Translations under genes and position numbers: made by a program
Shown here: piece after piece, positions 1 to 61,007 of the stretch
Layout: every line of letters starts with the position of its first letter
Numbering within the stretch: position 1 is the first letter of the stretch
The notes under the pieces: model-generated
The model's input: the letters and a program-made list of their open reading frames with translations, nothing else
Told to the model about the DNA's origin: nothing
Database searches by the model: none
From: an uncultured Candidatus Saccharibacteria bacterium
GTDB lineage: Bacteria; Patescibacteriota; Minisyncoccia; Minisyncoccales; MHMH01
Reading direction: 5' to 3'
NCBI GenBank assembly: GCA_964568775.1
Contig: CAZMQW010000005.1
Coordinates: 1 to 61,007, forward strand
DNA: 61,007 nucleotides

Positions 1-683
1 TTGCCTTAGGTCCTCCTGCCTACAGGCTTTTGATTCCCCATTGTCCTCCTAGCTAGGATTTGGAGGGCTTAGGGTAAGCCACTCTTGGGTCGACCTTTGG
101 CTCCTAAGTAAAAATGGAGCCCAAGCCTTGCTTTTACCTAAAAAGCAACGTCTGAACTCCATTGACCTATTTAAAAATCCCCATAAAGTGGTTTTAATTA
201 AAAATTTTCCCTCAGTTAAGTTTAGCAATACCACAAATCGCTCATCTAGTTCCTCCGCTAAATGGATTAGATTACTTTTTTATACTATAATTAACCAAAA
301 GGGGTGTCAAGTCGGAATTTCCCAGGTAAGAAACTTTCTTTGGGCCCCCAAGCTAGGGAGGAATTTCTCCCCAAATTGGAGAGGAATTTTACTAACCGGG
401 TGCCCAAAGAAAATCTCCTATATTTTTTTCAAAAGAAGAACTCAGCTAAAACTGATTAATAAAAAACCACCCCTTACCATCCCCACAACCCGGCTTTAGT
501 TTCCAAATTTTAGCATTAACCCTAACCCTCCCCTACTATATCCATTAGTACCTCCTTTGGTGGTTTATTTTTTAATACGATTGGCAATAGATCTTTGTAG
601 CAAATATAAAATAATTGTCAAGCTCTCTACTAAAAAGTAAAACCAATCTAAAAAAACCGTCTTCTCGACGATTGTTTAATTTG

Positions 684-766
684 CTGTGTGCCCCGGTCTA
701 GTACCAAAGTTTTAAAGGGAAACTGGGACTGTTTTTGGCTTCCCCATTGACCCGTCTTGGTCGGCC
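684..766. repeat. Repeat family copy E (left arm + 28-bp core), just 3' of tRNA-Gln copy 1
   Basis: CTGTGTGCCCCGGTCTAGTACC...TTTTAAAGGG aligns with 11931-11970 and 9782-9810; core 739-766 matches copy B core at 21/28. Confidence 0.7.
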
Positions 767-787
767 ACGATACTACGCTGACTGATG

Positions 788-858
788 CTGCGGGGCTTGG
801 ATTCGAACCAAGAATTCCAGGGCCAAGGCCTGGCGTGTTACCATTGCACCACCCCGCA
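788..858 (-). tRNA. tRNA-Gln (TTG), copy 1, atypical C33, no encoded CCA
   Basis: Cloverleaf: acceptor TGCGGGG/CCCCGCA, anticodon arm CCAGG-CCTTGGC-CCTGG, T arm CTTGG-TTCGAAT-CCAAG. Confidence 0.85.
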
Positions 859-875
859 ATATTGAGTATTTTACC

Positions 876-1550
876 TTATTTCCCCTCTTTTTGCAACGCT
901 TCAACAATAGCCAGTTCCAAGGGCAATTGAGGGATTGAGGAATACTTCATTTTGTTCTCCGCTTCCATAAAAAGCTTGATAATGCGCTGCAAGTCCTGCT
1001 CAGTAAAATCGGCAACTTGCGATTGCAGTTTTTCCTGCTCTTCCTTGGTCAGCCCGACAATGACCGGATTGGCCGGGTTAGCCTCTATTTTCAGAATCAA
1101 GCCTTGCCTCAAATAGTAAATCAAAGCCTTGGTGAACTCCTGCACGTCCTTGCCTTTTTCCAGTGTTTTGTTGAGAAAATCAATAGCCTCACCCGCTTTC
1201 TGCTGGCAAAGGAAACCAAAGAATTCGCTGATCAGCTTGGTATCAACCATGCCCAGCAAGTCCTTGATGTTTTCAGCCTTAATCGGCTCTTTGGCAGCGC
1301 CAGAAAACGTCAGCACCTGATCAAGAAGGCCTTCAGCGTCCCTGATTGCCCCGCCAGAACTGAGAGCGATCAGTTCCAGGGCGGGCTTTTCAATTTTAAC
1401 CCCTTCTTTTTTAACCAAATACTCCAAACGGCTGACGATTTCTGACAGGGTCAGCTTACGGAAATCAAATCTTTGGCAACGGGAAATGATGGTCGGAATC
1501 ATTCTGTGGATTTCGGTGGTGGCCAGAACGAAGATAGCGTGGGCCGGCGG
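876..1550 (-). pseudogene. dnaX: 5'-truncated second copy of dnaX (C-terminal 224 aa; frame stays open back to a TTG at 1595)
   Basis: From PPAHAIF onward about 93% aa identical (16/224 differences) to 13018..14133; lacks Walker A, Zn site and Walker B. Confidence 0.85.
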
Positions 1551-1578
1551 GTTTTTGATAGGGTCGAAACTTTTATAA

Positions 1579-1959
1579 CTACTTAATTTTTTCAATAAAA
1601 TCCTTTATCATCTCAACAAGCTCGAGCGAAGTATGCTGCGATTTCACGAAATAATCATCTGCTCCCGCCCGCAAAGCCTTTTGGATGCCCTCATCCATGC
1701 TGAGTGACGTCAAAATAACCACCGGAATGCTTTTTGTCCGGGGGTCTTTTTTCAGCTCTTGCAGCACTTCAAAACCCGACTTCTTGGGAAGCAACAAATC
1801 AAGCAAGACCAGGTCTGGTTTTTTTGACCGTACCAGTCTTACGCCTTTTTCGCCGTCAAACGCTAATAATACATCAAACCCCGCCTTAACCAATTCCTCC
1901 CGCATGACAATGGACAGGACTTCATCGTCTTCGATAAGGGTTATTTTGGGCTTTTTCAT
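1579..1959 (-). CDS. Single-domain response regulator receiver
   Basis: LIEDD, DLVLLDLLLP (phospho-Asp), VVILTS, DDYFVK motifs; no output domain. Confidence 0.9.
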   Translation of the reverse strand: MKKPKITLIEDDEVLSIVMREELVKAGFDVLLAFDGEKGVRLVRSKKPDLVLLDLLLPKKSGFEVLQELKKDPRTKSIPVVILTSLSMDEGIQKALRAGADDYFVKSQHTSLELVEMIKDFIEKIK

Positions 1960-2690
1960 GGCTTAGTATTAGTTAATGGCAATCTGACATAAAATGTCGT
2001 TCCTTTGTCTTTTGCCGAATCGAACCAAATCTTCCCTTTGAGCAATTTGACTGTTTGGCCGGCAGCGTAAAGACCCAGCCCCAGACCCTCTTGGTTGAGT
2101 GATCGGGCGTTACCGGCCCGGGTGAATTTTTCAAAAATATGCTTTTGGTCTTTCTTGGGAATACCAATGCCGTTGTCCCGGACCATAAGACAAAAAGTTT
2201 CCTTGTCTTTCTTTAAGGAAACTTCGATCCTGCCCCCTTTGGGAGTATATTCAATAGCGTTTAAAAAAAGTGGTTGAAAAATATTATAGAAAGCAGCGCT
2301 GTCAATAACGGCCCGGAGCATTGGCGGATGCTTCTGAAAAGTGACCGAAATGTTCTTTTTGGCCGAGAACAAAACATATTCTTTCAGGAAGTTTTTGACA
2401 AACTTCACCAGGTCAAGCGAGCGCGGAGAAAAAACTATTTTCCCGTGTTCAATGCGGGATACGTTTAAAAGCACGGTAATCAGGTCGTTCAGACGCACGG
2501 CCGAGGCGTGAATAAGCGTCAGATATTCTTTGGAGTATTTTGTCAGTTTCCCGGTCCGAAGCAACAATTCAATCATCCACTTGATGCGGGTGACCGGATT
2601 GCGAAGCTGATGCGATGCCAGATAAACAAATTCCTCGCTCCCCCCTTTGACGCTTCTCTCTAAGTGGTTCGCTCTGCCAGCCATAGCCAT
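1956..2690 (-). CDS. Histidine kinase, HisKA + HATPase only (no sensor domain)
   Basis: ASHQLRNP H-box, NAIEY N-box, DNGIGI G1, FEKF F-box, GLGLGL G2. Confidence 0.9.
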   Translation of the reverse strand: MAMAGRANHLERSVKGGSEEFVYLASHQLRNPVTRIKWMIELLLRTGKLTKYSKEYLTLIHASAVRLNDLITVLLNVSRIEHGKIVFSPRSLDLVKFVKNFLKEYVLFSAKKNISVTFQKHPPMLRAVIDSAAFYNIFQPLFLNAIEYTPKGGRIEVSLKKDKETFCLMVRDNGIGIPKKDQKHIFEKFTRAGNARSLNQEGLGLGLYAAGQTVKLLKGKIWFDSAKDKGTTFYVRLPLTNTKP

Positions 2691-4436
2691 CTATTGCAAC
2701 TTATCTAACTCTTGGCGAAGATACTTTCTCATCTTGCCGATTGTCTGGCGCATATTCTTCAAATGAAATTTCATTTCTGGCTTAGCTCTCCTCTCAAAAC
2801 CATTTTTCAATTTTTCTATCCATTCCTCCAGCCCTTTCAAATCGTCGGCCAAGAGCTTGGTTAATTTATCAATGTCTCGAGCAGCTACCATTTTATAGGC
2901 AGCCCGCTTTCTCTTGAGCGACAAATAATACCAGGCGCTGATACTGACGCCCGAGACAATCAGCAAGAGAACAATTAAAGCAATTTCAAACCAACCCAAC
3001 TCAACCAAGCCCACCGAAATAATGGTTGCCGCTTTTATTTTTAGCGTTTCCGCTTCGGTCGGATAGCTGACAGCCCCCCGGCCGTCGCGAGCTGTGACCG
3101 TTAAGGTATACTGTCCCCTGGCTAACAGTTTTTCAACGCTAATCTCCCAATTACCCAGTTCATCGCTACTGGCTTGGCCGGAAAAGATTTCCTGGCCGGC
3201 TTTGTTTGATATCAGAATGTCGACAAAACCATTTGGCATTGTCTTGCCGGAAGCAAAAATAGGCTCTCCCTGGCTGATTGATTTGGTTATAAAACTGATG
3301 AAGGGAATCGGTAAGGGCAATATTTCAAAATCCAAATCGTCCTCAACCCCGTTGCCAGCCGCATCAAGGGCTCTGACAGTAACCGTGTGCTTGCCGGGTG
3401 CTTGGGGTAATAAAACCGTAGCGGGCGAGGTTATTGAAGTTGGCCCTTTGCCGTCTATAAAAACCAAGTATTCGGCCACGCCCGATAAACTGTCGTGCGT
3501 TTCATAGCTTATTTCAGGAACCGGGTTGTCGCTGACTTCATTGTCAATCTCTATTTCAAAGGGCAGAGGCGGAGTTGTATCAATTGATATTTTATAATGG
3601 GCTATTTTGCCCCAGCCGACATTGTTCTTGAACTGAACATGGCCGTACCAAACGCCTTCTTCCAGCACGCCAAACTTCTGGCCGGTAAAAAGCTTTTCTG
3701 CTATGTTTTTGGGGTCGCCGTTGGGGTCTTGGTCAATTTGAGTGGCTACCTTAATAACGTCATCCGGCACCTCCCAAAAAACTATCACTTCGCCCAAATG
3801 GTTGTACCACTGGGAAGGATCGGGATAAAGAGGAATCGTTAAAACTGGTTCTTGGGGCAGATTCTGAGCTGTCACCGGCTCTCTGATGACTTCCACGGGC
3901 GCGGGCGGTGCGGCGGATTCTGGGATTTCGGCCGGTTCCGGTCTGATTGTTTCCACGCCGATTCCCACGCTGGTTCCTTCAATCACTGAAAGCACATTAG
4001 TCCCCTTGCCATCGCTGGCTGTGACCACGGCCTCGGCTACGGTAATCTCGGCCGCTCCCGAACCCATGGCTTTAAAATTCAGCCTGATAATTTGCAAAGC
4101 GCTGCCCGAAACACCCTTGGAGGTACCGCCAATAAAAACAACTTCGCCGTTCTCGTTTGAAATGTCGGGTCCTTCAATCCAAAAATTGAATATCGAGTTA
4201 TCTTTTTCAACGCTTAAAAGTTCTAAAATATTATTTTGAAACAACACCTTGGCTGCAGCAGCATTAATATCAACTTCCTGGCTGTCAACTTTCAAATCAA
4301 CGTAAAATTCGTCACCAACGCCAAAACCGTCTATTTCAGTAATAAAGTATAATTTGGCAGCTTCAACATGATTCGCCAAACCAAGAACAATAAACAATGA
4401 ACAAGAAATTATTAAAAAGGTTTTTTTATAACTCAT
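2691..4436 (-). CDS. Surface protein: signal peptide, cohesin-like domain, Pro-rich linker, Ig-like domains, TM helix, cytoplasmic coiled coil
   Basis: N-terminal beta-rich domain (FYVDLKVDS...INAAAAKVLF...SIFNFWIEGP) resembles CPR cohesin domains; PAPGKHTVTVRALDAAGN Ig-like motif; hydrophobic FEIALIVLLLIVSGVSISAWYY. Confidence 0.65.
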   Translation of the reverse strand: MSYKKTFLIISCSLFIVLGLANHVEAAKLYFITEIDGFGVGDEFYVDLKVDSQEVDINAAAAKVLFQNNILELLSVEKDNSIFNFWIEGPDISNENGEVVFIGGTSKGVSGSALQIIRLNFKAMGSGAAEITVAEAVVTASDGKGTNVLSVIEGTSVGIGVETIRPEPAEIPESAAPPAPVEVIREPVTAQNLPQEPVLTIPLYPDPSQWYNHLGEVIVFWEVPDDVIKVATQIDQDPNGDPKNIAEKLFTGQKFGVLEEGVWYGHVQFKNNVGWGKIAHYKISIDTTPPLPFEIEIDNEVSDNPVPEISYETHDSLSGVAEYLVFIDGKGPTSITSPATVLLPQAPGKHTVTVRALDAAGNGVEDDLDFEILPLPIPFISFITKSISQGEPIFASGKTMPNGFVDILISNKAGQEIFSGQASSDELGNWEISVEKLLARGQYTLTVTARDGRGAVSYPTEAETLKIKAATIISVGLVELGWFEIALIVLLLIVSGVSISAWYYLSLKRKRAAYKMVAARDIDKLTKLLADDLKGLEEWIEKLKNGFERRAKPEMKFHLKNMRQTIGKMRKYLRQELDKLQ

Positions 4437-5785
4437 TATAGTTTCATCAAATTAAGAAATACGCTGAAATCGGCAATATTTATCTGGCCATCGCCGTTTA
4501 AATCAATCGTTGACCTGAGATTAATGTCTGCCTGGCCCCAGCGGAAGAGAAAAACGCTCCAGTCGGTAATATTAATCACATCATCCTCGTTAAAATCCGC
4601 CTGAGGAATTTTTAATAAAGAAACTCTTAAATCTTTAGCCAGAGAAAAACTGCTCACCTTGCCCGCCGAATCTATTTGTCTGACTTTGGCCGAATGCTTG
4701 TCAGCCGTTAAAACATCTGTGTTTATCAGGGCCGTCCAAAAACCGTTTTCATCAGCCCAGGCCGTCTTCACAATCATATTGTCAATATAAACTTCTATGA
4801 CATTACCCGAACCAGCATAACCAAAAATATAGCTTTCCTTGCCTCGCGTCACCGCTATTTTTTCCAGTGCCACGGTCGGTGGCATAAAAATATCTTTTGC
4901 TTCTAAAATATTCTCTGTTTTCAAATCTACATCAAACGCTATAATGCTTGTTTTCCGGCCGTCTCTATCTTCCGCTCGCAAAGCAAAAAAATATTCATCT
5001 GATACTAAAGCACCCAGACTCAGGTTAAACTTGCCATCAGCTGAAACCTGATACATTTCTAAAGGAACAACTAGATACTGGGCTTCTTCATCTGTACTGC
5101 CCCTTCTTAAAACCTCTATTTTACTTTCAGGATAGGCCTGACCAGAAAAAGCCACCTTCACTCTTCTAGTTGAACCTGTCGGTCCCCCTTCCACAGGTTC
5201 TTCGGGGAGAATATAGGTAATAACCGCTGAAATTTTACTAACCAGAGTGTTCCTGGCTTTTTTATTGGTTACTCCTATTTCAATATCGCTGCCTGAAGTT
5301 TTAGTGAAACTAACAATATGGCTCTGGGTACTCCCGTTATATTCTGCTAATACTGACGAAATATTTTCGCCATAATCAGCACAACTGCCATTATGGCAAT
5401 ACCGTGTTTGAAATGCCCCATTAAGTCCCTGTTTTCTGTAGCAGACCGTAATATCAATTTGGGTTACTGTCGAATTATCAGGAATACTTGATTCGTCAAT
5501 ATCAAATGTTTGGCTGGCTTCATTGATGCTACTGATAATATAAGAGACATCGCCATCGCTACTATTGGTACACTTAGAACCACTCAACTCATCAACTCCA
5601 GTATAGCAATTGGTTGCGTTACAAGGAGTCTCGTTTAAAGTATTGCCCCAATCAGCGCTGTCGTCCCCGCCGTCAGCTGTCGGCCGCAAACCGGCTGTGG
5701 TATCTGCTAAAACAACATTGCTCGACAGCCCGCCGACAACAAGTAAGATTAATAAAATCTTAAAGCGAAGCATTAAAGTTTTCAT
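4436..5785 (-). CDS. Secreted protein with C-terminal dockerin-like duplicated Ca-binding loop
   Basis: Signal peptide; DFNEDDVINITDWSVFL and DLNGDGQINIADFSVFL repeats; Cys-rich N-terminal domain. Confidence 0.7.
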   Translation of the reverse strand: MKTLMLRFKILLILLVVGGLSSNVVLADTTAGLRPTADGGDDSADWGNTLNETPCNATNCYTGVDELSGSKCTNSSDGDVSYIISSINEASQTFDIDESSIPDNSTVTQIDITVCYRKQGLNGAFQTRYCHNGSCADYGENISSVLAEYNGSTQSHIVSFTKTSGSDIEIGVTNKKARNTLVSKISAVITYILPEEPVEGGPTGSTRRVKVAFSGQAYPESKIEVLRRGSTDEEAQYLVVPLEMYQVSADGKFNLSLGALVSDEYFFALRAEDRDGRKTSIIAFDVDLKTENILEAKDIFMPPTVALEKIAVTRGKESYIFGYAGSGNVIEVYIDNMIVKTAWADENGFWTALINTDVLTADKHSAKVRQIDSAGKVSSFSLAKDLRVSLLKIPQADFNEDDVINITDWSVFLFRWGQADINLRSTIDLNGDGQINIADFSVFLNLMKL

Positions 5786-5789
5786 CCAT

Positions 5790-6266
5790 TTATCTTGGCT
5801 TTGATCTTTCTGTCTTATCCTCTTGTCCTTTTGAAGGTTCTTTGGTTTCAGCCTCTTGGTTTTTTGCTGGCTTTTTGGCTTTTGGATGCTGCTCTTTCCC
5901 GAAAAAATTACTGACCATACCTACAATCTCACTAATGGCGTGCTGTGATTTGACTATGTAGTCATTGGCTCCCAAGCGAAGACCCTTCTTAATATCGTCA
6001 TCCCGACCAAGCATAGTCAGAACAATAACAGGAATGCTGCGAGTAACTGGAGATTTTTTAATCTCTTCCAGCACGCTGAACCCGTCTTTTTTAGGCAGAA
6101 TGAGGTCAAGCAAAACCAAGTCTGGTTTCTCAGCCCTGACCAACCTTAAACCTTCCTCGCCGTCAAAAGCTTGCGATACATCAAAATCTCCCTCAGACAG
6201 TTCCTCATAAATAACTTTAGCTAAGACCTCATCGTCTTCTATCAAAAGTATTTTTAGCTTTGCCAT
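5790..6266 (-). CDS. Response regulator receiver with charged C-terminal tail
   Basis: LLIEDD, DLVLLDLILP, ANDYIVK motifs; paralog of 1579..1959. Confidence 0.9.
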   Translation of the reverse strand: MAKLKILLIEDDEVLAKVIYEELSEGDFDVSQAFDGEEGLRLVRAEKPDLVLLDLILPKKDGFSVLEEIKKSPVTRSIPVIVLTMLGRDDDIKKGLRLGANDYIVKSQHAISEIVGMVSNFFGKEQHPKAKKPAKNQEAETKEPSKGQEDKTERSKPR

Positions 6267-6292
6267 TTTTTTATTATAACTTAATTAAATAA

Positions 6293-7903
6293 TTAAGCCA
6301 AAGGCTTGCTTCCTTTTTTCGACCTTACTTTAAGAGGAAGCTCAATATAAAAGGTACTCCCTTTGTTCTCTTCTGATTCAAACCAAATCTTGCCCTGCAA
6401 AAGATCAACTGTGCTTTTGGCAAAATAAAGACCGAAGCCGATACCATCGGTCTTCATTAGTTTGGCATTGGTCCCCCGGGTGAATTTATCAAAAATAATT
6501 GGCTGTTCTTTTTTAGGTATGCCAATACCATTATCACTAATTATCAAAAGAAAAGTGCGCTCTTTCTTTCTCAAGGACACCTCCACCCTGCCTCCCTTGG
6601 AAGTGTATTCAAGAGCGTTAGAAACAACCGCTTGCACAATAGTGTGCAAGGCGCTGATATCGGTAACTACGTTAAGGGTTTTGGGGTGTTTTTGGAAAAC
6701 AACAGTTAGGTCCTTTTTGTCACAGAGCGGACTGCATTCGTCAAGATAATCATCGACAAACTCTACTAATTCCAACGCCTTGGGAGAAATACTTACCTCA
6801 CCCCCTTCAATCCGAGATACGTTCAACAAAAGATCAACTAAATTAGAAAGGCGTTGAAAACTGGTGTGAATGTCTTTAAGGTATCCTTTCCCTTTTTCGC
6901 TTAACTTTTCCTCTTTTTTCATGAACCGTTCTACTACCCATTGAGCACCAGTCAAGGGAGTGCGGAGTTGGTGTGAAGCAATAGAAATAAAATCGCTTCT
7001 CATTTTGTTGGTTTTCTTTTGTTGTTTTAATTCTACTTCCAACCTGCTCTTTTCCGCTACTACTGCCTCAGCTTTTTTCTGCTCGGTGATGTCTTCGATG
7101 GCCAGAAGTATTCTTTCCGGTTGCGCTGGCGGCGGAGGTATGCGTCGAGCATTCAAAAGCATTATTCGTTTGCCAATCTTTGGGAATTTATGCTCAACTT
7201 CAAAGTTATCAAATATTGCGTGCTTGGGAAGTATTTTCTCTAAGAGCTGGCGTAGTTTAGGAATATTCCATTGGCGATTCCCTAAATTATAGATAAATTT
7301 CCCCTCCGTCTCCCTGGGTACTACTTTAAAAATCTGATAAAAAGAGCGGCTGGCGGAAACTACCTTTAAGTCTCTATTCAGAACTAAAAATGGTTCACGC
7401 ACAGTGTTAACAATACTCTCAGCATAGTCACGGGTCTTCCGGGCGTCTTGTTTCATCAACGTGCGCTCGGTGATATCTTCAATGGCCAGTAAGATTAACT
7501 CTTCTTCTTCTTCTTCTTCTCCTCCTGTTATTGCCCTGGCTATTTTTTTTGGGATGCGCATTTGACGAGCGTTCAGGCTTATAATCCGGTGTCCAATTTT
7601 TTTGAAATCATGCTCAATTTGGTAATCTATTACAACCGTTTTATTAGACAAAATATTTTTTAATAGATGGATTAATTTTGGGATATTCCACTGGCGATTA
7701 CCTAAACTAGGAATTAGTCGACCGACCGTTTCTTTTTTAGTGGCCTTGAAAGTATTAAAGAAAGACCGGTTGGCAGAAACAACCCGCAAGTTTTTATCAA
7801 GGACCAAAAATGGCTCTCTCAATGTAGCGATAATACTTTCGGCATACTTTAAAGCTGTTTTAACTGTCCTTTCTGTTTGTTTTGGCTTTCTTATTTTTTT
7901 CAC
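6293..7903 (-). CDS. Cytoplasmic PAS-PAS sensor histidine kinase
   Basis: Two near-duplicate PAS domains (AESII/VxTxREPFLVL...LGNRQWNIPKL), ASHQLRTP H-box, DNGIGI, GIGFGL; no TM segment. Confidence 0.9.
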   Translation of the reverse strand: MKKIRKPKQTERTVKTALKYAESIIATLREPFLVLDKNLRVVSANRSFFNTFKATKKETVGRLIPSLGNRQWNIPKLIHLLKNILSNKTVVIDYQIEHDFKKIGHRIISLNARQMRIPKKIARAITGGEEEEEEELILLAIEDITERTLMKQDARKTRDYAESIVNTVREPFLVLNRDLKVVSASRSFYQIFKVVPRETEGKFIYNLGNRQWNIPKLRQLLEKILPKHAIFDNFEVEHKFPKIGKRIMLLNARRIPPPPAQPERILLAIEDITEQKKAEAVVAEKSRLEVELKQQKKTNKMRSDFISIASHQLRTPLTGAQWVVERFMKKEEKLSEKGKGYLKDIHTSFQRLSNLVDLLLNVSRIEGGEVSISPKALELVEFVDDYLDECSPLCDKKDLTVVFQKHPKTLNVVTDISALHTIVQAVVSNALEYTSKGGRVEVSLRKKERTFLLIISDNGIGIPKKEQPIIFDKFTRGTNAKLMKTDGIGFGLYFAKSTVDLLQGKIWFESEENKGSTFYIELPLKVRSKKGSKPLA

Positions 7904-8120
7904 AGTTTTTAATTAATGTAATAATTAAAAAAACCACCACTTAAATCAGCGATGGAAATTCATGCTTAATATTAAACTTGCACTAAAACTAAAATTCCGA
8001 ACCCGGCTTCGTCTCTCTCGGTATGTAAAAATTATAAAATTCCCAAGCCTCATGTCCCTCTAGTATATATTATACCACAAGGCCTTGTGATAACAAACTG
8101 TGGATAACCCTTTGACCTCA

Positions 8121-8867
8121 TTAAATCTGTATTTTCGAAAACAGATAACTGCCCACCGAAAGCAATAACAGCGTTATCGCTCCCAAGACCAAGAAATCCA
8201 AGCTGAGACCGAAATGGGCTCCGTTGACCAAGGTAGCGCGCAAACCGTCAACCCCGTAAGACAGAGGGTCAATGCTGGCCACGATACTGATTGCTTTGGG
8301 CAAGTTTTCAAGAGGAAAAAGGGCGCCCGAAAGGAAGAACAGCGGCATAACGAGAAAATTCATGATGAGCTGAAAGCCCTGCATATCTTCCAAGACCGAA
8401 GCGATGGCCGTTCCCAAGGCGGAAAAAAGAACGGCGATGAGAAACATGAAAACCAGCCCCAAGGGCAGCATGGCCAGATTGCCGAGTCGGAAGCCGATGA
8501 AAAACGAAATACAGAGAACGATGATGCCCTGGAGAGTGGCCACCGTTGCCCCGCCCAAAGTCCGGCCGATCATGATCTTGAACCGCGACACCGGAGCAAC
8601 CAGGGTCTCTTTGAGAAATCCGAACTGTTTGTCCCAGATGATTTCAATGCCGGAGAATACGGCGGTAAAAAGAATGCTCATGGCAATGATGCCCGGGGCC
8701 AAAAACTGGATGTAGTCTCCCCCGCCGGCCCTTTGGTAAATCGGGCCGAAACCGAAACCGAGCGCCACCAGGAAAAGCAGCGGCTGTCCCAAAGAACCGA
8801 TGATCCGCGCCCTGGAGCGGTAATGCCTTTTCAATTGTCGCAGCCAAAGTATGTAAATCGTGCTCAT
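8121..8867 (-). CDS. ABC-2 type exporter permease (DrrB-like)
   Basis: Six hydrophobic segments; FGFLKETLVAPV and DPLSYGVDGLR motifs. Confidence 0.88.
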   Translation of the reverse strand: MSTIYILWLRQLKRHYRSRARIIGSLGQPLLFLVALGFGFGPIYQRAGGGDYIQFLAPGIIAMSILFTAVFSGIEIIWDKQFGFLKETLVAPVSRFKIMIGRTLGGATVATLQGIIVLCISFFIGFRLGNLAMLPLGLVFMFLIAVLFSALGTAIASVLEDMQGFQLIMNFLVMPLFFLSGALFPLENLPKAISIVASIDPLSYGVDGLRATLVNGAHFGLSLDFLVLGAITLLLLSVGSYLFSKIQI

Positions 8868-8879
8868 GTTTTTTTAATT

Positions 8880-9668
8880 TTATCTTCGGTGCATCCTTCG
8901 ACGCATTCTCAGCCGGTCAAGGGAACCGGCTTCTTCCTCGCGGATAGTGTTTCCCGTCAAAGCCAGGAACGCATCCTCCAAAGAAGCGGTCTTGGTGCTA
9001 TATTTGAGTTCGGCGGGCGTACCCGTAGCGATAATCTTGCCGTGGTCGATAATGGCAATCCTTTGAGCGATCTTTTCCGCTTCCTCCATGTAATGGGTGG
9101 TGAAAAAAATCGTCATCCCTTCTTTCTCGTTCAAATTCTTAATGTGGCTCCAAATATGGCTTCTCGTCTGGGGGTCGAGGCCGAGCGTCGGTTCGTCCAA
9201 AAAAAGTATCTTGGGATGATGAATCAATCCCCTGGCGACCTCGAGCCGCCGCTTCATGCCTCCGGAAAATTTCTTGACCAGTTCGTCTCTCCTCTCCCAA
9301 AGTTCAACGAACTTCAGCAACTGTTCTATTCTTTCCCGGCGAATCTGCTTGGGCACCCTGTAAAGTACGCCGTGAAATTCCATGTTCTCGCGAGCGGTCA
9401 GCTCATCGTCCAGACTTTGGTCTTGAAAAACTATACCGAAAGAACGACGCACCTCGTTCTTTTCCTTGGCTACGTCGCTCCCGTTCAAATTAATTGACCC
9501 GGCGCTGGGACGCAAAAGCGTAATCAACATTTTGATAGTAGTAGTCTTGCCAGCACCGTTCGGTCCCAAAAAACCGAAAATCTCCCCTTTCTTTACCTTG
9601 AAGGATATGTTGTCAACCGCAATGAATCCATTGAACTTTTTCGTTAAATTCTTAACTTCTATCATCAA
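8880..9668 (-). CDS. ABC exporter ATP-binding subunit (DrrA-like)
   Basis: GPNGAGKTT, FSGGMKRR, ILFLDEPT. Confidence 0.92.
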   Translation of the reverse strand: MMIEVKNLTKKFNGFIAVDNISFKVKKGEIFGFLGPNGAGKTTTIKMLITLLRPSAGSINLNGSDVAKEKNEVRRSFGIVFQDQSLDDELTARENMEFHGVLYRVPKQIRRERIEQLLKFVELWERRDELVKKFSGGMKRRLEVARGLIHHPKILFLDEPTLGLDPQTRSHIWSHIKNLNEKEGMTIFFTTHYMEEAEKIAQRIAIIDHGKIIATGTPAELKYSTKTASLEDAFLALTGNTIREEEAGSLDRLRMRRRMHRR

Positions 9669-9781
9669 GTTTTTAATTTATTAAAAACGCAGGTGGAAAA
9701 GATGGTTTATCTTCTTTGACTATAACGCTATTTTACCAAAAAACCGCCCTATTGGCGACTTTCTGAACATAATGCTGGCAT

Positions 9782-9864
9782 CCTCGGTCTAGAACCAGGG
9801 TTTCAAGGGGAATTTCGGGGTTTTAGAGGGTGTCTCAATAACGCGTCTAGGTCGGGGTATTTTT
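9782..9864. repeat. Repeat family copy D (left arm + core, no right arm)
   Basis: CCTCGGTCTAGAACC..GGGTTTCAAGGGG then core GTGTCTCAATAACGCGTCTAGGTCGGGG (9830-9857; 23/28 to copy B). Confidence 0.75.
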
Positions 9865-9882
9865 GTATTATATCAAAATAAA

Positions 9883-9914
9883 AAGGAGTTTAGAAATTTC
9901 CTTCTAAACTCCTT
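9883..9914 (-). terminator. Intrinsic terminator of 9922..10548
   Basis: Perfect 13-bp stem AAGGAGTTTAGAA/TTCTAAACTCCTT with T-rich tail on minus strand. Confidence 0.75.
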
Positions 9915-9921
9915 AAAACGG

Positions 9922-10548
9922 CTATTCCCGATCTTGTATTGTGGAGAGTATTAATTCCTCTATTTCCACTATTCGGCCAAGCTCAAGTGCCACATTATAG
10001 AGATGTTCTCGAGATTGAACCCAACCCTTTACGGTCTCGCCCAAGTGTTTCCAGATTTCTTCTAGTTCTGTTTTCGTCATGTCGACAATCGTGATTAAGT
10101 CTGATTCTTGAATGTCCACCGTTTCGGCTTTCTCATAACCCCGGCGCTTATATCTTACTTCGCCTTTAAAAGTGACTTCTACCAAAACCCAAAGAGCATT
10201 TCTGGTAAGACCCCAGATGTACATTTTGCCATCAGGAATAGAACCCTCGCCGGGAGCACCGCGGAAACCGCTATCCGGAATTCTCTGAATACCAGAGTAA
10301 GGGCGGTCGAAAATGCCCTGAGTTTTGAGAGAAAACCTCTCATCTCCTATTAGAGTCGGGCTATCAAAGCGCAACTCGTGACTAAAAGTCTCTGTTCTCA
10401 AACACTTTAGATCACCTAGCTCAGATAAGGTAAATGAATTAAGGTGCGGTTTGATGAGTGAGTGGCGAGCCTCTATTAGTTGGTGCCACTCTCCAGCTGT
10501 TAGTGGTTTCTTTCGAGCTAACAATTCTAGTCCTTCGGTATTGGGCAT
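9922..10548 (-). CDS. Hypothetical protein (cassette gene between copies A and D)
   Basis: 208-aa ORF with AAGGAGG SD, TTGACA-16-TAAATT promoter-like site and own terminator. Confidence 0.75.
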   Translation of the reverse strand: MPNTEGLELLARKKPLTAGEWHQLIEARHSLIKPHLNSFTLSELGDLKCLRTETFSHELRFDSPTLIGDERFSLKTQGIFDRPYSGIQRIPDSGFRGAPGEGSIPDGKMYIWGLTRNALWVLVEVTFKGEVRYKRRGYEKAETVDIQESDLITIVDMTKTELEEIWKHLGETVKGWVQSREHLYNVALELGRIVEIEELILSTIQDRE

Positions 10549-10634
10549 ACCCTCAACCTCCTTTTTTTATTTCTGAAAGGCGTACCCTTCAGATATTATA
10601 ATTTAGCACTTACATTTTTTATGTCAACTTCGGT

Positions 10635-10694
10635 GTGTGCCACTGATCCAACTCGGTCAGGGATTTTTAAGCTAAAATGGGACAAATGGGACAC
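10635..10694. repeat. Repeat family copy A (core + right arm, 60 bp)
   Basis: GTGTGCCACTGATCCAACTCGGTCAGGGATTTTTAAGCTAAAATGGGACAAATGGGACAC; extra TGGGACAC box at 10714-10721. Confidence 0.85.
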
Positions 10695-10818
10695 AGAAAG
10701 GGGGTGTACCATTTGGGACACTGTAGTGTGCCATTATAAAAGAAAAACCGCCTCAACTAATTTAATAGTATATTGGCGGAAGTAATTAGTCTACTCGGTT
10801 TCTTAATAGTGTCAGCTC

Positions 10819-11124
10819 CTACCAAGAATCTCTACCGAATCTTTCAGGGTGATTTTTGATAAAGAAGATTACCCTGACAAGAGCCAGTAGGAAAAGAGCG
10901 TCTCCTATCCCCATTACTAAGTAATGAAGAATATTGAAATGGAGCCCTTCTTCAGCTGACATAACCCCGAAGAATTGTAGAGTATAGCTCGGGCCAATTA
11001 TTATAAGAGCTAAACACCCTATACTTAGCACCCACTCCACTACTTGGTCTGCGAATAACAGAAAGGGCTGAACTCTACCATACACTAAGAAGTTATCGAG
11101 CTTCCAGTATAACCATTCAAACAT
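10819..11124 (-). CDS. Hypothetical membrane protein
   Basis: 101 aa, two hydrophobic helices, AAAGGAGG SD. Confidence 0.7.
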   Translation of the reverse strand: MFEWLYWKLDNFLVYGRVQPFLLFADQVVEWVLSIGCLALIIIGPSYTLQFFGVMSAEEGLHFNILHYLVMGIGDALFLLALVRVIFFIKNHPERFGRDSW

Positions 11125-11135
11125 CTTTTCCTCCT

Positions 11136-11477
11136 TTATTTCTCGAAAATATAATGTCGCCCCTCGAACGGGTCAGCACCTTTTTCGTTAAAAACGATGC
11201 CGTGTTTCTTACAGAAGTGGCGAAGAAGATTGAGAAAACCTTCTTCTTTGGAAGCGTCAATAGTCACACTGATGCACCATCGCCGTCCGTACGAACCGAA
11301 ATCAACATTGCCGCCGGTTTCTTTTGTATACATTATCGGCAGAAATAGATCTCCGACATCAACGTGTAATTCCTCTTCTATCTTTTTCTTGATATCATCT
11401 GGGTCACCCTGCTCTGGCAACATTATCTTTATTGATAAGGTCTTCTGATAAATAACCATCCCTTTATTATTCGACAT
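11136..11477 (-). CDS. Hypothetical protein
   Basis: 113 aa, AAAGGAGG SD, upstream TTGATT-16-TAAAGT promoter-like site. Confidence 0.7.
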   Translation of the reverse strand: MSNNKGMVIYQKTLSIKIMLPEQGDPDDIKKKIEEELHVDVGDLFLPIMYTKETGGNVDFGSYGRRWCISVTIDASKEEGFLNLLRHFCKKHGIVFNEKGADPFEGRHYIFEK

Positions 11478-11564
11478 CTTTTGTGCTACCTCCTTTATTT
11501 AGTATTCTCTACTTTACCACTCTTTAAATAAAAATCAAGCCCATCTCGGGCTCGAAAATTATAC

Positions 11565-11624
11565 GTGTCCCACTGACCCGTCTCGGTCGGGGCTTTTATT
11601 CGGGAAATGGGACAAATGGGACAC
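11565..11624. repeat. Repeat family copy B (core + right arm, 60 bp, terminal inverted GTGTCCCA/TGGGACAC)
   Basis: GTGTCCCACTGACCCGTCTCGGTCGGGGCTTTTATTCGGGAAATGGGACAAATGGGACAC. Confidence 0.85.
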
Positions 11625-11636
11625 TGGCTATAATTT

Positions 11637-11861
11637 TTATTCTCCTTGTGATCTGGCTTCTGGCTCTTCCAGTGACTCATCTTTATATCCTCCAAGCACG
11701 CTGCCACAATTCTCACAATGAATTAATATCACCGGATGAACGTCGGTACCCTCCCCGTGTTCTGAAGTCATAATCTGTAAACCATAAGGCAACCCATAAA
11801 TTTTATTTTCTGCTCCGCAGTGTGGACATTTAATTTTATTTTTCATAATACTTATATTCAC
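11637..11861 (-). CDS. Small zinc-ribbon protein (probable start MKNKIKC at 11849)
   Basis: CPHC...CENC pair in 70-74 aa. Confidence 0.65.
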   Translation of the reverse strand: MNISIMKNKIKCPHCGAENKIYGLPYGLQIMTSEHGEGTDVHPVILIHCENCGSVLGGYKDESLEEPEARSQGE

Positions 11862-11930
11862 CGCTTATTTTTAATTAATTCTTCGACTTTTTAGAGGCGG
11901 CTCGGTCGCCCAGAACTGCGCTCAAGGTGG

Positions 11931-12046
11931 CTGTGTACCTCAGTTCTGAACCCCGGTTTTAAAGGGGTTTTTGGGCGGTTTTGGACGTGTCCCACTTAGG
12001 TGTCTCAGTCGGGGCTTTTTAAGCTAAAATGGGACAAATGGGACAC
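11931..12046. repeat. Repeat family copy C (left arm + core + right arm; the only complete copy)
   Basis: Left arm 11931-11986 aligns to D and E; 60-bp unit 11987-12046 GTGTCCCACTTAGGTGTCTCAGTCGGGGCTTTTTAAGCTAAAATGGGACAAATGGGACAC; extra CTCGGTCGCCC box at 11901. Confidence 0.85.
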
Positions 12047-12112
12047 GAATTAGAGATATTTTCGATGTCTCGTTTTTCGTCTAAATCTATAAATAGAACT
12101 AGAAGTCCTCTT

Positions 12113-12826
12113 TTAGAAACAACAGTCATCAAGAGTCGGCCTAGCATCTGAACAGGTGTAATTTCCCTTATGAGAAGCAGTATGCCATTCCCCGCCTTCG
12201 AGGGTAGCATAGATACAAAATTTTTGATCATCACTAGTATTATCAACCCAAACATAAGGAGTTTTAGTGTCTTCCAAAGGATCAATTGGGACATCCATCA
12301 TATAAGAACCAATGGATGAGGGCCAAGTTTTGCCATCGCTTTGATAATAACACCAATCTCCTCCACCATAATATATCTCTTGAGCGGTAACTATCATTCG
12401 CATATCAGACTTTCTTGTGACGTCTCGAACCATTATCTTCGCTTTCTCCTGTTGCACTATGACTTCGGCCATAGTCCAAATTATACTCTCCATCTCTATC
12501 TTCAATCCTTCTAATTCCGCTTCGGTCATTGCAATGGGTTCTTCTTTGACTGTCCTTTGCCATATTTCATTTTTCAACTCTTCTTTTTCATCTTCTGTGA
12601 TCTTAAACTCTATACCCTCCTTTTCCGCCTTTTCTTCCACTTTTTTTATTAACATTTCCATCATTTCTGTCGCTACTTGGGTTGGCGCTATCAAACCATT
12701 TTCTCTTTCAATTTCTAATGTTTCACCTTCTTCTTCTCCCAGATATTGCCAAATAAAATATCCTCCGCCAATAAGAATAACCAGTATAATTATAATTCCG
12801 ATTGTAGAAAAAGATTTGTTATTCAT
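12113..12826 (-). CDS. Membrane-anchored protein with C-terminal type IV pilin/GspG-like globular domain
   Basis: N-terminal TM after KSFS; RDVTRKSDMRMIVTAQEIYY, VPIDP and FCIYATLE resemble CPR pilin motifs; Cys-rich end. Confidence 0.65.
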   Translation of the reverse strand: MNNKSFSTIGIIIILVILIGGGYFIWQYLGEEEGETLEIERENGLIAPTQVATEMMEMLIKKVEEKAEKEGIEFKITEDEKEELKNEIWQRTVKEEPIAMTEAELEGLKIEMESIIWTMAEVIVQQEKAKIMVRDVTRKSDMRMIVTAQEIYYGGGDWCYYQSDGKTWPSSIGSYMMDVPIDPLEDTKTPYVWVDNTSDDQKFCIYATLEGGEWHTASHKGNYTCSDARPTLDDCCF

Positions 12827-12926
12827 AATAACCTTATGTTAATAATCTTTCCTTATTATAACATATGTGATGCGTTTCGGTCGCCCTGGCCAGATATGCA
12901 TCTCGGTCACCTGACTTAGTATATGA

Positions 12927-13000
12927 TGGCTGCGGGGCTAGGACTCGAACCTAGATACACAGATCCAAAATCTGTTGTCCTACCGTTAGACGACCCCGCA
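12927..13000 (-). tRNA. tRNA-Gln (TTG), copy 2, encoded CCA
   Basis: Cloverleaf with anticodon arm ACAGA-TTTTGGA-TCTGT, T arm CTAGG-TTCGAGT-CCTAG, G73-CCA. Confidence 0.95.
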
Positions 13001-13017
13001 ATACAGGTTATTTTACC

Positions 13018-14133
13018 TTATTTTTCCTCTTTTGACAACGCTTCCACAATAGCCAATTCCAAAGGCAATTGAGGAATTGAGGAATACTTCATTTTATTCT
13101 CCGCTTCCAGAAAAAGTTTTATAATACGCTGCAAATCCTGTTCGGTAAAATCAGCCACCTGGGCTTGCAGTTTTTCCTGCTCTTCCTTGGTTAGGCCGAC
13201 GATAACCGGATTGGCCGGGTTAGCCTCTATTTTCAGAATCAAACCCTGTCTCAGGTAATAAATTAAAGCTTTGGTGAATTCCTGAACATCCTTGCCTTTT
13301 TCCAGTGTTTTGTTCAGAAAATCAATGGCTTCGCCGGCTTTTTTTTGGCAAATAAAATCATAGAATTCGCTAATTAATTTTGTATCAACCATACCCAGCA
13401 AGTCCTTAATGGCTTCAGCTTTAATCGGCTCTTTAGTATTACCAGAAAAAGTCAGCGCCTGGTCAAGCAGACCTTCAGCATCCCTAATGGCCCCGCCGGA
13501 ACTGAGAGCAATCAGCTCCAGGGCCGGTTTTTCAATCTTCACCTCTTCTTTTTTAACCAGATATTCTAAGCGGCTGACGATTTCCACCAACGTCAGTTTA
13601 CGGAAATCAAACCGCTGGCAGCGGGAAATAATAGTAGGAATCATTTTGTGGATTTCGGTGGTGGCTAAAATGAAAATGGCATGGGCTGGCGGCTCTTCCA
13701 AAGTTTTTAATAAAGCGTTGGCTGCTTCTTTGGTCAACTGGTGGGATTCGTCAATAATAAAAACCTTGTATTTTGACCTGGCCGGTGAAAAACGAATCCC
13801 CTCTCTCAACTCCCTGATCTCATCAACTCCCCGATTGGAAGCAGCGTCAATTTCAATCAGATCAATAGACCTGCCTTCGTTGATTTCTAAACAGGAGATG
13901 CATTTGTTACAGGGCTCAAACTCATTCTCTTTACGGTTCTCGCAGTTAACTGCTTTGGCCAAAAGACGGGCCATAGAGGTTTTACCGCAGCCCCGCGGTC
14001 CGGAAAACAAATAAGCGTGGGAAATCATCCCCGAGCTCAAAGCATTGGTCAAAGTCTGCACCACGTGCTCCTGGCCGGTAATCTCGGAAAAGCTCTTGGG
14101 CCGGTATTTACGATATAAAACTAAATTAGCCAT
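13018..14133 (-). CDS. dnaX: DNA polymerase III subunit gamma/tau (short form)
   Basis: LYRKYRP, GPRGCGKTS, Zn cysteines, IDAAS, DESH, SRCQ. Confidence 0.97.
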   Translation of the reverse strand: MANLVLYRKYRPKSFSEITGQEHVVQTLTNALSSGMISHAYLFSGPRGCGKTSMARLLAKAVNCENRKENEFEPCNKCISCLEINEGRSIDLIEIDAASNRGVDEIRELREGIRFSPARSKYKVFIIDESHQLTKEAANALLKTLEEPPAHAIFILATTEIHKMIPTIISRCQRFDFRKLTLVEIVSRLEYLVKKEEVKIEKPALELIALSSGGAIRDAEGLLDQALTFSGNTKEPIKAEAIKDLLGMVDTKLISEFYDFICQKKAGEAIDFLNKTLEKGKDVQEFTKALIYYLRQGLILKIEANPANPVIVGLTKEEQEKLQAQVADFTEQDLQRIIKLFLEAENKMKYSSIPQLPLELAIVEALSKEEK

Positions 14134-14174
14134 AATTATCGTATTTTATCAAATATGGTAGAATAAATAAAGTT

Positions 14175-15557
14175 ATGCTCAAACTCTATAACACTCTAAC
14201 AAGGAAAAAGGAAACCTTCAAACCGAGGAAAGGCAAATTGGTGGAGTTTTTCGTTTGCGGTCCCACGGTCTACGATACCAGCCACATCGGGCACGCGAGA
14301 ACCTATCTGGCTTTTGACATGATAACCAAGTATTTGAGGGAAAAAGAATACGACGTTTTTTATCTGCAGAACATAACCGATATTGACGACAAAATCATAA
14401 AAAGAGCCAAAGAAAAAAAGACCAAACCCAAAGCCTTGGCTCTCAAATACGAAAAAGAATATTTAAGGGATATGAAAGCCCTGAAAGTGGACGGGGTGAC
14501 CAAGTACGCCAGGGCCACTGACCACATCAAAGAAATAATAAATCAGGTCAAAAGACTGAAAGCCAAAGGTTTCGCCTACCAGATGAAAGAGGGCATCTAT
14601 TACAACATCAAAAAGTTCAAAAACTACGGTAAGTTATCTGGAAGAAAAGCCTCCCAGGCCGAAGACGCCGTTTCCAGGATAGACGAAAGTAGGCAGAAAA
14701 AGAACAAAGGCGATTTCTGTTTGTGGAAGCTTTCCAAACCCGGCGAACCAAAATGGCCCTCGCCTTTTGGCTGGGGCAGGCCTGGCTGGCATATTGAAGA
14801 CACGGCCATTGCCGAGAAATTCTTCGGCCAACAGTATGACGTGCACGGGGGCGCCAAGGACCTGATCTTTCCCCACCACGAGGCGGAAATAGCCCAGATG
14901 GAAGCCATCTCAAACAAGAGGCCGATGGTTAAATATTGGCTACACACCGGCTTTCTGACCGTTAACGGACGGAAAATGGCCAAATCCCTGGGCAACTTCA
15001 TCACCATCAAAGACTTTATTAATAGGCACGGCGCCAGGATACTCAGATTCATGGTGCTGAAAACCAATTACCGCTCCCCCATCGATTACAACGAGTTCAG
15101 CGTAACCCAGGCCAAAAGAGAACTGGCCCGGGTGGATGAATTTATTGATAAACTGAAATCAATCAAATCCCAGTCAAACAAAAAAGGCTTTGTCTTAAAA
15201 TACAAGAGAGAATTTGAAAAAGCCATGGCCGACGACTTTAATACGCCTCAAGCCATGGCTGTTACTTTCGAGCTAATTAATAAAGGCAATTCTTTAATCA
15301 ACGAAGGTAATCTTACTAAAAATGACTCTCAAGAAATATTAAAGTTCTTTCAAGGAATAGACCGTTTTTTCAACTTCATTTTCTGGCCAAAAATGAAACA
15401 AGTTGTACCGAAAAAGATCATTGACTTAATCAAACAAAGAGAAAAATACAGGCGACAGAACAACTGGCAAAAGGCTGATGAAATAAGAAAAGAAATCACT
15501 AACCTGGGCTGGTGGGTTGAGGATACTAAAAAAGGCTCCAAACTAAAGAAGGTTTGA
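14175..15557 (+). CDS. cysS: Cysteine--tRNA ligase
   Basis: CGPTVYDTSHIGHAR, GRPGWHIE, FPHHEAE, KMAKS. Confidence 0.97.
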   Translation: MLKLYNTLTRKKETFKPRKGKLVEFFVCGPTVYDTSHIGHARTYLAFDMITKYLREKEYDVFYLQNITDIDDKIIKRAKEKKTKPKALALKYEKEYLRDMKALKVDGVTKYARATDHIKEIINQVKRLKAKGFAYQMKEGIYYNIKKFKNYGKLSGRKASQAEDAVSRIDESRQKKNKGDFCLWKLSKPGEPKWPSPFGWGRPGWHIEDTAIAEKFFGQQYDVHGGAKDLIFPHHEAEIAQMEAISNKRPMVKYWLHTGFLTVNGRKMAKSLGNFITIKDFINRHGARILRFMVLKTNYRSPIDYNEFSVTQAKRELARVDEFIDKLKSIKSQSNKKGFVLKYKREFEKAMADDFNTPQAMAVTFELINKGNSLINEGNLTKNDSQEILKFFQGIDRFFNFIFWPKMKQVVPKKIIDLIKQREKYRRQNNWQKADEIRKEITNLGWWVEDTKKGSKLKKV

Positions 15558-15575
15558 AAACTTAAGCTGTAAAAT

Positions 15576-15615
15576 AAAAGGAGACGCTTCTCGTTAAAGA
15601 AACGTCTCTTTTTTT
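15576..15615. terminator. Bidirectional terminator between cysS and the XRE gene
   Basis: AAAAGGAGACG...CGTCTCTTTTTTT hairpin between convergent genes. Confidence 0.65.
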
Positions 15616-15626
15616 GAAGCATCAAC

Positions 15627-15974
15627 TCATTCTTGCGGACTAACGAATTCCTCTAGAACGACGATTACTTTTTCCGGTAACACTTCCGGATACTTTCGCT
15701 CCATATACTCCCGGAATGGCGGCAAGCTATCTTCTTCGGTAATATCAGTTTTGATATGCTCAGCCATATAGAGAATTGTACAGAGTGAAGTGCCACTAAA
15801 TTTAGCCAATTCGTAGCAATGCTTCACGTTGGGTTTATCTTCTCCGGAGAGCCAGCGAAGGACAGTGGCATGGCTAACACCGATCTTCTTAGCTAGATGA
15901 TTAGGTTTCATCTTGTATCTAGCAAGTAATCCGGTCAAAAATGCTACTATTCTTTCATGTCTCATTATTATCAC
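15627..15974 (-). CDS. XRE-family helix-turn-helix protein
   Basis: LAKKIGVSHATVLRWLSGEDKP HTH; GAGGAGGTG SD. Confidence 0.85.
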   Translation of the reverse strand: MIIMRHERIVAFLTGLLARYKMKPNHLAKKIGVSHATVLRWLSGEDKPNVKHCYELAKFSGTSLCTILYMAEHIKTDITEEDSLPPFREYMERKYPEVLPEKVIVVLEEFVSPQE

Positions 15975-16003
15975 CTCCTCACTTAATATTTTTAAGCATA
16001 CCT

Positions 16004-16032
16004 ATTATACATTCCTATTAAGAATTTGTCAA
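16004..16032 (-). promoter_or_regulatory. Consensus sigma70 promoter for the XRE gene
   Basis: TTGACA-17 nt-TATAAT on the minus strand, overlapping the end of the upstream ORF. Confidence 0.75.
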
Positions 16033-16362
16033 TAACGAACCTTTTTTGCGCATTTTTTTCTTCTGGGAATGATATTTCTTTCTCTTGATTCTTTTTTCTT
16101 TTATGTATCGGGGAATTCTTGTTGCAATCCTCTTTTTTTTGGGCTGACGAAGCTTAAGTAATCTTTCTTTAAGAATCCGGAAGGCTATTTTCTTGTTCTG
16201 GGCTTGAGAAGTTATCCGGTCAACTCTAACTATAATGCCCGAGGGCAGATGATGCATCCTAACCCCTGTTTTTTTTCTGTCTCTTCTCTGTCCGCCCGGC
16301 CCGGTCGAGGTGGAATAATAGATTTTAGTCTGTTTCTCCAGATTCTTGAAACTATGATTCAT
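16018..16362 (-). CDS. ArfB/YaeJ-like peptidyl-tRNA hydrolase (release-factor GGQ domain)
   Basis: STGPGGQ motif, HHLPSGIIV, SQAQNK, highly basic C-terminal tail. Confidence 0.8.
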   Translation of the reverse strand: MNHSFKNLEKQTKIYYSTSTGPGGQRRDRKKTGVRMHHLPSGIIVRVDRITSQAQNKKIAFRILKERLLKLRQPKKKRIATRIPRYIKEKRIKRKKYHSQKKKMRKKGSLLTNS

Positions 16363-16431
16363 TGATAGATTTTATCAAAAGGCATTCAACTTGCCAACCC
16401 AATAACAGCGTGGTAAGTTAAAATATAGTCT

Positions 16432-17781
16432 ATGCCAGAGGAATTACCCGACAAAATACCTCCCCAAAGTGTTGAAGCCGAGAGATCTCTCTTGGGTGCT
16501 TTAATGCTGGATAAAAACGCTATTTTGAAAGTGGTCGATTTTCTCCAGGCCAGAGATTTCTACAAAGAAATCCACCAGCAAATCTACCAGGCCATGGCCG
16601 ACATATTTGAGAAAAGAGAGCCGATTGACCTACTGTCGCTGGCCAACCGCCTCAAAGAAAAAGAGAAACTGGCAGAAATCGGGGGCAACGCCTATCTGAC
16701 CGAGCTGATCAACACTGTACCCACGGCCACCCACGTTTTAAGCTACGCCAAAATCGTGCAGAGAAAAAGGATTCTGAGGGATTTGATTGACGCTTCCCAC
16801 GAAATCGGTTTGATGGGGTACAACGAGACTGAAGACACTGACCAATTGCTGGACAGCGCCGAAAAAAGAATTTTCAGCATCGCCCAAAGATCCCTGACCC
16901 AGGCTTTTGTGCCGGTCAAGGACTCTTTAGAAGAAGCTTTTGAAAGACTGGACAGGTTGTCAAAGCACGGCGGAGAAATGAGAGGACTGCCGACCGGTTT
17001 TAAGGATTTAGACAATATCTTGGCCGGCCTGCAAAAATCGGATTTGATAATTATCGCTTCCCGACCCAGTATGGGTAAATCGGCCCTGGCCGTTGATATT
17101 GCCAGGAATGTCGCTACCCACCAAAAGATACCAGTCGGCATTTTCAGTCTGGAAATGGCCAAAGACCAGGTTGTTGACAGATTGATTGCTGCTCAAGCTA
17201 ATGTTGATTTGTGGCGGTTAAGAACCGGCAGGCTGAGTAGTGAAGGCCCTGATAATGACTTCATGAAAATCCAGAACGCCTTGGGAGTCCTTTCTGAAGC
17301 TCCTATTTATATTGACGATGCCGCTACTTCCAATATTCTACAAATGAGGTCGCTGGCCCGCCGCTTGCAGGCCGATAAGGGCTTGGGGCTTATTGTTGTT
17401 GACTATTTGCAGCTGATGGAACCGAGAACCTTTGCCGCCAGCATGGTCCAGCAAATGACCGAAGTCTCCCGCTCTTTAAAGGGCCTGGCCAGAGAGCTGA
17501 ATATTCCGGTTTTAGCCTTATCGCAGCTCTCCCGAGCAGTTGAACAGCGCACTCCGTCCAAGCCAAGGCTTTCCGACTTGAGAGAAACCGGCGCTATTGA
17601 GCAGGATGCCGATGTTGTCTTGTTTATCTACCGGGAAAAAGAAATGGGCGAAACTGTTCCCCAAAACACGACTGAAATTATCATCGCCAAGCACCGCAAC
17701 GGCCCCATCGGCGCCATAAAGTTGTATTTTGACAGCCAGCGAGTCACCTTCCGCAACTTAGAAAAGGAAGAACAGGATTAA
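16432..17781 (+). CDS. dnaB: Replicative DNA helicase
   Basis: PPQSVEAE, ASRPSMGKS, VDYLQLM, LSQLSR, DLRETGAIEQDAD, AKHRNGP; no intein. Confidence 0.97.
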   Translation: MPEELPDKIPPQSVEAERSLLGALMLDKNAILKVVDFLQARDFYKEIHQQIYQAMADIFEKREPIDLLSLANRLKEKEKLAEIGGNAYLTELINTVPTATHVLSYAKIVQRKRILRDLIDASHEIGLMGYNETEDTDQLLDSAEKRIFSIAQRSLTQAFVPVKDSLEEAFERLDRLSKHGGEMRGLPTGFKDLDNILAGLQKSDLIIIASRPSMGKSALAVDIARNVATHQKIPVGIFSLEMAKDQVVDRLIAAQANVDLWRLRTGRLSSEGPDNDFMKIQNALGVLSEAPIYIDDAATSNILQMRSLARRLQADKGLGLIVVDYLQLMEPRTFAASMVQQMTEVSRSLKGLARELNIPVLALSQLSRAVEQRTPSKPRLSDLRETGAIEQDADVVLFIYREKEMGETVPQNTTEIIIAKHRNGPIGAIKLYFDSQRVTFRNLEKEEQD

Positions 17782-17783
17782 TT

Positions 17784-18377
17784 ATGTATTCCCCTCTTAT
17801 CCAAAAACTAATCAGCATTTTTGCCAAATTTCCGACCGTAGGACCGCGGACCGCGGCCCGTTTCGTTTTCTACTTACTCAAACTTTCAAAAGAAGAAATA
17901 AACGAAATAACTCAATCAATCTCTACTTTAAAAGAAAAAGTGAAATTCTGCTCTTTCTGTTTTCAGCCGTTTGAGGGTGAGGAAGAGCTTTGCGAAATCT
18001 GCCGCAATCCAAAAAGGGACAAATCCTTGCTCTGTGTTATTGAAAAAGAAACAGATTTAGTGCCGCTGGAAAAGACTCATAAGTACCAGGGACGCTATTT
18101 TATTCTGGGAGGCACGGTGGCCAAGTTAAAGCAAGAAGATATCAAAAACCTAAGAACGGAAGAGCTTTTAAAAAGGGCTGAAAATCCCGAAATCCAGGAA
18201 ATCATCATCGCCACCAATCCGACCACTGAAGGCGAAAGCACCGTCCTTTATTTGGAAAGAATCTTAAAACCTTTGAATAAAAAGATCACCCGGCTGGGCC
18301 GAGGATTGCCAGTCGGTAGCGAGCTGGAATACGCTGATGAAGAAACTCTGGGTTCAGCACTGGAAGGTAGAAAATAA
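17784..18377 (+). CDS. recR: Recombination mediator RecR
   Basis: PTVGPRTAARF, CxxC...CxxC, TOPRIM ATNPTTEGE, GSELEYAD. Confidence 0.96.
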   Translation: MYSPLIQKLISIFAKFPTVGPRTAARFVFYLLKLSKEEINEITQSISTLKEKVKFCSFCFQPFEGEEELCEICRNPKRDKSLLCVIEKETDLVPLEKTHKYQGRYFILGGTVAKLKQEDIKNLRTEELLKRAENPEIQEIIIATNPTTEGESTVLYLERILKPLNKKITRLGRGLPVGSELEYADEETLGSALEGRK

Positions 18378-18406
18378 AAAAGTCCCTGGCAATCCGCCGA
18401 GGACTT

Positions 18407-18859
18407 TTATGTTTGGGCACGGTAATGCTCAACCGCTTCAAGCAACTTTTCGTTGGGCATATCTAAAAATAAACAAGCCTGCTGCTGAATTTTTTCTTCA
18501 ATAACCTCAAAATCATTAATTTCAGCAACAACGTTTTCTAAGACCCAGCTTTCCCCTCTTCGGTAGAAAAGAACTGATTCTTCCCATTCCAGATAGCCTG
18601 ACAATCTTGCCTTGCGCATACCTGCTTTCAATTCAGCGCTGACTGGAACCCTTAATTCGCTACTGGTCCAGGGAATAAATTGAAAGCCATAATCGAAATC
18701 AATAACTCCCAAACAGCCGATTAAGTAAACGAGGCTTTCCAGGCGCTTCACAGGGATAAAGATATTGTTTTTTTCAGTTATATAGAGAAAAACCAATAGC
18801 TTCTGGTAATTATCCAGAGTTAAGTCTGCCAGCTTGCGCGTTCGCGCCCTTACCTCCAT
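18407..18859 (-). CDS. Hypothetical protein (weak resemblance to YwgA-like winged-helix proteins)
   Basis: 150-aa ORF with AAAGGAGG SD; KRLESLVYL...DYGFQF pattern only suggestive. Confidence 0.55.
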   Translation of the reverse strand: MEVRARTRKLADLTLDNYQKLLVFLYITEKNNIFIPVKRLESLVYLIGCLGVIDFDYGFQFIPWTSSELRVPVSAELKAGMRKARLSGYLEWEESVLFYRRGESWVLENVVAEINDFEVIEEKIQQQACLFLDMPNEKLLEAVEHYRAQT

Positions 18860-18892
18860 AAATTCCTCCTTTCTTATTCAGATTTTAAGATT

Positions 18893-19201
18893 CTATCCTA
18901 TCTTTAATATCTCGACTTGGGTAAAGGGCTGACGATGGCCCTTTTTTAAATGATATCGTTTTTTCGACTTGTATTTGAAAATAATAACTTTTTTACCCTT
19001 GCCTTGTTTTAAAACCTTGGCAGTCACCTTGGCGCCTTTGACCAAAGGGTCTCCGATCTCAATTTTTTTCTGTTTCTCCAATAATAAAACTTCGGAGAAA
19101 GTAACTTCACTCCCCTCTTTTTTGTTCAATTTCTCTATTTTTATTTTATCGCCGGGCGAAACAAGATATTGTTTCCCGCCGGTTTTGATAACTGCTAACA
19201 T
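18893..19201 (-). CDS. rplU: 50S ribosomal protein bL21
   Basis: AVIKTGGKQYLV, KKGHRQPFT. Confidence 0.97.
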   Translation of the reverse strand: MLAVIKTGGKQYLVSPGDKIKIEKLNKKEGSEVTFSEVLLLEKQKKIEIGDPLVKGAKVTAKVLKQGKGKKVIIFKYKSKKRYHLKKGHRQPFTQVEILKIG

Positions 19202-19204
19202 ATT

Positions 19205-20218
19205 TTATTTGCTCTTTAATTTTTTCGGCTCTTTGAATTCTTTTAATCTTTCGACTTTGTCGGAAAAGATACTTAAGCGCTTTTCCGAACTGTCGTAGGA
19301 AGAAACAGCGTTTCTCAAATGGGAGCCCAATTTCCGGAAATCGTTCATCAGCTTTGAAGCGTCCTGCTGAACCCTGTCCAGCCTCTTCAATATCTCCTGG
19401 GTCTGCCGGGAAATCTGCGTATCCTTGAACCAGTGCTCCACGGTTCTCAAAGTCAGATAAATGGTGTTGGGAGAGGTTATAACAACCTTCTTGCCCATGG
19501 CATAGCCGGCCAAGTCGAATTCCCGCCCGATATTGTTGACTATTTCGTAATAAATGGCTTCGGCTGGTATGTACATCAGGGCGAACTCAACCGTGGACTC
19601 TGCCGGTATTATATACTTTGAGGCAATTTTATCAATATGGCCCTTAATGTCTTCAATAAATCTTTTCTGAAAAGCATTTTTTTCATTGCCGGTGCCCTCA
19701 ACCATTTTAATAAAGTTCTCGGAAGGAAATTTGGCGTCAATCGGCAGAATTTTGCCGTCAGGCAGTTTCAAGGCAGCATCAACCTGCTCGCCGGAAGAAA
19801 ACAAATACTGTTTTTTGTATAATTCGGCCGGAAAATGCTGGGACAAAATGTGCTCTAAAGAAGCCTCGCCCCATTGGCCTCGCAGTTTGGGCGCTTTGAA
19901 AATTTCCTGGAAAGAGGAAACATCCTTAACCCTTTCCTGAACCTGTTTCAAATCTTCTCTGATTTGCGTCGCCTCCTTGGTAAAAGAGGAAATCTGTTTG
20001 TGCATTTCCTGTGATGTACCCAACTGGCTGTCCCTGATTTCCTTGAGCTGGCCGATCATTAAATCGGTCAGGCGCCTTTCCAGATCCCTGATATCGGCTG
20101 ACTGGGTTTTGTCGACTCTTGACTTTTTCAGCCAATAAAAAAATAGTCCTATTAAAAAGCCGACGCACAAGGTAATTAAAAACAAATAGTCGGCAATTTG
20201 AGAAAAAAAACCATCCAT
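19205..20218 (-). CDS. rmuC: DNA recombination protein RmuC
   Basis: N-terminal TM and coiled coil, RGQWGE, PIDAKFP, FALMYIPAEAIY. Confidence 0.92.
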   Translation of the reverse strand: MDGFFSQIADYLFLITLCVGFLIGLFFYWLKKSRVDKTQSADIRDLERRLTDLMIGQLKEIRDSQLGTSQEMHKQISSFTKEATQIREDLKQVQERVKDVSSFQEIFKAPKLRGQWGEASLEHILSQHFPAELYKKQYLFSSGEQVDAALKLPDGKILPIDAKFPSENFIKMVEGTGNEKNAFQKRFIEDIKGHIDKIASKYIIPAESTVEFALMYIPAEAIYYEIVNNIGREFDLAGYAMGKKVVITSPNTIYLTLRTVEHWFKDTQISRQTQEILKRLDRVQQDASKLMNDFRKLGSHLRNAVSSYDSSEKRLSIFSDKVERLKEFKEPKKLKSK

Positions 20219-20274
20219 AAAAACATCTTATCATTCTTGCCCTGTCTCGTCAAAATCCCAACCCTAAAAAGAGA

Positions 20275-21231
20275 TTATTTTAAGAAAATCTCAACCATTA
20301 CAAAAGCAAGATAAACTAAAAGCAAAAATACAGCCTCTTTGCGACTGATTTCCCGGCCGGTCCGGGCAAAGATAAAAAAGAATAAAACGGCCGCTATAAC
20401 GAAAGCGATGCCGCTGATATAAGGAGCGAACTGCGCAATATACAAAGGATAAATTAAAACCGTCACCCCCAAGACCAAGGTGGAGTTAATCACCACCGAA
20501 CCCAGTAAATTGCCCAATACCATGTCTTTGTGGCCTAAGGTAATGGCTCTGATGCCGAAAACAATTTCGGGCAGATTGGTGCCCAAAGCCACCATCAGGG
20601 CGCCGATAATCACCAAAGGCAGATTGAAAGCCATGGCCAAGTTGCTGGCTGACCAAACAATTCCTTCAGCCGACAATAATAACAACACAAGACCGATTAA
20701 AAACACTCCCAGGTCTTTCAGGAAAACTTTATACCTCGACCAACCCTTGCCCAAAGCATTGTTAAAGACCTTGGTAAATCTTTCTTTTTGATGGAAAAGA
20801 CGCTGCAGATAGAAAGCCAGGGCCAAAAGCAGAACCACCCCATCCATCCGGGAAATGTTGCCGTCCAGCATCAGCAAAATGGGTAGAAAAGCCAGTACCA
20901 TAGTGTAGATAGTGCTGCGCCGGATTACCGCGCCCTCGCACTTCAACCCTTTGGCAACAAAAACACCGATGGCCACGGCCAAAGTCAGGTTAATGATGTT
21001 CGAACCGATCACGTTGCCGAAGGAAAGCTGTGGCTGGCCGTGCAGGGCTGCCATAACGCCGACGAAAAGCTCTGGGACAGAAGTGGCAAAAGCCATCAGG
21101 ATAAAAGCCACCACGAATTCGGTCATGCGCAGATACTTGGCAATCCTGATCAGGCTGCGTACCAGCCAAACGCCCGAACGGATTAGGACCGCGCAGGAAA
21201 CGATAAAAATTAAAATATTTGGCCAGATCAT
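20275..21231 (-). CDS. Ca2+/cation antiporter (CaCA, YrbG-like)
   Basis: Alpha repeats AFATSVPE...GNVIGSN and ALGTNLPE...GNLLGS. Confidence 0.92.
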   Translation of the reverse strand: MIWPNILIFIVSCAVLIRSGVWLVRSLIRIAKYLRMTEFVVAFILMAFATSVPELFVGVMAALHGQPQLSFGNVIGSNIINLTLAVAIGVFVAKGLKCEGAVIRRSTIYTMVLAFLPILLMLDGNISRMDGVVLLLALAFYLQRLFHQKERFTKVFNNALGKGWSRYKVFLKDLGVFLIGLVLLLLSAEGIVWSASNLAMAFNLPLVIIGALMVALGTNLPEIVFGIRAITLGHKDMVLGNLLGSVVINSTLVLGVTVLIYPLYIAQFAPYISGIAFVIAAVLFFFIFARTGREISRKEAVFLLLVYLAFVMVEIFLK

Positions 21232-21233
21232 AT

Positions 21234-23975
21234 TTAAGTCTTCTTTTTAACGATGAAATAATATTTAGCCACTTCAATCAAGATAACATTTGACAGGCCG
21301 AAAGCCAAAAGAACCAGCCAGCTCAAAGGCCCCAGCGAAACTGTTCTCAAAAGAGTCTGGAGAACCGGCAGATGAATGCCGGCTGCCAGCATAAAAAAAC
21401 CGAACAGGACCGCCAGGACCAAAAACTTATTGGAGAAGAGGTTGATATGCCAGATATTCCTTCTCAGGCTTTTGCAGGAAAAGATGTAAAAAAGAGAATT
21501 AATCCCCAAGCCGCCGAAAATCATTGTCCTGACGTAAGCCGTCTCGCAGCCCTGCCGCAGCAGCCACCACAAAAGCCCCACTAAAATAAAATCAGTCAGC
21601 AAGCCAATGATAAAAATAATGGCTTTCATCTCGTTGTTAAAAAGACGGTTCTTTTTCCCTTCGGGCTTTCTCTGCAGAACGTCTTTTTCTTTCGGCTCAA
21701 AAGCTAAAGCCAAACTGGGCAAACCATCTTCAATCAGATTGACCCACAAAATCTGGACCGCGGTCACCGGCAAAGGCCAGCCCAGAATAATACTGATGCC
21801 AATCAGCAGGGTTTCGGTAAAGGAGTCGGAAAGCAAATAGATCATCACCTTTCTTATATTGTCAATAATGGCCCGGCCCTCTTCCACCGCCGCCACCATA
21901 ATGTTGAAATTGTCTGTCAGGAGAACCAAATCAGACACTTCTTTGGCCACGTCGGTCCCTGAACCCAAAGATACGCCGATATCGGCTTTTTTTAAAGCCG
22001 GCGCATCGTTGATCCCGTCCCCGGTCATAGCCACCACTTCTCCCCGCTGCTGCCAGGCTTCGATAATCTTTAATTTGTGCCGGGGTTCAACCCGAGCGTA
22101 AATATTAATGTTTCTGACCTTTTTTTGAAATTCCTCTTTTGACATTTCATCCAAATCTTTGCCCTCAATCATATTTTCTTTTTTAATCTTAAAACCGAGC
22201 TCCTCAGCCACTGCCTTGGCGGTCAGCAAGTGGTCGCCGGTAACGATAATCGGTTTCATACCGGCCCGCTGACAGATCTTGATGGTTTCTTTCGCCTCTT
22301 CCCGAACAGGATCTTTCAAACCCATAAAGCCGACAAAAGTCAGTTCAACCACCTCCTCTGCCAAATCTGAATTTTCATCTTTTGGTTTTTTGATTTCTTT
22401 GTAAGCTGCGGCCACCACCCTCAACCCTTTCTTAGTTAAATCCTCCAGTTCCAGGTTCAGCCGGGCGAAGGTTTTTTCATCCAACTTGTGCGGCCGGCCG
22501 TTTTTTTGAACGTGACTGGAAAAACTGAGAAGCTTTTCCGGCGCGCCGATAACGAATAAAACCTGCTCGCCTCCCTCGATAATAGGATCCCTGATTAAAG
22601 AAATCTTGGTTTTGCTTAATGATTTATCTTTAAGGAAAATCGGATCAGTCTGGATAAGGGAGGCGGCAAATTTGTTTTCGGAGTTAAAGGGCAATTCGTT
22701 CACCTTATAATAAGCTTTTTCCAAATCATCTTTTTTGAACCCAACCTCGGCCCCAGCCACCAACAGAGCTTTATCGGTCGGCAAACCCCTGACCCGCCAG
22801 AGCGGATAGGGATCGTGGGGATTTTCCACAAAAGCTTCGTTAGCCAGGGTGAAAATCTTCATTAAAAGGATCTGGTCTTTGTTGAAATCCTGGCGAAAAG
22901 AATCCCGCCAGGCAATCTTTCTTTCCCCACCAATCATTTTGTCCAAAACAATAGTTTCCACCACTTCCATTTTTCCTTCGGTCAAAGTCAGGGTTTTGTC
23001 AGTGGCAATGACTGAAGTTGAACCCAGGGTTTCGGCCGCAATCAGTTTTCTGACCAAGCCTTTCCTTTTTAGAATCCGCTGCATGCCCAAAGCCAGAATA
23101 ACGGTCATGGCCACGGGCAAGCCTTCGGGAATGGCGGCCACGGCTACGGCCACCGAAGTCATGAACATCTCAATTATTTCCTTGCCTCTCAATACTCCCC
23201 CGACAAAAATAGCCACCGAAATTATGGCCACAATAATGCCGGCCAATTTGCTGAACCTGGCTAATTTCTTCTGCAAAGGAGTTTTGTCTTCGGCGGTTGT
23301 TTTGACCAAAGAGGCAATGCGGCCCATTTCAGTATTCTGACCGATAGCGGTTACCACAGCCTTGCCTTTGCCATCCTCCATTGTACAGCCCATATAAACC
23401 ATGTTGTCCCGGTCAGCCAAAGGCGTGTCATCGGCCAAAACCTCAGCGGTCTTTTGGGCGACCAGCCATTCGCCGGTCAAAGGCGATTCGTTAACTTTTA
23501 GGTTGTTGGCCTGGATTATCCTGGCGTCGGCTGGCACCTTATTACCCGAAGTCAAAACAATGATGTCGCCGGGCACCAGCTCCTGCGAGTCAATCTTCAG
23601 CTCGTTGCCTCCCCGGATAACCTCGGCCTCAACCTTGACCACTTTTTTCAATTCTTGCAAGGCCCGGCTGGCTTTGTTCTCTTGAAAATAGCCCACGATT
23701 GTATTCAAAAGTATGGCGCCGGCAATCACAATAAAATCAGCCCACTCTTTCAGAAATAAACTGATTAAAGCGGCCACAATCAGAATATAGATAAGCGGGC
23801 TTCTTAACTGCTCAAAGAAAATCCTCAGCTTCGACAAAGGCCTCTCTTCGGGCAGAACGTTAAGGCCGTCTTTCTGTCTGGCCAGAACATCCTTCTCGGT
23901 CAAGCCTTGCTTAATGTCGGATTCAAGAACCCTGACCGACTGTTCCCAGGAAAGACTGTGCCAGTTGTTTTGCAT
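21234..23975 (-). CDS. P-type II cation-transporting ATPase with atypical motifs
   Basis: IPEGLP, DKTLTLT (phospho-Asp), TGDH, MTGDGINDAPALK; TGEW in place of TGES. Confidence 0.92.
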   Translation of the reverse strand: MQNNWHSLSWEQSVRVLESDIKQGLTEKDVLARQKDGLNVLPEERPLSKLRIFFEQLRSPLIYILIVAALISLFLKEWADFIVIAGAILLNTIVGYFQENKASRALQELKKVVKVEAEVIRGGNELKIDSQELVPGDIIVLTSGNKVPADARIIQANNLKVNESPLTGEWLVAQKTAEVLADDTPLADRDNMVYMGCTMEDGKGKAVVTAIGQNTEMGRIASLVKTTAEDKTPLQKKLARFSKLAGIIVAIISVAIFVGGVLRGKEIIEMFMTSVAVAVAAIPEGLPVAMTVILALGMQRILKRKGLVRKLIAAETLGSTSVIATDKTLTLTEGKMEVVETIVLDKMIGGERKIAWRDSFRQDFNKDQILLMKIFTLANEAFVENPHDPYPLWRVRGLPTDKALLVAGAEVGFKKDDLEKAYYKVNELPFNSENKFAASLIQTDPIFLKDKSLSKTKISLIRDPIIEGGEQVLFVIGAPEKLLSFSSHVQKNGRPHKLDEKTFARLNLELEDLTKKGLRVVAAAYKEIKKPKDENSDLAEEVVELTFVGFMGLKDPVREEAKETIKICQRAGMKPIIVTGDHLLTAKAVAEELGFKIKKENMIEGKDLDEMSKEEFQKKVRNINIYARVEPRHKLKIIEAWQQRGEVVAMTGDGINDAPALKKADIGVSLGSGTDVAKEVSDLVLLTDNFNIMVAAVEEGRAIIDNIRKVMIYLLSDSFTETLLIGISIILGWPLPVTAVQILWVNLIEDGLPSLALAFEPKEKDVLQRKPEGKKNRLFNNEMKAIIFIIGLLTDFILVGLLWWLLRQGCETAYVRTMIFGGLGINSLFYIFSCKSLRRNIWHINLFSNKFLVLAVLFGFFMLAAGIHLPVLQTLLRTVSLGPLSWLVLLAFGLSNVILIEVAKYYFIVKKKT

Positions 23976-24025
23976 TATATTATTGTAAACGAAAAAAAGG
24001 CCAATTAAAAGCCTTTCTACGAATG

Positions 24026-24098
24026 TGGCCCCACCGGGATTTGAACCCGGGTTACATGCTTGAGAAGCACGCGTCCTGAACCACTAGACGATGGGGCC
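24026..24098 (-). tRNA. tRNA-Glu (CTC)
   Basis: Cloverleaf GGCCCCA/TGGGGCC, anticodon arm CGTGC-TTCTCAA-GCATG, T arm CCGGG-TTCAAAT-CCCGG. Confidence 0.95.
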
Positions 24099-24106
24099 GT
24101 GGGAGA

Positions 24107-24479
24107 GAGGTGATGATCCATTATTTTTTACTGTTCTCCCCGATTAATAGACGCAGTATCTCTTGGGGGCTTTTGCCCTTCTTTATTTCCTCAACTATAG
24201 ATTGATTGAATTTCCGCATATACTCATCGGCCAGACCTAGGCCGCTTTTACCGAAATCCATATGCTGCTGGACTTTTTTCCAACAGTCTTTGGTCTCTTG
24301 CTTTTCCTGCTTTTGATCCTGCTCAAAGCATTCGCGGAAATTATTCATTCGATGGATTTGAACCACGCGCCAAAGGCGGATTCTCGCCTTTCGGATGTTT
24401 TTAAGGATTGCCTGGTTGTTTTGAGATTGAGATATTACCATTCTCCGCCTCCTTTCCCGAGTATTTGGATCATCACCTC
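24107..24479. repeat. Perfect 14-bp inverted repeat (24107-24120 / 24466-24479) enclosing one gene
   Basis: GAGGTGATGATCCA and its reverse complement TGGATCATCACCTC. Confidence 0.85.
24121..24441 (-). CDS. Hypothetical helical protein
   Basis: 106-aa ORF with AAAGGAGG SD and upstream extended -10 (TGcTAAAAT). Confidence 0.7.
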   Translation of the reverse strand: MVISQSQNNQAILKNIRKARIRLWRVVQIHRMNNFRECFEQDQKQEKQETKDCWKKVQQHMDFGKSGLGLADEYMRKFNQSIVEEIKKGKSPQEILRLLIGENSKK

Positions 24480-24572
24480 CTTGGTATAAGTTGTGCCGGT
24501 GTTATTTTAGCACAAAAACAAATAAAAAGCCATCCGGATTATACGGCGGATGGCAGAAATGAACTTAATTTT

Positions 24573-24827
24573 TTATGATTGAGCTAACGCCTTCAACGGT
24601 GCTGATATTTTTATCATCATTCTTTTTTCTATCCGAAGAGCTACTTTACTCCCCGGCAAATGAATGATTTCATTTAAAGAACCGTTATGTTTTCTTTTGC
24701 GGTGAATCACTGTCTTGCAGATTTCACATATTCTCCATTTATTATCTACCTCCAGCATTTCTTGCGAACAGCAATATTGAGAATAAGTAGTTTGCGAACG
24801 ACCATTTTTAGAGTGTTTATTGGCCAA
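24573..24827 (-). CDS. Possible small CxxC protein; start uncertain, may be degenerate
   Basis: CEIC motif; the GGAGGT SD in this region leads into a 4-codon ORF in another frame. Confidence 0.3.
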   Translation of the reverse strand: MANKHSKNGRSQTTYSQYCCSQEMLEVDNKWRICEICKTVIHRKRKHNGSLNEIIHLPGSKVALRIEKRMMIKISAPLKALAQS

Positions 24828-24930
24828 GAGTTCCTCCTTCTCAATCTATATGAAATCATAAATAAACTGAAAAGAACTATTAAATAAGCATCACCCCCTT
24901 ATAATTTTGACGCAATTGCACTTTAGCACA

Positions 24931-25404
24931 CTACTGCAAATCCCTCAAGGCTTCGGAAACTTCAACTAGGTTTAAGTCAAGAATCTCTCCCACGGCGGCT
25001 GCGGCCAGAGCTGCGTGAATGTGCTCTTGGCCGGAGAAATTCTCCAGCCAGACTGGCACGATATTCCCCTGATAGTTTATTTTAAAATTGATGCCGCCGT
25101 TGATCCTAACGTCCGACGCCCGGAAATCAGCATCGGCCCGGAAACCGAAAGTCAGAACCTTAACTGAATCCGGCCGGCCGATTCTCCTGATATTCTCGTC
25201 GTCCCAGTCCAGAACCAGGAATTTTTTCTTACCCGGCAAAAACTGCTCCCGGTAATTGGTTATCAGCACTTTCTTTTCCAACAGAACCGGATTGCCTAAA
25301 ACTCGGAAGATGAATTTCCTAACTAATTCCAAATTACCGGCTGTTACAACCGCTATTTTGGGCTTCTGCCAGAAAAATAAGATTTTTAACAATATTTTAT
25401 TCAT
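24931..25404 (-). CDS. Truncated Mur-ligase central-domain-like protein (probable start 25404)
   Basis: KIAVVT..., VLTFGFRADADFRASD, HIHAALAAAAVGEILDL resemble the MurF/MurE central domain; about 157 aa. Confidence 0.65.
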   Translation of the reverse strand: MNKILLKILFFWQKPKIAVVTAGNLELVRKFIFRVLGNPVLLEKKVLITNYREQFLPGKKKFLVLDWDDENIRRIGRPDSVKVLTFGFRADADFRASDVRINGGINFKINYQGNIVPVWLENFSGQEHIHAALAAAAVGEILDLNLVEVSEALRDLQ

Positions 25405-27070
25405 GGTCGGGCGGAATCTGATAATAATCAATAATGTATTTGGCCAACTTCTGGAAAATTGGCACGGCCGAATATTCGGCCGTGTTGGTGGCCGGATCAT
25501 TCAGCTTGACCAGAATCAGGAATTTGGGGTCAAAGGCCGGGGCATAGCCGACAAAGCTCTGCCAGGTTTTGTCCGAATATCCTTCCTTGCTTATGTCCAA
25601 AGCAGAATAGGAAATCTGGGCTGTCCCTGTTTTGCCAGCCACCCAGTAACCGGGAACCTGAGCCGCTTTGCCGAATCCGTTTTCCACCACGCTCACCAGC
25701 ATGGCCGTCAATTTGGAAGCAGTTTGAGAAGAAATTACATTATCAGTGCTTTTAAATTGGGTTTCAACCAGGTAAGGGGTAATGAGCGTGCCGCCGTTGG
25801 CAATCGCGCAGAAAGCCCTGACCAGCTGGATCGGGGTCATCTCAATCCCCTGGCCAAAGGAGGCGGTGGCAAAGTTTATCTCCCTTCCCTGTTTGAACTC
25901 GGTGTTGGCAGGAGAAATCTCCCCCCAAAGGTCAATGCCGGTCTCTTCAAAAATGCCGAACTTCTCAACGTATTTCAAAAAATTATTGTGGCCAAGTTCC
26001 CTTTCGGCGAAAACCGCTCCGGTGTTGATTGATTTTTCCAGCACATTGGTCATGGTCAACTCGCCGGTGTCGTTTTCTCCCCGATAAATTCTTTCTTCGT
26101 AATTGCAAACCTCGTACCCGCTGGCTTCGTAGCAGCCCGGGTCAAAATAAGTTGTCTGGGGAGTAATTTTACCCGCATCCAGAGCCGCGGCCATGGTTAT
26201 GGGCTTGAAAACAGAACCCGGTTCAAAAATCTTCTGGATGGCGTCGTTCTGGAAAATAGTGAAATCATTTTCTCCAGCGTATTCGTTGGGGTTGAAACCG
26301 GGCGAGTTGGCCAGAGCCAGTATTTTTCCCGAAGCAGGCTCAATCACAATAATCTGGCCGCCGTCAGTCTGAAGATTCTCTTCGGCTTCCCGCAAAAGCC
26401 TTTCCGCCAAATACTGAATGTTGTAATCAATCGTCAAAACAATATCCAGACCGCGAGAAGCGCTGACCGTGTCCTGGGAAAGAAACAAATAACCCAACGG
26501 CCCTCTTTCCCCGGCCAAAAATCCTCCCTCTCCTTTTAAAACATTGTCCCAGTATTCCTCAACCCCGTACTGGCCTTCACCTTCCTTGTTAACAAAGCCC
26601 AGAATATTGGCGGCGAATTCGTTGTAGGGATAATAACGCATATTTTCGTCCCTGGTATAGACACCGACCAATTCCGCCGCCTCCAACTCCTCCAATTCCG
26701 TTTGGCTGATTCTTTCTTTGACCAGCTCGTAAAGACTATCCTGCTGAACTTTTTCCAGCAAAACCGCTTCGTTAACCCCGAGCATTCCGCTCAAAGTCCG
26801 GGCGATCTCGGCTTGTTTCTCAATGGGAATTTCCTTGGGTGATATGTAAACCAAACTATAGGTTTTTGTGGTGGCAATGGGATATTCTTGGTTCTGGAAA
26901 AATATATCACCCCTCTCCCCTTCCAAGTTTTTGGAAAGAATCTGCTGACCTTTGGCTAAAGCGGCGTAATAGTCATAATTTAAAACTTGCAAAAAAAACA
27001 AACGACCAAGAATGGTCGCGGCGAAAAGACAAATAAAGATTAAAACCAGGTTGATTCGCCAGTTCTTCAT
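25397..27070 (-). CDS. ftsI: Class B penicillin-binding protein (FtsI/PBP3-like)
   Basis: N-terminal TM, GERGDI, FEPGSVFK (SxxK), SIN (SxN), GKTGTAQ; position after mraZ-rsmH-ftsL. Confidence 0.9.
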   Translation of the reverse strand: MKNWRINLVLIFICLFAATILGRLFFLQVLNYDYYAALAKGQQILSKNLEGERGDIFFQNQEYPIATTKTYSLVYISPKEIPIEKQAEIARTLSGMLGVNEAVLLEKVQQDSLYELVKERISQTELEELEAAELVGVYTRDENMRYYPYNEFAANILGFVNKEGEGQYGVEEYWDNVLKGEGGFLAGERGPLGYLFLSQDTVSASRGLDIVLTIDYNIQYLAERLLREAEENLQTDGGQIIVIEPASGKILALANSPGFNPNEYAGENDFTIFQNDAIQKIFEPGSVFKPITMAAALDAGKITPQTTYFDPGCYEASGYEVCNYEERIYRGENDTGELTMTNVLEKSINTGAVFAERELGHNNFLKYVEKFGIFEETGIDLWGEISPANTEFKQGREINFATASFGQGIEMTPIQLVRAFCAIANGGTLITPYLVETQFKSTDNVISSQTASKLTAMLVSVVENGFGKAAQVPGYWVAGKTGTAQISYSALDISKEGYSDKTWQSFVGYAPAFDPKFLILVKLNDPATNTAEYSAVPIFQKLAKYIIDYYQIPPDHE

Positions 27071-27072
27071 AA

Positions 27073-27414
27073 TTATTTGGCCAATACGGTTGTACCGGGC
27101 ATTCTCAAATAGTGGACCTGGCCGACTGCTTCGTAATCCATCTCGGCCAAGAGTGCTTCCAAATTAGTCAGGGAGCTGAGACTGGTGAAATTGGCCGATA
27201 AAATCTGGCTTTCCTGGCTGAACTCGGCTATCTGTTTCTCGTGGCTGGAGATATAAAAACCAGCCTCGGTCAGCCCGTTCACTTGGAAAATGTAGCAACC
27301 CAGCAAAAATAAGACCAAAACAAGACTTAAGATAAGCCAAGTTCTCAAGCTGAATTGGCTCCTGATATTAGGTAGGCGCAGACTGACTGGTTTTAGGGTT
27401 AAAATATTGTTCAT
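27073..27414 (-). CDS. FtsL-like cell division protein
   Basis: Single TM plus coiled coil between rsmH and ftsI. Confidence 0.6.
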   Translation of the reverse strand: MNNILTLKPVSLRLPNIRSQFSLRTWLILSLVLVLFLLGCYIFQVNGLTEAGFYISSHEKQIAEFSQESQILSANFTSLSSLTNLEALLAEMDYEAVGQVHYLRMPGTTVLAK

Positions 27415-28265
27415 AGTTTTATCGCCGCTCTTAACTTGGCCGATCTGGCCCGGGGATTAATTTTAATTTCTTTAAACGCGGGCACAACCGGCTTTTTGTT
27501 TAAAGGTTTCAGCAGCTCGTTTTTGAAAAAGTTTTTCACAATCCTGTCCTCCAGCGAATGGAAAGAAATCACCACCAGCCGCCCCCCGGTCTCCAAAACC
27601 TCCAAAGCTTGAGGGAGCACGCTCTCCAGGTTACCCAATTCGTCGTTCGTAGCTATTCTCAGGGCCTGGAAAGTTCTGGTTGCAAAGTGAATTCTTCCTC
27701 TTAAATATGCCTTAGGCACTGCTTTTTTAATTATGGCAACGAGCTGTAAAGTGTCTTGAATCGGCTTTTGCTTCCTCTCTTCAGTAATCTGCTCGGTTAT
27801 GTCCTGGGCGAATTTTTCCTCGCCGTATTCTTTCAATATTTTTTCAAGATCGAACTTGGACCAGTAATTGATTATTTTTTCGGCTGTCAACTGATACTCG
27901 GTATTGTATCTCATGTCCAAGGGTTCTTTTTTTTGGAACGAGAATCCCCGGCCTGAATTTTCCAGATGCCACGAACTCATACCTAGGTCAAAGAGAATGC
28001 CGTGGACCCGATTGAAATTATTTTCTTTGACGATCTCTTTTAAATTGGCAAAGTTATCGCAAACCAGAATCAGGTTGGGAGTTTTTCTGGAATCACGCAC
28101 CATCTCAAAGCTCCAATCAATCCCCAAGATTTTTCCCCGGGGCGATATTTTCTCCAGAACAGCCAAGCTGTGTCCCCCGCCCCCGAAAGTGCAGTCAATA
28201 AAATTCTCATTGGGCTTGGGTCCTAAATATTGAAGGACTTCTTTTTGTAAAACCGGAACGTGCAT
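27411..28265 (-). CDS. rsmH: 16S rRNA C1402 methyltransferase
   Basis: HVPVL, DCTFGGGGHS, FDLGMSS, PLDMR, SFHSLEDR, NPRARSAKLR. Confidence 0.97.
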   Translation of the reverse strand: MHVPVLQKEVLQYLGPKPNENFIDCTFGGGGHSLAVLEKISPRGKILGIDWSFEMVRDSRKTPNLILVCDNFANLKEIVKENNFNRVHGILFDLGMSSWHLENSGRGFSFQKKEPLDMRYNTEYQLTAEKIINYWSKFDLEKILKEYGEEKFAQDITEQITEERKQKPIQDTLQLVAIIKKAVPKAYLRGRIHFATRTFQALRIATNDELGNLESVLPQALEVLETGGRLVVISFHSLEDRIVKNFFKNELLKPLNKKPVVPAFKEIKINPRARSAKLRAAIKL

Positions 28266-28267
28266 AA

Positions 28268-28690
28268 TTAGATGCCCAGCTCCTGGGCCATTTCACCAAC
28301 CGTCTTTTCCCTCTTGTCTTTGTACTCCTGCCATCTGGCCTCGTCCCAAATCTCTATTTTATTGGAAAGCCCGATTAGGGCCACATTCTTCTCCAGAAAA
28401 GCGTATTTTTTCAAGTGGTCGGGAATCAACACTCTCCCCAACTTGTCAAAACTTACATCAATCGCACCCGACAACATGATTCTAATGAATCCCCTGGCAT
28501 CAACCTTACCGGCTGGCAAGGATTCCAGTTTCTGGGAAAGGTTCTGCCATTCCTTTAAGGGATAAATAACTAAACAATTATCAAGGCTTCTGGTTAAAAC
28601 CGCTTTTTTGCCCAATTCAGCCCGGAATTTGGCTGGAATGGATAATCTCTTTTTTTGATCAATAGTATAGATGTATTCACCAATAAGCAT
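28268..28690 (-). CDS. mraZ: Transcriptional regulator MraZ
   Basis: IDQKKRLSIPAKFR and FDKLGRVLIPDHL (DXXXR repeats). Confidence 0.95.
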   Translation of the reverse strand: MLIGEYIYTIDQKKRLSIPAKFRAELGKKAVLTRSLDNCLVIYPLKEWQNLSQKLESLPAGKVDARGFIRIMLSGAIDVSFDKLGRVLIPDHLKKYAFLEKNVALIGLSNKIEIWDEARWQEYKDKREKTVGEMAQELGI

Positions 28691-28693
28691 AAG

Positions 28694-28840
28694 TTATCCC
28701 CAGTTTAGGCTATTTATCCCCATACTTATCCACAATTTTCCACTACAGTTACATTATCTCCCACCCCAAAGACTTCGTCAACCTAACCAAAATAACAAAA
28801 AATAGCCTAATTTAGGCTATTTATCCACATCTTTTCCACA
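28694..28840. promoter_or_regulatory. mraZ upstream box cluster: MraZ-operator-like and DnaA-box-like repeats plus palindrome
   Basis: TTATCCCCA (28694, 28714), TTATCCACA (28726, 28821), TTTTCCAC[TA] (28736, 28832); palindrome AATAGCCTAA-T-TTAGGCTATT 28801-28821. Confidence 0.6.
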
Positions 28841-28884
28841 ATTGACCTTATTTTAATATAAAAATAGAGTTTCTGACCCCTATT

Positions 28885-30237
28885 TTAAGGATTAAGGGCT
28901 TTAGCAGTATAAATATTGGACGGATTCCACAACAACCAGCCAGAAGCCCCGGCTTCTTCGGCTCCCTGGATTTGAGCGAGGACTTTTTCAGCGTCGTAAT
29001 AAATACCGCGCGACGTATCAGAATTTAAATTAAAATTTTGCAACCAGGGCCGAATCTGAGTCTGAGAATCAAGCAAAGAAAGAAGGTCAACGGCGGAAAA
29101 AATAGACCTTGAAACGATCTCATAAGGATGATTGGAAACCACTTGATTAATATCTTCATCGTCATAAGGGAAAAATACAGCAGGCAGTCCCCGCTCCACA
29201 TCTTCATCAACCGAGAACCCGCCATAAAAATGACTGGGATAAAGCATAAAAGAAACATAGTCAAAAATAGAAGCAGCGTCAACCAATCTTTGGCCGATAT
29301 CCAAAGCCTGATATTGCGTGGCAATATAACCGAATAAATCAACCGAAAGAATGATTGAAGGTTTGTAATCTCTTAAATTATCGGCAAGATTTGAAAAGAA
29401 ATCTCCGATAACTTGATGTTTTTCTTCCTGCCCGTCATAAGTTGGATAAATAATATTTTCGACATCGCCGTCAGACGGAAAACGCACATAATCAAACTGC
29501 AACTCATCAAACCCGAAATCAATCACTTTTTTAGAAAAATCAACCAAATAATCTTGTACTTGGGAACTTTTGGGATCCAACCAATGTTGCCCGCTGGAAT
29601 CCTGCCAGACTTCTTCCGTGGTAGTGGCCGGGGTGCTGGTTGAGGTTAATATTGTTTTGAGATATAAATCGGGACTCTCTTCAACCAAAGAAGAATCGCG
29701 AAAAGCGCAGATTCTGGCAACCACCCAAATATCTTTCTGGTGAAATTCATTTATTAATTCCTTCAAAGAATCCGGCAGGTTGAGACCATAGGCTTCCTTG
29801 ACATCAATCACCACGCCGTTCAGTTCGGTTTCATCGAGCAGGTCTTTAATGGTCTGCCGGGCATTAAAAGCCGCTGGGCTTTGAGAGTTGGCGACAAATT
29901 CATTAATATAAAGCCCTTTGACCTGCCGAGACTTTTCTTTGGCCAGCGCTATTAAAACCAGCTTTTCCTTCTCTTCTTCAATAAACTTTTGGGTTTCGGT
30001 AATAACTTCTTCTGACTGTTCAATAATTTCTCGGGCCTTCTCGGCCAATTCCTCGGCCAGTTGATTTCCCGGTTCTGATTCCCCTGTTTCCTCGTCTGTC
30101 TCGGTTGTAACCGGATCCTGTCCTCCGGACGGTTGAAAAGAAATTACGGTTCTCCAATAATTGTAAATAAAAATTCCTCCGCCGATTAAGGCAAAGAGGA
30201 GGAAAATTAAAAAAACAAGGTAGCTTTTGGTCAGCAT
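28885..30237 (-). CDS. Membrane-anchored putative glycoside hydrolase (DUF4015-like TIM barrel)
   Basis: KGLYIN, NGVVIDVK, WLDPKS, GFDELQFDYVRFP, MLYPSHF, RPWLQ, WLLWNPSN. Confidence 0.8.
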   Translation of the reverse strand: MLTKSYLVFLIFLLFALIGGGIFIYNYWRTVISFQPSGGQDPVTTETDEETGESEPGNQLAEELAEKAREIIEQSEEVITETQKFIEEEKEKLVLIALAKEKSRQVKGLYINEFVANSQSPAAFNARQTIKDLLDETELNGVVIDVKEAYGLNLPDSLKELINEFHQKDIWVVARICAFRDSSLVEESPDLYLKTILTSTSTPATTTEEVWQDSSGQHWLDPKSSQVQDYLVDFSKKVIDFGFDELQFDYVRFPSDGDVENIIYPTYDGQEEKHQVIGDFFSNLADNLRDYKPSIILSVDLFGYIATQYQALDIGQRLVDAASIFDYVSFMLYPSHFYGGFSVDEDVERGLPAVFFPYDDEDINQVVSNHPYEIVSRSIFSAVDLLSLLDSQTQIRPWLQNFNLNSDTSRGIYYDAEKVLAQIQGAEEAGASGWLLWNPSNIYTAKALNP

Positions 30238-30248
30238 AATATATGTAT

Positions 30249-32813
30249 TTAAATCTTGAGGGCGAAACTGACCGGATCAACTTCAACTTTATCGCCCCTT
30301 TTCAGCTTGCCGGACAAAAGGGCAGAAGCCAAAGCGTTCTCAACTTTGTCCTGGATAACCCGCCTCATCTGCCTGGCTCCGAAAGTCGGATCATATCCCA
30401 GCTCAACGATTTTCTCTTTTAAAGGCTGGGCAATTTTAAAATCTATGCCCTTTTCCTTAAGATTTTTCTTCAACGACTGGAGCATCAGTTCGGCAATCGC
30501 CAAAAGATTTTCTTTGGATAAGGGCTGGAAAACTACCACAGCATCAAACCGGTTAATGAACTCGGGCCGGAAAATACCTTTTTCAAAAATATAATCCAAG
30601 AGTTTTTGTTTGACCGACGGCCATTCGGCTTTTTCCTTTAAGGCAGCCAGAATAATTTGGTAGCCGGCGTTGGACGTTGAAATAATGATGGAGTTTTTGA
30701 AATCAACTTTCTGGCCCAAGCCGTCCGTCAAAAATCCTTCGTCCAAAACCTGCAAGAACAAGTTCAGGATGTTGGGATGGGCTTTTTCGATTTCGTCCAA
30801 AAGGATTAGGGAAAAAGGAGATTCCCTGACCGGCGTAGTCAACAAGCCTTCCTCGCCCTTGCCACCGATTAATCTAGATATGTCTTTGACTGCCTGAAAC
30901 TCTGACATATCCAGCCTGATCATACGCGCTTCCGACCCGAAATAAATTTGGGCCAATGCTTTGGAGGTTTCGGTCTTGCCCACGCCGGTCGGACCCAAAA
31001 ACAGAAACGTACCCATGGGACCTTTGTGGACGGTCACTTCGGCCCGCGCCCTCCTCAACGCGGTGGAAACCTCTTTGACCGCTTCGTCTTGATTGATAAT
31101 CCTTTGATGGATCAATTTCTCCAGATTCATCAAAACCTCTTTTTCTTTGCCTTCAAGCTCGCCAACCGGCACTTCTGTTTTTTCAGTAATAATTTTGGCG
31201 ACGTGTCGGGGCAAAACTACTTTGTCCTTGGTTGATTTTTTGACGTAAATCACCAATTCATCCAGCAGATCAACCGCTTTCTTGGGAAAAGGCAAAGAAG
31301 GCATAAAGCGGGCCGTCAAAGCAACAATTTCCCTTAAGGCCGGATAACTGATAAAAAGTTTGTATTTTTGCTCTAAAGCCAAGGTGAGATTTTCCAGAAT
31401 CATCATGGTTTCTCTTTCGGAAACCTCGGCCGCTTCAATTTTTGCGAAAAGATTCAAGATGGAAGAATTCTGTTCAAGATTCCTGTGCAAACCGGCGTAG
31501 GTAGTAATAGCCACTATCTGGAATTCGGGCAAATGTAGATAAGAGGAGATGACGCCGGAAATGTCTATTTTGCCCGGTCCGGGCTTAACCGAAATGAAAT
31601 TATGAAACTCGTCAATCACCAAGACAATGTTGCCGGCTGAAATTGCTTCCCGAAAAATCTTGTCCAAAGTGGCCTCAACCTCTTCAACATCAGAAATTGA
31701 AGCCAGCAAAGCGGGCATATCCAATTCAATCACTCTTTTGTAATTGACGCCGGGCAAACTCTCTCCCAAAACCGATTTCTTGACCAATCCCTGTATTATT
31801 CCTTTTCTGCCCACTCCGGGCTCCCCCACCAATAGAACATTATTGTATTCCCGCCGGCCGAGAATCCGCTCGGCCTGCTCAATCTCTTTCTGATGGCCGA
31901 TGATTTCTGGAAATCTTTGTTTTTTGGCGGTTTCGGTCCAGTCGGTGGAATATCTGTCCAAGTTAAGGGTGTAGCCGGCCGTCCATTCTTTGGCCAAAGT
32001 GCCCCGCTTCATTAGATTTTCATACTGCCACCATTTTTTTCTCTCCTCGACTCTCTTTCTCAAAGATTCCAGCCACCAGCTTAAATTCTCGATGTCTTCT
32101 TTTTTCAAATTGGCGTCAATCAAAACTTTTCGGAAAACCGGATCGTGAGCCGCCAAAGCACTCAAAATGTCCCCGACCACCACTTTTTGATGGCCTCTTT
32201 TTTGGGCTATTTTCAGCGACTCCCAAATGGTGTCTTTATAATCCTGGGAATAGCCGACGCCGGCCTTGCCTTTCGCCTCATATTCTTTTACCTTATTCTT
32301 CAAAGCTGATTTAATTTCTTTCAGGTTCAGCAAATCCCGGTAAAAAATAAAGTCCAGGCCGGAAGTTTTCTCAAGAAGGAAGTGAAACAGGACGGTGGAA
32401 TTGGTCGGCGGGAGTTTGGCAGACTGGGCGAACTTATCCGCCGCATAAATTGCCTTAGCTGTTCCAAGATCCAAAAATTCGGCCAAGTTCACCTCTTTTG
32501 ACTTTTTTAAGGCGGTTTCGATATTGAAAGGCAGAATCGGTTTTTTGAGCTTGAGATTAAAAAAGGAATGCACCAGCCAAAATCCAATCGTCAACGCTAA
32601 AAATATTAAAGACAGTCCCAATAGAACGGCGCTGCTCTGGTCGGCAAAATTTCCGCCGAGAAAACCGTATAAGAATAAAAGGAAAGGAATTATAAAAAAA
32701 ACCAAAAATACTTTTTTGGAAAACTTGGCCAATACAAAACAGGGGTTTCTTGACCACTTAACGGCCTGGTAGATTCTGGCTTTTTTCAAATCAAAACAGA
32801 ACTTTGAATCCAT
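30249..32813 (-). CDS. ClpA/ClpB-family AAA+ ATPase with N-terminal TM helices
   Basis: Two AAA modules (GEPGVGRKG/IDEFH; GPTGVGKT/LDEIEKAH), RPEFINR, FGARQMRR; two hydrophobic helices at aa ~35-85. Confidence 0.88.
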   Translation of the reverse strand: MDSKFCFDLKKARIYQAVKWSRNPCFVLAKFSKKVFLVFFIIPFLLFLYGFLGGNFADQSSAVLLGLSLIFLALTIGFWLVHSFFNLKLKKPILPFNIETALKKSKEVNLAEFLDLGTAKAIYAADKFAQSAKLPPTNSTVLFHFLLEKTSGLDFIFYRDLLNLKEIKSALKNKVKEYEAKGKAGVGYSQDYKDTIWESLKIAQKRGHQKVVVGDILSALAAHDPVFRKVLIDANLKKEDIENLSWWLESLRKRVEERKKWWQYENLMKRGTLAKEWTAGYTLNLDRYSTDWTETAKKQRFPEIIGHQKEIEQAERILGRREYNNVLLVGEPGVGRKGIIQGLVKKSVLGESLPGVNYKRVIELDMPALLASISDVEEVEATLDKIFREAISAGNIVLVIDEFHNFISVKPGPGKIDISGVISSYLHLPEFQIVAITTYAGLHRNLEQNSSILNLFAKIEAAEVSERETMMILENLTLALEQKYKLFISYPALREIVALTARFMPSLPFPKKAVDLLDELVIYVKKSTKDKVVLPRHVAKIITEKTEVPVGELEGKEKEVLMNLEKLIHQRIINQDEAVKEVSTALRRARAEVTVHKGPMGTFLFLGPTGVGKTETSKALAQIYFGSEARMIRLDMSEFQAVKDISRLIGGKGEEGLLTTPVRESPFSLILLDEIEKAHPNILNLFLQVLDEGFLTDGLGQKVDFKNSIIISTSNAGYQIILAALKEKAEWPSVKQKLLDYIFEKGIFRPEFINRFDAVVVFQPLSKENLLAIAELMLQSLKKNLKEKGIDFKIAQPLKEKIVELGYDPTFGARQMRRVIQDKVENALASALLSGKLKRGDKVEVDPVSFALKI

Positions 32814-33177
32814 AGAAAAATGCCCCGACCAAAAGAAGGGGTAAAATTAACCAAATTATCAGAACGAGGGCTCCGCAGACAATAACGATTATCTCGGTGA
32901 AAATACCGAAAACAATCAAAATGCTCCTCATCAGCCCGCCGATAAATCTAGAAATCGCATTGAAAGTGAAGGCCTCAAAATATCTCTTGGGACTGAATCC
33001 CCGGCCGTAGGAATACTTGTACCGGCGCCAATGAGAGAACCAAGTACGCAGCAATAAAGGAACCGACCAATAATTCAGATTGAATCTGAGACAGTTGCCC
33101 CAACCAGATAAAATATTTTTGGCCGAATCTAAAAACTGCCACTGGAGATAAAGAATAAAAATATTCTGCCTCATCAT
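32791..33177 (-). CDS. Hypothetical membrane protein overlapping the Clp ATPase start
   Basis: 128 aa with C-terminal TM hairpin; 23-nt overlap. Confidence 0.75.
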   Translation of the reverse strand: MMRQNIFILYLQWQFLDSAKNILSGWGNCLRFNLNYWSVPLLLRTWFSHWRRYKYSYGRGFSPKRYFEAFTFNAISRFIGGLMRSILIVFGIFTEIIVIVCGALVLIIWLILPLLLVGAFFYGFKVLF

Positions 33178-33259
33178 TTATTTATTGTACCACAAAAATA
33201 AAAAGGCCACACTCCGTAAAATGTGACCCTATAATCTTAGGAATTTCAGCTGTCTTAGG

Positions 33260-33544
33260 TTAACCCCATCTAAAGTATATGCCCTCTCTATCTTCTTTCA
33301 GGCCTAACCGGATTCCGCCGAGCACTAATAAGAAAATGATTATGGGAATGGATATTAGTGCCGGATGGATAGTAAAAAGATACAACCCACCGCAGGCAAG
33401 GCCGACTAAAGGCGCCAGGATCAGGGCGATAATTACCCCGAGCAATCCAGCTACCAATGCTACAAACAGGACGACAAGGATTGCTATTATGGCTAAAACG
33501 AAGGCCAGAACTCCCGCTATTAAGCCGACGACAATTGCCGCCAA
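33260..33544 (-). CDS. Very hydrophobic small membrane protein (frame open to an ATA at 33613)
   Basis: Almost all A/V/I/L/G; own TTGACA-16-TATTAT promoter-like site at about 33625-33652. Confidence 0.6.
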   Translation of the reverse strand: MAAIVVGLIAGVLAFVLAIIAILVVLFVALVAGLLGVIIALILAPLVGLACGGLYLFTIHPALISIPIIIFLLVLGGIRLGLKEDREGIYFRWG

Positions 33545-33654
33545 ACTGACTAGTAGACCGATTAATAATACTCCCGCAATTACTAAAGCCAGTACATAAG
33601 CTGTTATTTTTATTGCGCGGGGGATAATAACAAATTATTAAAATTTGTCAACTG

Positions 33655-33727
33655 TGGGCACTACAGGACTCGAACCTGTGACCCCTGCCATGTGAAGACA
33701 GTGCTCTAACCACTGAGCTAAGTGCCC
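33655..33727 (-). tRNA. tRNA-Val (CAC)
   Basis: Cloverleaf GGGCACT/AGTGCCC, anticodon arm CTGTC-TTCACAT-GGCAG. Confidence 0.95.
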
Positions 33728-33828
33728 GAATTTCTGCCTCAATATTATCACGTTTCAATAAGAAAACAAATCCTCACAGGGCAGTTTGCCCGCGAAGATT
33801 TGTTTAATAATCTTCTAAAAGACGATTT

Positions 33829-34506
33829 CTATTCCTTAAGCTTCCTTTGGAAATTTTTCAAAATGTCGGCTGCTACATCTTTACCACCCAAACCAAAGGC
33901 AATACCGGCAGCAATCACTATTACCGCTACCAAGCCGGTAAACAAGGTTTGGACTAAAGCTGCGCCGACTCCCAACTGGACAAGAATGATGGAAAAAGCG
34001 AAAATCCAGATTGACCACTTGATAATCACGCCGACTATCTGACCGTAGCCAGTTCTGATTGATTCAACCGAGGCTCGGACCACTTTTTCCAGAATGTCAG
34101 CCAGAATTACCGCAACCACGAAAATAAAGGCAGCTACCACCACGTTGGGCAGATAAGCCAAAATTTCTTTTAGCAGTCCGGCAAATTCTTTCAATCCCAG
34201 GATTTCCACGGCGGCCATTAAAAAGACGATGACCAGAATCCATTTGATGATGGCGCCGATAAAACCGGCCGCATCAATTTTGAATTCAGCCCTGGCCAAG
34301 GCTTCTTTCCAAACGCCTCTTTCAAAAACGCGGTTGAATCTGAGCTTCTTTAAAAGTTCGGTAATCAGCTTGCCGATACCGACCGCAATAAACCAGCCGA
34401 TAACGAAAACAATGATGGCACCGACTAAAGCGGGAATAAAATCAAGGAAACCGCCCCAGAGATCCTCCAGTCTCGCTAGGGTAACGTCATACCAATTTGT
34501 TATCAT
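33829..34506 (-). CDS. TM-helix repeat protein (CmpX / small-conductance mechanosensitive channel-like)
   Basis: FIPALVGAIIVFVIGWFIA, YLPNVVVAAFIFVVA, AFGLGGKD repeats. Confidence 0.8.
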   Translation of the reverse strand: MITNWYDVTLARLEDLWGGFLDFIPALVGAIIVFVIGWFIAVGIGKLITELLKKLRFNRVFERGVWKEALARAEFKIDAAGFIGAIIKWILVIVFLMAAVEILGLKEFAGLLKEILAYLPNVVVAAFIFVVAVILADILEKVVRASVESIRTGYGQIVGVIIKWSIWIFAFSIILVQLGVGAALVQTLFTGLVAVIVIAAGIAFGLGGKDVAADILKNFQRKLKE

Positions 34507-34638
34507 ATTAATTCCTTGGTTAATTATATTAAATAATTAAATTCGACCTTTTCGAAGATTACTATATTATACAGAGTGCCAGAGAAACAAAAAAGCCTCT
34601 ACCTGTGGATAACTCAAAAACAGCTTATATATTAAAAA

Positions 34639-34659
34639 GAGCGAGGATTGACCTCGCTC
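34639..34659 (-). terminator. Intrinsic terminator after tRNA-Ala
   Basis: GAGCGAGG/CCTCGCTC stem followed by T run on minus strand. Confidence 0.7.
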
Positions 34660-34668
34660 ACATTAAGG

Positions 34669-34742
34669 TGGACCCGAAGGGACTTGAACCCTTAACCTCC
34701 GCATTGCAAATGCGGTGCTCTAGCCAGTTGAGCTACAGGCCC
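34669..34742 (-). tRNA. tRNA-Ala (TGC)
   Basis: Cloverleaf GGGCCTG/CGGGTCC with G3:U70, anticodon arm CCGCA-TTTGCAA-TGCGG. Confidence 0.95.
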
Positions 34743-34743
34743 G

Positions 34744-35226
34744 CTATTTCTGTTCCTTGGCCGGCTCTTCTTTCGGAACTTCTTCTTTTTTCTCTTCTTT
34801 CGGAATAGGTTTTGGTTCGGCTTTGTCTTTTTTCTCTTGAGGCTTTTCTTCTTTGGCTACTTCTTCTTTTTTCTGCGGTTCAGCCTCAGCCGGTTCTGGT
34901 TTTTGGGCTTCTTCTGGTTTGGCTACTGGCGCTTTTTCTTTTTTCTCTTCTTTCTTTTTGGGCTTTTTGTGGACCGAAATCTTCTCAGCCTGCAAAACCC
35001 CCTCTTTAATCAGTAAATTATGGATTGTGTCTGACGGCTGAGCTCCCCGTTCCAGCCAATACTGCGCCCTTTCTTTTTTCAGCACAAGCTGTTTGGTAAC
35101 GGGATTGTAAAAACCGACTTCCTCGACAAAACGGCCACCGCGAGGTGGATTTTGTTTTTCGGTCACCACAATCTTGAAGGAAGGCTGATTTTTCTTGCCG
35201 ACTCTCAATAAACGAATAACTAACAT
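34744..35226 (-). CDS. rpsP: 30S ribosomal protein bS16 with long K/E/P/A-rich tail
   Basis: LVIRLLRVGKKNQPSFKIVV, VGFYNP, GAQPSDTI. Confidence 0.95.
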   Translation of the reverse strand: MLVIRLLRVGKKNQPSFKIVVTEKQNPPRGGRFVEEVGFYNPVTKQLVLKKERAQYWLERGAQPSDTIHNLLIKEGVLQAEKISVHKKPKKKEEKKEKAPVAKPEEAQKPEPAEAEPQKKEEVAKEEKPQEKKDKAEPKPIPKEEKKEEVPKEEPAKEQK

Positions 35227-35262
35227 ATGGAATAATTATACTTAAAAACAGTTAAATGTCAA

Positions 35263-35952
35263 TCACCATTGCTTGACCGCCAAGGCTTTTTTGGCGGCCG
35301 CCTCTTCTGCTTCCTGCTTGGAAGAACCCTCTCCCTTAGCTACAAGTTCCAACCTAAGGAAAACGCCGATAATGAACTGCTTTTGGTGATCCGGACCAGA
35401 TTCTTTGACAACTCGGTAAGTAGGAGTAATGCCGGCTCTTTCCTGAGCTTTTTCCTGGAAAAGAGACTTGGCGTCTTTGAAAGATTTGGTGGCGATAATC
35501 TGGGGCAGTTCTTTAATCAAATACTTTTTGATGAACTGGCTGCAAATTTCGTATCCCCGGTCCAGATACAGGCTGCCGACAAAAGACTCAAAGGTATTGG
35601 CCAAAATATACTGCCGGGCCTTGCCCAGTTCCTTGGCCTCGCCCTTGCTCAACAAAAGGAAATTATTAAAGCCGATCCTCTGAGCGACGCTGGAGAGCAT
35701 TTTGGCGTTAACCAAAGCGGCCCGCCAGTTGGTCAGCTCGCCTTCCGGTTTTTTGGGATATTTCTGGAAGATATATTCGGTCACCACCAGCTCAATAACG
35801 GCATCTCCCAAAAACTCCAGCCTTTCGTTGTGAAAAAGCCGGAAGTCAGGATTCTCGTTCAAGTAAGAGCGGTGGATAAAGGCCTGAACAAGCAGGTCTT
35901 TGTTCCTGAATTTAATTTTTAGTTTTTTCTCCAGTTTGGAAAAATCGTGCAT
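35263..35952 (-). CDS. rnc: Ribonuclease III
   Basis: HNERLEFLGDAV, ANTFES, dsRBD DAKSLFQE...GPDH. Confidence 0.97.
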   Translation of the reverse strand: MHDFSKLEKKLKIKFRNKDLLVQAFIHRSYLNENPDFRLFHNERLEFLGDAVIELVVTEYIFQKYPKKPEGELTNWRAALVNAKMLSSVAQRIGFNNFLLLSKGEAKELGKARQYILANTFESFVGSLYLDRGYEICSQFIKKYLIKELPQIIATKSFKDAKSLFQEKAQERAGITPTYRVVKESGPDHQKQFIIGVFLRLELVAKGEGSSKQEAEEAAAKKALAVKQW

Positions 35953-35957
35953 AAAGA

Positions 35958-36380
35958 CTATTTATTTTCCAATTCTTTGAAAACAGTACCCAAAACGCCG
36001 TTGATGAATTTACCCGAGCTTTCCCCGCCGAAAGTTTTGGCCAGCTCAATCGCTTCATTAATCGCCACTTTTGGCGGCACTTCTTCTTTATCCTCGTACA
36101 ATAATTCAAAAAGTCCCATTCTCAAAACATTGCGGTCAACGATGGTAATCTGGTCCAAAGGCCATTCGGGAGCGGCTTTCTCAATGATTTTATCAATTTG
36201 AGAGAGATGATCCTTGACCCCGTTGACCAACTGCCAAACGAAATCAACGTTTTCCAGGCCCGGGCCGTATTCTTTAATATTCTTCTCAACGATTTTAACC
36301 AAATCGCTTTTCTGCCCGGAAAAATCCCACTCGTAGAGGGATTGCATAGCGATAGAACGTGAGAGATGACGCGAAGCCAT
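35958..36380 (-). CDS. nusB: Transcription antitermination factor NusB
   Basis: [33 protein letters not shown]. Confidence 0.96.
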
Positions 36381-36386
36381 AAAATG

Positions 36387-36683
36387 TTACTTTTTTGAGA
36401 GCCTTTCCCAGCTTAAACCTCCTTGTTTTTTGGTTTCCTTTTTCCCTGCCTCTTCTTTGGTTTTCAGCTCTTTTTCTTTCTGTTTCTTTTCTTTTTTAGT
36501 CAGTTTCTTGAGAACATCAATCATCTCTCTCCCCTGGTAATAACCGCAACTCTGACAAACCGTATGAGGTAAAACGGGCTGACCGCACTTGGGGCACGAA
36601 ACAAAAGAGCGCTCTTTAAGATAAAGATGTATTCTTCTTTTATTGCGGCGCGATTTAGTGTGTCTTTGTTTTGGTACGGCCAT
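36387..36683 (-). CDS. rpmF: 50S ribosomal protein bL32 with C-terminal extension
   Basis: MAVPKQRHTKSRR, CPKC...HTVCQSCG. Confidence 0.95.
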   Translation of the reverse strand: MAVPKQRHTKSRRNKRRIHLYLKERSFVSCPKCGQPVLPHTVCQSCGYYQGREMIDVLKKLTKKEKKQKEKELKTKEEAGKKETKKQGGLSWERLSKK

Positions 36684-36726
36684 ACAATATTTAATCTAAC
36701 AAAAATATGCCTAAAAAGCAAATCTC

Positions 36727-37344
36727 CTAAACCAGCTTGAAGGTTTTACGGTGAATTTCAGCCGGACCGTGCCTTTTAATCAATCGGCGGTGTAGTTTGG
36801 TCGGATAACCTTTGTGCTGTTCAAAACGGTAAACGGGATATTTATCAGCCTGCTTATCCATGAATCTGTCCCGGGTGACCTTGGCGAAAATGGAAGCCAA
36901 AGCGCAGGAGAACACTTTTTCGTCGCCTTTGATGATTGCTTTCTGGGGAACAGCTAAATCCAAAAGCATATTGCCGTCTAGAATCAAAAAATCAACCTTG
37001 GTCATTTTTTTCTCCAAGCTGCTGACAGCCCTGACCATAGCTAACTTAGTGGCTACTAAAATATTGATCCGGTCAATCGTCCTTTCCGAAGCCCGACCAA
37101 TTCCCCATTCAACCGCCGGATGCTTTTTAAAAATTCTGTAGAATTCTTCTCTTTTTTTTGCTGAAAGTTTTTTTGAATCCCTAATTCGGCTAAAATTGTT
37201 TAGCTTCTGATAATTTTTAATTAAAATAGCGCAGGCAAACACCGGGCCGGCCAAGGGGCCACGGCCCGCCTCGTCCACTCCAGCTATTCTTCGGTAGCCT
37301 TTTTTTAATAATTTTTTCTCCTCTTGAAGAGTCGGCCGTCTCAT
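36727..37344 (-). CDS. rnhB: Ribonuclease HII
   Basis: AGVDEAGRGPLAGPV, DSKKL, ILDG, ASIFAKVTRD, HKGYPT. Confidence 0.96.
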   Translation of the reverse strand: MRRPTLQEEKKLLKKGYRRIAGVDEAGRGPLAGPVFACAILIKNYQKLNNFSRIRDSKKLSAKKREEFYRIFKKHPAVEWGIGRASERTIDRINILVATKLAMVRAVSSLEKKMTKVDFLILDGNMLLDLAVPQKAIIKGDEKVFSCALASIFAKVTRDRFMDKQADKYPVYRFEQHKGYPTKLHRRLIKRHGPAEIHRKTFKLV

Positions 37345-37360
37345 ATTATACTATTATAAT

Positions 37361-40300
37361 ATGAAGTTCACGCATTTACACGTGCATTCGCATTATAGCT
37401 TACTGGATGGCCTGCCTAAGATTGACGAGCTTTTAGATTACGTCAAGAAACTGGGCATGGATTCGGTGGCTGTAACTGACCACGGCGTTCTCTATGGCGC
37501 AGTTGAATTTTTCAAGAAAGCCAAAGAAAAAGGCATAAAGCCCATCATCGGCTCGGAAGTCTATATGGCCTTAGAAAAGATGAGCCAGATGAGACCGAAT
37601 ATTGATGATAAAAGATACCACCTGGTTCTTTTAGTGAAGGACGAACAAGGCTACAAAAACTTGGTCAAACTTGTTACCAAAGCCCATTTAGAGGGTTTTT
37701 ATTATAAACCAAGGATTGACGAAGAACTGCTGGCCCAATACTCTAAAGGCTTAATCGGTTTGTCAGCCTGCATCCAGGGAAAAATCCCCCAATTGATTCT
37801 TGCCAAAAATCTGAAAGAGGCTGAAAAAACCGCCCTGAAATACCAAGAGATTTTCGGGCCGGGCAATTTCTATCTGGAACTACAACACCATCCCAATTCG
37901 CCGCCCCAAAAGAAAGTCAACGACGGCTTGATCGCCATTTCAAAAAAAACCGGCATTCCTTTGGTCGCGACCAACGACACTCATTATTTGAAACCGGAGG
38001 ATGCGGAAGCTCAGGACATTCTGATGTTGATTAACACAGGAGCCGATCATAATGATCCCGAAAGATTAACTTTGAAAGCCGATGACTTTTCTTTGAGAAC
38101 GCCGGAAAAAATGATGGCTGACTTTAAAGAAACGCCCCAGGCAATTGAAAATACTCAAAAAATAAAAGAACAGTGCAACTTCCAGTTTGATTTGGGCAAA
38201 ACCCAGCTGCCCTACTTTGAAGTGCCCAACGGCAAAACGGCCGACGATTATCTGAAAGAGCTTTGCTACCAAAGGCTGGAAAACCGCTATCCGAAAACCA
38301 AGAAAGAAGTCATTGACCGGCTGGAATACGAGCTTGACGTTATCAAGCAAACCGGCTTTGCTTCTTACTTCCTGATTGTCCAGGACTTCGTTAATTGGGC
38401 CAAAGAGAACCGAATCGTGGTCGGTCCGGGCCGAGGGTCAGCGGCCGGCTCAATCGTCTCTTATATTCTCAATATTACCAATGTTGACCCTTTGAAATAC
38501 AATCTTTTGTTTGAACGTTTCTTGACTCCGGGTAGAACAGCCGGCCTGCCCGATATTGACCTTGATTTCACTGACCGAAGGAGGGACGAAGTGATTGAAT
38601 ACGTAGCCCAGAAATACGGCCGGGACAAAGTCGCCCAAATCATCACCTTCGGCACTATGGCTGCCAGAGCCGCGGTCAGGGATGTGGGCCGGGCTTTAGG
38701 CTACACTTACAGCTTCTGTGACCAGATCGCTAAAATGATTCCTTTCGGCTTCACCCTGAAACAGACCCTGGAAAAGATAGACGAGTTCCGCCAAGCCTAC
38801 GAGACGGACGAGCAGACTCGCCGCTTGATCGACCTGTCCAAGAAACTGGAGGGCGTGGCCCGCCACGCCTCCACCCACGCCTGCGGGGTAGTGATTGCCA
38901 AAGAGCCTTTGGAAAACTCCGTGCCCCTACAGCACCCGACCCAGAACGAAAAAAATATCGTCACCCAGTACGAAATGCACTCAATTGAAAGTCTGGGGCT
39001 TTTAAAAATGGACTTCCTGGGCTTAAAAAACCTGACCATTATAGAAGATACGCTGGCTCGAATTTACGCAGTGCACGATAAAAAAATTAACATACAAGAT
39101 CTGCCCCAAGACGATAAAAAAACCTACCAGTTGCTGCAAGACGGCAACAGTACGTCTGTCTTCCAGCTGGAATCGGACGGTATGAAAAGATATTTAAAAA
39201 TGCTCAAACCGACCGAGTTTGAAGATATTATCGCCATGGTAGCTCTTTACCGACCCGGTCCCATGCAGCTTATCCCCGACTATATTGCCCGTAAACACAA
39301 AAAGAAAAGAATTGAATATCTGCATCCCAAACTGGAACCGATTCTCAAAAATACCTACGCCATTCCGGTCTACCAGGAACAGATAATGGAAATTACCCGG
39401 GAACTGGCTAACTTTACTTTGGCCGAAGCTGATGTTTTGAGAAAGGCTATCGGCAAAAAAATTAAAAAATTGCTAATGGCCCAGAAAGACAAGTTTATTG
39501 ATGGAGCGGTGAAAAACAACATTGGCCGGGACATTGCCCAGAAAATCTGGGCCTGGATTGAGCCTTCGGCCCGTTACAGCTTCAACCGAAGCCACGCAGC
39601 ATCCTACGCCACTATTGCTTACCAGACCGCTTATCTGAAAGCGCATTACCCGGTGGAATTCATGGCAGCCGCCCTGACTTCGGAAAGATCTGATGTGGAT
39701 AGAATCGCTGTTTTGATCGAAGAGTGTAAAAAAATGGAGATTGAGGTACTGGCGCCGGATATCAACGAAAGCTTTATGAATTTCAGCGTAGTGCCGAAAA
39801 AAAATCAAATCAGGTTCGGCCTGCTAGCCATCAAGAACGTCGGTATCAACGTGGTTGAGGCGATTATTAAAGAAAGGAAAGCTGAAGGCCCTTACGCCTC
39901 CATCCAGGACTTTATTTTCCGGGCCAATTCCAAAGAACTGAATAAAAAGTCTTTGGAGAGCCTTATCAAGGCCGGAGTCTTTGACAAGTTAGAGGAAAGA
40001 AACGTCCTGCTCAACAACCTGGAAAAACTCCTGGAAACAGCCAGAGAGAACCAAAAAAACAAAAACAACGGACAAAAAGGCCTTTTCGACGGCATGACCT
40101 ATATCGCCACCCTGGCTTTGGCTAAAACAGAACCGGCCGCCGAAAGCGAAAAACTGAACTGGGAGAAGGAATTACTGGGGCTTTATGTTTCCGGCCATCC
40201 TTTGAAAAATTTCGGTCAGGTTTTGGAGAAAAAATCCCTGCCCATCACCCAAATATCACAAAATCTGGTCGGCAAACTGGTTAAAATCGGCGGGGTGATT

Positions 40301-40525
40301 TCCGGCATCAAAAAAATCATCACCAAAACCGGCCGGCCTATGCTATTTGTGAATCTGACCGACCAGCATGACAAAATTGAAATCGTTGTCTTCCCTTCTG
40401 TTATCGAAAGAAATCCCGCCCTCTTCCAGGAAAACAAGGTGGTTTTCGTTTCGGGCAAGGTTGACATGAGGGACGGCCAGCCGAAAATCATCTGCAACGA
40501 AATTGAAGAAATTGTTGAAAAATAA
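37361..40525 (+). CDS. dnaE: DNA polymerase III alpha subunit
   Basis: PHP HLHVHSHYSLLDG, GRGSAAGS, PDIDLD, KMDFLGL, FQLES; no intein. Confidence 0.97.
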   Translation: MKFTHLHVHSHYSLLDGLPKIDELLDYVKKLGMDSVAVTDHGVLYGAVEFFKKAKEKGIKPIIGSEVYMALEKMSQMRPNIDDKRYHLVLLVKDEQGYKNLVKLVTKAHLEGFYYKPRIDEELLAQYSKGLIGLSACIQGKIPQLILAKNLKEAEKTALKYQEIFGPGNFYLELQHHPNSPPQKKVNDGLIAISKKTGIPLVATNDTHYLKPEDAEAQDILMLINTGADHNDPERLTLKADDFSLRTPEKMMADFKETPQAIENTQKIKEQCNFQFDLGKTQLPYFEVPNGKTADDYLKELCYQRLENRYPKTKKEVIDRLEYELDVIKQTGFASYFLIVQDFVNWAKENRIVVGPGRGSAAGSIVSYILNITNVDPLKYNLLFERFLTPGRTAGLPDIDLDFTDRRRDEVIEYVAQKYGRDKVAQIITFGTMAARAAVRDVGRALGYTYSFCDQIAKMIPFGFTLKQTLEKIDEFRQAYETDEQTRRLIDLSKKLEGVARHASTHACGVVIAKEPLENSVPLQHPTQNEKNIVTQYEMHSIESLGLLKMDFLGLKNLTIIEDTLARIYAVHDKKINIQDLPQDDKKTYQLLQDGNSTSVFQLESDGMKRYLKMLKPTEFEDIIAMVALYRPGPMQLIPDYIARKHKKKRIEYLHPKLEPILKNTYAIPVYQEQIMEITRELANFTLAEADVLRKAIGKKIKKLLMAQKDKFIDGAVKNNIGRDIAQKIWAWIEPSARYSFNRSHAASYATIAYQTAYLKAHYPVEFMAAALTSERSDVDRIAVLIEECKKMEIEVLAPDINESFMNFSVVPKKNQIRFGLLAIKNVGINVVEAIIKERKAEGPYASIQDFIFRANSKELNKKSLESLIKAGVFDKLEERNVLLNNLEKLLETARENQKNKNNGQKGLFDGMTYIATLALAKTEPAAESEKLNWEKELLGLYVSGHPLKNFGQVLEKKSLPITQISQNLVGKLVKIGGVISGIKKIITKTGRPMLFVNLTDQHDKIEIVVFPSVIERNPALFQENKVVFVSGKVDMRDGQPKIICNEIEEIVEK

Positions 40526-40566
40526 AAACTCGGCAACAAATTAAGCTATTGCGTTGCCGAGTTTTT
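40524..40566. terminator. Bidirectional terminator between dnaE and the next gene
   Basis: Perfect 14-bp arms AAAAACTCGGCAAC/GTTGCCGAGTTTTT. Confidence 0.75.
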
Positions 40567-40569
40567 GAT

Positions 40570-41301
40570 TTACCACATAATGAACATCGCGGTGATAGTA
40601 TCGTCGAAACCAGGATAGGGTAAATCATTTTGCCGAGTGTAAGATTCGTTCTCTTCTACCGTTACCTCTTTAAAGGTAGATTCGTAAATATCCATGAAAA
40701 CCTCTTCGCGGTCGGATGTGTCAAACACAATTATTATGTGGCCGCCCAGGCCTTTGAAATAAACCGAAGCAATCCCGACTTTCCATCCTTTCTCTCTCCA
40801 CATTTCTCTACACTGCATAGCCACTCCAGTGCATGCATCCGGTAGAAGCGCCGCGACACGAACCGTTCTCGTCATTTCCATAACTTGGGCATAGGTAGGT
40901 TTCTTCGGCAGAACACTTTCTTTCCCTTCTTGAAATTTTTCTTCAAGCTTTTTCTTATAGTAAGAATCTTTAAGCCTAAGATTAAATTTGGCTAGATCGT
41001 GTTCACTTTTTATCCGATCCTTGGCTTTCGCAAGTTGGCCCTCTACTTCTTCAAGCTTTAAATTAAGATCTTGGAGCTTGACTTCTTTATTTTCTTGAAA
41101 ATCGGCGAACTCTTGCCGGGCATCAGTAAGCTTTCCCTCAGTTTCTTCAAAAGCTGACTGACAATTTTCTGCTTGAGATAGAATCCTTTCCTCTTCTTCG
41201 TGCCAACCGTCCCGAGCCGCATTCCAATAGACATTAGAAGCGATAAAGGCGGCCAGAAACCCGATGCACAAAATCACCAGAAGAATAATCCATTTTTTCA
41301 T
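40570..41301 (-). CDS. Hypothetical membrane-anchored coiled-coil protein
   Basis: N-terminal TM, long heptad region, C-terminal C...H motif (DACTGVAMQC; GHIIIVFD); GGGAGG SD. Confidence 0.75.
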   Translation of the reverse strand: MKKWIILLVILCIGFLAAFIASNVYWNAARDGWHEEEERILSQAENCQSAFEETEGKLTDARQEFADFQENKEVKLQDLNLKLEEVEGQLAKAKDRIKSEHDLAKFNLRLKDSYYKKKLEEKFQEGKESVLPKKPTYAQVMEMTRTVRVAALLPDACTGVAMQCREMWREKGWKVGIASVYFKGLGGHIIIVFDTSDREEVFMDIYESTFKEVTVEENESYTRQNDLPYPGFDDTITAMFIMW

Positions 41302-41439
41302 TGTTAAAGACCTCCCTAAAATATAATCGATACCCTATAATAACATATTTATTAAAAATGTCAATGTTTATAAAAATAAATAAGGCCGAGCCTCTTTCGT
41401 CTTGGCAGCCAAGCTCCTTTCTGGTAAGATAAAAATGAT

Positions 41440-43149
41440 ATGAAGATTGAAACCATCCGGCATTCTCTATCCCATCTGCTGGCCCTGGCGGTCAAAGAAA
41501 TGTACCCCGGGGTCAAATTCGGTATTGGGCCCAGTATTGAAAACGGCTTTTATTATGATTTTGATCTACCCCAACCGATCAACCCCCAAGACCTGCCCAA
41601 GATTGAAAAGAGAATGCGGGAACTGATCAGGCAGAACATATCTTTTAATAAAAAAACTGTTTCCAAAAAAGAGGCTCAAAAATTATTCAAAAACCAGCCC
41701 TATAAATTAGAACTGACAGAAGAACTGAAAAATATTTCAGTTTACGAAACCGGCCAGTTCACTGATTTGTGCTCCGGCCCGCACGTCAAATCAGCTAAAG
41801 AGATTCCGGCTGACGGCTTTAAACTGACAAAAATTGCCGGTGCCTACTGGCGTGGAAACGAAAAAAACAAAATGCTAACCCGCATTTACGGAGTGGCGTT
41901 TTCAAATAAAAAAGAATTGGAAAATTATCTCAAAAAACAGGAAGAAGCGGGTAAAAGAGACCACCGGATTCTAGGCCAGCGAATGGACCTTTTCCATATA
42001 GACGAGAATGTCGGCCCCGGCCTCATCCTCTGGCATCCCAAAGGAGCTCTGTTGAAAAAACTGATCATGGATTACGCACTGAACGAATACTTGCAGAACG
42101 GCTATCAGCTGGTTGACACCCCCCACATCGCCAAGCTCAACCTTTGGAAAATATCGGGCCACACTAATTTCTATAAAGAAAATATGATGCCACCCATGCA
42201 CATGTCAGAACTCGACAAAGAAGAAAAAGACGATTACCAGATCAAGCCGATGAATTGCCCCTTCCACGTAGCAATTTATAAAACCGCTATCAGAAGCTAC
42301 CGGGAACTGCCCGTCCGCTACACCGAAATGGGCACTGTTTATAGATACGAAAAATCAGGCACCCTGCACGGCCTGGTCAGGGTAAGACAAATTACCCAGG
42401 ACGATGCCCATATCATCTGCACTCCAGAGCAACTCTCCCAGGAAATCCTCTCTACCCTGCGCCTGACCTCTAAAATACTCAATAAATTCGGGTTCAGGGA
42501 GTTTGAGGTTTATCTTTCAACCAAGCCCAAAAAACACATCGGCCTGCCCAAAGTCTGGCAAAAGGCTGAAAACTCTTTGAAATACGCTCTGACCAAAACG
42601 AAAATGAAATATAAGTTTGACCCGGGCGGGGGCGCTTTCTACGGACCGAAAATAGACATTAAAATAAAGGATTCCCTTGGCCGGCCCTGGCAGCTCTCCA
42701 CCATCCAGGTTGACATTAATCTGCCCGAGCGCTTTGACATGACCTACGTTGACCAGAAAGGCAAGAAACAAAGGCCTTACATGATCCACCGGGCCTTGCT
42801 AGGAGCTTTGGAAAGATTTATCGGAGTACTGCTGGAGCATTACGGCGGCAATCTGCCTTTCTGGCTCTCGCCCGTCCAGCTCTGGGTAGTGCCGATCAGC
42901 GCCAGCCATAAAAAATACGCCCAAAGCGTCAAAAACAAACTAACTGATTTTAGAACCGAGATAAAAGATGAAAATGAAACCGTCTCTAAAAAAATAAGGA
43001 AAGGAGAGCTGCAGAAAATCCCCTATCTGCTGGTGGTCGGCGACAAAGAAATGAAAACAAAGTCAGTCCGAGTCAGGAAAAGAGGCAAGGGAGACATCGG
43101 CATGATTAAATTGGATAAATTCATTAAAAACATCAAAGGTCGAACCTGA
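41440..43149 (+). CDS. thrS: Threonine--tRNA ligase (no TGS domain)
   Basis: HSLSH, DLCSGPH, KPMNCP, HGLVRVRQ, YGPKID, MIHRA. Confidence 0.97.
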   Translation: MKIETIRHSLSHLLALAVKEMYPGVKFGIGPSIENGFYYDFDLPQPINPQDLPKIEKRMRELIRQNISFNKKTVSKKEAQKLFKNQPYKLELTEELKNISVYETGQFTDLCSGPHVKSAKEIPADGFKLTKIAGAYWRGNEKNKMLTRIYGVAFSNKKELENYLKKQEEAGKRDHRILGQRMDLFHIDENVGPGLILWHPKGALLKKLIMDYALNEYLQNGYQLVDTPHIAKLNLWKISGHTNFYKENMMPPMHMSELDKEEKDDYQIKPMNCPFHVAIYKTAIRSYRELPVRYTEMGTVYRYEKSGTLHGLVRVRQITQDDAHIICTPEQLSQEILSTLRLTSKILNKFGFREFEVYLSTKPKKHIGLPKVWQKAENSLKYALTKTKMKYKFDPGGGAFYGPKIDIKIKDSLGRPWQLSTIQVDINLPERFDMTYVDQKGKKQRPYMIHRALLGALERFIGVLLEHYGGNLPFWLSPVQLWVVPISASHKKYAQSVKNKLTDFRTEIKDENETVSKKIRKGELQKIPYLLVVGDKEMKTKSVRVRKRGKGDIGMIKLDKFIKNIKGRT

Positions 43150-43170
43150 AACTAATCAATAATAACAGAT

Positions 43171-44352
43171 ATGCCAATATTTAAAGTTTCGTTATTAGGT
43201 TTAGCCTTACTTTTTGTTTTCAGCGCTGTTTCAGCCCAAGAGGCTGACGTCACGGACGCTGTCGCTCTTGATGAAACGGTGACAGCTCAGGATTTGGGTA
43301 TATCAGAACCAAATCTCCTGCCCGACAGTCCATTTTATTTCCTGAAAAACTGGAGCCGGACGATCCAGAGCGCTTTCACTTTTGATTCGGTCAAAAAAGC
43401 CGAATTAACAGAAAAGTTCGCCAACGAAAAACTGATTGAGCTGCAGAAGGTGGCCGAAAAGACAGAAGATGCGGCCGCCATCGAAAAAGCGACCGAAAAT
43501 TACCAAGCTGAGGCGAGAAACGTGGAAAGGGTTACCGCTCAAATCAGAGAAACGGCCCAAGATAACGAGGAAGTGGGCGAGTTCCTGGACAAATTCATCC
43601 AGCAGCAGACCCTCCACCAAAGGGTTCTCCAGAAACTGGAAGCCCAGGTGCCAGCTCAAGCCATAGAGAAAATAACCGCAGCCAAAAAAGAACAAATTGA
43701 AAACTTCGGTCAGGTCATGACCCGCTTAGAAAACGCCGAGCAGATCCAAACCAGGCTGGAAATCAACCTGCAGCAGGTCAAAGGGAGCGAGTTCAAGGAG
43801 TTTAAAAACCTGGAGATACTCGACGAGCTGGAAGAGGTTGTGCCCGAAGAGATCAAGGAAGCCGTTCAGAACGTCAGAGCCAACGCCCTGACCAATTTGA
43901 AGGAAAAGGTGGAAGCGCTGACGACCGAAGGAATAGATCAATTCCAGACTTATACCGAAACCATCAGCGGAGCCAAAGAAAGGCAGGTTGAAATCATCGA
44001 CAGCTTGAAGGAGAAACTGCAAGCGCAGCCGCTGATCCAGCAAAAACTGATCGAGGTTAAAGACAACGTTATGGAACAAATCAGAATAAAAACCCAAGCA
44101 AAGGAAGAAACGGGCGCCTGCACAACCCAATATGATCCGGTCTGCGGCAAAGACGGAAAAACTTACAGCAACGAATGTTTCGCCAGGATGGCCGGAGTGG
44201 AAGTGGCTCAAAAAGGAATTTGTCCCTCTTCCAACCAGCAAATTCAGAACCAGAACCAAACTCAGACCGAAACTCAAACACAAACGCAGTCCCAAATCCG
44301 AACGCAGTTGGAAGCATTGCAAAAACAATTAAAGCAACTGCAGGGACAATAA
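43171..44352 (+). CDS. Secreted DUF5667-like helical protein with Kazal-type domain and Q/T-rich tail
   Basis: Signal peptide; LLPDSPFYFLKNW; CTTQYDPVCGKDGKTYSNECFA...C. Confidence 0.8.
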   Translation: MPIFKVSLLGLALLFVFSAVSAQEADVTDAVALDETVTAQDLGISEPNLLPDSPFYFLKNWSRTIQSAFTFDSVKKAELTEKFANEKLIELQKVAEKTEDAAAIEKATENYQAEARNVERVTAQIRETAQDNEEVGEFLDKFIQQQTLHQRVLQKLEAQVPAQAIEKITAAKKEQIENFGQVMTRLENAEQIQTRLEINLQQVKGSEFKEFKNLEILDELEEVVPEEIKEAVQNVRANALTNLKEKVEALTTEGIDQFQTYTETISGAKERQVEIIDSLKEKLQAQPLIQQKLIEVKDNVMEQIRIKTQAKEETGACTTQYDPVCGKDGKTYSNECFARMAGVEVAQKGICPSSNQQIQNQNQTQTETQTQTQSQIRTQLEALQKQLKQLQGQ

Positions 44353-44406
44353 TAAAAATAAAGCGGGAAAACAGCCTTGATAGGGCTGTTTTTCTGTTGT
44401 AGAATA

Positions 44407-45381
44407 ATGACGATGAAATATCATCTCATCACCTTCGGCTGCCAAATGAACAAGGCTGATTCGGAAAGAATAGCCGCCGCCCTAGAAAAAAAGGGCTACA
44501 AAAAAGCCTCAAACATGAATGAAGCTGATCTAGTGGTGGTTAATATGTGCTCAATCAGACAGTCAGCCGTAGACAGGGTTTACGGTCTCATCCCAAAATT
44601 TAAAAAACTCGGGGCCAAAACCGTGCTGACCGGCTGTATTCTGAAAAAAGACCGAAGAAAATTTGAAGATCGTTTCGACCAAGTCAAAAAAATGCCGCAG
44701 CTCCCCTGCCAGTCAATTTTCATACCAATTTCCAACGGCTGCAACAATTTCTGCACTTATTGCGTGGTGCCTTTCACCCGAGGAAAATTAATTTGCCGGG
44801 ACCATCGCCAAATCATTAAAGAAGCAAAGGGAGCAATCAAGAGTAAAATCAAGGAAGTATGGCTTTTGGGGCAGAATGTCAACGATTACCAATCCCCCGC
44901 TGACAAATCCATAAACTTTGCCAAACTGTTGAAAATGATCAATGACATCCCGGGGAAATTCTCAATCAGGTTTATGTCTCCCCATCCCAAGAATTTTACC
45001 GATGAATTAATCACGATAATGGCCCAATCTACCAAAATCGCCAAATACCTCAACCTGCCGGTTCAGTCGGGCGACGATAAAATTCTTAAAAGGATGAACC
45101 GGAATTATACGGTTAAACAATACAAGGACCTGGTCAAGAAAATCAGGAAACAGATGCCCAAAATAAACCTTTCAACCGATGTTATTGTCGGTTTTCCCGG
45201 AGAAACAAAAAAGCAGTTTGAAAACACGGCCAAGCTATTCAAAGATATTAAGTTTAATATCGCCTACATCGCTAAATACTCTCCCCGGCCGGGCACTGCC
45301 GCTTTTCAATTAAAAGATAACATCCCGCTAAAAGAGAAAAAAAGAAGAGAAAAATGTCTAAGAAAATTATTGTCATCTTAG
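44407..45381 (+). CDS. miaB: MiaB-like methylthiotransferase (shortened, no TRAM domain)
   Basis: FGCQMN, NMCSIR, CNNFCTYC, LPVQSG, DVIVGFPGET, YSPRPGT; adjacent to miaA. Confidence 0.85.
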   Translation: MTMKYHLITFGCQMNKADSERIAAALEKKGYKKASNMNEADLVVVNMCSIRQSAVDRVYGLIPKFKKLGAKTVLTGCILKKDRRKFEDRFDQVKKMPQLPCQSIFIPISNGCNNFCTYCVVPFTRGKLICRDHRQIIKEAKGAIKSKIKEVWLLGQNVNDYQSPADKSINFAKLLKMINDIPGKFSIRFMSPHPKNFTDELITIMAQSTKIAKYLNLPVQSGDDKILKRMNRNYTVKQYKDLVKKIRKQMPKINLSTDVIVGFPGETKKQFENTAKLFKDIKFNIAYIAKYSPRPGTAAFQLKDNIPLKEKKRREKCLRKLLSS

Positions 45382-46226
45382 GACCCACCGCTTCCGGGAA
45401 AAGCGAGCTAGCGGTAAAACTTGCCAAACGATTCAACGGCGAGGTTGTTTCGGCTGACTCGAGGCAAATTTACAGAGGTATGGATATTGGCACTGGCAAG
45501 ATAGCCAAAAAAGAGATGAAGGGCGTCCCCCATCATCTTTTGGATATAGCTTCTCCCAAAACAAGATTTACTGTGGTGCAATACCGTAAATTAGCCATCA
45601 AAACCATTTACCGAATATTAAAAAAGAAAAAAACGCCGATTTTGTGCGGAGGCACCGGCTTTTATATCCAAGCTGTAATTGACGGCATAGTTATCCCAGA
45701 AGTTAAACCGGATTGGCGGCTGAGATCTAAACTCAATCAATTAAGTATTAAAGAGTTATTTAAACGATTGAAAAAACTTGACCCATCAAGAGCTAAAACA
45801 ATTGATAAAAAAAATAAAAGAAGACTGATTAGGGCCCTAGAAATCGTTATTAAGACGAGAAAGCCCGTACCCAGTTTAAAGAAGAAACCACTACCCTACC
45901 CTGTTTTAATGGTCGGGATTGAAAAAGACGGATTGAAAAACAGAATAACAAAAAGAGCTGAAAAAATGTTTAAGGCAGGGCTGGAGAAAGAAGTCAAAAA
46001 TCTGGTTAAAAAATATAATTGGCCCCCTTCTTTCCAAACTATCGGCTACCAGGAATGGCGAGATTATTTTAACGGAAAAATCAACAAAGAGAAACTGAGG
46101 GAATTAATTATAACCCATACTATACAGTACGCTAAAAGGCAAATGACTTGGTTTAAACGGGACAAGAGAATTAAATGGGTTAAAAACTACCAAATAGCTG
46201 AAAGATTAGTAAAAATCTCCAAATAA
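45354..46226 (+). CDS. miaA: tRNA dimethylallyltransferase
   Basis: GPTASGKS, SADSRQIY, CGGTGFY, YAKRQMTWF. Confidence 0.96.
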   Translation: MSKKIIVILGPTASGKSELAVKLAKRFNGEVVSADSRQIYRGMDIGTGKIAKKEMKGVPHHLLDIASPKTRFTVVQYRKLAIKTIYRILKKKKTPILCGGTGFYIQAVIDGIVIPEVKPDWRLRSKLNQLSIKELFKRLKKLDPSRAKTIDKKNKRRLIRALEIVIKTRKPVPSLKKKPLPYPVLMVGIEKDGLKNRITKRAEKMFKAGLEKEVKNLVKKYNWPPSFQTIGYQEWRDYFNGKINKEKLRELIITHTIQYAKRQMTWFKRDKRIKWVKNYQIAERLVKISK

Positions 46227-46261
46227 AAAAGAGAAGTGCTTTAAACGCTCTTCTCTCTTAT

Positions 46262-46657
46262 TTACAGCCTATTCAAAAGAAACTCTCTATTATTGTCCCT
46301 TTCTGGTTTATTATCGTCCCATTCTTTTTTATCCCAGAGTTCGTAACCGCCGAAATATTGGGCGAAAACCACTTCGTCCTTTAGCCCGGCATATTCCTTT
46401 AAATCGGGCGGCATGGAGATTCTGCCCTGGGATTGTATATCAATTATTTCGAAGTTGGCTGTTTCTTCTATTATTTTATCCATCTCTTCTTGATCTGCCG
46501 AAGGAACAAGACAAAGACATTTAACTCCGTCAGGGTGTGCGGCTATAAGAATTCTAGCGCCTGTCTTACCGAATTTTTCTAAGAAAGCGGGCGGAATAAG
46601 CACCCTGTTGTCATCTTGTATTTCAGCAAGAGTCTCACACAATAATACTTCCGTCAT
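46262..46657 (-). CDS. Divergent MraZ-like (AbrB/SpoVT fold) paralog
   Basis: IQDDNRVLIPP and IQSQGRISMPPDLKEYAGL...YELWD mirror the MraZ repeats; own TTGACA-17-TACAAT promoter at 46704-46732. Confidence 0.75.
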   Translation of the reverse strand: MTEVLLCETLAEIQDDNRVLIPPAFLEKFGKTGARILIAAHPDGVKCLCLVPSADQEEMDKIIEETANFEIIDIQSQGRISMPPDLKEYAGLKDEVVFAQYFGGYELWDKKEWDDNKPERDNNREFLLNRL

Positions 46658-46738
46658 TATTCGGCTCCTTCTTTATTTATCATTCGTAAGAACTAATTGA
46701 AAAATTGTATATTATAATTAACCTTTTGTCAAGATAAT

Positions 46739-46890
46739 AAAACCAGCCGCAGAAATATGCGACTGGTTTTATACTTCTATCCCACTAGGCTGCGAGAAAG
46801 ATATTGCGCCACAGGAATAGGCTTCTTTCTTATCCGCAGCCTAGTGGGGCTGATATCTACGATTCAAACGTAGTATATGTCATATCAGCC
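46739..46890 (-). ncRNA. Candidate structured RNA element (two hairpin domains + terminator)
   Basis: 14-bp perfect stem 46781-46794/46835-46848 with inner 7-bp stem; 9-bp + 5-bp domain 46848-46890; terminator-like hairpin 46739-46770. Confidence 0.4.
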
Positions 46891-46896
46891 TTGAAG

Positions 46897-47094
46897 TTAG
46901 TCTTCACACGGAAAGACTTTGGCGATAGATAGACCGTGAAAAATGAACTGCTCTTTGAAAGTAATCATACAGCAGGTATTCACTCCCAGGGCTACTATCT
47001 TACCGAAGAAAGTACGTAAACCGTCTTTAGTTTGGACTCTAGTCCTGACGGGTTTTCCTTCCTTCAGCGCTTTTGCAACTTCTTGCGATTCCAT
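46897..47094 (-). CDS. Small hypothetical protein (65 aa from MESQEVAK)
   Basis: GGAGG SD 4 nt before the ATG at 47094. Confidence 0.6.
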   Translation of the reverse strand: MESQEVAKALKEGKPVRTRVQTKDGLRTFFGKIVALGVNTCCMITFKEQFIFHGLSIAKVFPCED

Positions 47095-47113
47095 TTTTCC
47101 TCCGTTTTGGACT

Positions 47114-47308
47114 TTAGTAACCGAATTTCCACACCCGAGAACCGTCAATCCTCTGGGTCGGAGCCGGCAGGCCGATGAAGCAAACAGAACTGACATTTTG
47201 AAAGCCTAAAGCTTTAGGAAAATTACTTTCATCAATAGCTCTATCCTGTCTGTTTTTGACCCGGCAAACCGTTGATGTCTTTCGATCTCTCGCGCAGATT
47301 GATTTCAT
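47114..47308 (-). CDS. Small hypothetical protein (64 aa)
   Basis: GGGAGG SD, directly downstream of a consensus promoter. Confidence 0.5.
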   Translation of the reverse strand: MKSICARDRKTSTVCRVKNRQDRAIDESNFPKALGFQNVSSVCFIGLPAPTQRIDGSRVWKFGY

Positions 47309-47348
47309 GTGGATTTCCTCCCTGAATTATTAAGTTTTTAACGTTTGC

Positions 47349-47377
47349 ATTATAGCATACTATTCCAAATTTGTCAA
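47349..47377 (-). promoter_or_regulatory. Consensus sigma70 promoter with extended -10
   Basis: TTGACA-17 nt-TATAAT with TG at the extended -10 position. Confidence 0.8.
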
Positions 47378-47431
47378 GAGATACAACAAAAAACCCGATC
47401 CTTAACCGGGTTAAAATAACCGAGCTCAGTT

Positions 47432-48844
47432 TTAAAGCAATTTCTTTAAAATATTATTAACTGCGGCTGGATTAGCTTTGCCTTTTGTTTGATCCATTAC
47501 CTGCCCTATCAAAAATTGAATTACGGTTTTTTTGCCTTTTTTATAATCTTCTACCGCTTTGGGATTTTTGGCAATAACTTCTTTAGCCGCTTGTTCGATT
47601 GTTTTTTCATCGGTAATCTGCACCAAGCCCCTTTCTTTGACAACAGCGGAAGGCTTTTTACCTTTGGAAAACATTTCGCGCAGCACCACTTTGGCGATTT
47701 TGCTTGAAATTTTGCCTTTTGAAAGTAAGATAATGAATTCGGCGAAATTATCCGGCGCTATCTTAAAATCAGCACCACTAATCTGTTTTCCCCTCAGTAA
47801 ACCCAATAAATCGGTAATCAAATAATTAGCGCAAAGTTTGGCCAGATTATTATCCCCTATCTCCAACATTATCTTTTCAAAATATTCGCCCAGAGCCTTG
47901 TTCTGTACAAAGGCTTCAATAACTTTATCGTCCAGTTTAAACTGTTTCTTTAAACGTTCTCGGCGACCGGCCGGCAGTTCAGGGATGTCAGCCTTAATCA
48001 TCCTGACAAACTGCTGACCGAAATTAAGAGGTGGCAAGTCGGGTTCGGGAAAATAGCGGTAATCATGGGATTCCTCCTTTTCCCGCTGGCTGAAGGTTAT
48101 CTCTTTAAAATCGTGCCAGCCCCTGGTCTCCTGAACGATTTTCTGGCCGGCTTTCAAAAGCTTTGTTTGGCGCTGGATTTCATAATCAATCCCGTATTCC
48201 ACCGAACGGAAAGAGTTGAGGTTTTTGATCTCCACTTTGGTGCCCAATTTACTGCCTTTTTTCAAGGATATGTTGGCTTCAACCCTCATCTGCCCCTTTT
48301 CCATATCAGCGTAAGAAACATTGAGATAGCGCAGAATCAGCCTCAACTCTTCGGCAAAGCGGCGCGCCTCTTTGGCCGAAGTTATATCAGGCTCGGTCAC
48401 CAGCTCCATTAAAGGAACGCCGGCCCGGTTGAAATCAACCAGAGAACAGTCTTGTTCGTGAATTAACTTGCCAGTGTCCTCCTCTAAATGAACTCTGGTA
48501 ATACTGATTTTCCGTCCGTCAACTTCCAAAAAACCTCCCCGGCAAAGAGGCAAATCATACTGCGAGATCTGATAACCCTTGGGCAAATCGGGATAAAAGT
48601 AATTTTTTCGGTCGAACTTGGCGTGCCGAGGGATGTCGCTGTTCAAGGCCAGGCCGGTTTTGATAACCTTTTCCAAGGCTGCCTCGTTGATAACTGGCAA
48701 AGAACCTGGCTGAGCCGTGCAGACCGGACAGATATTGACGTTGGGTCGCTTTTCATCGGGATCATTTAAACAAGAACAAAACATCTTGCTCTTAGTTTTC
48801 AGTTCAACGTGTATTTCCAGTCCGATTGTCGGCGTGTAGGCCAT
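47432..48844 (-). CDS. gatB: Asp/Glu-tRNA amidotransferase subunit B
   Basis: IGLEIH, FDRKNYFYPDLPKGYQISQY, HLEED, DYRYFPEPDL. Confidence 0.97.
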   Translation of the reverse strand: MAYTPTIGLEIHVELKTKSKMFCSCLNDPDEKRPNVNICPVCTAQPGSLPVINEAALEKVIKTGLALNSDIPRHAKFDRKNYFYPDLPKGYQISQYDLPLCRGGFLEVDGRKISITRVHLEEDTGKLIHEQDCSLVDFNRAGVPLMELVTEPDITSAKEARRFAEELRLILRYLNVSYADMEKGQMRVEANISLKKGSKLGTKVEIKNLNSFRSVEYGIDYEIQRQTKLLKAGQKIVQETRGWHDFKEITFSQREKEESHDYRYFPEPDLPPLNFGQQFVRMIKADIPELPAGRRERLKKQFKLDDKVIEAFVQNKALGEYFEKIMLEIGDNNLAKLCANYLITDLLGLLRGKQISGADFKIAPDNFAEFIILLSKGKISSKIAKVVLREMFSKGKKPSAVVKERGLVQITDEKTIEQAAKEVIAKNPKAVEDYKKGKKTVIQFLIGQVMDQTKGKANPAAVNNILKKLL

Positions 48845-48851
48845 AATAAAA

Positions 48852-49544
48852 CTATTCGATTATTCTGTCGTCTTTTTGCGTTCCATTTTCAACGCCGCGC
48901 GATTCGTTGACGATTTCCACCCCGGAACTGGTGCCGATAATATCAGCGCCAGCTGAAACCATCATCTCCAAATCAGCTTTTGTTCTGATGCTGCCCGCGG
49001 CCTTAACCAGCAAGCCCGGCGCCGATTCTTTCATGATTCTGACGTGCTTGGCTTTCTCTCCCAACTCCGAATGATCCAAGGGATCCTCAACCGTAGCTGT
49101 TTTAACGCATATTGCTCCAGCCTCCTTGACCAACTCCGAGGCCTTTTTAATCTCATCGTCAGTCAAATAGCCAGAGCCGATAATCACTTTAGTGGGCAGA
49201 ATCTGACAAATGGCTTTTAAATCCGCCAAAACCTCATCATACTTTTTATTCTTGAAATCGTCTATCTTCATGACCACGTCAACTTCGTCTGACCCTGTTT
49301 TTTTGGCCTTCTTAACCATTTTAACTCTGTCTTTGGAAGAACTAGCGCCGGTCGGCTCGTCTATTAGAGTGGTCACTTTAATGCCACTGTCTTGAAGATG
49401 TTTTTTGGCTGTTTTGGTATGTTCTGGCAGAACGCAAAAGCCTCGGAAGCCGTATTCTTTCGTTTCTTGACAAAGCTCCTTTATTTTCTCATCGCTAGCG
49501 CCCTTCCTTAAAAAGGTTTGATCAATAATTTTGGCGATATTCAT
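48852..49544 (-). CDS. deoC: Deoxyribose-phosphate aldolase, divergent
   Basis: IDQTFL, DEVDVV, CVKTAT (Schiff-base Lys), VKAAGSIRT, IGTSSG. Confidence 0.85.
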   Translation of the reverse strand: MNIAKIIDQTFLRKGASDEKIKELCQETKEYGFRGFCVLPEHTKTAKKHLQDSGIKVTTLIDEPTGASSSKDRVKMVKKAKKTGSDEVDVVMKIDDFKNKKYDEVLADLKAICQILPTKVIIGSGYLTDDEIKKASELVKEAGAICVKTATVEDPLDHSELGEKAKHVRIMKESAPGLLVKAAGSIRTKADLEMMVSAGADIIGTSSGVEIVNESRGVENGTQKDDRIIE

Positions 49545-50772
49545 TATAAATGGGGAATTTTTTGATTATTTTTTTAACCTCTTTTCTGATCTGGCCTTTT
49601 ACCTTTTGATTATTTATATTATTTATCAATTTAACAACCAAACTGACCACCTCTCTTGACTCTTTCTCTTTCAAACCTATTGTGGTAATGGCCGGACTTC
49701 CCAGCCTGATGCCCGAAGGATTATAGGGTGGCCTTTTGTCAAAAGGAATAGCGTTTCTATTAACGTAAACTCCAACCCTATCCAGTTCGTCCTGAATTCT
49801 TTTAGCATCAACCCCAAAAGGAGAAATATCTATCAACATTAAATGGTTGTCGGTCCCGCCGCTCACCACTCTAATCCCCTGTTTTTTAAATTCGTCGGCC
49901 ATGGCTCGAGCGTTCAGAATTATCTGCTTTTGGTATCTTTTGAAAGACGGCTTCATCGCCTCCAAAAAGCAGACCGCTTTAGCGGCAATTACATGCTCCA
50001 ACGGCCCTCCCTGAGTGCCGGGGAAAACGGCTTTATCAATCTTTCCGGCCAATTCTTTTTTACAAAGGATTAACCCGCCCCTAGGGCCTCTCAAGGTCTT
50101 GTGGGTCGTAGTGGTAACCACATCGCACCAAGGAAAAGGATGAGGATGAAACCCGGCCACCACCAAACCGGCAATATGGGCGATATCAGCCATTAAATAA
50201 GCCTTGACTTTATTGGCTATTTGGCTGAATTTTTTAAATTCAAGTGTTCTAGAATAAGCAGTCGTGCTGACAATGATTAATTTTGGCTTAAATCTTAAAG
50301 CAATTTTTTCAACTTCTTTCAGGTCAACTTTTTCGGTCTTGGGATTTACCCCATAATAAGCGAAGTTATAAAGTTTTCCGGAAAAATTGACTTTCGAGCC
50401 GTGGGTCAGATGCCCTCCAGCTGACAAATCGATGCCTAGAATCTTGTCTCGATAATCCAACAAAGCTAGATAAACCGCCGCATTCGCCTGGGAGCCGGAA
50501 TGAGGCTGGACATTGGCATGTTCGGCTTTGAATAATTTTTTCGCTCTGTCTATGGCGATTTGTTCAATTTTATCAATAAATTCATTGCCCCCGTAATATC
50601 TCTTTCCAGGATAGCCCTCCGAATATTTATTGCTCAAAGGCGTGCCCATGGCCTGCAAAACCGAAAAGCTAGCATAGTTTTCGGAAGGAATCAAAACTAG
50701 GCCGTTCTTCTGACGTTCAATTTCTCTCTTAATAAACTCGTGAATTTTGGGGTCAGATTTTTTTAATTTCAT
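49522..50772 (-). CDS. glyA: Serine hydroxymethyltransferase
   Basis: LIPSENY, YSEGYPGKRYYGG, TTTHKTLRGPRGG, SGGTDNH. Confidence 0.97.
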   Translation of the reverse strand: MKLKKSDPKIHEFIKREIERQKNGLVLIPSENYASFSVLQAMGTPLSNKYSEGYPGKRYYGGNEFIDKIEQIAIDRAKKLFKAEHANVQPHSGSQANAAVYLALLDYRDKILGIDLSAGGHLTHGSKVNFSGKLYNFAYYGVNPKTEKVDLKEVEKIALRFKPKLIIVSTTAYSRTLEFKKFSQIANKVKAYLMADIAHIAGLVVAGFHPHPFPWCDVVTTTTHKTLRGPRGGLILCKKELAGKIDKAVFPGTQGGPLEHVIAAKAVCFLEAMKPSFKRYQKQIILNARAMADEFKKQGIRVVSGGTDNHLMLIDISPFGVDAKRIQDELDRVGVYVNRNAIPFDKRPPYNPSGIRLGSPAITTIGLKEKESREVVSLVVKLINNINNQKVKGQIRKEVKKIIKKFPIYNEYRQNY

Positions 50773-51367
50773 CGCCAACTTCTTTAATTGTTTTTTTACC
50801 GTTAATTACTTTCCACTTTCCAAGGGTTTGATTCTTTATTAATTTTTCGTAGAATCTTGCTATTTTAAATAAAAATTTCTCATCAGATTCATGCCTATCC
50901 AAGCTTCTTTTTTCTTTATATTTTCTTTTGATTGAGATTTTGGGAGAAACTTTAAGATAAATTATTAAGTCAGGTTTTGATAACCCAAAAATCTTGGCAA
51001 GTTTCAAGGCATTTTTAACTGGGAAGCCTTTAAGTCCTTGGTAAGCGAGGGTGGAAGTGAAATAGCGATCAGCAATTATCGTTTTTCCTTGTTTTAACAA
51101 CTTCTTAATTTTTTCTTGGTCTTTAAGAAAATCGAGGAAGTAAAGAAGAAATTGGATTTCGGCTGAAAAATCATATTCCTTATGAAGATACTGATGGATT
51201 AATCTGCCTATCGGCCCCTGATAATCAGGATAAACTAATCTTTCAACAGGACGCTTCTGTTTTTTGAAATAACTCAACAGTAATTTTGATTGGACCTCTG
51301 TCCCTGCCCCGTCGATCCCTTCAAATACAATAAGTTTTCCTTTGTAGTGATTTTTAATTATTGCCAT
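50753..51367 (-). CDS. tmk: Thymidylate kinase
   Basis: IVFEGIDGAG, ADRYFTSTLAYQ, PDLIIYL. Confidence 0.92.
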   Translation of the reverse strand: MAIIKNHYKGKLIVFEGIDGAGTEVQSKLLLSYFKKQKRPVERLVYPDYQGPIGRLIHQYLHKEYDFSAEIQFLLYFLDFLKDQEKIKKLLKQGKTIIADRYFTSTLAYQGLKGFPVKNALKLAKIFGLSKPDLIIYLKVSPKISIKRKYKEKRSLDRHESDEKFLFKIARFYEKLIKNQTLGKWKVINGKKTIKEVGDEIKKI

Positions 51368-51374
51368 AATGTTT

Positions 51375-52979
51375 TTATTTGCCTAATATTTTTAAATTAT
51401 CTTCAAATTTTCTTTGCAGCTCTTGCTTCATTTCTCGGTGAAATTTATCGCTGTAGTTTTTGACTGCAGCTGAAATCATAAGGCAGCTTTTTTCTTCCGG
51501 ACAGAAACCGACAATTTGGCATTTGGGAACTAAAAATCTATTTAGCAAACCGTAGCCTTTTTTAGTTAATAATTTCTTAATCTGAGCGACTTCTCTTAAA
51601 GTATTCCTTCTCATTTCCTCGTCGGCAGTGGTACAAAGCCGTAAAGGGAAATAACCTATCAAAAAGTTATATAAGTCATACTCCTGTAGGATGTCAGTTT
51701 TAATTCCTCGGGGAATCAAAAATATAGCATCCCTTGGTTTTATTTTTAATTTAAGAAGCGATTGATAACCTTTAAACGATTCCAGGACGGCCGAAAGATA
51801 GCTTTTTAAGAACTCTGAATTATTTTTAATTGAGGGCGGGACAGAAAAAACCTCTTCAATCTCAGCCATCGCTTTCCGGCTGACTCTTCCCTTTTTGATC
51901 TCCCGGTTAAACTTTCCAAAGACCCTTCCGGCCCGATCAACGCAGTAATAGATTGACTCAATAACCTGGGGACAGCTGCGGTGCCTCTTCTTTTCTGTCC
52001 AAATACCCATCGGAACAGTAGATAAAATTCTAAGACGTAAAGCGGAGTTGTAATCGCGGGCGATTTCTTGGTATAAAGACGATATTTCAGACCATTTTTT
52101 CTTAATTTGCGCAGAAGAACGAAAAGCTTCTCGTTGCAGCTTATTTAAATAAATAAACTTTTTCTTTAATCCTTCTGTCAGTAAAACATCAGCTGAAATT
52201 ATCTTTGCTTTTTCGTTCAATCTCTCTTTCTTTTTCAATTCTCTAACAATATTTGATTCTGATGGATCCTTAAAAACATTAGGATAAGGATAGGTGTTTC
52301 TTGGCGCAGCTAGTCTTGTGGCATAAAGCCAATCGATTCCCAGATTTTTAGCTTTTTGCTCAATCTTTTTGAGCAAAAACCCTACTTCTTCTGGCATCCA
52401 TTCTTTTTCGGCCTCATATTCTCGTTTTATAGCTATAATCGATTCGATGGGCAACTGGATAATACCTGTACCATAAAGCCCCTGCTGCAAGATTTTGCGA
52501 GCTTCATCTTTAGTAATTCCTTTTGACAGAAAGTAATTGTGAATATCAATGTTTTGTTTCGAAACTTTGTGGTAGATTCCTCTCGCTTTTTTATTATTAT
52601 AGATTCCTTGGGGGTAAACGATATCTTTTTCGGTCGTGTCGGTTCTTCTGCCGGAAGAAACCAAAGAAGAAGAAAAATAAAGGCCGGTTAAAACCCAATC
52701 CAGAAACTTGCTTCCCTCATACGTTAAACAAAGGGATGGAGTGGTAGCTATTGAGGCGTGACCGCGCAGAGATGACTTTTGTAGAATTGATTTTATTTTT
52801 TCATTAACATCCTCTCCCCTATTTTTAATATCTTGAAATAGTTTTTTGATTGATTTGCCTTTAAAGGTTAACAGCGCAGAAAGAGCAACGATTTCCTGAG
52901 GATTTAAAACCCCACTTCTGTCTTGTAAGAGCGGGGTAATACCTAAAAATTTTATCTTTAAGTCGGAAGTTTTGAGCAT
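51375..52979 (-). CDS. thyX: Flavin-dependent thymidylate synthase, long (apparently two-domain) form
   Basis: RGHASI motif; RHRX7S signature (RHRSCPQVIES); FPLRLC..A..EMR; genomic context. Confidence 0.75.
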   Translation of the reverse strand: MLKTSDLKIKFLGITPLLQDRSGVLNPQEIVALSALLTFKGKSIKKLFQDIKNRGEDVNEKIKSILQKSSLRGHASIATTPSLCLTYEGSKFLDWVLTGLYFSSSLVSSGRRTDTTEKDIVYPQGIYNNKKARGIYHKVSKQNIDIHNYFLSKGITKDEARKILQQGLYGTGIIQLPIESIIAIKREYEAEKEWMPEEVGFLLKKIEQKAKNLGIDWLYATRLAAPRNTYPYPNVFKDPSESNIVRELKKKERLNEKAKIISADVLLTEGLKKKFIYLNKLQREAFRSSAQIKKKWSEISSLYQEIARDYNSALRLRILSTVPMGIWTEKKRHRSCPQVIESIYYCVDRAGRVFGKFNREIKKGRVSRKAMAEIEEVFSVPPSIKNNSEFLKSYLSAVLESFKGYQSLLKLKIKPRDAIFLIPRGIKTDILQEYDLYNFLIGYFPLRLCTTADEEMRRNTLREVAQIKKLLTKKGYGLLNRFLVPKCQIVGFCPEEKSCLMISAAVKNYSDKFHREMKQELQRKFEDNLKILGK

Positions 52980-52981
52980 AA

Positions 52982-53509
52982 TTAATTTAATAATTCATCT
53001 CCTACAAGTTTTCCTTCGTATTTTCGAACTATTATGCCTCTTCTTTTAGCCAGCTCCCAAGCCTCATCTTCCTCTTCCTGTTTCTCTCCGCCAGTCTGAA
53101 TCCGTTTATATTCTTCCGCGTACACAATCTCCTTTATGCCGGCATTATTAAGAGCTTTCATGCAATCATAGCAAGGAAAGAGTAATGTAAAAATTGTGGC
53201 TCCTCGCAGCCTTCTCGTGTCTTGGGCGTTGATAATACCGTTTATCTCGGCGTGGGCGCCACGGCAGCGACGCAGTTTTTTTGTTTCTGGATCTCCATCA
53301 ACCTTAGCGCAGCCGACTTCTATACAATGCAAATCGCCCTCTGTCGGTCCATTATAGCCAATGGAGATTATCCGATGGTTTTTATCAATAAACACTGCGC
53401 CCGCTTCATGAAATTTACAGGCCGCTCTCTTAGAAACGATTGAAGCTAAGTTCATAAAAGTTTCGTCCCAGCTTAATCTTCTTTTTTTAGGATTAGAAAG
53501 ACTCGGCAT
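52982..53509 (-). CDS. dCMP deaminase-family protein
   Basis: SWDETFM, GYNG, HAEINGI, PCYDC. Confidence 0.9.
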   Translation of the reverse strand: MPSLSNPKKRRLSWDETFMNLASIVSKRAACKFHEAGAVFIDKNHRIISIGYNGPTEGDLHCIEVGCAKVDGDPETKKLRRCRGAHAEINGIINAQDTRRLRGATIFTLLFPCYDCMKALNNAGIKEIVYAEEYKRIQTGGEKQEEEDEAWELAKRRGIIVRKYEGKLVGDELLN

Positions 53510-53514
53510 TTCTT

Positions 53515-53940
53515 TTATTGTTCAATTGTAATGCCCATGTTGCGGGCCGTCCCTTCAATAATCTTCATAGCCGCCTCAACATTATCAGTATTCAGATCCT
53601 CCATTTTCTTTTCAGCGATCTGGCGCACCTGGGCCCGGGAAATCTTGGCTACTTTGGTTTTGTTGGGCTCGCCCGAACCTTTTTCAATTCCGGCTGCTTT
53701 CTTCAAGAGTTCGGAAGCGGGAGGCTGGTGCATTTTGAAAATATAGGTTCGATCTTCGTAAACAGTCACCTCAACCGGAATTTTAAAGCCCTCCTGCTGC
53801 TTGGTCGCATCGTTGAACTTCTGGCAGAACTCGCCGATATTCAAACCGTGCTGAGCCAAAGCCGGCCCCACCGGCGGGGCTGGCGTGGCTTTACCGGCTT
53901 GTATTTGCAGTTTAACGATTGCTTTTATTTTTTTGGCCAT
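53515..53940 (-). CDS. rplK: 50S ribosomal protein uL11
   Basis: [21 protein letters not shown]. Confidence 0.97.
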
Positions 53941-53942
53941 GA

Positions 53943-54488
53943 TTAAATCTTTTTAATCTGTAACGAATCGAGTTCCACCGGCGTGTCCCGGCCGAACATA
54001 TTGACCAGTACTTTGATTTTACCTCTTTCTTCGTCAATTTCAGCCACCTTGCCGTCAAAATCCTTAAAGGGCCCGTCAATAATCTTGACCGCGTCACCTG
54101 TTTTAACGTCAATCTTGTATTGAGGAACTTCCACGCCCATTTTCTTTTTCAAAATTTCGATTTCGGTAGTAGAAACCGGTACTGGCGTGGTGCCAGCTCC
54201 GACAAAACCGGTTACGTTAGGCGTGTTTCTGACCACATACCAGGAATCGTCGGTCACGATCATCTCAACTAAAACATAGCCGGGATAGATTTTTTCTTCA
54301 ATCAATTTTCTCTTGCTGTCTTTAATCTTAATCTTCTTTTCTTTGGGCACGATCACGTTGAAAATCTTGTCTTCCATGCCCAAAGACTCAATTCTCTGCT
54401 TGAGGTTTTTGGCCACCGCGTCCTCGTACCCCGAATAGGTGTGGATGACATACCAGTTTTTTTGTTGTTCTATTTGTTGTTTTGGCAT
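53943..54488 (-). CDS. nusG: Transcription factor NusG
   Basis: [28 protein letters not shown] domain, FGRDTPVE. Confidence 0.97.
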
Positions 54489-54673
54489 TATAAAACAAAC
54501 TCTTCAAGTAAGATAGTAAATAAAAAATCTAGGCCGCCTAAAAATATGGCCACTGCCGCCGAAATCCCCAGAACAATCAAAGTATACCTGATGGTCTGCT
54601 GGCGGGTCGGCCAGTTGACTTTCTTGATTTCCAATTTTACCTCTTTTAAAAATGTGATGATTTTACCGAACAT
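54488..54673 (-). CDS. secE: Preprotein translocase SecE
   Basis: EVKLEIKKVNWPT plus TM; upstream of nusG. Confidence 0.93.
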   Translation of the reverse strand: MFGKIITFLKEVKLEIKKVNWPTRQQTIRYTLIVLGISAAVAIFLGGLDFLFTILLEEFVL

Positions 54674-54745
54674 AAGTTTTTTAAAAGCCCCTCTGGGGCA
54701 TCATCCTTATCTTAACAAGACGAAAATCAACCGTCAACCCCGCTA

Positions 54746-55189
54746 TCAGCCCGCGATCTGCACGGAATCAATATAGTATCTGTCCAAGATTTTGATTAAA
54801 GTAATTACTTCGACAAAATCGCTGACACCGCCTTCCTCGTAAACTTTAATGATATAGCGGAAATTATTATCAGTCAGTTTTTCGCTTTGTAAAATCTCGT
54901 AATTTTCCAGACCGTCAATTAAAGAAAATTCTCCACTTAAATGCTGTTCCACCCCGCCTTCGGTCAGGTAGCGCTGGGCGGCTATCTCGTCTTTCTCGAT
55001 CCTAGCCTGCATAAAACTTTCCAAGACGTCCTCAGCCAAATTCTTCTCTATCTTTTCCTCCAGGGCCGGAATCTGCTCTTTCTCTATTTGGCGGTACTGC
55101 CAACCCAAAATTCCGATGCCCAAAAAAGCGATCAGCAACGCGAAAAACAACGCTTTGATTATGCCTTTTTTATCAACCTGGTTTTCCAT
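54746..55189 (-). CDS. Hypothetical membrane-anchored protein
   Basis: N-terminal TM, NTF2-like alpha/beta pattern (weak). Confidence 0.7.
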   Translation of the reverse strand: MENQVDKKGIIKALFFALLIAFLGIGILGWQYRQIEKEQIPALEEKIEKNLAEDVLESFMQARIEKDEIAAQRYLTEGGVEQHLSGEFSLIDGLENYEILQSEKLTDNNFRYIIKVYEEGGVSDFVEVITLIKILDRYYIDSVQIAG

Positions 55190-55191
55190 GA

Positions 55192-57180
55192 TTATATATC
55201 GAGGTTTTTAACTTTCTTGGCGTGGGCCTGGATGAACTTCTTTCTGGGCATGACTTCGTCCCCCATCAAGGTATCGAAAATGCGATCAGCTTCTCTAGCA
55301 TTCTCAATAGTGACCTTCAAAAGAATCCTGTTCTCCGGATTCATGGTCGTTTCCCACAACTGATCGGGATTCATTTCTCCCAAACCTTTGTAGCGCTGGA
55401 TGGAGGGATTGATTTTTTTCTCTTTTTTCGCTGAACCCAGAATCTCGGTTTTATCCGCTTCGGTATAAGCGTACTCGACAGCCTTGCCGCTCTGGATGCG
55501 GTACAAGGGCGGCTGGGCAATATAAAGATACCCTTTTTCAATTATCGGCTGGAAGTAGCGATAAAAAAGGGTCAAAAGCAAGGTTCTGATATGCGAACCG
55601 TCGGTGTCAGCATCAGTCATAATTACTATGCGCTGATACCTTAAATTCTCGATGTTAAAATCCTCGGCAATAGCCGTACCCAAAGCAATAATTAATGATT
55701 TAATTTCTTTGGAAGAAAGAATCTTGTCCAGCTTGGCCCGTTCGATATTTAAAATCTTGCCTCTTAGGGGTAGAATAGCCTGAAATCGCCTGTCTCTTCC
55801 CTGTTTTGCACTTCCTCCGGCGCTGTCGCCTTCAACAATGAAAAGCTCTGATTCTTCCGGCTCTCGCGAGCTACAGTCAGCCAGTTTGCCAGGCAAAGCC
55901 AAGCCTTCCAAAATCCCTTTTCTCAAAACGGTCTGGCGGGCCGCTTTGGCCGCTTTTCTGGCTTTGGCGGTCAACAAGCATTTCTCAATGATGGCCCGGG
56001 CGTCCTGGGGGTTTCTCTCCAGAAAATCAGCCAAACCGTCGGTCACCACTGTTTCAACCGCTGCTTTGGCTTCCGGATTACCTAATTTGGCTTTGGTTTG
56101 TCCCTCAAACTGCGGTTCTTTTATCTTAATGGAAATAACGCCAGTAAAACCGTCCCGGACGTCCTCGCCGGTCAGGTTCTCTTCCGACTCTTTGAGGAAA
56201 TTGTTCTTGCGGGCGTAATCGTTCAAAGAACGGGTCAGGGCGGAACGGAAACCAGTCAGATGGGAACCGCCCTCACCGGTATTGATATTATTGGCAAAAC
56301 TCTCCTCGTACGCTTCCCTCTCCTGGATGTACTGGAAAGCCGCTTCCACCAGAATATTGTCTTTCTCGCCGCTGACATAAAAAATATTCTGCTGGATTGG
56401 CACAATCCCCCGCACTAAGTATTTAACGTAGGACTGAAGACCGCCTTCAAAATAGAAGCTGTAAACTTTAACATCGGCGCTTCGCTGATCGCTGACGGTT
56501 ATCCTCACTCCCCTTGTTAAATAGGCCTGCTGGCGCAAATGTTCCAATATCTTTTTTAAATCAAATTTGACCTCTTTGAAAATATCGAGATCCGGCTCGA
56601 ACAAAACCATGGTGCCAGTACTTTTGCAGCTGCCGATTTTTTTCACTTTTGTCTTAGCTTTGCCTTTAGCGTATTCCTGCTGGTATCTGACGCCACCCCG
56701 GCAAACTTCTGTCTTCATATAGCTGGACAAAGCGCAAACAACCGAAACGCCCACACCGTGTAAACCACCGGAAACCTTATAAGCTTCCCCGCCAAACTTA
56801 CCGCCGGCGTGCAAGGTGGTCATTACTGTTTCTAAGGCAGACTTTTTGGTTTGGGGATGTTTATCAACCGGAATACCTCGTCCGTCGTCAGTCGTCTTGA
56901 CTTTATTGCCCGGCAGCAAAACAACTTCAATATTTTTGGCGTAACCGGCCATAGCTTCATCCAAACTGTTATCAATGCATTCCCAAACTAAATGATGCAG
57001 GCCTTCTGGACCGGTTGAACCGATGTACATGCCCGGCCGCTTCCTGACTGGCTCTAATCCTTCCAAAACATAAATGTCTTTGGCTTCGTAAGAACTGTCT
57101 TTGGCGGTTTTTTTCTGCTTAACGATTTCTGCCTTTTTCGCTAGTGCTTTTTTAGGCTTTTTTATTTTCTTACCTGCCAT
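55192..57180 (-). CDS. gyrB: DNA gyrase subunit B
   Basis: RKRPGMYIG, DNSLDE, DDGRGIP, VEGDSAGG, PLRGK, MTDADTDG, RYKGLGEM. Confidence 0.95.
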   Translation of the reverse strand: MAGKKIKKPKKALAKKAEIVKQKKTAKDSSYEAKDIYVLEGLEPVRKRPGMYIGSTGPEGLHHLVWECIDNSLDEAMAGYAKNIEVVLLPGNKVKTTDDGRGIPVDKHPQTKKSALETVMTTLHAGGKFGGEAYKVSGGLHGVGVSVVCALSSYMKTEVCRGGVRYQQEYAKGKAKTKVKKIGSCKSTGTMVLFEPDLDIFKEVKFDLKKILEHLRQQAYLTRGVRITVSDQRSADVKVYSFYFEGGLQSYVKYLVRGIVPIQQNIFYVSGEKDNILVEAAFQYIQEREAYEESFANNINTGEGGSHLTGFRSALTRSLNDYARKNNFLKESEENLTGEDVRDGFTGVISIKIKEPQFEGQTKAKLGNPEAKAAVETVVTDGLADFLERNPQDARAIIEKCLLTAKARKAAKAARQTVLRKGILEGLALPGKLADCSSREPEESELFIVEGDSAGGSAKQGRDRRFQAILPLRGKILNIERAKLDKILSSKEIKSLIIALGTAIAEDFNIENLRYQRIVIMTDADTDGSHIRTLLLTLFYRYFQPIIEKGYLYIAQPPLYRIQSGKAVEYAYTEADKTEILGSAKKEKKINPSIQRYKGLGEMNPDQLWETTMNPENRILLKVTIENAREADRIFDTLMGDEVMPRKKFIQAHAKKVKNLDI

Positions 57181-59063
57181 GTTGATTCTTTTTCTAAAGT
57201 TTTAATTATTTTCTGATGAATTTCATCGACCTCTTTTGATTTCAATGTTCTGGTTTCCGACTGATAAACAATATGGAAAGCCAGGTTCTTCTTGCCCTGG
57301 GGAAGTTCCTCGCCCTGGTAAATATCAAACAAGTCAACGTCTCTGACCAGTTTGCCCCCGGCTATATTAATTTTGTTCAAAACCTGGACTACTTTGGTCT
57401 GGCGGGGCACCAATATCGCCAAGTCCCTGACAGCCGAAGGATAGCGGGAAATCGGCCGATAGAGCACTTCCTCGGAAGCTAGTTTTTTAACTTTGTCAAA
57501 ATTAAGCTCAAAATAATTCTCGCCGATAACACCGACTTTCTCCTGGCCGACCTCGACCGAAGCGGACTGACGGCCATTTTCAATGTATTTTATGTCGCTG
57601 ATGCCCAACTTATTCAACAACCCTTCAACAATGCCCTTGATGTCATAGAAAGAGCCCAGAAGATTTATGCCGGCCAGCCTACTTTCCTCCACCGCGGGCC
57701 GGGAAAAAACCTTGCCTATTTCAAACAGTCTGATGTCTTTGAAGTTATTTTTGTTAAATTTGACGTTTTTCTTCAGATTGGAAATAAGATTCTCTCTCAA
57801 ATATTTGTGCTCCTGGCTCATCGGGTTTTCCAACTCAATGGCGCTATCGCTTCCCTGGCTGACAAACGAGTAATTATACGCTTCGGTAAAACCGAACTCT
57901 TTCATAATATCTTTTGTTTTGTTCTCCCAGAAAATATCAAGGTTTCTTCTGGACGGAGCCAAAGAAACGATCGGAAAAACAGAAGGAATCTTATCGTATC
58001 CGTAAATCCGCACTACCTCTTCTATCAAATCTTCGGGCAAGAAAATATCCTGCCGGAAAGTGGGCACTGTCACCAGCGATCCCCTGACAACAAAGCCCAA
58101 TCTTTTCAAAATATTATTTATTTCCTTGGGAAGGATTTTTTTTCCTAACAAACTTGTCAAATATTTCTGGTCCAATTTAACTCTCTTGGGATAAACCTTC
58201 TTAGGATAGATATCAACCGATCCCCTAGCTATCTTGCCTCCAGCTATTTTCTGAATCAGCTGGGCTGTCCGAATAACCGCCATTTCAGTCAAATTAGGAT
58301 CAAGGCCGTGTTCAAATCTTAAAGAAGCGTCGGTCTTCAGGTTTAATTTCTTAGAACCCTGGCGGATGACTCGTCCGTCAAAATTGGCCGCTTCCAAAAC
58401 AACCACTTTTGTTTTCTTGTCTATTTCGGGCAGTTTGCCGCCTTTGATGCCAGCAATCGCCACCGGCTTTTCAGCGTCGGCAATAACCAAAACGCTGGAA
58501 TCCAAATCAAACTTCTGTTCGTCCAAGGTAACTATTTTCTCTCTGTTCCTGGCAAATCTAACGACAATCCTGTTACCAGCCAGTTTCTGGCCGTCAAAAG
58601 CGTGCAAAGGCTGACCGGTTTCCAGCATAACGTAGTTAGCGATATCAACGATGTTATTAATGGAATTCAAACCGCAAACCCTTAATCTATCTTTCAGCCA
58701 TTTAGGCGAAGGCCCGACTTTAACATCAGCTACTACTTTGGCGGTATAGCGCGGGCAGGCTTTTTTATCTTTAACTTCTACTGTTACGAAATCTTTTGTC
58801 TGGATTTTGGCGTCAACGGCTTGTTTGATGTTTATCGGCCGGAGTTTTGAGTTTGTTATAGCGGCTATTTCCCTGGCTATGCCGAAATGGGAAAAGCAGT
58901 CTGGACCCCGATTGGGCAGAACATCAATATCCAAAGCATAATCTGCGCCTGTTTTCTTCACCTCCCCCACCTCAAAACTGTGCATAGTCAAAAGCTCGGC
59001 CGTTTTCTCCGGCTCGGGCAGCCTGCCAACGTAATCTTTGAGCCAGTTATATGAAAATACCAT
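57162..59063 (-). CDS. pheT: Phenylalanine--tRNA ligase beta subunit (short form, no OB domain)
   Basis: LPNRGPDCFSH, GQPLHAFD, RFEHG, DLIEEVVRIYGY, RDLAI...FDIY. Confidence 0.95.
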   Translation of the reverse strand: MVFSYNWLKDYVGRLPEPEKTAELLTMHSFEVGEVKKTGADYALDIDVLPNRGPDCFSHFGIAREIAAITNSKLRPINIKQAVDAKIQTKDFVTVEVKDKKACPRYTAKVVADVKVGPSPKWLKDRLRVCGLNSINNIVDIANYVMLETGQPLHAFDGQKLAGNRIVVRFARNREKIVTLDEQKFDLDSSVLVIADAEKPVAIAGIKGGKLPEIDKKTKVVVLEAANFDGRVIRQGSKKLNLKTDASLRFEHGLDPNLTEMAVIRTAQLIQKIAGGKIARGSVDIYPKKVYPKRVKLDQKYLTSLLGKKILPKEINNILKRLGFVVRGSLVTVPTFRQDIFLPEDLIEEVVRIYGYDKIPSVFPIVSLAPSRRNLDIFWENKTKDIMKEFGFTEAYNYSFVSQGSDSAIELENPMSQEHKYLRENLISNLKKNVKFNKNNFKDIRLFEIGKVFSRPAVEESRLAGINLLGSFYDIKGIVEGLLNKLGISDIKYIENGRQSASVEVGQEKVGVIGENYFELNFDKVKKLASEEVLYRPISRYPSAVRDLAILVPRQTKVVQVLNKINIAGGKLVRDVDLFDIYQGEELPQGKKNLAFHIVYQSETRTLKSKEVDEIHQKIIKTLEKESTWQVRK

Positions 59064-59064
59064 T

Positions 59065-60078
59065 TTAGAATTGATTTAAAAATCTCAAATCGCCCGAATA
59101 AAGCAGGCGGATGTTGTTGATTCTGTATTTCATCATGGCCAACCGGTCAAACCCCATGCCAAAAGCCCAACCCTGCCAGTTCTTAGGATTTAAACCGGCG
59201 TTCTTAAAAACATTAGGATGCATCATCCCCGCTCCTAGCATCTCCATCCAGCCGGTTTGCTGGCAGGCCGAGCATCCTTTTCCTCCGCAAACCAAGCATA
59301 CCATATCAACCTCAAAGCTCGGTTCGGTAAAAGGAAAGAAGCCGGGCCTCATCCTGATTTTGACCGGTTTTTCAAAAAACCTTTGGAAGAATTCTTGAAT
59401 CATCGCTTTGAAATTGGCCACCGAAATGTCTCTGTCTACCATCAACCCGTCAATCTGGTAAAAATTGGTTTCGTGGGAAGCGTCGGTCGCTTCGTGGCGG
59501 AAACAGCGGTCAATGGTAATTATCTTCAGGGGCGGATTTTTCTTTTCCATGTATCTGACGTCAACCGGCGTGGTGTGGGTTCTCAAAAGCATCTTGTTCT
59601 TCAAATAAAAAGTATCCCAAAGGTCGCGGGCCGGATGGTCCTTGGGGATGTTCAAAGCGTCGAAATTGTACCACTCGGTCTCCATTTCCGGTCCCGAAAC
59701 CACGGAAAATCCCATGGCCTGAAAAATCTCTTCGGTTTTCCTTCTGGCCTGGGTCAAGGGATGCAAATGACCCAGAATCGGCCTACGGCCGGGCGCGGTC
59801 ACGTCAATCCATTCGCTATCTGAAGCTTCCCGCTGGGCTTTTTCTTTGAACTCTCCGGCTTTTTGGTCGAATTTAATTCTCAAAGAATTTTTCAGCATAT
59901 TGGCTTCCCGGCCTACTTTCACTCTTTTGGCCTTGGGCATTTTTTCCAAGGAACGCAAAATCTGGGTAAGCTCGCCTTTCTTGCCCAGATATTTCTTAAA
60001 AGCATCGTTCAACGATTTCAAATCACCGGCCTTTTTAATGGCTTTTTCAGCCTCAATTTTAAGCGTTTTCAGAGTCAT
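59065..60078 (-). CDS. pheS: Phenylalanine--tRNA ligase alpha subunit
   Basis: GHLHPL, NFDALN, HPARD, LRTHT, FPFTEPS, AFGMG. Confidence 0.97.
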   Translation of the reverse strand: MTLKTLKIEAEKAIKKAGDLKSLNDAFKKYLGKKGELTQILRSLEKMPKAKRVKVGREANMLKNSLRIKFDQKAGEFKEKAQREASDSEWIDVTAPGRRPILGHLHPLTQARRKTEEIFQAMGFSVVSGPEMETEWYNFDALNIPKDHPARDLWDTFYLKNKMLLRTHTTPVDVRYMEKKNPPLKIITIDRCFRHEATDASHETNFYQIDGLMVDRDISVANFKAMIQEFFQRFFEKPVKIRMRPGFFPFTEPSFEVDMVCLVCGGKGCSACQQTGWMEMLGAGMMHPNVFKNAGLNPKNWQGWAFGMGFDRLAMMKYRINNIRLLYSGDLRFLNQF

Positions 60079-60193
60079 TTCCTTAGTTCATTTTAACATA
60101 ATTTTAAGGTAGAATAAAGGGCTCGAAACTGTGGAAAACTCAATAAAAAAGCCGCTGAAACTTGTAAGGATCAACGGCTTGCAACGGTTGCAA

Positions 60194-60913
60194 TCAATAT
60201 GAAATTTTTCCTGAAGAATCAACCGTTAGAAAGGCTTTAAAGGTATAGCCGTTCCGTAATAGCTTGATTGAACCGCCGTATTGACGACGATCAAGAATAG
60301 CTGTCACCACTGTCACCTTGGCTCCTTTTTCAATAACGGTCTGTATTGTTTTTAGCACGGTGCGGCCAGTAGATAGAACGTCATCAATTATGGCCACCCG
60401 CCAGCCCTTCTCGAGACTCCCTTCAATTAGCTCTCTGGTGCCGTGGTCTTTTACCTCATCTCTCACTATAAAGCCGGGAATGGGTTTATTTTTTGCCTGC
60501 ATTCTTGATAACACTTCGGGTATTATCAAGCTGCCTCCCAAACCATGACCGCCGATAGCGTCTATCTCTATGCCTGTGTTACATAGATAGTCTGATACTA
60601 TCTCGCTGATCAGGGTTATTCCTTGGGGGTCAAGAAGAAGTTTTTTGATGTCGTAATAGATGCCCGCTTCTTCTTGAGAGGCCAGGGTAAAATGGCCGAG
60701 CCGGCGCGCTTTCTGGTCAATCATGAGTTTTAATTTTATCAGGGGAGATCTGAGTATACCTTCGAGAACCAACGCTTCGTAGCCAAAAGATTCTAAAATT
60801 TCCCTGACTCCGTCGGCGTTAAGGGGAAACCCTCTAGCCGTGAATTCTTTGGCCATATTTTCAATGCTCTGGAAGGTCAAACTTATCGGACATGTCAAAT
60901 TCTTCGTGTTCAT
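60194..60913 (-). CDS. Orotate phosphoribosyltransferase-like protein with N-terminal extension
   Basis: FTLAS...YYDIK, VRDEVKDHGT, IIDDVLSTG PRPP motif; about 65 extra N-terminal aa; AAAGGAG SD. Confidence 0.75.
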   Translation of the reverse strand: MNTKNLTCPISLTFQSIENMAKEFTARGFPLNADGVREILESFGYEALVLEGILRSPLIKLKLMIDQKARRLGHFTLASQEEAGIYYDIKKLLLDPQGITLISEIVSDYLCNTGIEIDAIGGHGLGGSLIIPEVLSRMQAKNKPIPGFIVRDEVKDHGTRELIEGSLEKGWRVAIIDDVLSTGRTVLKTIQTVIEKGAKVTVVTAILDRRQYGGSIKLLRNGYTFKAFLTVDSSGKISY

Positions 60914-61007
60914 TATTTTCTCCTTTCATTATTTTATTGGGAAGTTACTGCGTCTTTTGTTCTTTACCATATTTTAAAAATAAAATCAAGCTGTAAATAA
61001 AAAGCGG

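Follow-up and report, generated by a model that had tools for sequence, protein, structure and literature searches.

Behind a dnaX–tRNA-Gln gene pair in a 61,007-nt contig (the window, that is, the whole stretch of DNA analyzed here), five repeats separate units of one or two genes. What are these repeats, and how did the units come to be stacked between them? A preliminary description had proposed a cassette array built at a 28-nt core by a recombinase acting in trans. We find a repeat family of composite architecture that is linked to tRNA-Gln and shows alternative junctions within populations at the tRNA terminus CAGCCA. We lean toward the view that the region between two tRNA-Gln genes is an accretion array of integrase-less mini-cassettes, with the repeats as attR-type junction sites, and we read the array as a genomic island of a familiar type, here in miniature and without an integrase.

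The repeat family and its architecture

An nhmmer profile made from 12 complete copies, all from outside the window, gave five matches in it, elements A to E, with E-values from 5e-42 to 5e-14 and no further credible match in the 61 kb. All five are confined to the 12 kb behind tRNA-Gln and the other 48 kb of the contig contain none, so the copies are clustered rather than scattered. As had been suspected, they form a genuine, unrecognized family: the element has no match in Rfam, phage and plasmid BLAST searches with it returned nothing, and literature searches found no published description. A pattern for the 28-nt core, allowing ≤3 mismatches, matches A, B, and C (chance expectation 0.00), as does the tandem TGGGACAAATGGGACAC box (chance expectation 0.15). 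By direct reading, the cores of A, C, and D are each identical to that of B at 23 of 28 positions and the core of E at 21; the shared core and its variable 6-nt spacers are as listed earlier.

The full element spans ∼165 to 200 nt and is read on the minus strand, as the tRNA and all cassette genes are. Five to six GTGTNCCA/TGGNACAC boxes, oriented either way, come first (three more GTGTNCCA boxes than first described), their exact conservation being partly an artefact of the search pattern by which the copies were collected. There follow the 28-nt dyad core, whose plus strand also scores as a hairpin with a T-run; a conserved spacer of ∼30 nt; a pseudo-tRNA 3′ end, which contains a T-arm-like GGTTCNNGAC/GGTTCAGAAC segment and has the terminus CAGC[C/A]A, like that of the local tRNA-Gln; and a flank or terminator homologous to the DNA behind genuine tRNA-Gln genes. 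In our reading, the five repeats of the window, all on the minus strand, are complete or partial copies of this one composite junction site. In element C (11887–12056; profile positions 19–183, E = 5e-42), the alignment covers two boxes and the core, then the spacer, the pseudo-tRNA end (…GGTACACAGCCA), and an extended flank; the far-right boxes are missing. Element A (10629–10739; positions 108–218, E = 1e-31) has the core, two tandem boxes, and a further three at the far right, without spacer or pseudo-tRNA arm. Element D (9738–9864; positions 25–148, E = 1e-20) consists of a degenerate core, spacer, pseudo-tRNA end (…GGATGCCAGCA), and terminator, without boxes. Element B (11564–11624; positions 113–173, E = 3e-19) is a core with two boxes and nothing more, followed by a minus-strand intrinsic terminator detected by a terminator scan at 11555–11535. 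Element E (653–764; positions 27–139, E = 5e-14) has core, spacer, pseudo-tRNA end (…GGGGCACACAGCAA), and a terminator at 673–655, found by the same type of scan. The alignment bears out the arm distribution given previously: C has both arms, D and E only the left, and A and B only the right. The copies had been correctly recognized and their lengths drawn too short: C, D, and E run 30 to 45 nt further left, and the right arm of A, rightly identified, ends three boxes later, at 10739.

The left arm, formerly treated as an arbitrary arm, is instead a tRNA-3′-end-like sequence joined to a tRNA-Gln-type flank. The pseudo-tRNA arm itself is generically T-arm-like and has its own conserved sequence, in two subtypes, which differs from the resident tRNA-Gln; since it was not copied from that gene, it either travels with the element or is conserved for another reason. 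The flank behind it resembles the flanks of tRNA-Gln (z = 6–14), those of other tRNAs giving z < 2, and the 12-copy nhmmer profile weakly matches the tRNA-Gln genes of the window, L058, L049, and L001. Partial copies break at the core: A and B begin exactly there, and D, E, L044p, L047p, L048p, and L057p stop exactly past it, which amounts to at least six independent loci. A core-like half-site, GACCGAGA, is present at ∼20 nt behind both tRNA-Gln genes and 8 of 13 pseudo-tRNA ends.

The family is found in Nealsonbacteria, Saccharibacteria, and Microgenomates contigs and is thus conserved between classes of the candidate phyla radiation (CPR). Complete copies occur in the Saccharibacteria MAG L035 (identical to L044) and in the metagenome contigs L040, L041, L047–L049, L051, L053, and L057–L060. 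The Microgenomates MAG L034 carries a variant form, as do L036, L046, L050, and L056, in which the boxes and the tRNA-like end are kept and the inner core is replaced by a different sequence. At other loci, a complete copy and a partial core/left-arm copy stand 0.6 to 2 kb apart with one or two genes between them.

tRNA-Gln genes, cassettes, and junctions

ARAGORN identifies two tRNA-Gln(UUG) genes in the window, at 787–858 (copy 1) and 12927–13000 (copy 2, minus strand; Rfam tRNA, 61.8 bits). Copy 2, which terminates in ...CCCCGCAGCCA, anchors the array directly behind the full-length dnaX (371 aa; 13018–14133, minus strand). Both genes belong to a direct repeat of about 770 nt comprising tRNA-Gln and 3′ dnaX (783–1550 versus 12924–13692; 83% nucleotide and 92.9% amino-acid identity). 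Repeat copy 2 takes in the 3′ 675 nt of full-length dnaX, and repeat copy 1, also on the minus strand, comprises a truncated dnaX′ (ORF 876–1595) and tRNA-Gln copy 1, 22 nt past which element E begins. Through this duplication, absent from the preliminary description, the whole region is flanked by two tRNA-Gln genes. The flank behind tRNA-Gln copy 2 (12869–12926, minus strand) has two GACCGA(G/A)A motifs like the left half of the core and is homologous to the flank behind the pseudo-tRNA arm of L041; the half-boxes noted earlier at 12875–12909 are present, reading GACCGA on the gene strand.

The proposal that one- to two-gene units are stacked behind dnaX–tRNA-Gln and delimited by the repeats is supported. 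Cassette 1 (12113–12826, minus strand, as are all that follow) is a 237-aa ORF with an N-terminal transmembrane helix (“pilin-like”) and no match in Pfam, PADLOC, or PHROG; the Logan unitig L075 covers exactly this cassette, from CAGCCA to the boxes of C. Cassette 2 is a 74-aa zinc-ribbon ORF (11637–11861), and cassette 3 (10819–11477) combines a 113-aa ORF (11136–11477), homologues of which are found in other CPR accessory arrays, with a 101-aa membrane ORF (10819–11124). Cassette 4, a 208-aa ORF (9922–10548), has no Pfam match and belongs to a protein family confined to Patescibacteria; consensus scans agree with the previously described promoter of this gene, which is TTGACA/TATAAT-like (10627–10598), and with terminators past it (9914–9883) and past B. 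Between D and the truncated dnaX′ lies an 8.2-kb block (1551–9737, minus strand) encoding an ABC-2 transporter pair, two histidine-kinase/response-regulator pairs, and two large Ig-like or dockerin surface proteins.

Compared across relatives, the cassette content behind dnaX–tRNA-Gln is completely different: L001 has nothing there, L004 a small island with a repeated tRNA end, and L073 a seven-gene array in which 90-nt repeats made of pseudo-tRNA end and terminator stand on both sides of the homologue of the 113-aa gene. A complete element lies 0.9 to 1.4 kb from tRNA-Gln, in the same relative orientation, in the window, L049, and L058, and the cargo between them differs each time (a pilin-like gene, a methyltransferase, or membrane and zinc-ribbon proteins).

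Alternative junctions are also seen within populations. L052 is 100% identical to window positions 10973–12932 and then switches within ...GATGGCTG, the tRNA-Gln copy 2 of the window being replaced by a pseudo-tRNA/core element. L049 and L057 are 98% identical across 1129 nt, up to a common ...CAGCAA, past which L049 has tRNA-Gln and L057 a pseudo-tRNA/core element. In the assembly graph, CAGCCA is a branch point, and it is precisely there that L075 begins. All junctions resolved to the nucleotide coincide with a 3′ terminus, either that of tRNA-Gln or that of the pseudo-tRNA arm, 85 to 90 nt from the 28-nt core. Because alternative junctions lie exactly at CAGCCA/CAGCAA in three independent contigs, they point to site-specific insertion at this tRNA 3′ end.

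Proposed accretion at tRNA-Gln and its alternatives

Under the accretion model, cassettes of one or two genes, most with their own promoter or terminator, would have been stacked by site-specific recombination targeting the 3′ extremity of tRNA-Gln. An incoming circular cassette would recombine at CAGCCA, leaving the tRNA intact and pushing older cassettes away, and the resulting junction would have an attR-type layout of the element's own arm, the crossover region, and the distal side of the target. Junctions left by earlier insertions could serve for a time as secondary targets; the partial forms A, B, D, and E would be what decay or further recombination has made of them. The boxes may bind the recombinase or an accessory protein, the enzyme would act in trans, encoded by a phage, a plasmid, or another part of the genome, and the core may be a second recombination or binding site; the dnaX′–tRNA-Gln copy 1 probably came with an 8- to 10-kb segment from a related lineage. 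Since partial copies break at the core borders and not at CAGCCA, recombination at the tRNA end alone is insufficient.

A contig search agrees with the preliminary description that the 61-kb contig contains no recombinase, and none adjoins most copies elsewhere; only in L021 is a recombinase, of the large serine type, in contact with an element-like site. The tyrosine type proposed for the trans-acting enzyme is an analogy. This lack of a linked recombinase counts against accretion. So do the pseudo-tRNA arm, whose conserved sequence differs from the resident tRNA-Gln; the one-gene cassettes without a mobility function, unusually small for tRNA-targeting islands; the several copies with no tRNA-Gln nearby (none within 4 to 12 kb of readable sequence in L044, L048, L040, L059, and L060); and the failure to observe circular cassette forms or empty sites directly.

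In the model first proposed, the 28-nt core is the crossover of a tyrosine-type recombinase and a complete arm-core-arm site acts like an integron attI, bare-core circles inserting so as to split it into right arm-core, gene, and core-left arm. The dyad core with its variable 6-nt spacer, the partial copies that begin or end exactly at the core, and the half-sites behind tRNA-Gln genes and pseudo-tRNA ends are all consistent with this model. Elements A and D do bracket the 208-aa gene as predicted; however, A and B both retain the right arm, which a simple single-site insertion does not predict, and the cores of A and D are identical at just 17 of 28 positions. The variant family with its different inner core and the absence of a linked recombinase also argue against the model. 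The core is unproven as the crossover, because nucleotide-resolved junctions, including the three in populations, occur only at CAGCCA-type tRNA ends, and the case for it comes down to the partial copies ending at the core borders. We consider this model unlikely.

We regard it as improbable that the element is a cis-acting expression module rather than a recombination site; it would then be either an insulator or terminator with operator boxes or a processed RNA whose end is tRNA-like. The core would terminate antisense transcription, with a terminator past the pseudo-tRNA end, the boxes would be operators for a DNA-binding regulator, and the element would have spread only because cassettes were copied along with their regulatory ends. 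Such a role would suit the co-orientation of the element with both neighbor genes at 12 or more loci, the plus-strand terminator scored at the core of A, B, and C, and the minus-strand terminator past every left arm. The 60-nt core/box unit also folds better than shuffled sequences (z = −4.75 for B, minus strand), and unrelated phage contigs (L006 and L010) have GGGACA-box arrays, apparently protein-binding, immediately 3′ of P4-alpha-like primase genes; these arrays have the box motif in common with the element and otherwise no homology. However, compensatory changes are absent on both strands (RNAalifold covariation terms of −1.19 and +0.75 kcal/mol), the box pairs are invariant, the Rfam search was negative, and the second subtype, read from the sequences, cannot form the T-arm-like hairpin. 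The module would also leave unexplained the junction polymorphism at the tRNA 3′ end, the tRNA-Gln-flank homology, and the split partial copies.

A MITE-like non-autonomous transposon with GTGTCCCA/TGGGACAC terminal inverted repeats, inserted between genes and then decayed, is very improbable. The 60-nt core/box unit does have perfect 8-nt terminal inverted repeats, copies are present in several genomes, and an IS3-type transposase ORF, identified from its translation, adjoins the copy in L059. However, the transposase association is not consistent, no target-site duplication is visible, the copies are clustered and always in the same orientation to neighbor genes, and the conserved unit far exceeds the inverted-repeat interval, taking in the tRNA-like arm and flank. 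An assembly artefact, with two related strains fused at repeated k-mers to create an apparent duplication and array, is scarcely credible: A and C do have an exact 31-nt stretch in common, the window is the entire contig and ends in noncoding DNA 650 nt past E, and short contigs of other samples break in this region, but independent contigs of other samples confirm 10269–11390 (L038) and 10973–12932 (L052) at 100% identity, the same architecture recurs in unrelated contigs, and dnaX′ is fused to a response-regulator gene without a repeat at the joint, so the duplication is independent of any repeat-based join.

Comparison with known systems

Lambda-like tyrosine integrases recognize arrays of arm-type sites in attP, and the ori/crr of phage P4 contains iterons bound by the alpha primase. 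The boxes of the element resemble both in being several short direct or inverted motifs, ∼9 to 10 nt apart, on one side of a crossover or origin; unlike those, they have no known binding protein. Xer-dependent modules include IMEX elements and the pdif modules of Acinetobacter plasmids. Like these, the element has a 28-nt dyad site with a 6-nt central region and accompanies small recombinase-less modules of the kind moved by a host enzyme, but its cores are all in direct orientation, whereas pdif sites alternate, its core is unlike the dif consensus, it has long arms, and its mapped junctions are at the tRNA end rather than in the core. Integron arrays (IntI, attI, attC) share with the locus co-oriented one- to two-gene units between structured 60- to 170-nt sites, cassettes without a recombinase, and content that varies among close relatives. 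Here, in contrast, an intI gene and an attI/Pc platform are absent, the sites lack RYYYAAC/GTTRRRY ends, each cassette brings its own promoter and terminator, and the anchor is a tRNA 3′ end.

In streptococci, ICEs undergo accretion with cis-mobilizable elements (CIMEs). The tycheposon-seeded islands of Prochlorococcus (Hackl et al., bioRxiv 10.1101/2020.12.28.424599) are likewise integrative islands that target a tRNA and grow by tandem accretion. The present array, as modeled here, is like such islands in its insertion at a tRNA gene that is kept intact, the driving of older insertions deeper by each new one, the partial tRNA copies between neighboring units, the degenerate remnants and extra partial tRNAs scattered within, the junctions that are heterogeneous in populations, and the integrase-less units, which can persist and may be mobilized in trans. 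It differs in that its units are 0.4 to 1 kb, with one or two genes and no integrase, replication, or excision module, its hosts are CPR/Patescibacteria, and no recombinase is on the contig. The separator, too, is more than a plain tRNA fragment: a conserved composite of 165 to 200 nt, it combines five to six GTGTNCCA boxes and a dyad core with a pseudo-tRNA sequence particular to the element. Since its left arm pairs a tRNA-3′-end-like sequence with a tRNA-Gln-type flank, the system is better placed as a variant of classical tRNA-targeted island accretion than as a wholly new class.

Layout of the array and its repeats

The contig, all 61,007 nt of which make up the window, is assigned by its Pfam domains and dnaX homologues to Candidatus Nealsonbacteria (Parcubacteria). 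The stretch at 684-12915 is best explained as an accretion array at the tRNA-Gln 3' end, built of mini-cassettes that lack an integrase, in which five repeats (elements A to E) would represent junction sites of the attR type along with partial derivatives of these. The minus strand carries every gene between 700 and 14133, and the five sites separate four cassettes and an 8-kb block. Two tRNA-Gln(UUG) genes, copy 1 (787-858) and copy 2 (12927-13000), lie on the minus strand and reach full-tRNA scores with ARAGORN and Rfam. On the same strand, copy 1 is preceded by a 5'-truncated dnaX' (876-1595) and copy 2 by full dnaX (13018-14133, 371 aa). The two regions form direct repeats (783-1550 and 12924-13692, 83% nucleotide identity), and with tRNA-Gln genes at both sides the array is therefore the interval between them, a point overlooked in the preliminary description. 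The C-terminal DnaX parts share 92.9% protein identity, the best relatives being lower at 90% and 87%; an exact look-up of the window DnaX protein returned no record. Because the copies are 92.9% alike as protein and 83% as nucleotides, their nucleotide differences are mostly synonymous. Each must have evolved as a functional gene, the two in related lineages, before one of them became a fragment. On the accretion reading, the 8.2-kb block with the attached dnaX'-tRNA-Gln copy 1 would be a larger unit originating in a related lineage, and no att-like motif was seen at the joint of its response-regulator gene and dnaX'.

A profile built from 12 complete copies of the element from outside the window was searched against the 61-kb contig. 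It recovered C (11887-12056, E 5e-42), which is without the far-right boxes; A (10629-10739, E 1e-31), with the core and all right-hand boxes; D (9738-9864, E 1e-20) and E (653-764, E 5e-14), each a left arm with a degenerate core; and B (11564-11624, E 3e-19), with the core and two boxes. None of the five is complete. The 60-nt copies of A, B and C are 78-83% identical, and the core and the tandem TGGGACA box each occur three times in the window against a chance expectation of about 0. The core identities, spacers and distribution of arms first reported were all confirmed by direct reading, and the copies are not scattered on this contig: all five fall within 12 kb, and the other 48 kb yielded no credible further match to the profile. 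The profile also weakly matches the tRNA-Gln genes of the window and of the comparison contigs L058, L049 and L001.

Several further features were recorded on the contig. Its end (1-650) contains no ORF, gives no Rfam hit and matches none of the comparison loci; 20 nt of it (24-43) are similar to a section of element E (730-749), and the array may therefore run on, decayed, to the contig end. A 536-aa sensor kinase (6293-7903) contains an internal direct repeat spaced by about 384 nt (7081-7112 and 7465-7496), as would fit a duplication of the sensor domain. In a 534-aa ThyX-like ORF (51375-52979), the Thy1 domain matches residues 321-469 only, with a long N-terminal extension ahead of it.

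Outside the window, the pattern GTGTSCCA-N30-45-TGGGACAAATGGGACAC matched one Saccharibacteria MAG and one Microgenomates MAG among the species-representative genomes, and a slightly looser pattern matched 28 metagenome contigs, of which 12 carry the complete element of about 165-200 nt. In plus orientation the complete element reads, after a flank, TGGCTG(GCATCC/TGTGCC)-(CCGGTCTAGAACC/CCAGTTCTGAACC)-GGTTTTAAGGGG…GGTTTTGG and continues as GTGTCCCACTGACCCGYCTCGGTCGGGG-CTTTTTAAGCTAAAA-TGGGACAAATGGGACAC-AGAAAGGGGG-TGTTCCATTTGGGACAG-N5-GTGTGCCR. The copies were found through their boxes, so that part of the apparent box invariance is an ascertainment bias. A second, partial copy comprising left arm and core lies 0.6-2 kb from the complete one in L044, L047, L048 and L057. 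A variant family (L034, L036/L054, L046, L050 and L056) keeps the boxes with an unrelated middle, and joins a tRNA-3'-end-like sequence directly to the first box; the Rfam tmRNA model matches 13 nt of the T-arm in the L036 variant. At all loci inspected, which number at least 12, the genes to either side of the element are encoded on the strand with its tRNA-like sense.

Pseudo-tRNA ends and alternative junctions

In minus-strand sense, the left arm (for example CCTGG-TTCTAGA-CCGGG-GATGCCA-G-C(C/A)A) has the layout of the local tRNA-Gln 3' end (CTAGG-TTCGAGT-CCTAG-CCCCGCA-G-CCA). Each unit closes with such a T-arm-like sequence, CAGC[C/A]A last, followed by a tRNA-Gln-like flank. An intrinsic terminator lies 10-25 nt past the arm; the CCA-ending copies instead have a hairpin with GACCGAG. 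When the 45 nt past the arm were scored against shuffles in comparison with the 45 nt past tRNA genes, z reached 14 for the tRNA-Gln of L049, 11 for that of L004 and 6-8 for those of window copy 2, L058 and L001, as against less than 2 for the flanks of tRNA-Glu, Val, Ala, Lys, Ser and Thr. In the shuffle-scored comparison, the arm itself resembles a T-arm in a generic way only, and it is not a copy of the resident tRNA-Gln. It occurs as two subtypes, each with a matching core motif (CGGTC with CGGTC, CAGTT with CAGTC), and hybrids between them include E and the partial copies at L044 and L057. A functional tRNA, tmRNA or minihelix was rejected, as ARAGORN finds none at the elements, acceptor pairing amounts to 4-5 bp in one subtype and is absent in the other, and the second subtype is unable to form a T-arm.

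The window, L049 and L058 each have a complete element 0.9-1.4 kb from tRNA-Gln, in equal relative orientation, and the cargo between element and tRNA-Gln is unrelated among the three. Three independent observations place alternative junctions at the last tRNA bases, CAGCCA or CAGCAA. The contig L052, from another sample, is 100% identical to window 10973-12932, past which it has a pseudo-tRNA/core element where the window has tRNA-Gln copy 2; the switch falls at …GATGGCTG on the plus strand, that is, CAGCCA on the tRNA strand. L049 and L057 are 98% identical over 1129 nt (element, methyltransferase gene and terminator), and after the common …CAGCAA the former continues into tRNA-Gln and the latter into a pseudo-tRNA/core element. 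A 916-nt Logan unitig (L075) with the pilin-like cassette starts exactly at CAGCCA and stops inside the boxes of C, as would be expected if its ends were branch points in the assembly graph. Insertion thus falls at the 3' part of the tRNA and leaves it intact, judging from the three junctions and from the full scores of both tRNA-Gln genes. The switches are flanked by only ~6 identical bases, too few for ordinary homologous recombination, and site-specific exchange at the tRNA end would therefore be the simplest reading.

The preliminary description had placed the crossover in the 28-nt core, and the core may be the crossover site, though this is the less likely reading: partial copies break at its borders at at least six loci and a core-like half-site lies ~20 nt after both tRNA-Gln genes. 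However, the junctions observed in populations map to the tRNA end. The breaks at core borders speak for the original proposal and the population junctions against it.

Cassette content and candidate recombinases

That the content of the locus would differ among relatives was borne out. The closest relative, L001 (90% DnaX identity), has dnaX, a LAGLIDADG-like ORF, tRNA-Gln and a terminator, and then housekeeping genes. L004 (87%) has a small ORF past tRNA-Gln followed by a tRNA-end repeat, CCGCAGCAAATTYCCGYCT. In L073, dnaX-tRNA-Gln is followed by seven small co-oriented genes, among them a homologue of the 113-aa gene between two 90-nt repeats (7251-7340 and 7870-7958) that consist of another pseudo-tRNA end (GGTTCTAACTTCGTCCA…CAGCAAAT), a terminator and a -10 box. 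This variation between relatives makes the locus a recurrent hotspot. The LAGLIDADG-type homing-endonuclease-like ORF between dnaX and tRNA-Gln was recognised, from the translation alone, in L001 (about 11170-11850, not called as a gene) and in L049 (5244-5957); the window is without it.

Small co-oriented genes on other CPR contigs are divided by a second intergenic repeat family, GGTTCTAAC-N-TCGTCCA…CAGCAAAT with a hairpin and T-run behind it (L073 7251-7340 and 7870-7958; L004 11504-11584; L065 4255, 7486 and 8222; L048 4007). Here the logic of a pseudo-tRNA end and terminator between one-gene units recurs in a repeat family of another kind. One terminator module, GCCCGAGAG-loop-CTCTCGGGCTTGATTTT, stands in near-identical form after unrelated small genes of different CPR contigs (window 11535-11555; L064 7747, 8200 and 10235; L065 7613), and L064 reuses promoter modules as well, which suggests that the cassettes may have standard expression ends in common.

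The window cassettes are co-oriented, several units have terminators, and at least the 208-aa unit has its own consensus-like promoter, TTGACA-N16/18-TAAATT/AATTAT in a promoter scan. On the minus strand a terminator comes after E, after B and after the 208-aa gene, and on the plus strand the core itself scores as one in A, B and C. Searches of the cassette proteins with Pfam, PADLOC and PHROGs assigned the zinc ribbon only. Homologues of the 208-aa and 113-aa proteins occur in other co-oriented small-gene arrays that are without this element family, and in L069-L072 homologues of the 113-aa protein lie in an accessory island with genes for Fic, NUDIX and RadC proteins, a type I restriction-modification system, a Shedu (SduA) gene and an rve-family transposase. 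The cargo comprises surface, membrane and zinc-ribbon proteins and methyltransferases, and has neighbours linked to anti-phage defence.

In agreement with the initial reading, no recombinase is present in the window: a Pfam scan that covered the large majority of contig ORFs from about 100 aa upwards, and every such ORF in or beside the array, gave no Phage_integrase, Resolvase or transposase domain, and no Xer gene was found on the contig. The neighbour genes of 13 loci include no consistently linked recombinase. A 436-aa large serine recombinase lies 0.9 kb past the left arm in L049, and an IS3-type transposase abuts the element in L059. L021, a 32.5-kb IMG/VR contig, carries an element-like site (10012-10115, profile positions 70-184, E 2e-8) with boxes, a spacer-like part and a tRNA-end-like part; it overlaps the 3' end of a gene for a 570-aa large serine recombinase (10074-11786). 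The contig also encodes a second recombinase, with 52% identity to the L049 enzyme, and a DUF4238/TPR pair whose DUF4238 protein shares 66% identity with one next to the complete L044 element; ParB-methylase genes are present too. We regard this possible association with serine recombinases as a lead and not as a demonstration. To our knowledge, arm boxes are not normal at serine-recombinase sites. Relatives of the L021 recombinase were found in no other viral contig, and no element-like site was seen beside L049-type recombinases.

Alternative explanations and comparison with known systems

An alternative of minor standing is that the element is a regulatory or RNA module; such a role, as terminator or insulator, may also be an additional function of a recombination site. 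Against the alternative, Rfam has no match, the second subtype is unable to form the T-arm-like hairpin, and compensatory changes lend support on neither strand. RNAalifold on 11 complete copies gave double-change pairs at 1 of 27 and 1 of 35 predicted pairs on the two strands, with covariation terms of -1.19 and +0.75 kcal/mol. A structured RNA as the main explanation was rejected in the absence of covariation in single-sequence or both-strand alignment folds, and a known RNA family because Rfam, at gathering and permissive thresholds, returned tRNAs and noise only for the window and nine loci.

A Xer/dif-type site was discarded since all cores have one orientation, whereas pdif modules alternate, and no Xer gene was found among the contig ORFs scanned; the 28-nt core is also unlike the dif consensus. 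A MITE or REP-type repeat fits neither the clustering of the copies on this contig nor the absence of a flanking duplication.

Viral contigs gave 29 matches to the 17-mer box, which, L021 excepted, are other GGGACA-box arrays and not homologues. Direct and inverted GGGACA boxes were observed in the IMG/VR contigs L006 (199-215), L010 (2778-2794), L005, L007, L009 and others, and on small 4-6-kb contigs such arrays are found immediately 3' of a gene for a P4-alpha-like primase/helicase (L006 313-2220; L010 2862-4463). They look iteron-like and have the box motif alone in common with the window element. The core and left-arm/core patterns had no match in viral contigs, BLAST of the complete element found none in phage and plasmid records, and literature searches on the box motif, Patescibacteria cassettes and CPR tRNA islands found nothing relevant.

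CPR/Patescibacteria genomes are very small, and the routes by which they acquire accessory genes are poorly understood. If the accretion reading holds, dnaX-tRNA-Gln is a dedicated landing pad at which single genes are stacked and exchanged without mobility machinery of their own. The composite site, conserved in at least three CPR classes, would then be a searchable marker for such loci and for a flexible gene pool, and the CAGCCA junction, the 28-nt core and the box array offer substrates for finding the recombinase. We think it possible, but rather unlikely, that the locus represents an integron-like cassette capture of CPR, with the tRNA-Gln 3' end as primary attachment site and 1-2-gene cassettes that carry a ~165-nt attC-like GTGTNCCA-box/core/pseudo-tRNA site. 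The cassettes would be inserted, excised and shuffled by a recombinase acting from another location, which could be a host enzyme or a large serine recombinase. If true, this would give tiny genomes a dedicated accessory-gene locus.

Integrons have intI beside attI and Pc at the array head, whereas the head of the window array is dnaX-tRNA-Gln and no recombinase domain was found. Integron attC sites run from RYYYAAC to GTTRRRY, whereas elements A-E and the 12 complete copies end in GTGTNCCA ... TGGNACAC; the lack of attC-type ends claimed at the outset was upheld by direct reading, which found no GTTRRRY in any of them. Integron cassettes are co-oriented and mostly promoterless; the window cassettes are likewise co-oriented, but at least the 208-aa unit has a promoter and several units have terminators. 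The proposed accretion array agrees with tRNA-targeting islands in its insertion at the 3' part of an intact tRNA and in its tandem units between att copies, with content varying among relatives; such islands carry an integrase at one element end, which the array is without. The closest known systems are the tycheposon islands, which are tRNA-seeded and grow by successive integrations (bioRxiv 10.1101/2020.12.28.424599), together with ICE/CIME accretion. From both, the window array differs in unit size, in having no mobility gene, in its elaborate, conserved composite site and in its host group.

Follow-up and report, generated by a model that had tools for sequence, protein, structure and literature searches.

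The dnaX-tRNA-Gln region of a salt-marsh Ca. Nealsonbacteria (Patescibacteria) is present as one intact and one truncated copy separated by 11.4 kb, and the truncated one (copy A) is, on the evidence of its sequence, a xenolog that derives from a sister lineage and was truncated recently, not a local duplication. We draw this conclusion because the two copies have diverged to a dS of about 1 under purifying selection, and because copy A has its own GC-enriching mutational bias, carries a tRNA of a different type and contains no stops. The window, meaning the whole stretch of DNA analysed (61,007 nt), is a complete 61-kb contig. The recombination scar that it carries is a clean one, but of an ordinary kind.

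A diverged direct repeat of dnaX and tRNA-Gln

Comparison of the window with itself by BLASTN gives a single long direct repeat, in which 783-1550 matches 12924-13692 with 83.4% identity over 770 aligned nt (3 gaps, E = 0). Both dnaX-tRNA-Gln copies are on the minus strand:

783-1550, minus strand: repeat copy A; dnaX 3' half, spacer and tRNA-Gln (BLASTN)
787..858, minus strand: tRNA-Gln(UUG) copy A (ARAGORN; Rfam 57.7 bits)
876..1550, minus strand: truncated dnaX', codons about 148-371 (ORF, alignment, Pfam)
12924..13692, minus strand: repeat copy B; dnaX 3' half, spacer and tRNA-Gln (BLASTN)
12927..13000, minus strand: tRNA-Gln(UUG) copy B (ARAGORN; Rfam 61.8 bits)
13018..14133, minus strand: intact dnaX, DNA polymerase III gamma/tau, 371 aa (ORF and translation)
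13021-13692, minus strand: repeat-B part (3' part) of intact dnaX (repeat alignment)

Alignment of the copies shows that homology begins precisely at CCGCC(G/A)GCC, encoding Pro-Pro-Ala, with no significant similarity in the 90 nt upstream, and that its other limit is the tRNA 3' end. There are 104 differences among the 672 shared coding nt (84.5% nucleotide identity), of which 17, 10 and 77 fall at codon positions 1, 2 and 3; 208 of 224 amino acids are identical (92.9%), and dN is 0.039, dS 1.04 and dN/dS 0.038. The sequence-only reading had paired 788-1550 with 12930-13692, placed a sharp end of homology at about 1550, estimated about 93% amino acid identity with mismatches mostly at third codon positions, and noted a truncated copy without stops, and on all of these points the alignments and counts agree with it. 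The tRNA copies, with 73% identity and compensatory stem changes, are far more divergent than the dnaX parts.

The intact dnaX has homologues 67-81% identical in 80 GTDB genomes, and its 5' and 3' halves are equidistant from relatives L167 and L164. The adjacent tRNA-Gln copy B has the D-arm and T-arm of the closest relatives, being 92-95% identical to those of L086, L006 and L045, and has a promoter-like site at 13038-13010. tRNA-Gln copy A differs from copy B in its D-arm and anticodon arm, has the anticodon loop CCUUGGC (C33) and is of a type found in more distant co-occurring lineages (L119, 93%; L112); with its own promoter-like site at 896-868 it may still be expressed. The frame of dnaX' is free of stop codons across 224 codons, and terminates at 876-878; the full ORF has 239 codons (876-1595) and shares 17 nt with the end of the response regulator gene RR1. 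The fragment retains sensor-1, the SRC motif, the lid and domain III but has neither Walker A nor Walker B, and it matches the Pfam profiles DNA_pol3_gamma3, DNAX_ATPase_lid and just the last 36 positions of DNA_pol3_delta2.

Phylogenetically, copies A and B form one clade with 99% bootstrap support. Polarised changes on the A branch comprise 34 synonymous and 9 non-synonymous, and those on the B branch 17 and 4; the ratio is equal on both branches, and copy A has therefore undergone almost no pseudogene-phase decay. AT-to-GC and GC-to-AT changes stand at 32:9 on the A branch and 9:11 on the B branch. We saw no switching of derived changes between the copies along the repeat, and therefore no crossover inside it. 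These counts, together with the low dN/dS, bear out the earlier proposal of two halves that diverged as orthologs, each under selection in its own lineage, before being joined recently.

The DNA between the copies

The interval and the flank beyond copy A contain the following features:

11929..12927, minus strand: cassette-like insert E1, beginning at the tRNA 3' end with ATCATATACTAAGTCAGGTGAC
9774..11928, minus strand: cassette-like block E2, with four small ORFs, internal repeat units and an att-like tail ...GCCAGC
9738..9758, minus strand: native-type terminator hairpin (TCGCCAATAGGGCGGTTTTTT), then GGTAAAAT (alignment)
8121..9668, minus strand: ABC-2 type exporter; ATPase 9668->8880, permease 8867->8121 (Pfam)
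1579..7903, minus strand: six-gene sensor/surface-protein (two-component) module (Pfam; gene order in relatives)
7903->6293, minus strand: module gene 1, PAS histidine kinase (Pfam)
6266->5790, minus strand: module gene 2, response regulator (Pfam)
5785->4436, minus strand: module gene 3, dockerin protein (Pfam)
4436->2691, minus strand: module gene 4, Big_13 surface protein (Pfam)
2690->1956, minus strand: module gene 5, histidine kinase (Pfam)
1959->1579, minus strand: module gene 6, response regulator RR1 (Pfam)
1551..1578, minus strand: junction, 28 nt separating the RR1 stop codon from the first homologous dnaX base
683..786, minus strand: att-like scar UA, a geneless repeat unit ending in the tail GGTACTAGACCGGGGCACACAGC (alignment)
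650..682, minus strand: second native-like post-tRNA flank; AAATT, then a terminator hairpin and T-run

To judge by its gene content, the 11.4 kb is mostly ordinary chromosomal DNA and not a mobile element, because it has no recombinase, because the module is conserved elsewhere in relatives and because a native-type terminator follows the cassette array. Pfam searches of all 13 genes between the repeats and of 20 other genes elsewhere in the 61-kb contig gave no integrase, resolvase or transposase, and tblastn with two large serine recombinase queries gave no match in the window. The order of the six-gene module is kept in L177, L178 and L179/L180, where it lies elsewhere on the chromosome, with 67-75% nucleotide identity extending to about 1597. 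The terminator at 9738..9758 is homologous to the sequence immediately 3' of tRNA-Gln in L167 and L086, and the exporter matches ABC_tran (5.8e-37) and ABC2_membrane (2.5e-37). The term "cargo block", used for the interval in the sequence-only reading, is a misnomer for what is mostly chromosomal DNA that relatives hold elsewhere, without a recombinase.

E1 encodes a 237-aa pilin-like protein (12826->12113) and ends in a repeat unit (12046->11987) followed by a tRNA-3'-end-like tail, ...CACAGCC. The E1 cassette is found at 100% identity in L168, in which another unit replaces the tRNA upstream with a precise junction. The four ORFs of E2 encode a 74-aa zinc ribbon and proteins of 113 aa, 101 aa and 208 aa, and its internal repeat units are at 11624->11565 and 10694->10635. 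The contig ends 786 nt past tRNA-Gln copy A, and the far end of any imported segment would lie outside it.

The tRNA-Gln 3' end as an integration hot spot

The dnaX-tRNA-Gln locus is an integration hot spot. The order dnaX then tRNA-Gln is conserved among relatives, contigs end no more than 500 nt past dnaX in 21 of 80 of them, and Pfam-confirmed large serine recombinase genes lie 0.1-2.5 kb past tRNA-Gln in 16 of 160 loci. In different species, the left ends of elements lie exactly against the 3' end of the tRNA, and the left-end motif of E1 adjoins tRNA-Gln in 13 relatives. E1, E2 and UA have precise boundaries and tails (GGTTCwAGAmCkGrGG..CACAGC(C)) similar to the 3' end of the tRNA, and only these three qualify as tandem inserts delimited by an intact tRNA and att-like repeats. 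Downstream of both tRNA copies lie att-like units and then a terminator, which agrees with the earlier description of two landing pads in tandem. Across the clade, large-serine-recombinase elements use the tRNA-Gln 3' end as their attachment site, so that foreign DNA with a dnaX-tRNA-Gln region often arrives there and the locus is prone to recombination of the kind proposed below.

An integron is recognised by a tyrosine recombinase gene, intI, and its attI site, together with attC sites whose R''/L''/L'/R' cores follow GTTRRRY. The window does not fit this description: no intI is detected by Pfam among the genes scanned, and the units end in GTGTCCCA...TGGGACAC and CACAGCC, not GTTRRRY. Single-strand folding of the units is only modestly better than that of shuffled sequences. 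A speculative scenario, to which we attach a small probability, is that the dnaX-tRNA-Gln region of Nealsonbacteria hosts an integron-like, trans-acting cassette system and that the dnaX'-tRNA duplication is its by-product. Small gene cassettes would share the conserved ends ATCAyATGCTAAGTCAGGTGAC ... GTGTCCCATTTGTCCCATTT ... CACAGCC, large serine recombinases encoded elsewhere would shuffle them from one species to another at the 3' end of the tRNA, and this machinery, by acting on flanking chromosomal DNA or taking it along, would give the duplicated dnaX'-tRNA locus. If true, the cassette system would be a route for chromosomal-segment exchange between CPR lineages.

Alternative explanations of the duplication

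The sequence-only reading had raised a chimeric assembly and a simple local duplication as alternatives. A chimera, in which two co-occurring strains were merged at shared sequence, might be suspected in a community with many related lineages, given the low depth and an assembly graph that is tangled at the tRNA, with variant contigs or loose ends at 787, 860, 12929 and 13003. However, the breakpoint at 1550/1579 is not in shared sequence, and no repeat at that point could have misled an assembler. L001, L002 and L003, from three samples, span the junction at 99.9-100% identity. Three independent assemblies from two pipelines reproduce it, those of JGI 3300031551, JGI 3300031624 and Logan SRR9706179. 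In X1 and X2, depth stays uniform at about 4-7x over the interval and the two copies. The assemblies are all low-depth short-read ones (3-9x), with no one molecule seen to run through both copies. Independent contigs tile 7300-11100 and span 12217-13198, and the tRNA-B to E1 junction is spanned by contigs (record 21 of X3); we regard a chimera as very unlikely. A simple segmental duplication is rejected, as the copies are not near-identical and the truncated copy is not neutral, with equal branch ratios and a dS far from the value near zero expected of a local duplication. An old within-genome duplication of identical copies that then diverged in place would agree with copies A and B being mutually closest among all sequences found, but about three non-synonymous changes per synonymous change plus stops would be expected, where 9:34 and an open frame are observed. 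The mutational bias of copy A also differs from that of the neighbouring copy in the same genome and its tRNA is of another structural type, so that this explanation is contradicted by the data and is the least credible that we considered.

The lack of decay in dnaX' would also be explained if the gene had been kept for a function, such as that of a clamp-loader accessory whose translation is coupled to RR1, and its intact 239-codon frame, its overlap with the RR1 stop, a dN/dS as low as that of full genes, and its complete SRC motif, lid and domain III are all consistent with such a role. However, dnaX' begins in the middle of the AAA+ core without Walker A or B, no such gene occurs in 160 related loci, and divergence before truncation fully accounts for the low dN/dS given the equal branch ratios. 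We therefore find a functional dnaX' improbable, and the half gene is probably a fresh, functionless remnant. A further explanation is that an integrative element targeting the interior of dnaX, and carrying its own replacement piece (dnaX 3' half and tRNA-Gln), inserted site-specifically, such that B-3' and the 11.4 kb are the element and copy A is the displaced host fragment. Diverged direct repeats of an essential-gene 3' part flanking an insert, with the intact gene in frame, are what such an element would leave; recombinase-bearing elements use the dnaX-tRNA-Gln locus in relatives, and the AT-to-GC bias of the dnaX 5' half is closer to that of copy A. Against this, there is no integrase or recombinase in the 11.4 kb or the whole contig, the insert holds a native-type post-tRNA terminator and the chromosomal six-gene module of relatives, and every recognisable att-like site is at the tRNA 3' end and none at the dnaX breakpoint. 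The breakpoint has just CCGCC in common between the copies, with no att-like motif; dnaX-internal insertions occur in 0 of 160 related loci, and in substitution rate the 5' half agrees with B-3'. We consider such an element unlikely.

A plausible scenario for the merodiploid

The sequence-only reading had offered two mechanisms, and of these the addition of a relative's dnaX-tRNA-cassette locus by recombination is favoured. An element bringing its own replacement fragment is the less probable of the two, because there is no recombinase, the DNA is mostly chromosomal and the att-like sites are at the tRNA 3' end. The merodiploid was probably made by one illegitimate joint inside dnaX together with recombination elsewhere, of the homology-facilitated type. 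DNA of a sister lineage would have recombined with the chromosome at the dnaX-tRNA-Gln region, with a joint inside dnaX at one end that was illegitimate, whether non-homologous or based on microhomology. At the other end there would have been a crossover, homologous or site-specific, that lay outside the repeat, in dnaX or core genes upstream of it or past the contig end. Equivalently, an aberrantly excised integrative element could have captured flanking host DNA. The outcome would be a partial merodiploid in which the intact dnaX is the working gene. In relatives at least about 130 nt of spacer (about 130-240 nt) separates the RR1 gene from the next called gene. Neither an intact A-type dnaX nor an uninterrupted locus was found among the 160 related loci or by protein search. 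We note that homologous recombination is inefficient between sequences only about 84% identical, which counts against the recombination scenario.

As to which copy is resident, we lean towards the intact locus B and the 11.4 kb, with locus A and the DNA past the contig end being imported. The reverse, in which locus A is the displaced resident 3' end and B-3' with the 11.4 kb was imported, is a substantial possibility that we hold to be somewhat less than even. Derived changes per site are 0.127 in the 5' half, 0.125 in B-3' and 0.161 in A-3', with a likelihood ratio of about 5 for the B-3' match, but this direction test is weak, as with other outgroup sets the dnaX 5' half is intermediate between A and B, and its AT-to-GC bias is closer to that of A. 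GC3 differences are uninformative on direction.

Comparison with known systems

The prophage e14 and phage 21 integrate in E. coli icd, with the element carrying a diverged replacement 3' end. The arrangement described here is similar in that diverged direct repeats of an essential-gene 3' end flank an insert and the intact gene is in frame, with mostly synonymous differences. It departs from the icd elements in lacking an integrase, prophage genes and other mobile-element gene content, as well as an att core at the breakpoint in dnaX; the 770-nt repeat takes in an entire tRNA gene, and what lies between the copies is chromosomal in character. In lambda dgal heterogenotes, aberrant excision takes host DNA next to the attachment site; these share the sharp illegitimate end within a host gene and a recipient diploid for the fragment, but here the interval between the copies is free of phage genes, and the contig has neither capsid nor terminase genes.

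Genomic islands that target tRNA genes (Islander, PMC4383910), and islands built by tycheposons, a minority of which employ large serine recombinases (bioRxiv 10.1101/2020.12.28.424599), are comparable in that the tRNA gene is a conserved hot spot at which newer insertions displace older ones outward, leaving tRNA-like remnants. Unlike these, the window is without an integrase, its remnants are att-like tails and not true partial tRNAs, and its second copy consists of an entire tRNA together with 670 nt of the gene upstream, a product that ordinary att recombination does not give.

A close correspondence is with homology-facilitated illegitimate recombination (de Vries & Wackernagel 2002, Prudhomme et al. 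2002 and Meier & Wackernagel 2003, as cited in PMC5361080), in which a relative's DNA is anchored by homology on one side and illegitimately joined on the other; that the inserted DNA is foreign is indicated here by the dS of 1.04, the separate mutational bias and the different tRNA type. The 'orphan 3' module' arrays of Rhs, CDI and T6SS loci are thought to be products of this process (PMC5361080; PMC3240628). They differ in concerning a polymorphic toxin, where the gene here is the essential housekeeping dnaX with its tRNA, but in both the 3' part of a resident gene and its downstream partner would be retained as a displaced fragment beside a new copy.

A diverged direct repeat of dnaX and tRNA-Gln

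Comparison of the window with itself reveals a single long direct repeat, in which 783-1550 matches 12924-13692 with 83.4% identity over 770 aligned nt and three gaps. One copy (copy B) ends an intact dnaX gene and includes the tRNA-Gln(UUG) gene behind it (tRNA-B); the other (copy A) is a truncated dnaX (dnaX') with a second tRNA-Gln(UUG) gene (tRNA-A). Homology starts exactly at CCGCC(G/A)GCC, the Pro-Pro-Ala codons of PPAHAIF, and by local alignment the 90 nt upstream of 1550 are no more alike than shuffled sequence; the other limit is the tRNA 3' end. The coding parts differ at 104 of 672 nt (17, 10 and 77 at codon positions 1, 2 and 3), 208 of 224 amino acids are identical, and the frame of copy A contains no stop codons. 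The sequence-only reading had described a sharp end at PPAHAIF, an excess of third-position changes and a stop-free truncated copy, and all of its figures for the repeat are correct.

Features of the two loci and the DNA between them (minus-strand features are read from high to low coordinates)
14133-13018, minus strand: intact dnaX of 371 codons, its 3' 672 nt belonging to copy B, followed by a 17-nt spacer
13000-12927, minus strand: tRNA-Gln(UUG) of copy B
12927-11929, minus strand: E1, a cassette-like insert beginning exactly at the tRNA 3' end and coding for a pilin-like protein of 237 aa; it closes with a repeat unit, GTGTCCCATTTGTCCCATTT ... CCCGACTGAGAC ... GGGACAC, and then a tail, GGTTCAGAACTGAGGTACACAGCC, resembling a tRNA 3' end
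11928-9774, minus strand: E2, a second such insert with four small ORFs and two internal units, its tail similar to that of E1
9758-9738, minus strand: hairpin and T-run, homologous to the terminator directly after tRNA-Gln in the related loci L167 and L086
Downstream of the 9738 hairpin, before the six-gene module: ABC-2 exporter
1579-7903: six-gene module, in the order PAS kinase, regulator, dockerin protein, Big_13 surface protein, kinase, regulator
1550-876, minus strand: dnaX' of copy A, homologous from 1550 through its stop codon (876-878), followed by the same spacer
858-787, minus strand: second tRNA-Gln(UUG), that of copy A
786-683, minus strand: UA, an att-like unit without a gene, directly after tRNA-A
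673-650, minus strand: AAATT and a terminator, following UA

DnaX homologues place the contig among Ca. Nealsonbacteria / Paceibacterota, within Patescibacteria. The gene directly behind dnaX is tRNA-Gln(UUG) in about 65 of 80 species representatives, and of 160 related loci not one has a second dnaX 3' fragment. L167 and L164 are the closest relatives (82% and 81% nucleotide identity), the latter being collinear with the window from 23042 to 13036 and diverging completely after dnaX. Searches for a parental or uninterrupted locus gave no intact A-type dnaX in GTDB genomes, among the JGI metagenome matches listed or by protein comparison with copy A (best match 88% identical), and exact look-up of DnaX-B and CysS returned no record. 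We note that L164 (11171-11866) and the same-sample locus L112 (3265-3957) carry a homologous, selfish-looking 230-aa ORF between dnaX and tRNA-Gln, with no Pfam family and a weak HTH match; a by-eye resemblance to LAGLIDADG endonucleases was dropped, as Pfam gave no such match. Also selfish-looking is the arrangement at L084:3640-4140, where a partial 5' duplicate of tRNA-Gln and then a GIY-YIG endonuclease gene lie between dnaX and the full tRNA-Gln.

Origin of the two copies

That the repeat is a chimeric assembly of two strains is contradicted by the recurrence of its junction elsewhere. Exact protein look-up finds the last module gene, which abuts copy A, on three other contigs, whose sources are two JGI samples and a Logan assembly; each has the same junction (99.9-100% identity), and the junction words are present in 14 salt-marsh runs. 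When contigs of four runs are placed on 1-16000, depth is even over both copies and the interval (about 4-9x in runs X1 and X2); one contig covers 12217-13198, and thus cassette, tRNA-B and dnaX end, and 7300-11100 is tiled by contigs of two runs at a threshold of at least 98% identity. The breakpoint at 1550 contains no repeat, so there is nothing there to mislead an assembler. The window is the entire contig of 61,007 nt. The junction and coverage checks proposed with the sequence-only reading thus both speak for a real joint.

An old local duplication within one genome would also leave two copies, and is rejected on three grounds: substitution pattern, mutational bias and tRNA type. In a codon alignment copies A and B have dN 0.039, dS 1.04 and dN/dS 0.038; true orthologs fall in the same range, the corresponding pair of values for copy B and L167 being 0.058/1.27. 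Bootstrap support for a clade of A and B is 99% at all sites and 90% at positions 1 and 2. With L167 and L164 used for polarisation, 34 synonymous and 9 non-synonymous changes fall to the A branch; the B branch has 17 and 4, respectively. A pseudogene phase adds about three non-synonymous changes per synonymous one, and the equal ratios on the two branches indicate that copy A was part of a working gene for essentially the whole time since the copies separated. The A branch is strongly GC-enriching (32 AT-to-GC and 9 GC-to-AT changes) and the B branch balanced (9:11), a difference hard to reconcile with long co-residence in one genome. Identity between the two tRNAs is only 73%. In its D-arm and T-arm tRNA-B agrees with the nearest relatives, with 92-95% identity to L086, L006 and L045, and the D-arm type of tRNA-A is found in lineages whose dnaX is only 65-70% identical in nucleotides, for example L119 (93%) and L112. 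On this sequence evidence copies A and B are recently joined xenologs. The earlier proposal that the 3' halves evolved as orthologs under selection in separate lineages and were joined recently is thereby upheld: dS is not near zero, and the ratio in copy A is not neutral.

Composition did not serve as a test of origin. The GC3 values of the copies, cargo and core overlap, and the GC3 difference from L164 ranges from -0.09 to +0.19 across core genes, so that neither copy is assignable. A search for gene-conversion or mosaic tracts also gave no candidate: the longest identical run in the repeat, 38 nt, is not significant (p about 0.13), identity stays even throughout, at 0.79-0.90, and nowhere do derived changes switch between the copies, from which it follows that each copy has a single origin over its whole length.

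Several further observations concern tRNA-Gln. Among 131 related loci the tRNA-Gln(UUG) anticodon stem (window 817-833 and 12955-12971) is hypervariable, with 58 different 5' strands and 1.58 bits per position versus about 0.4-0.6 for the acceptor and D stems, and despite this variability it is fully paired in 129 of them. In 29 of the 131, tRNA-A included, the loop is CCUUGGN, its position 33 being C in place of U. A 4834-nt Logan contig of X2 matches 1-863 except for eight changes and then runs into unrelated sequence; the changes swap both anticodon-stem strands of tRNA-A to CCUCA/UGAGG, as in L112, and this variant (tRNA-A*) is joined to window 1-786 at 100% identity. Either the flank is common to a second organism, or the contig is a de Bruijn mis-join through the identical 3' part of the tRNAs; since at least the last 31 nt of tRNA-A* and tRNA-A are identical, the contig was set aside.

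DNA between and beside the copies

The 11.4-kb interval is ordinary chromosomal DNA and not a mobile element. No integrase, resolvase or transposase was detected by Pfam between the repeats or in the contig (all interval genes and 20 others). Four other Nealsonbacteria-like contigs (L177, L178, L179/L180) carry the six-gene module with its gene order conserved; its surroundings there differ, for example before holA and rpsT, and its nucleotide similarity to the window extends down to about 1597. In L180 the module lies just downstream of a diversity-generating retroelement (RVT_1 and bAvd).

The pattern at tRNA-A repeats that at tRNA-B in miniature, giving two complete loci of tRNA-Gln, att array and terminator in tandem, the second cut on its left inside dnaX, 28 nt past the stop codon of the last module gene. 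The tandem landing pads suspected from the sequence are thus present, each tRNA being followed by att-like units and a terminator. Beyond the terminator after tRNA-A lie about 650 nt without a convincing ORF (window 1-650; 2900-3600 of contig L001), extending to a secreted-protein gene (MKKIVISLAIIGVV...AWWTD) that starts just past the contig end. They contain an inverted repeat (327-349 and 398-420) and resemble nothing in any fetched locus, and Rfam gave no match above noise on the 700-nt non-coding flank.

The tRNA-Gln 3' end as an insertion hot spot

Within this clade, insertions concentrate at the 3' end of tRNA-Gln. Contigs of relatives end within 500 nt after dnaX in 21 of 80 cases, and within 500 nt before it in five. 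A large serine recombinase encoded on the IMG/VR contig L173 has homologues in 16 of 160 related loci, always 0.1-2.5 kb after tRNA-Gln and on the opposite strand; three of the 16 are confirmed by Pfam. The domains are Resolvase, Recombinase and Zn_ribbon_recom, and the loci include L053, L054, L077, L106, L125, L137, L139, L143, L159 and L162. Throughout the clade tRNA-Gln appears to be an attB for serine-recombinase elements. L173 also carries the unit motif of the window, 30 nt from another serine recombinase gene.

The sequence after ...GCAGC(C) is nearly identical across species while the tRNAs differ, showing that element ends abut the tRNA precisely; the left end of E1, ATCAyATGCTAAGTCAGGTGAC, adjoins tRNA-Gln in 13 relatives. 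The same-sample contig L168 carries E1 at 100% identity but preceded by another unit rather than by tRNA-B, with the junction exactly at CAGCC|ATCAT. Together these boundaries indicate that site-specific recombination is active at this position in the community, and the occurrence of E1 in another left context with a precise boundary suggests that the blocks of the array are mobile cassettes without a recombinase of their own.

Within the array after tRNA-B (9774-12927; L168:1-110) a 60-nt unit, GTGTCCCATTTGTCCCATTT-N12-CCCGACyGAGAC..GGGACAC, ends gene blocks at 10635-10694, 11565-11624 and 11987-12046, and two blocks run on to the tRNA-3'-like tail. Five of seven IMG/VR matches to the unit motif were discarded as unrelated GGGACA iteron arrays, and only L173 resembles the unit of the window. 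The viral contigs L170, L171, L172, L174 and L176 have inverted GGGACAAATGGGACAAATGGGACA iteron arrays about 70 nt apart and further CGGGACAA repeats; such iterons share the core word of the unit, not its structure.

Mechanism and meaning of the joint

The direct evidence on mechanism is the sharp non-homologous joint inside dnaX, the single origin of each copy over its length, the even divergence with no significant identical tract, and the chromosomal nature of the interval. The most likely scenario is that a chromosome segment of a sister lineage was joined to this one, with an illegitimate joint at one end and a single crossover lying outside the repeat; the same product would result from an aberrantly excised element that had captured flanking DNA, in the manner of specialised transduction. 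With locus B and the interval as residents, a fragment reaching from inside the donor dnaX-A to beyond the contig end would have entered behind the module. With locus A as the resident, incoming DNA would have recombined homologously in or upstream of the dnaX 5' half, importing B-3' (the 3' half of copy B), tRNA-B and the 11.4 kb, with its illegitimate end in the host dnaX, whose 3' half would have been displaced. Derived changes per site number 0.127 in the 5' half, 0.125 in B-3' and 0.161 in A-3', a likelihood ratio of about 5 for a resident locus B; other outgroup sets put the rate of the 5' half between those of B-3' and A-3', and in AT-to-GC bias the 5' half lies closer to A. We modestly favour locus B and the interval as the resident, and hold residence of locus A to be a substantial possibility of lower standing.

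The geometry also fits an e14-like element carrying a dnaX-tRNA replacement fragment, as had been suggested, but that explanation fails: a recombinase is lacking, the gene content is chromosomal, and the dnaX breakpoint has none of the tRNA-end or att-like motifs. The locus is thus not a member of the class of integrative elements with replacement. A functional DnaX' is possible, its ORF being open and overlapping the upstream stop codon, but structurally unlikely, as the truncation runs through the AAA+ core and leaves out Walker A and B; nor is such a function needed to account for the locus. There were no RNA runs among those matching the region. The duplication is probably without function.

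Candidate Phyla Radiation (CPR) bacteria are uncultured, and DNA exchange among them is little known. In this locus, recombination between two lineages that had diverged to dS about 1 has left a clean footprint that can be dated, one end of it an illegitimate joint in an essential gene; it shows such cells to take up and fix kilobase-scale chromosomal DNA of relatives. The putative attachment site at tRNA-Gln, for serine-recombinase elements and small cassettes, could steer searches for CPR phages and for att sites as genetic tools; the serine-recombinase and cassette system there is a more interesting lead than the duplication, an ordinary type of scar.

[quoted passage not shown] The locus behaves like such an orphan-module event, situated at a tRNA hot spot of the kind reported for genomic islands (PMC4383910) and tycheposons (bioRxiv 10.1101/2020.12.28.424599). 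The scar is of a known type, and the window adds a new example from a group whose recombination is poorly documented.
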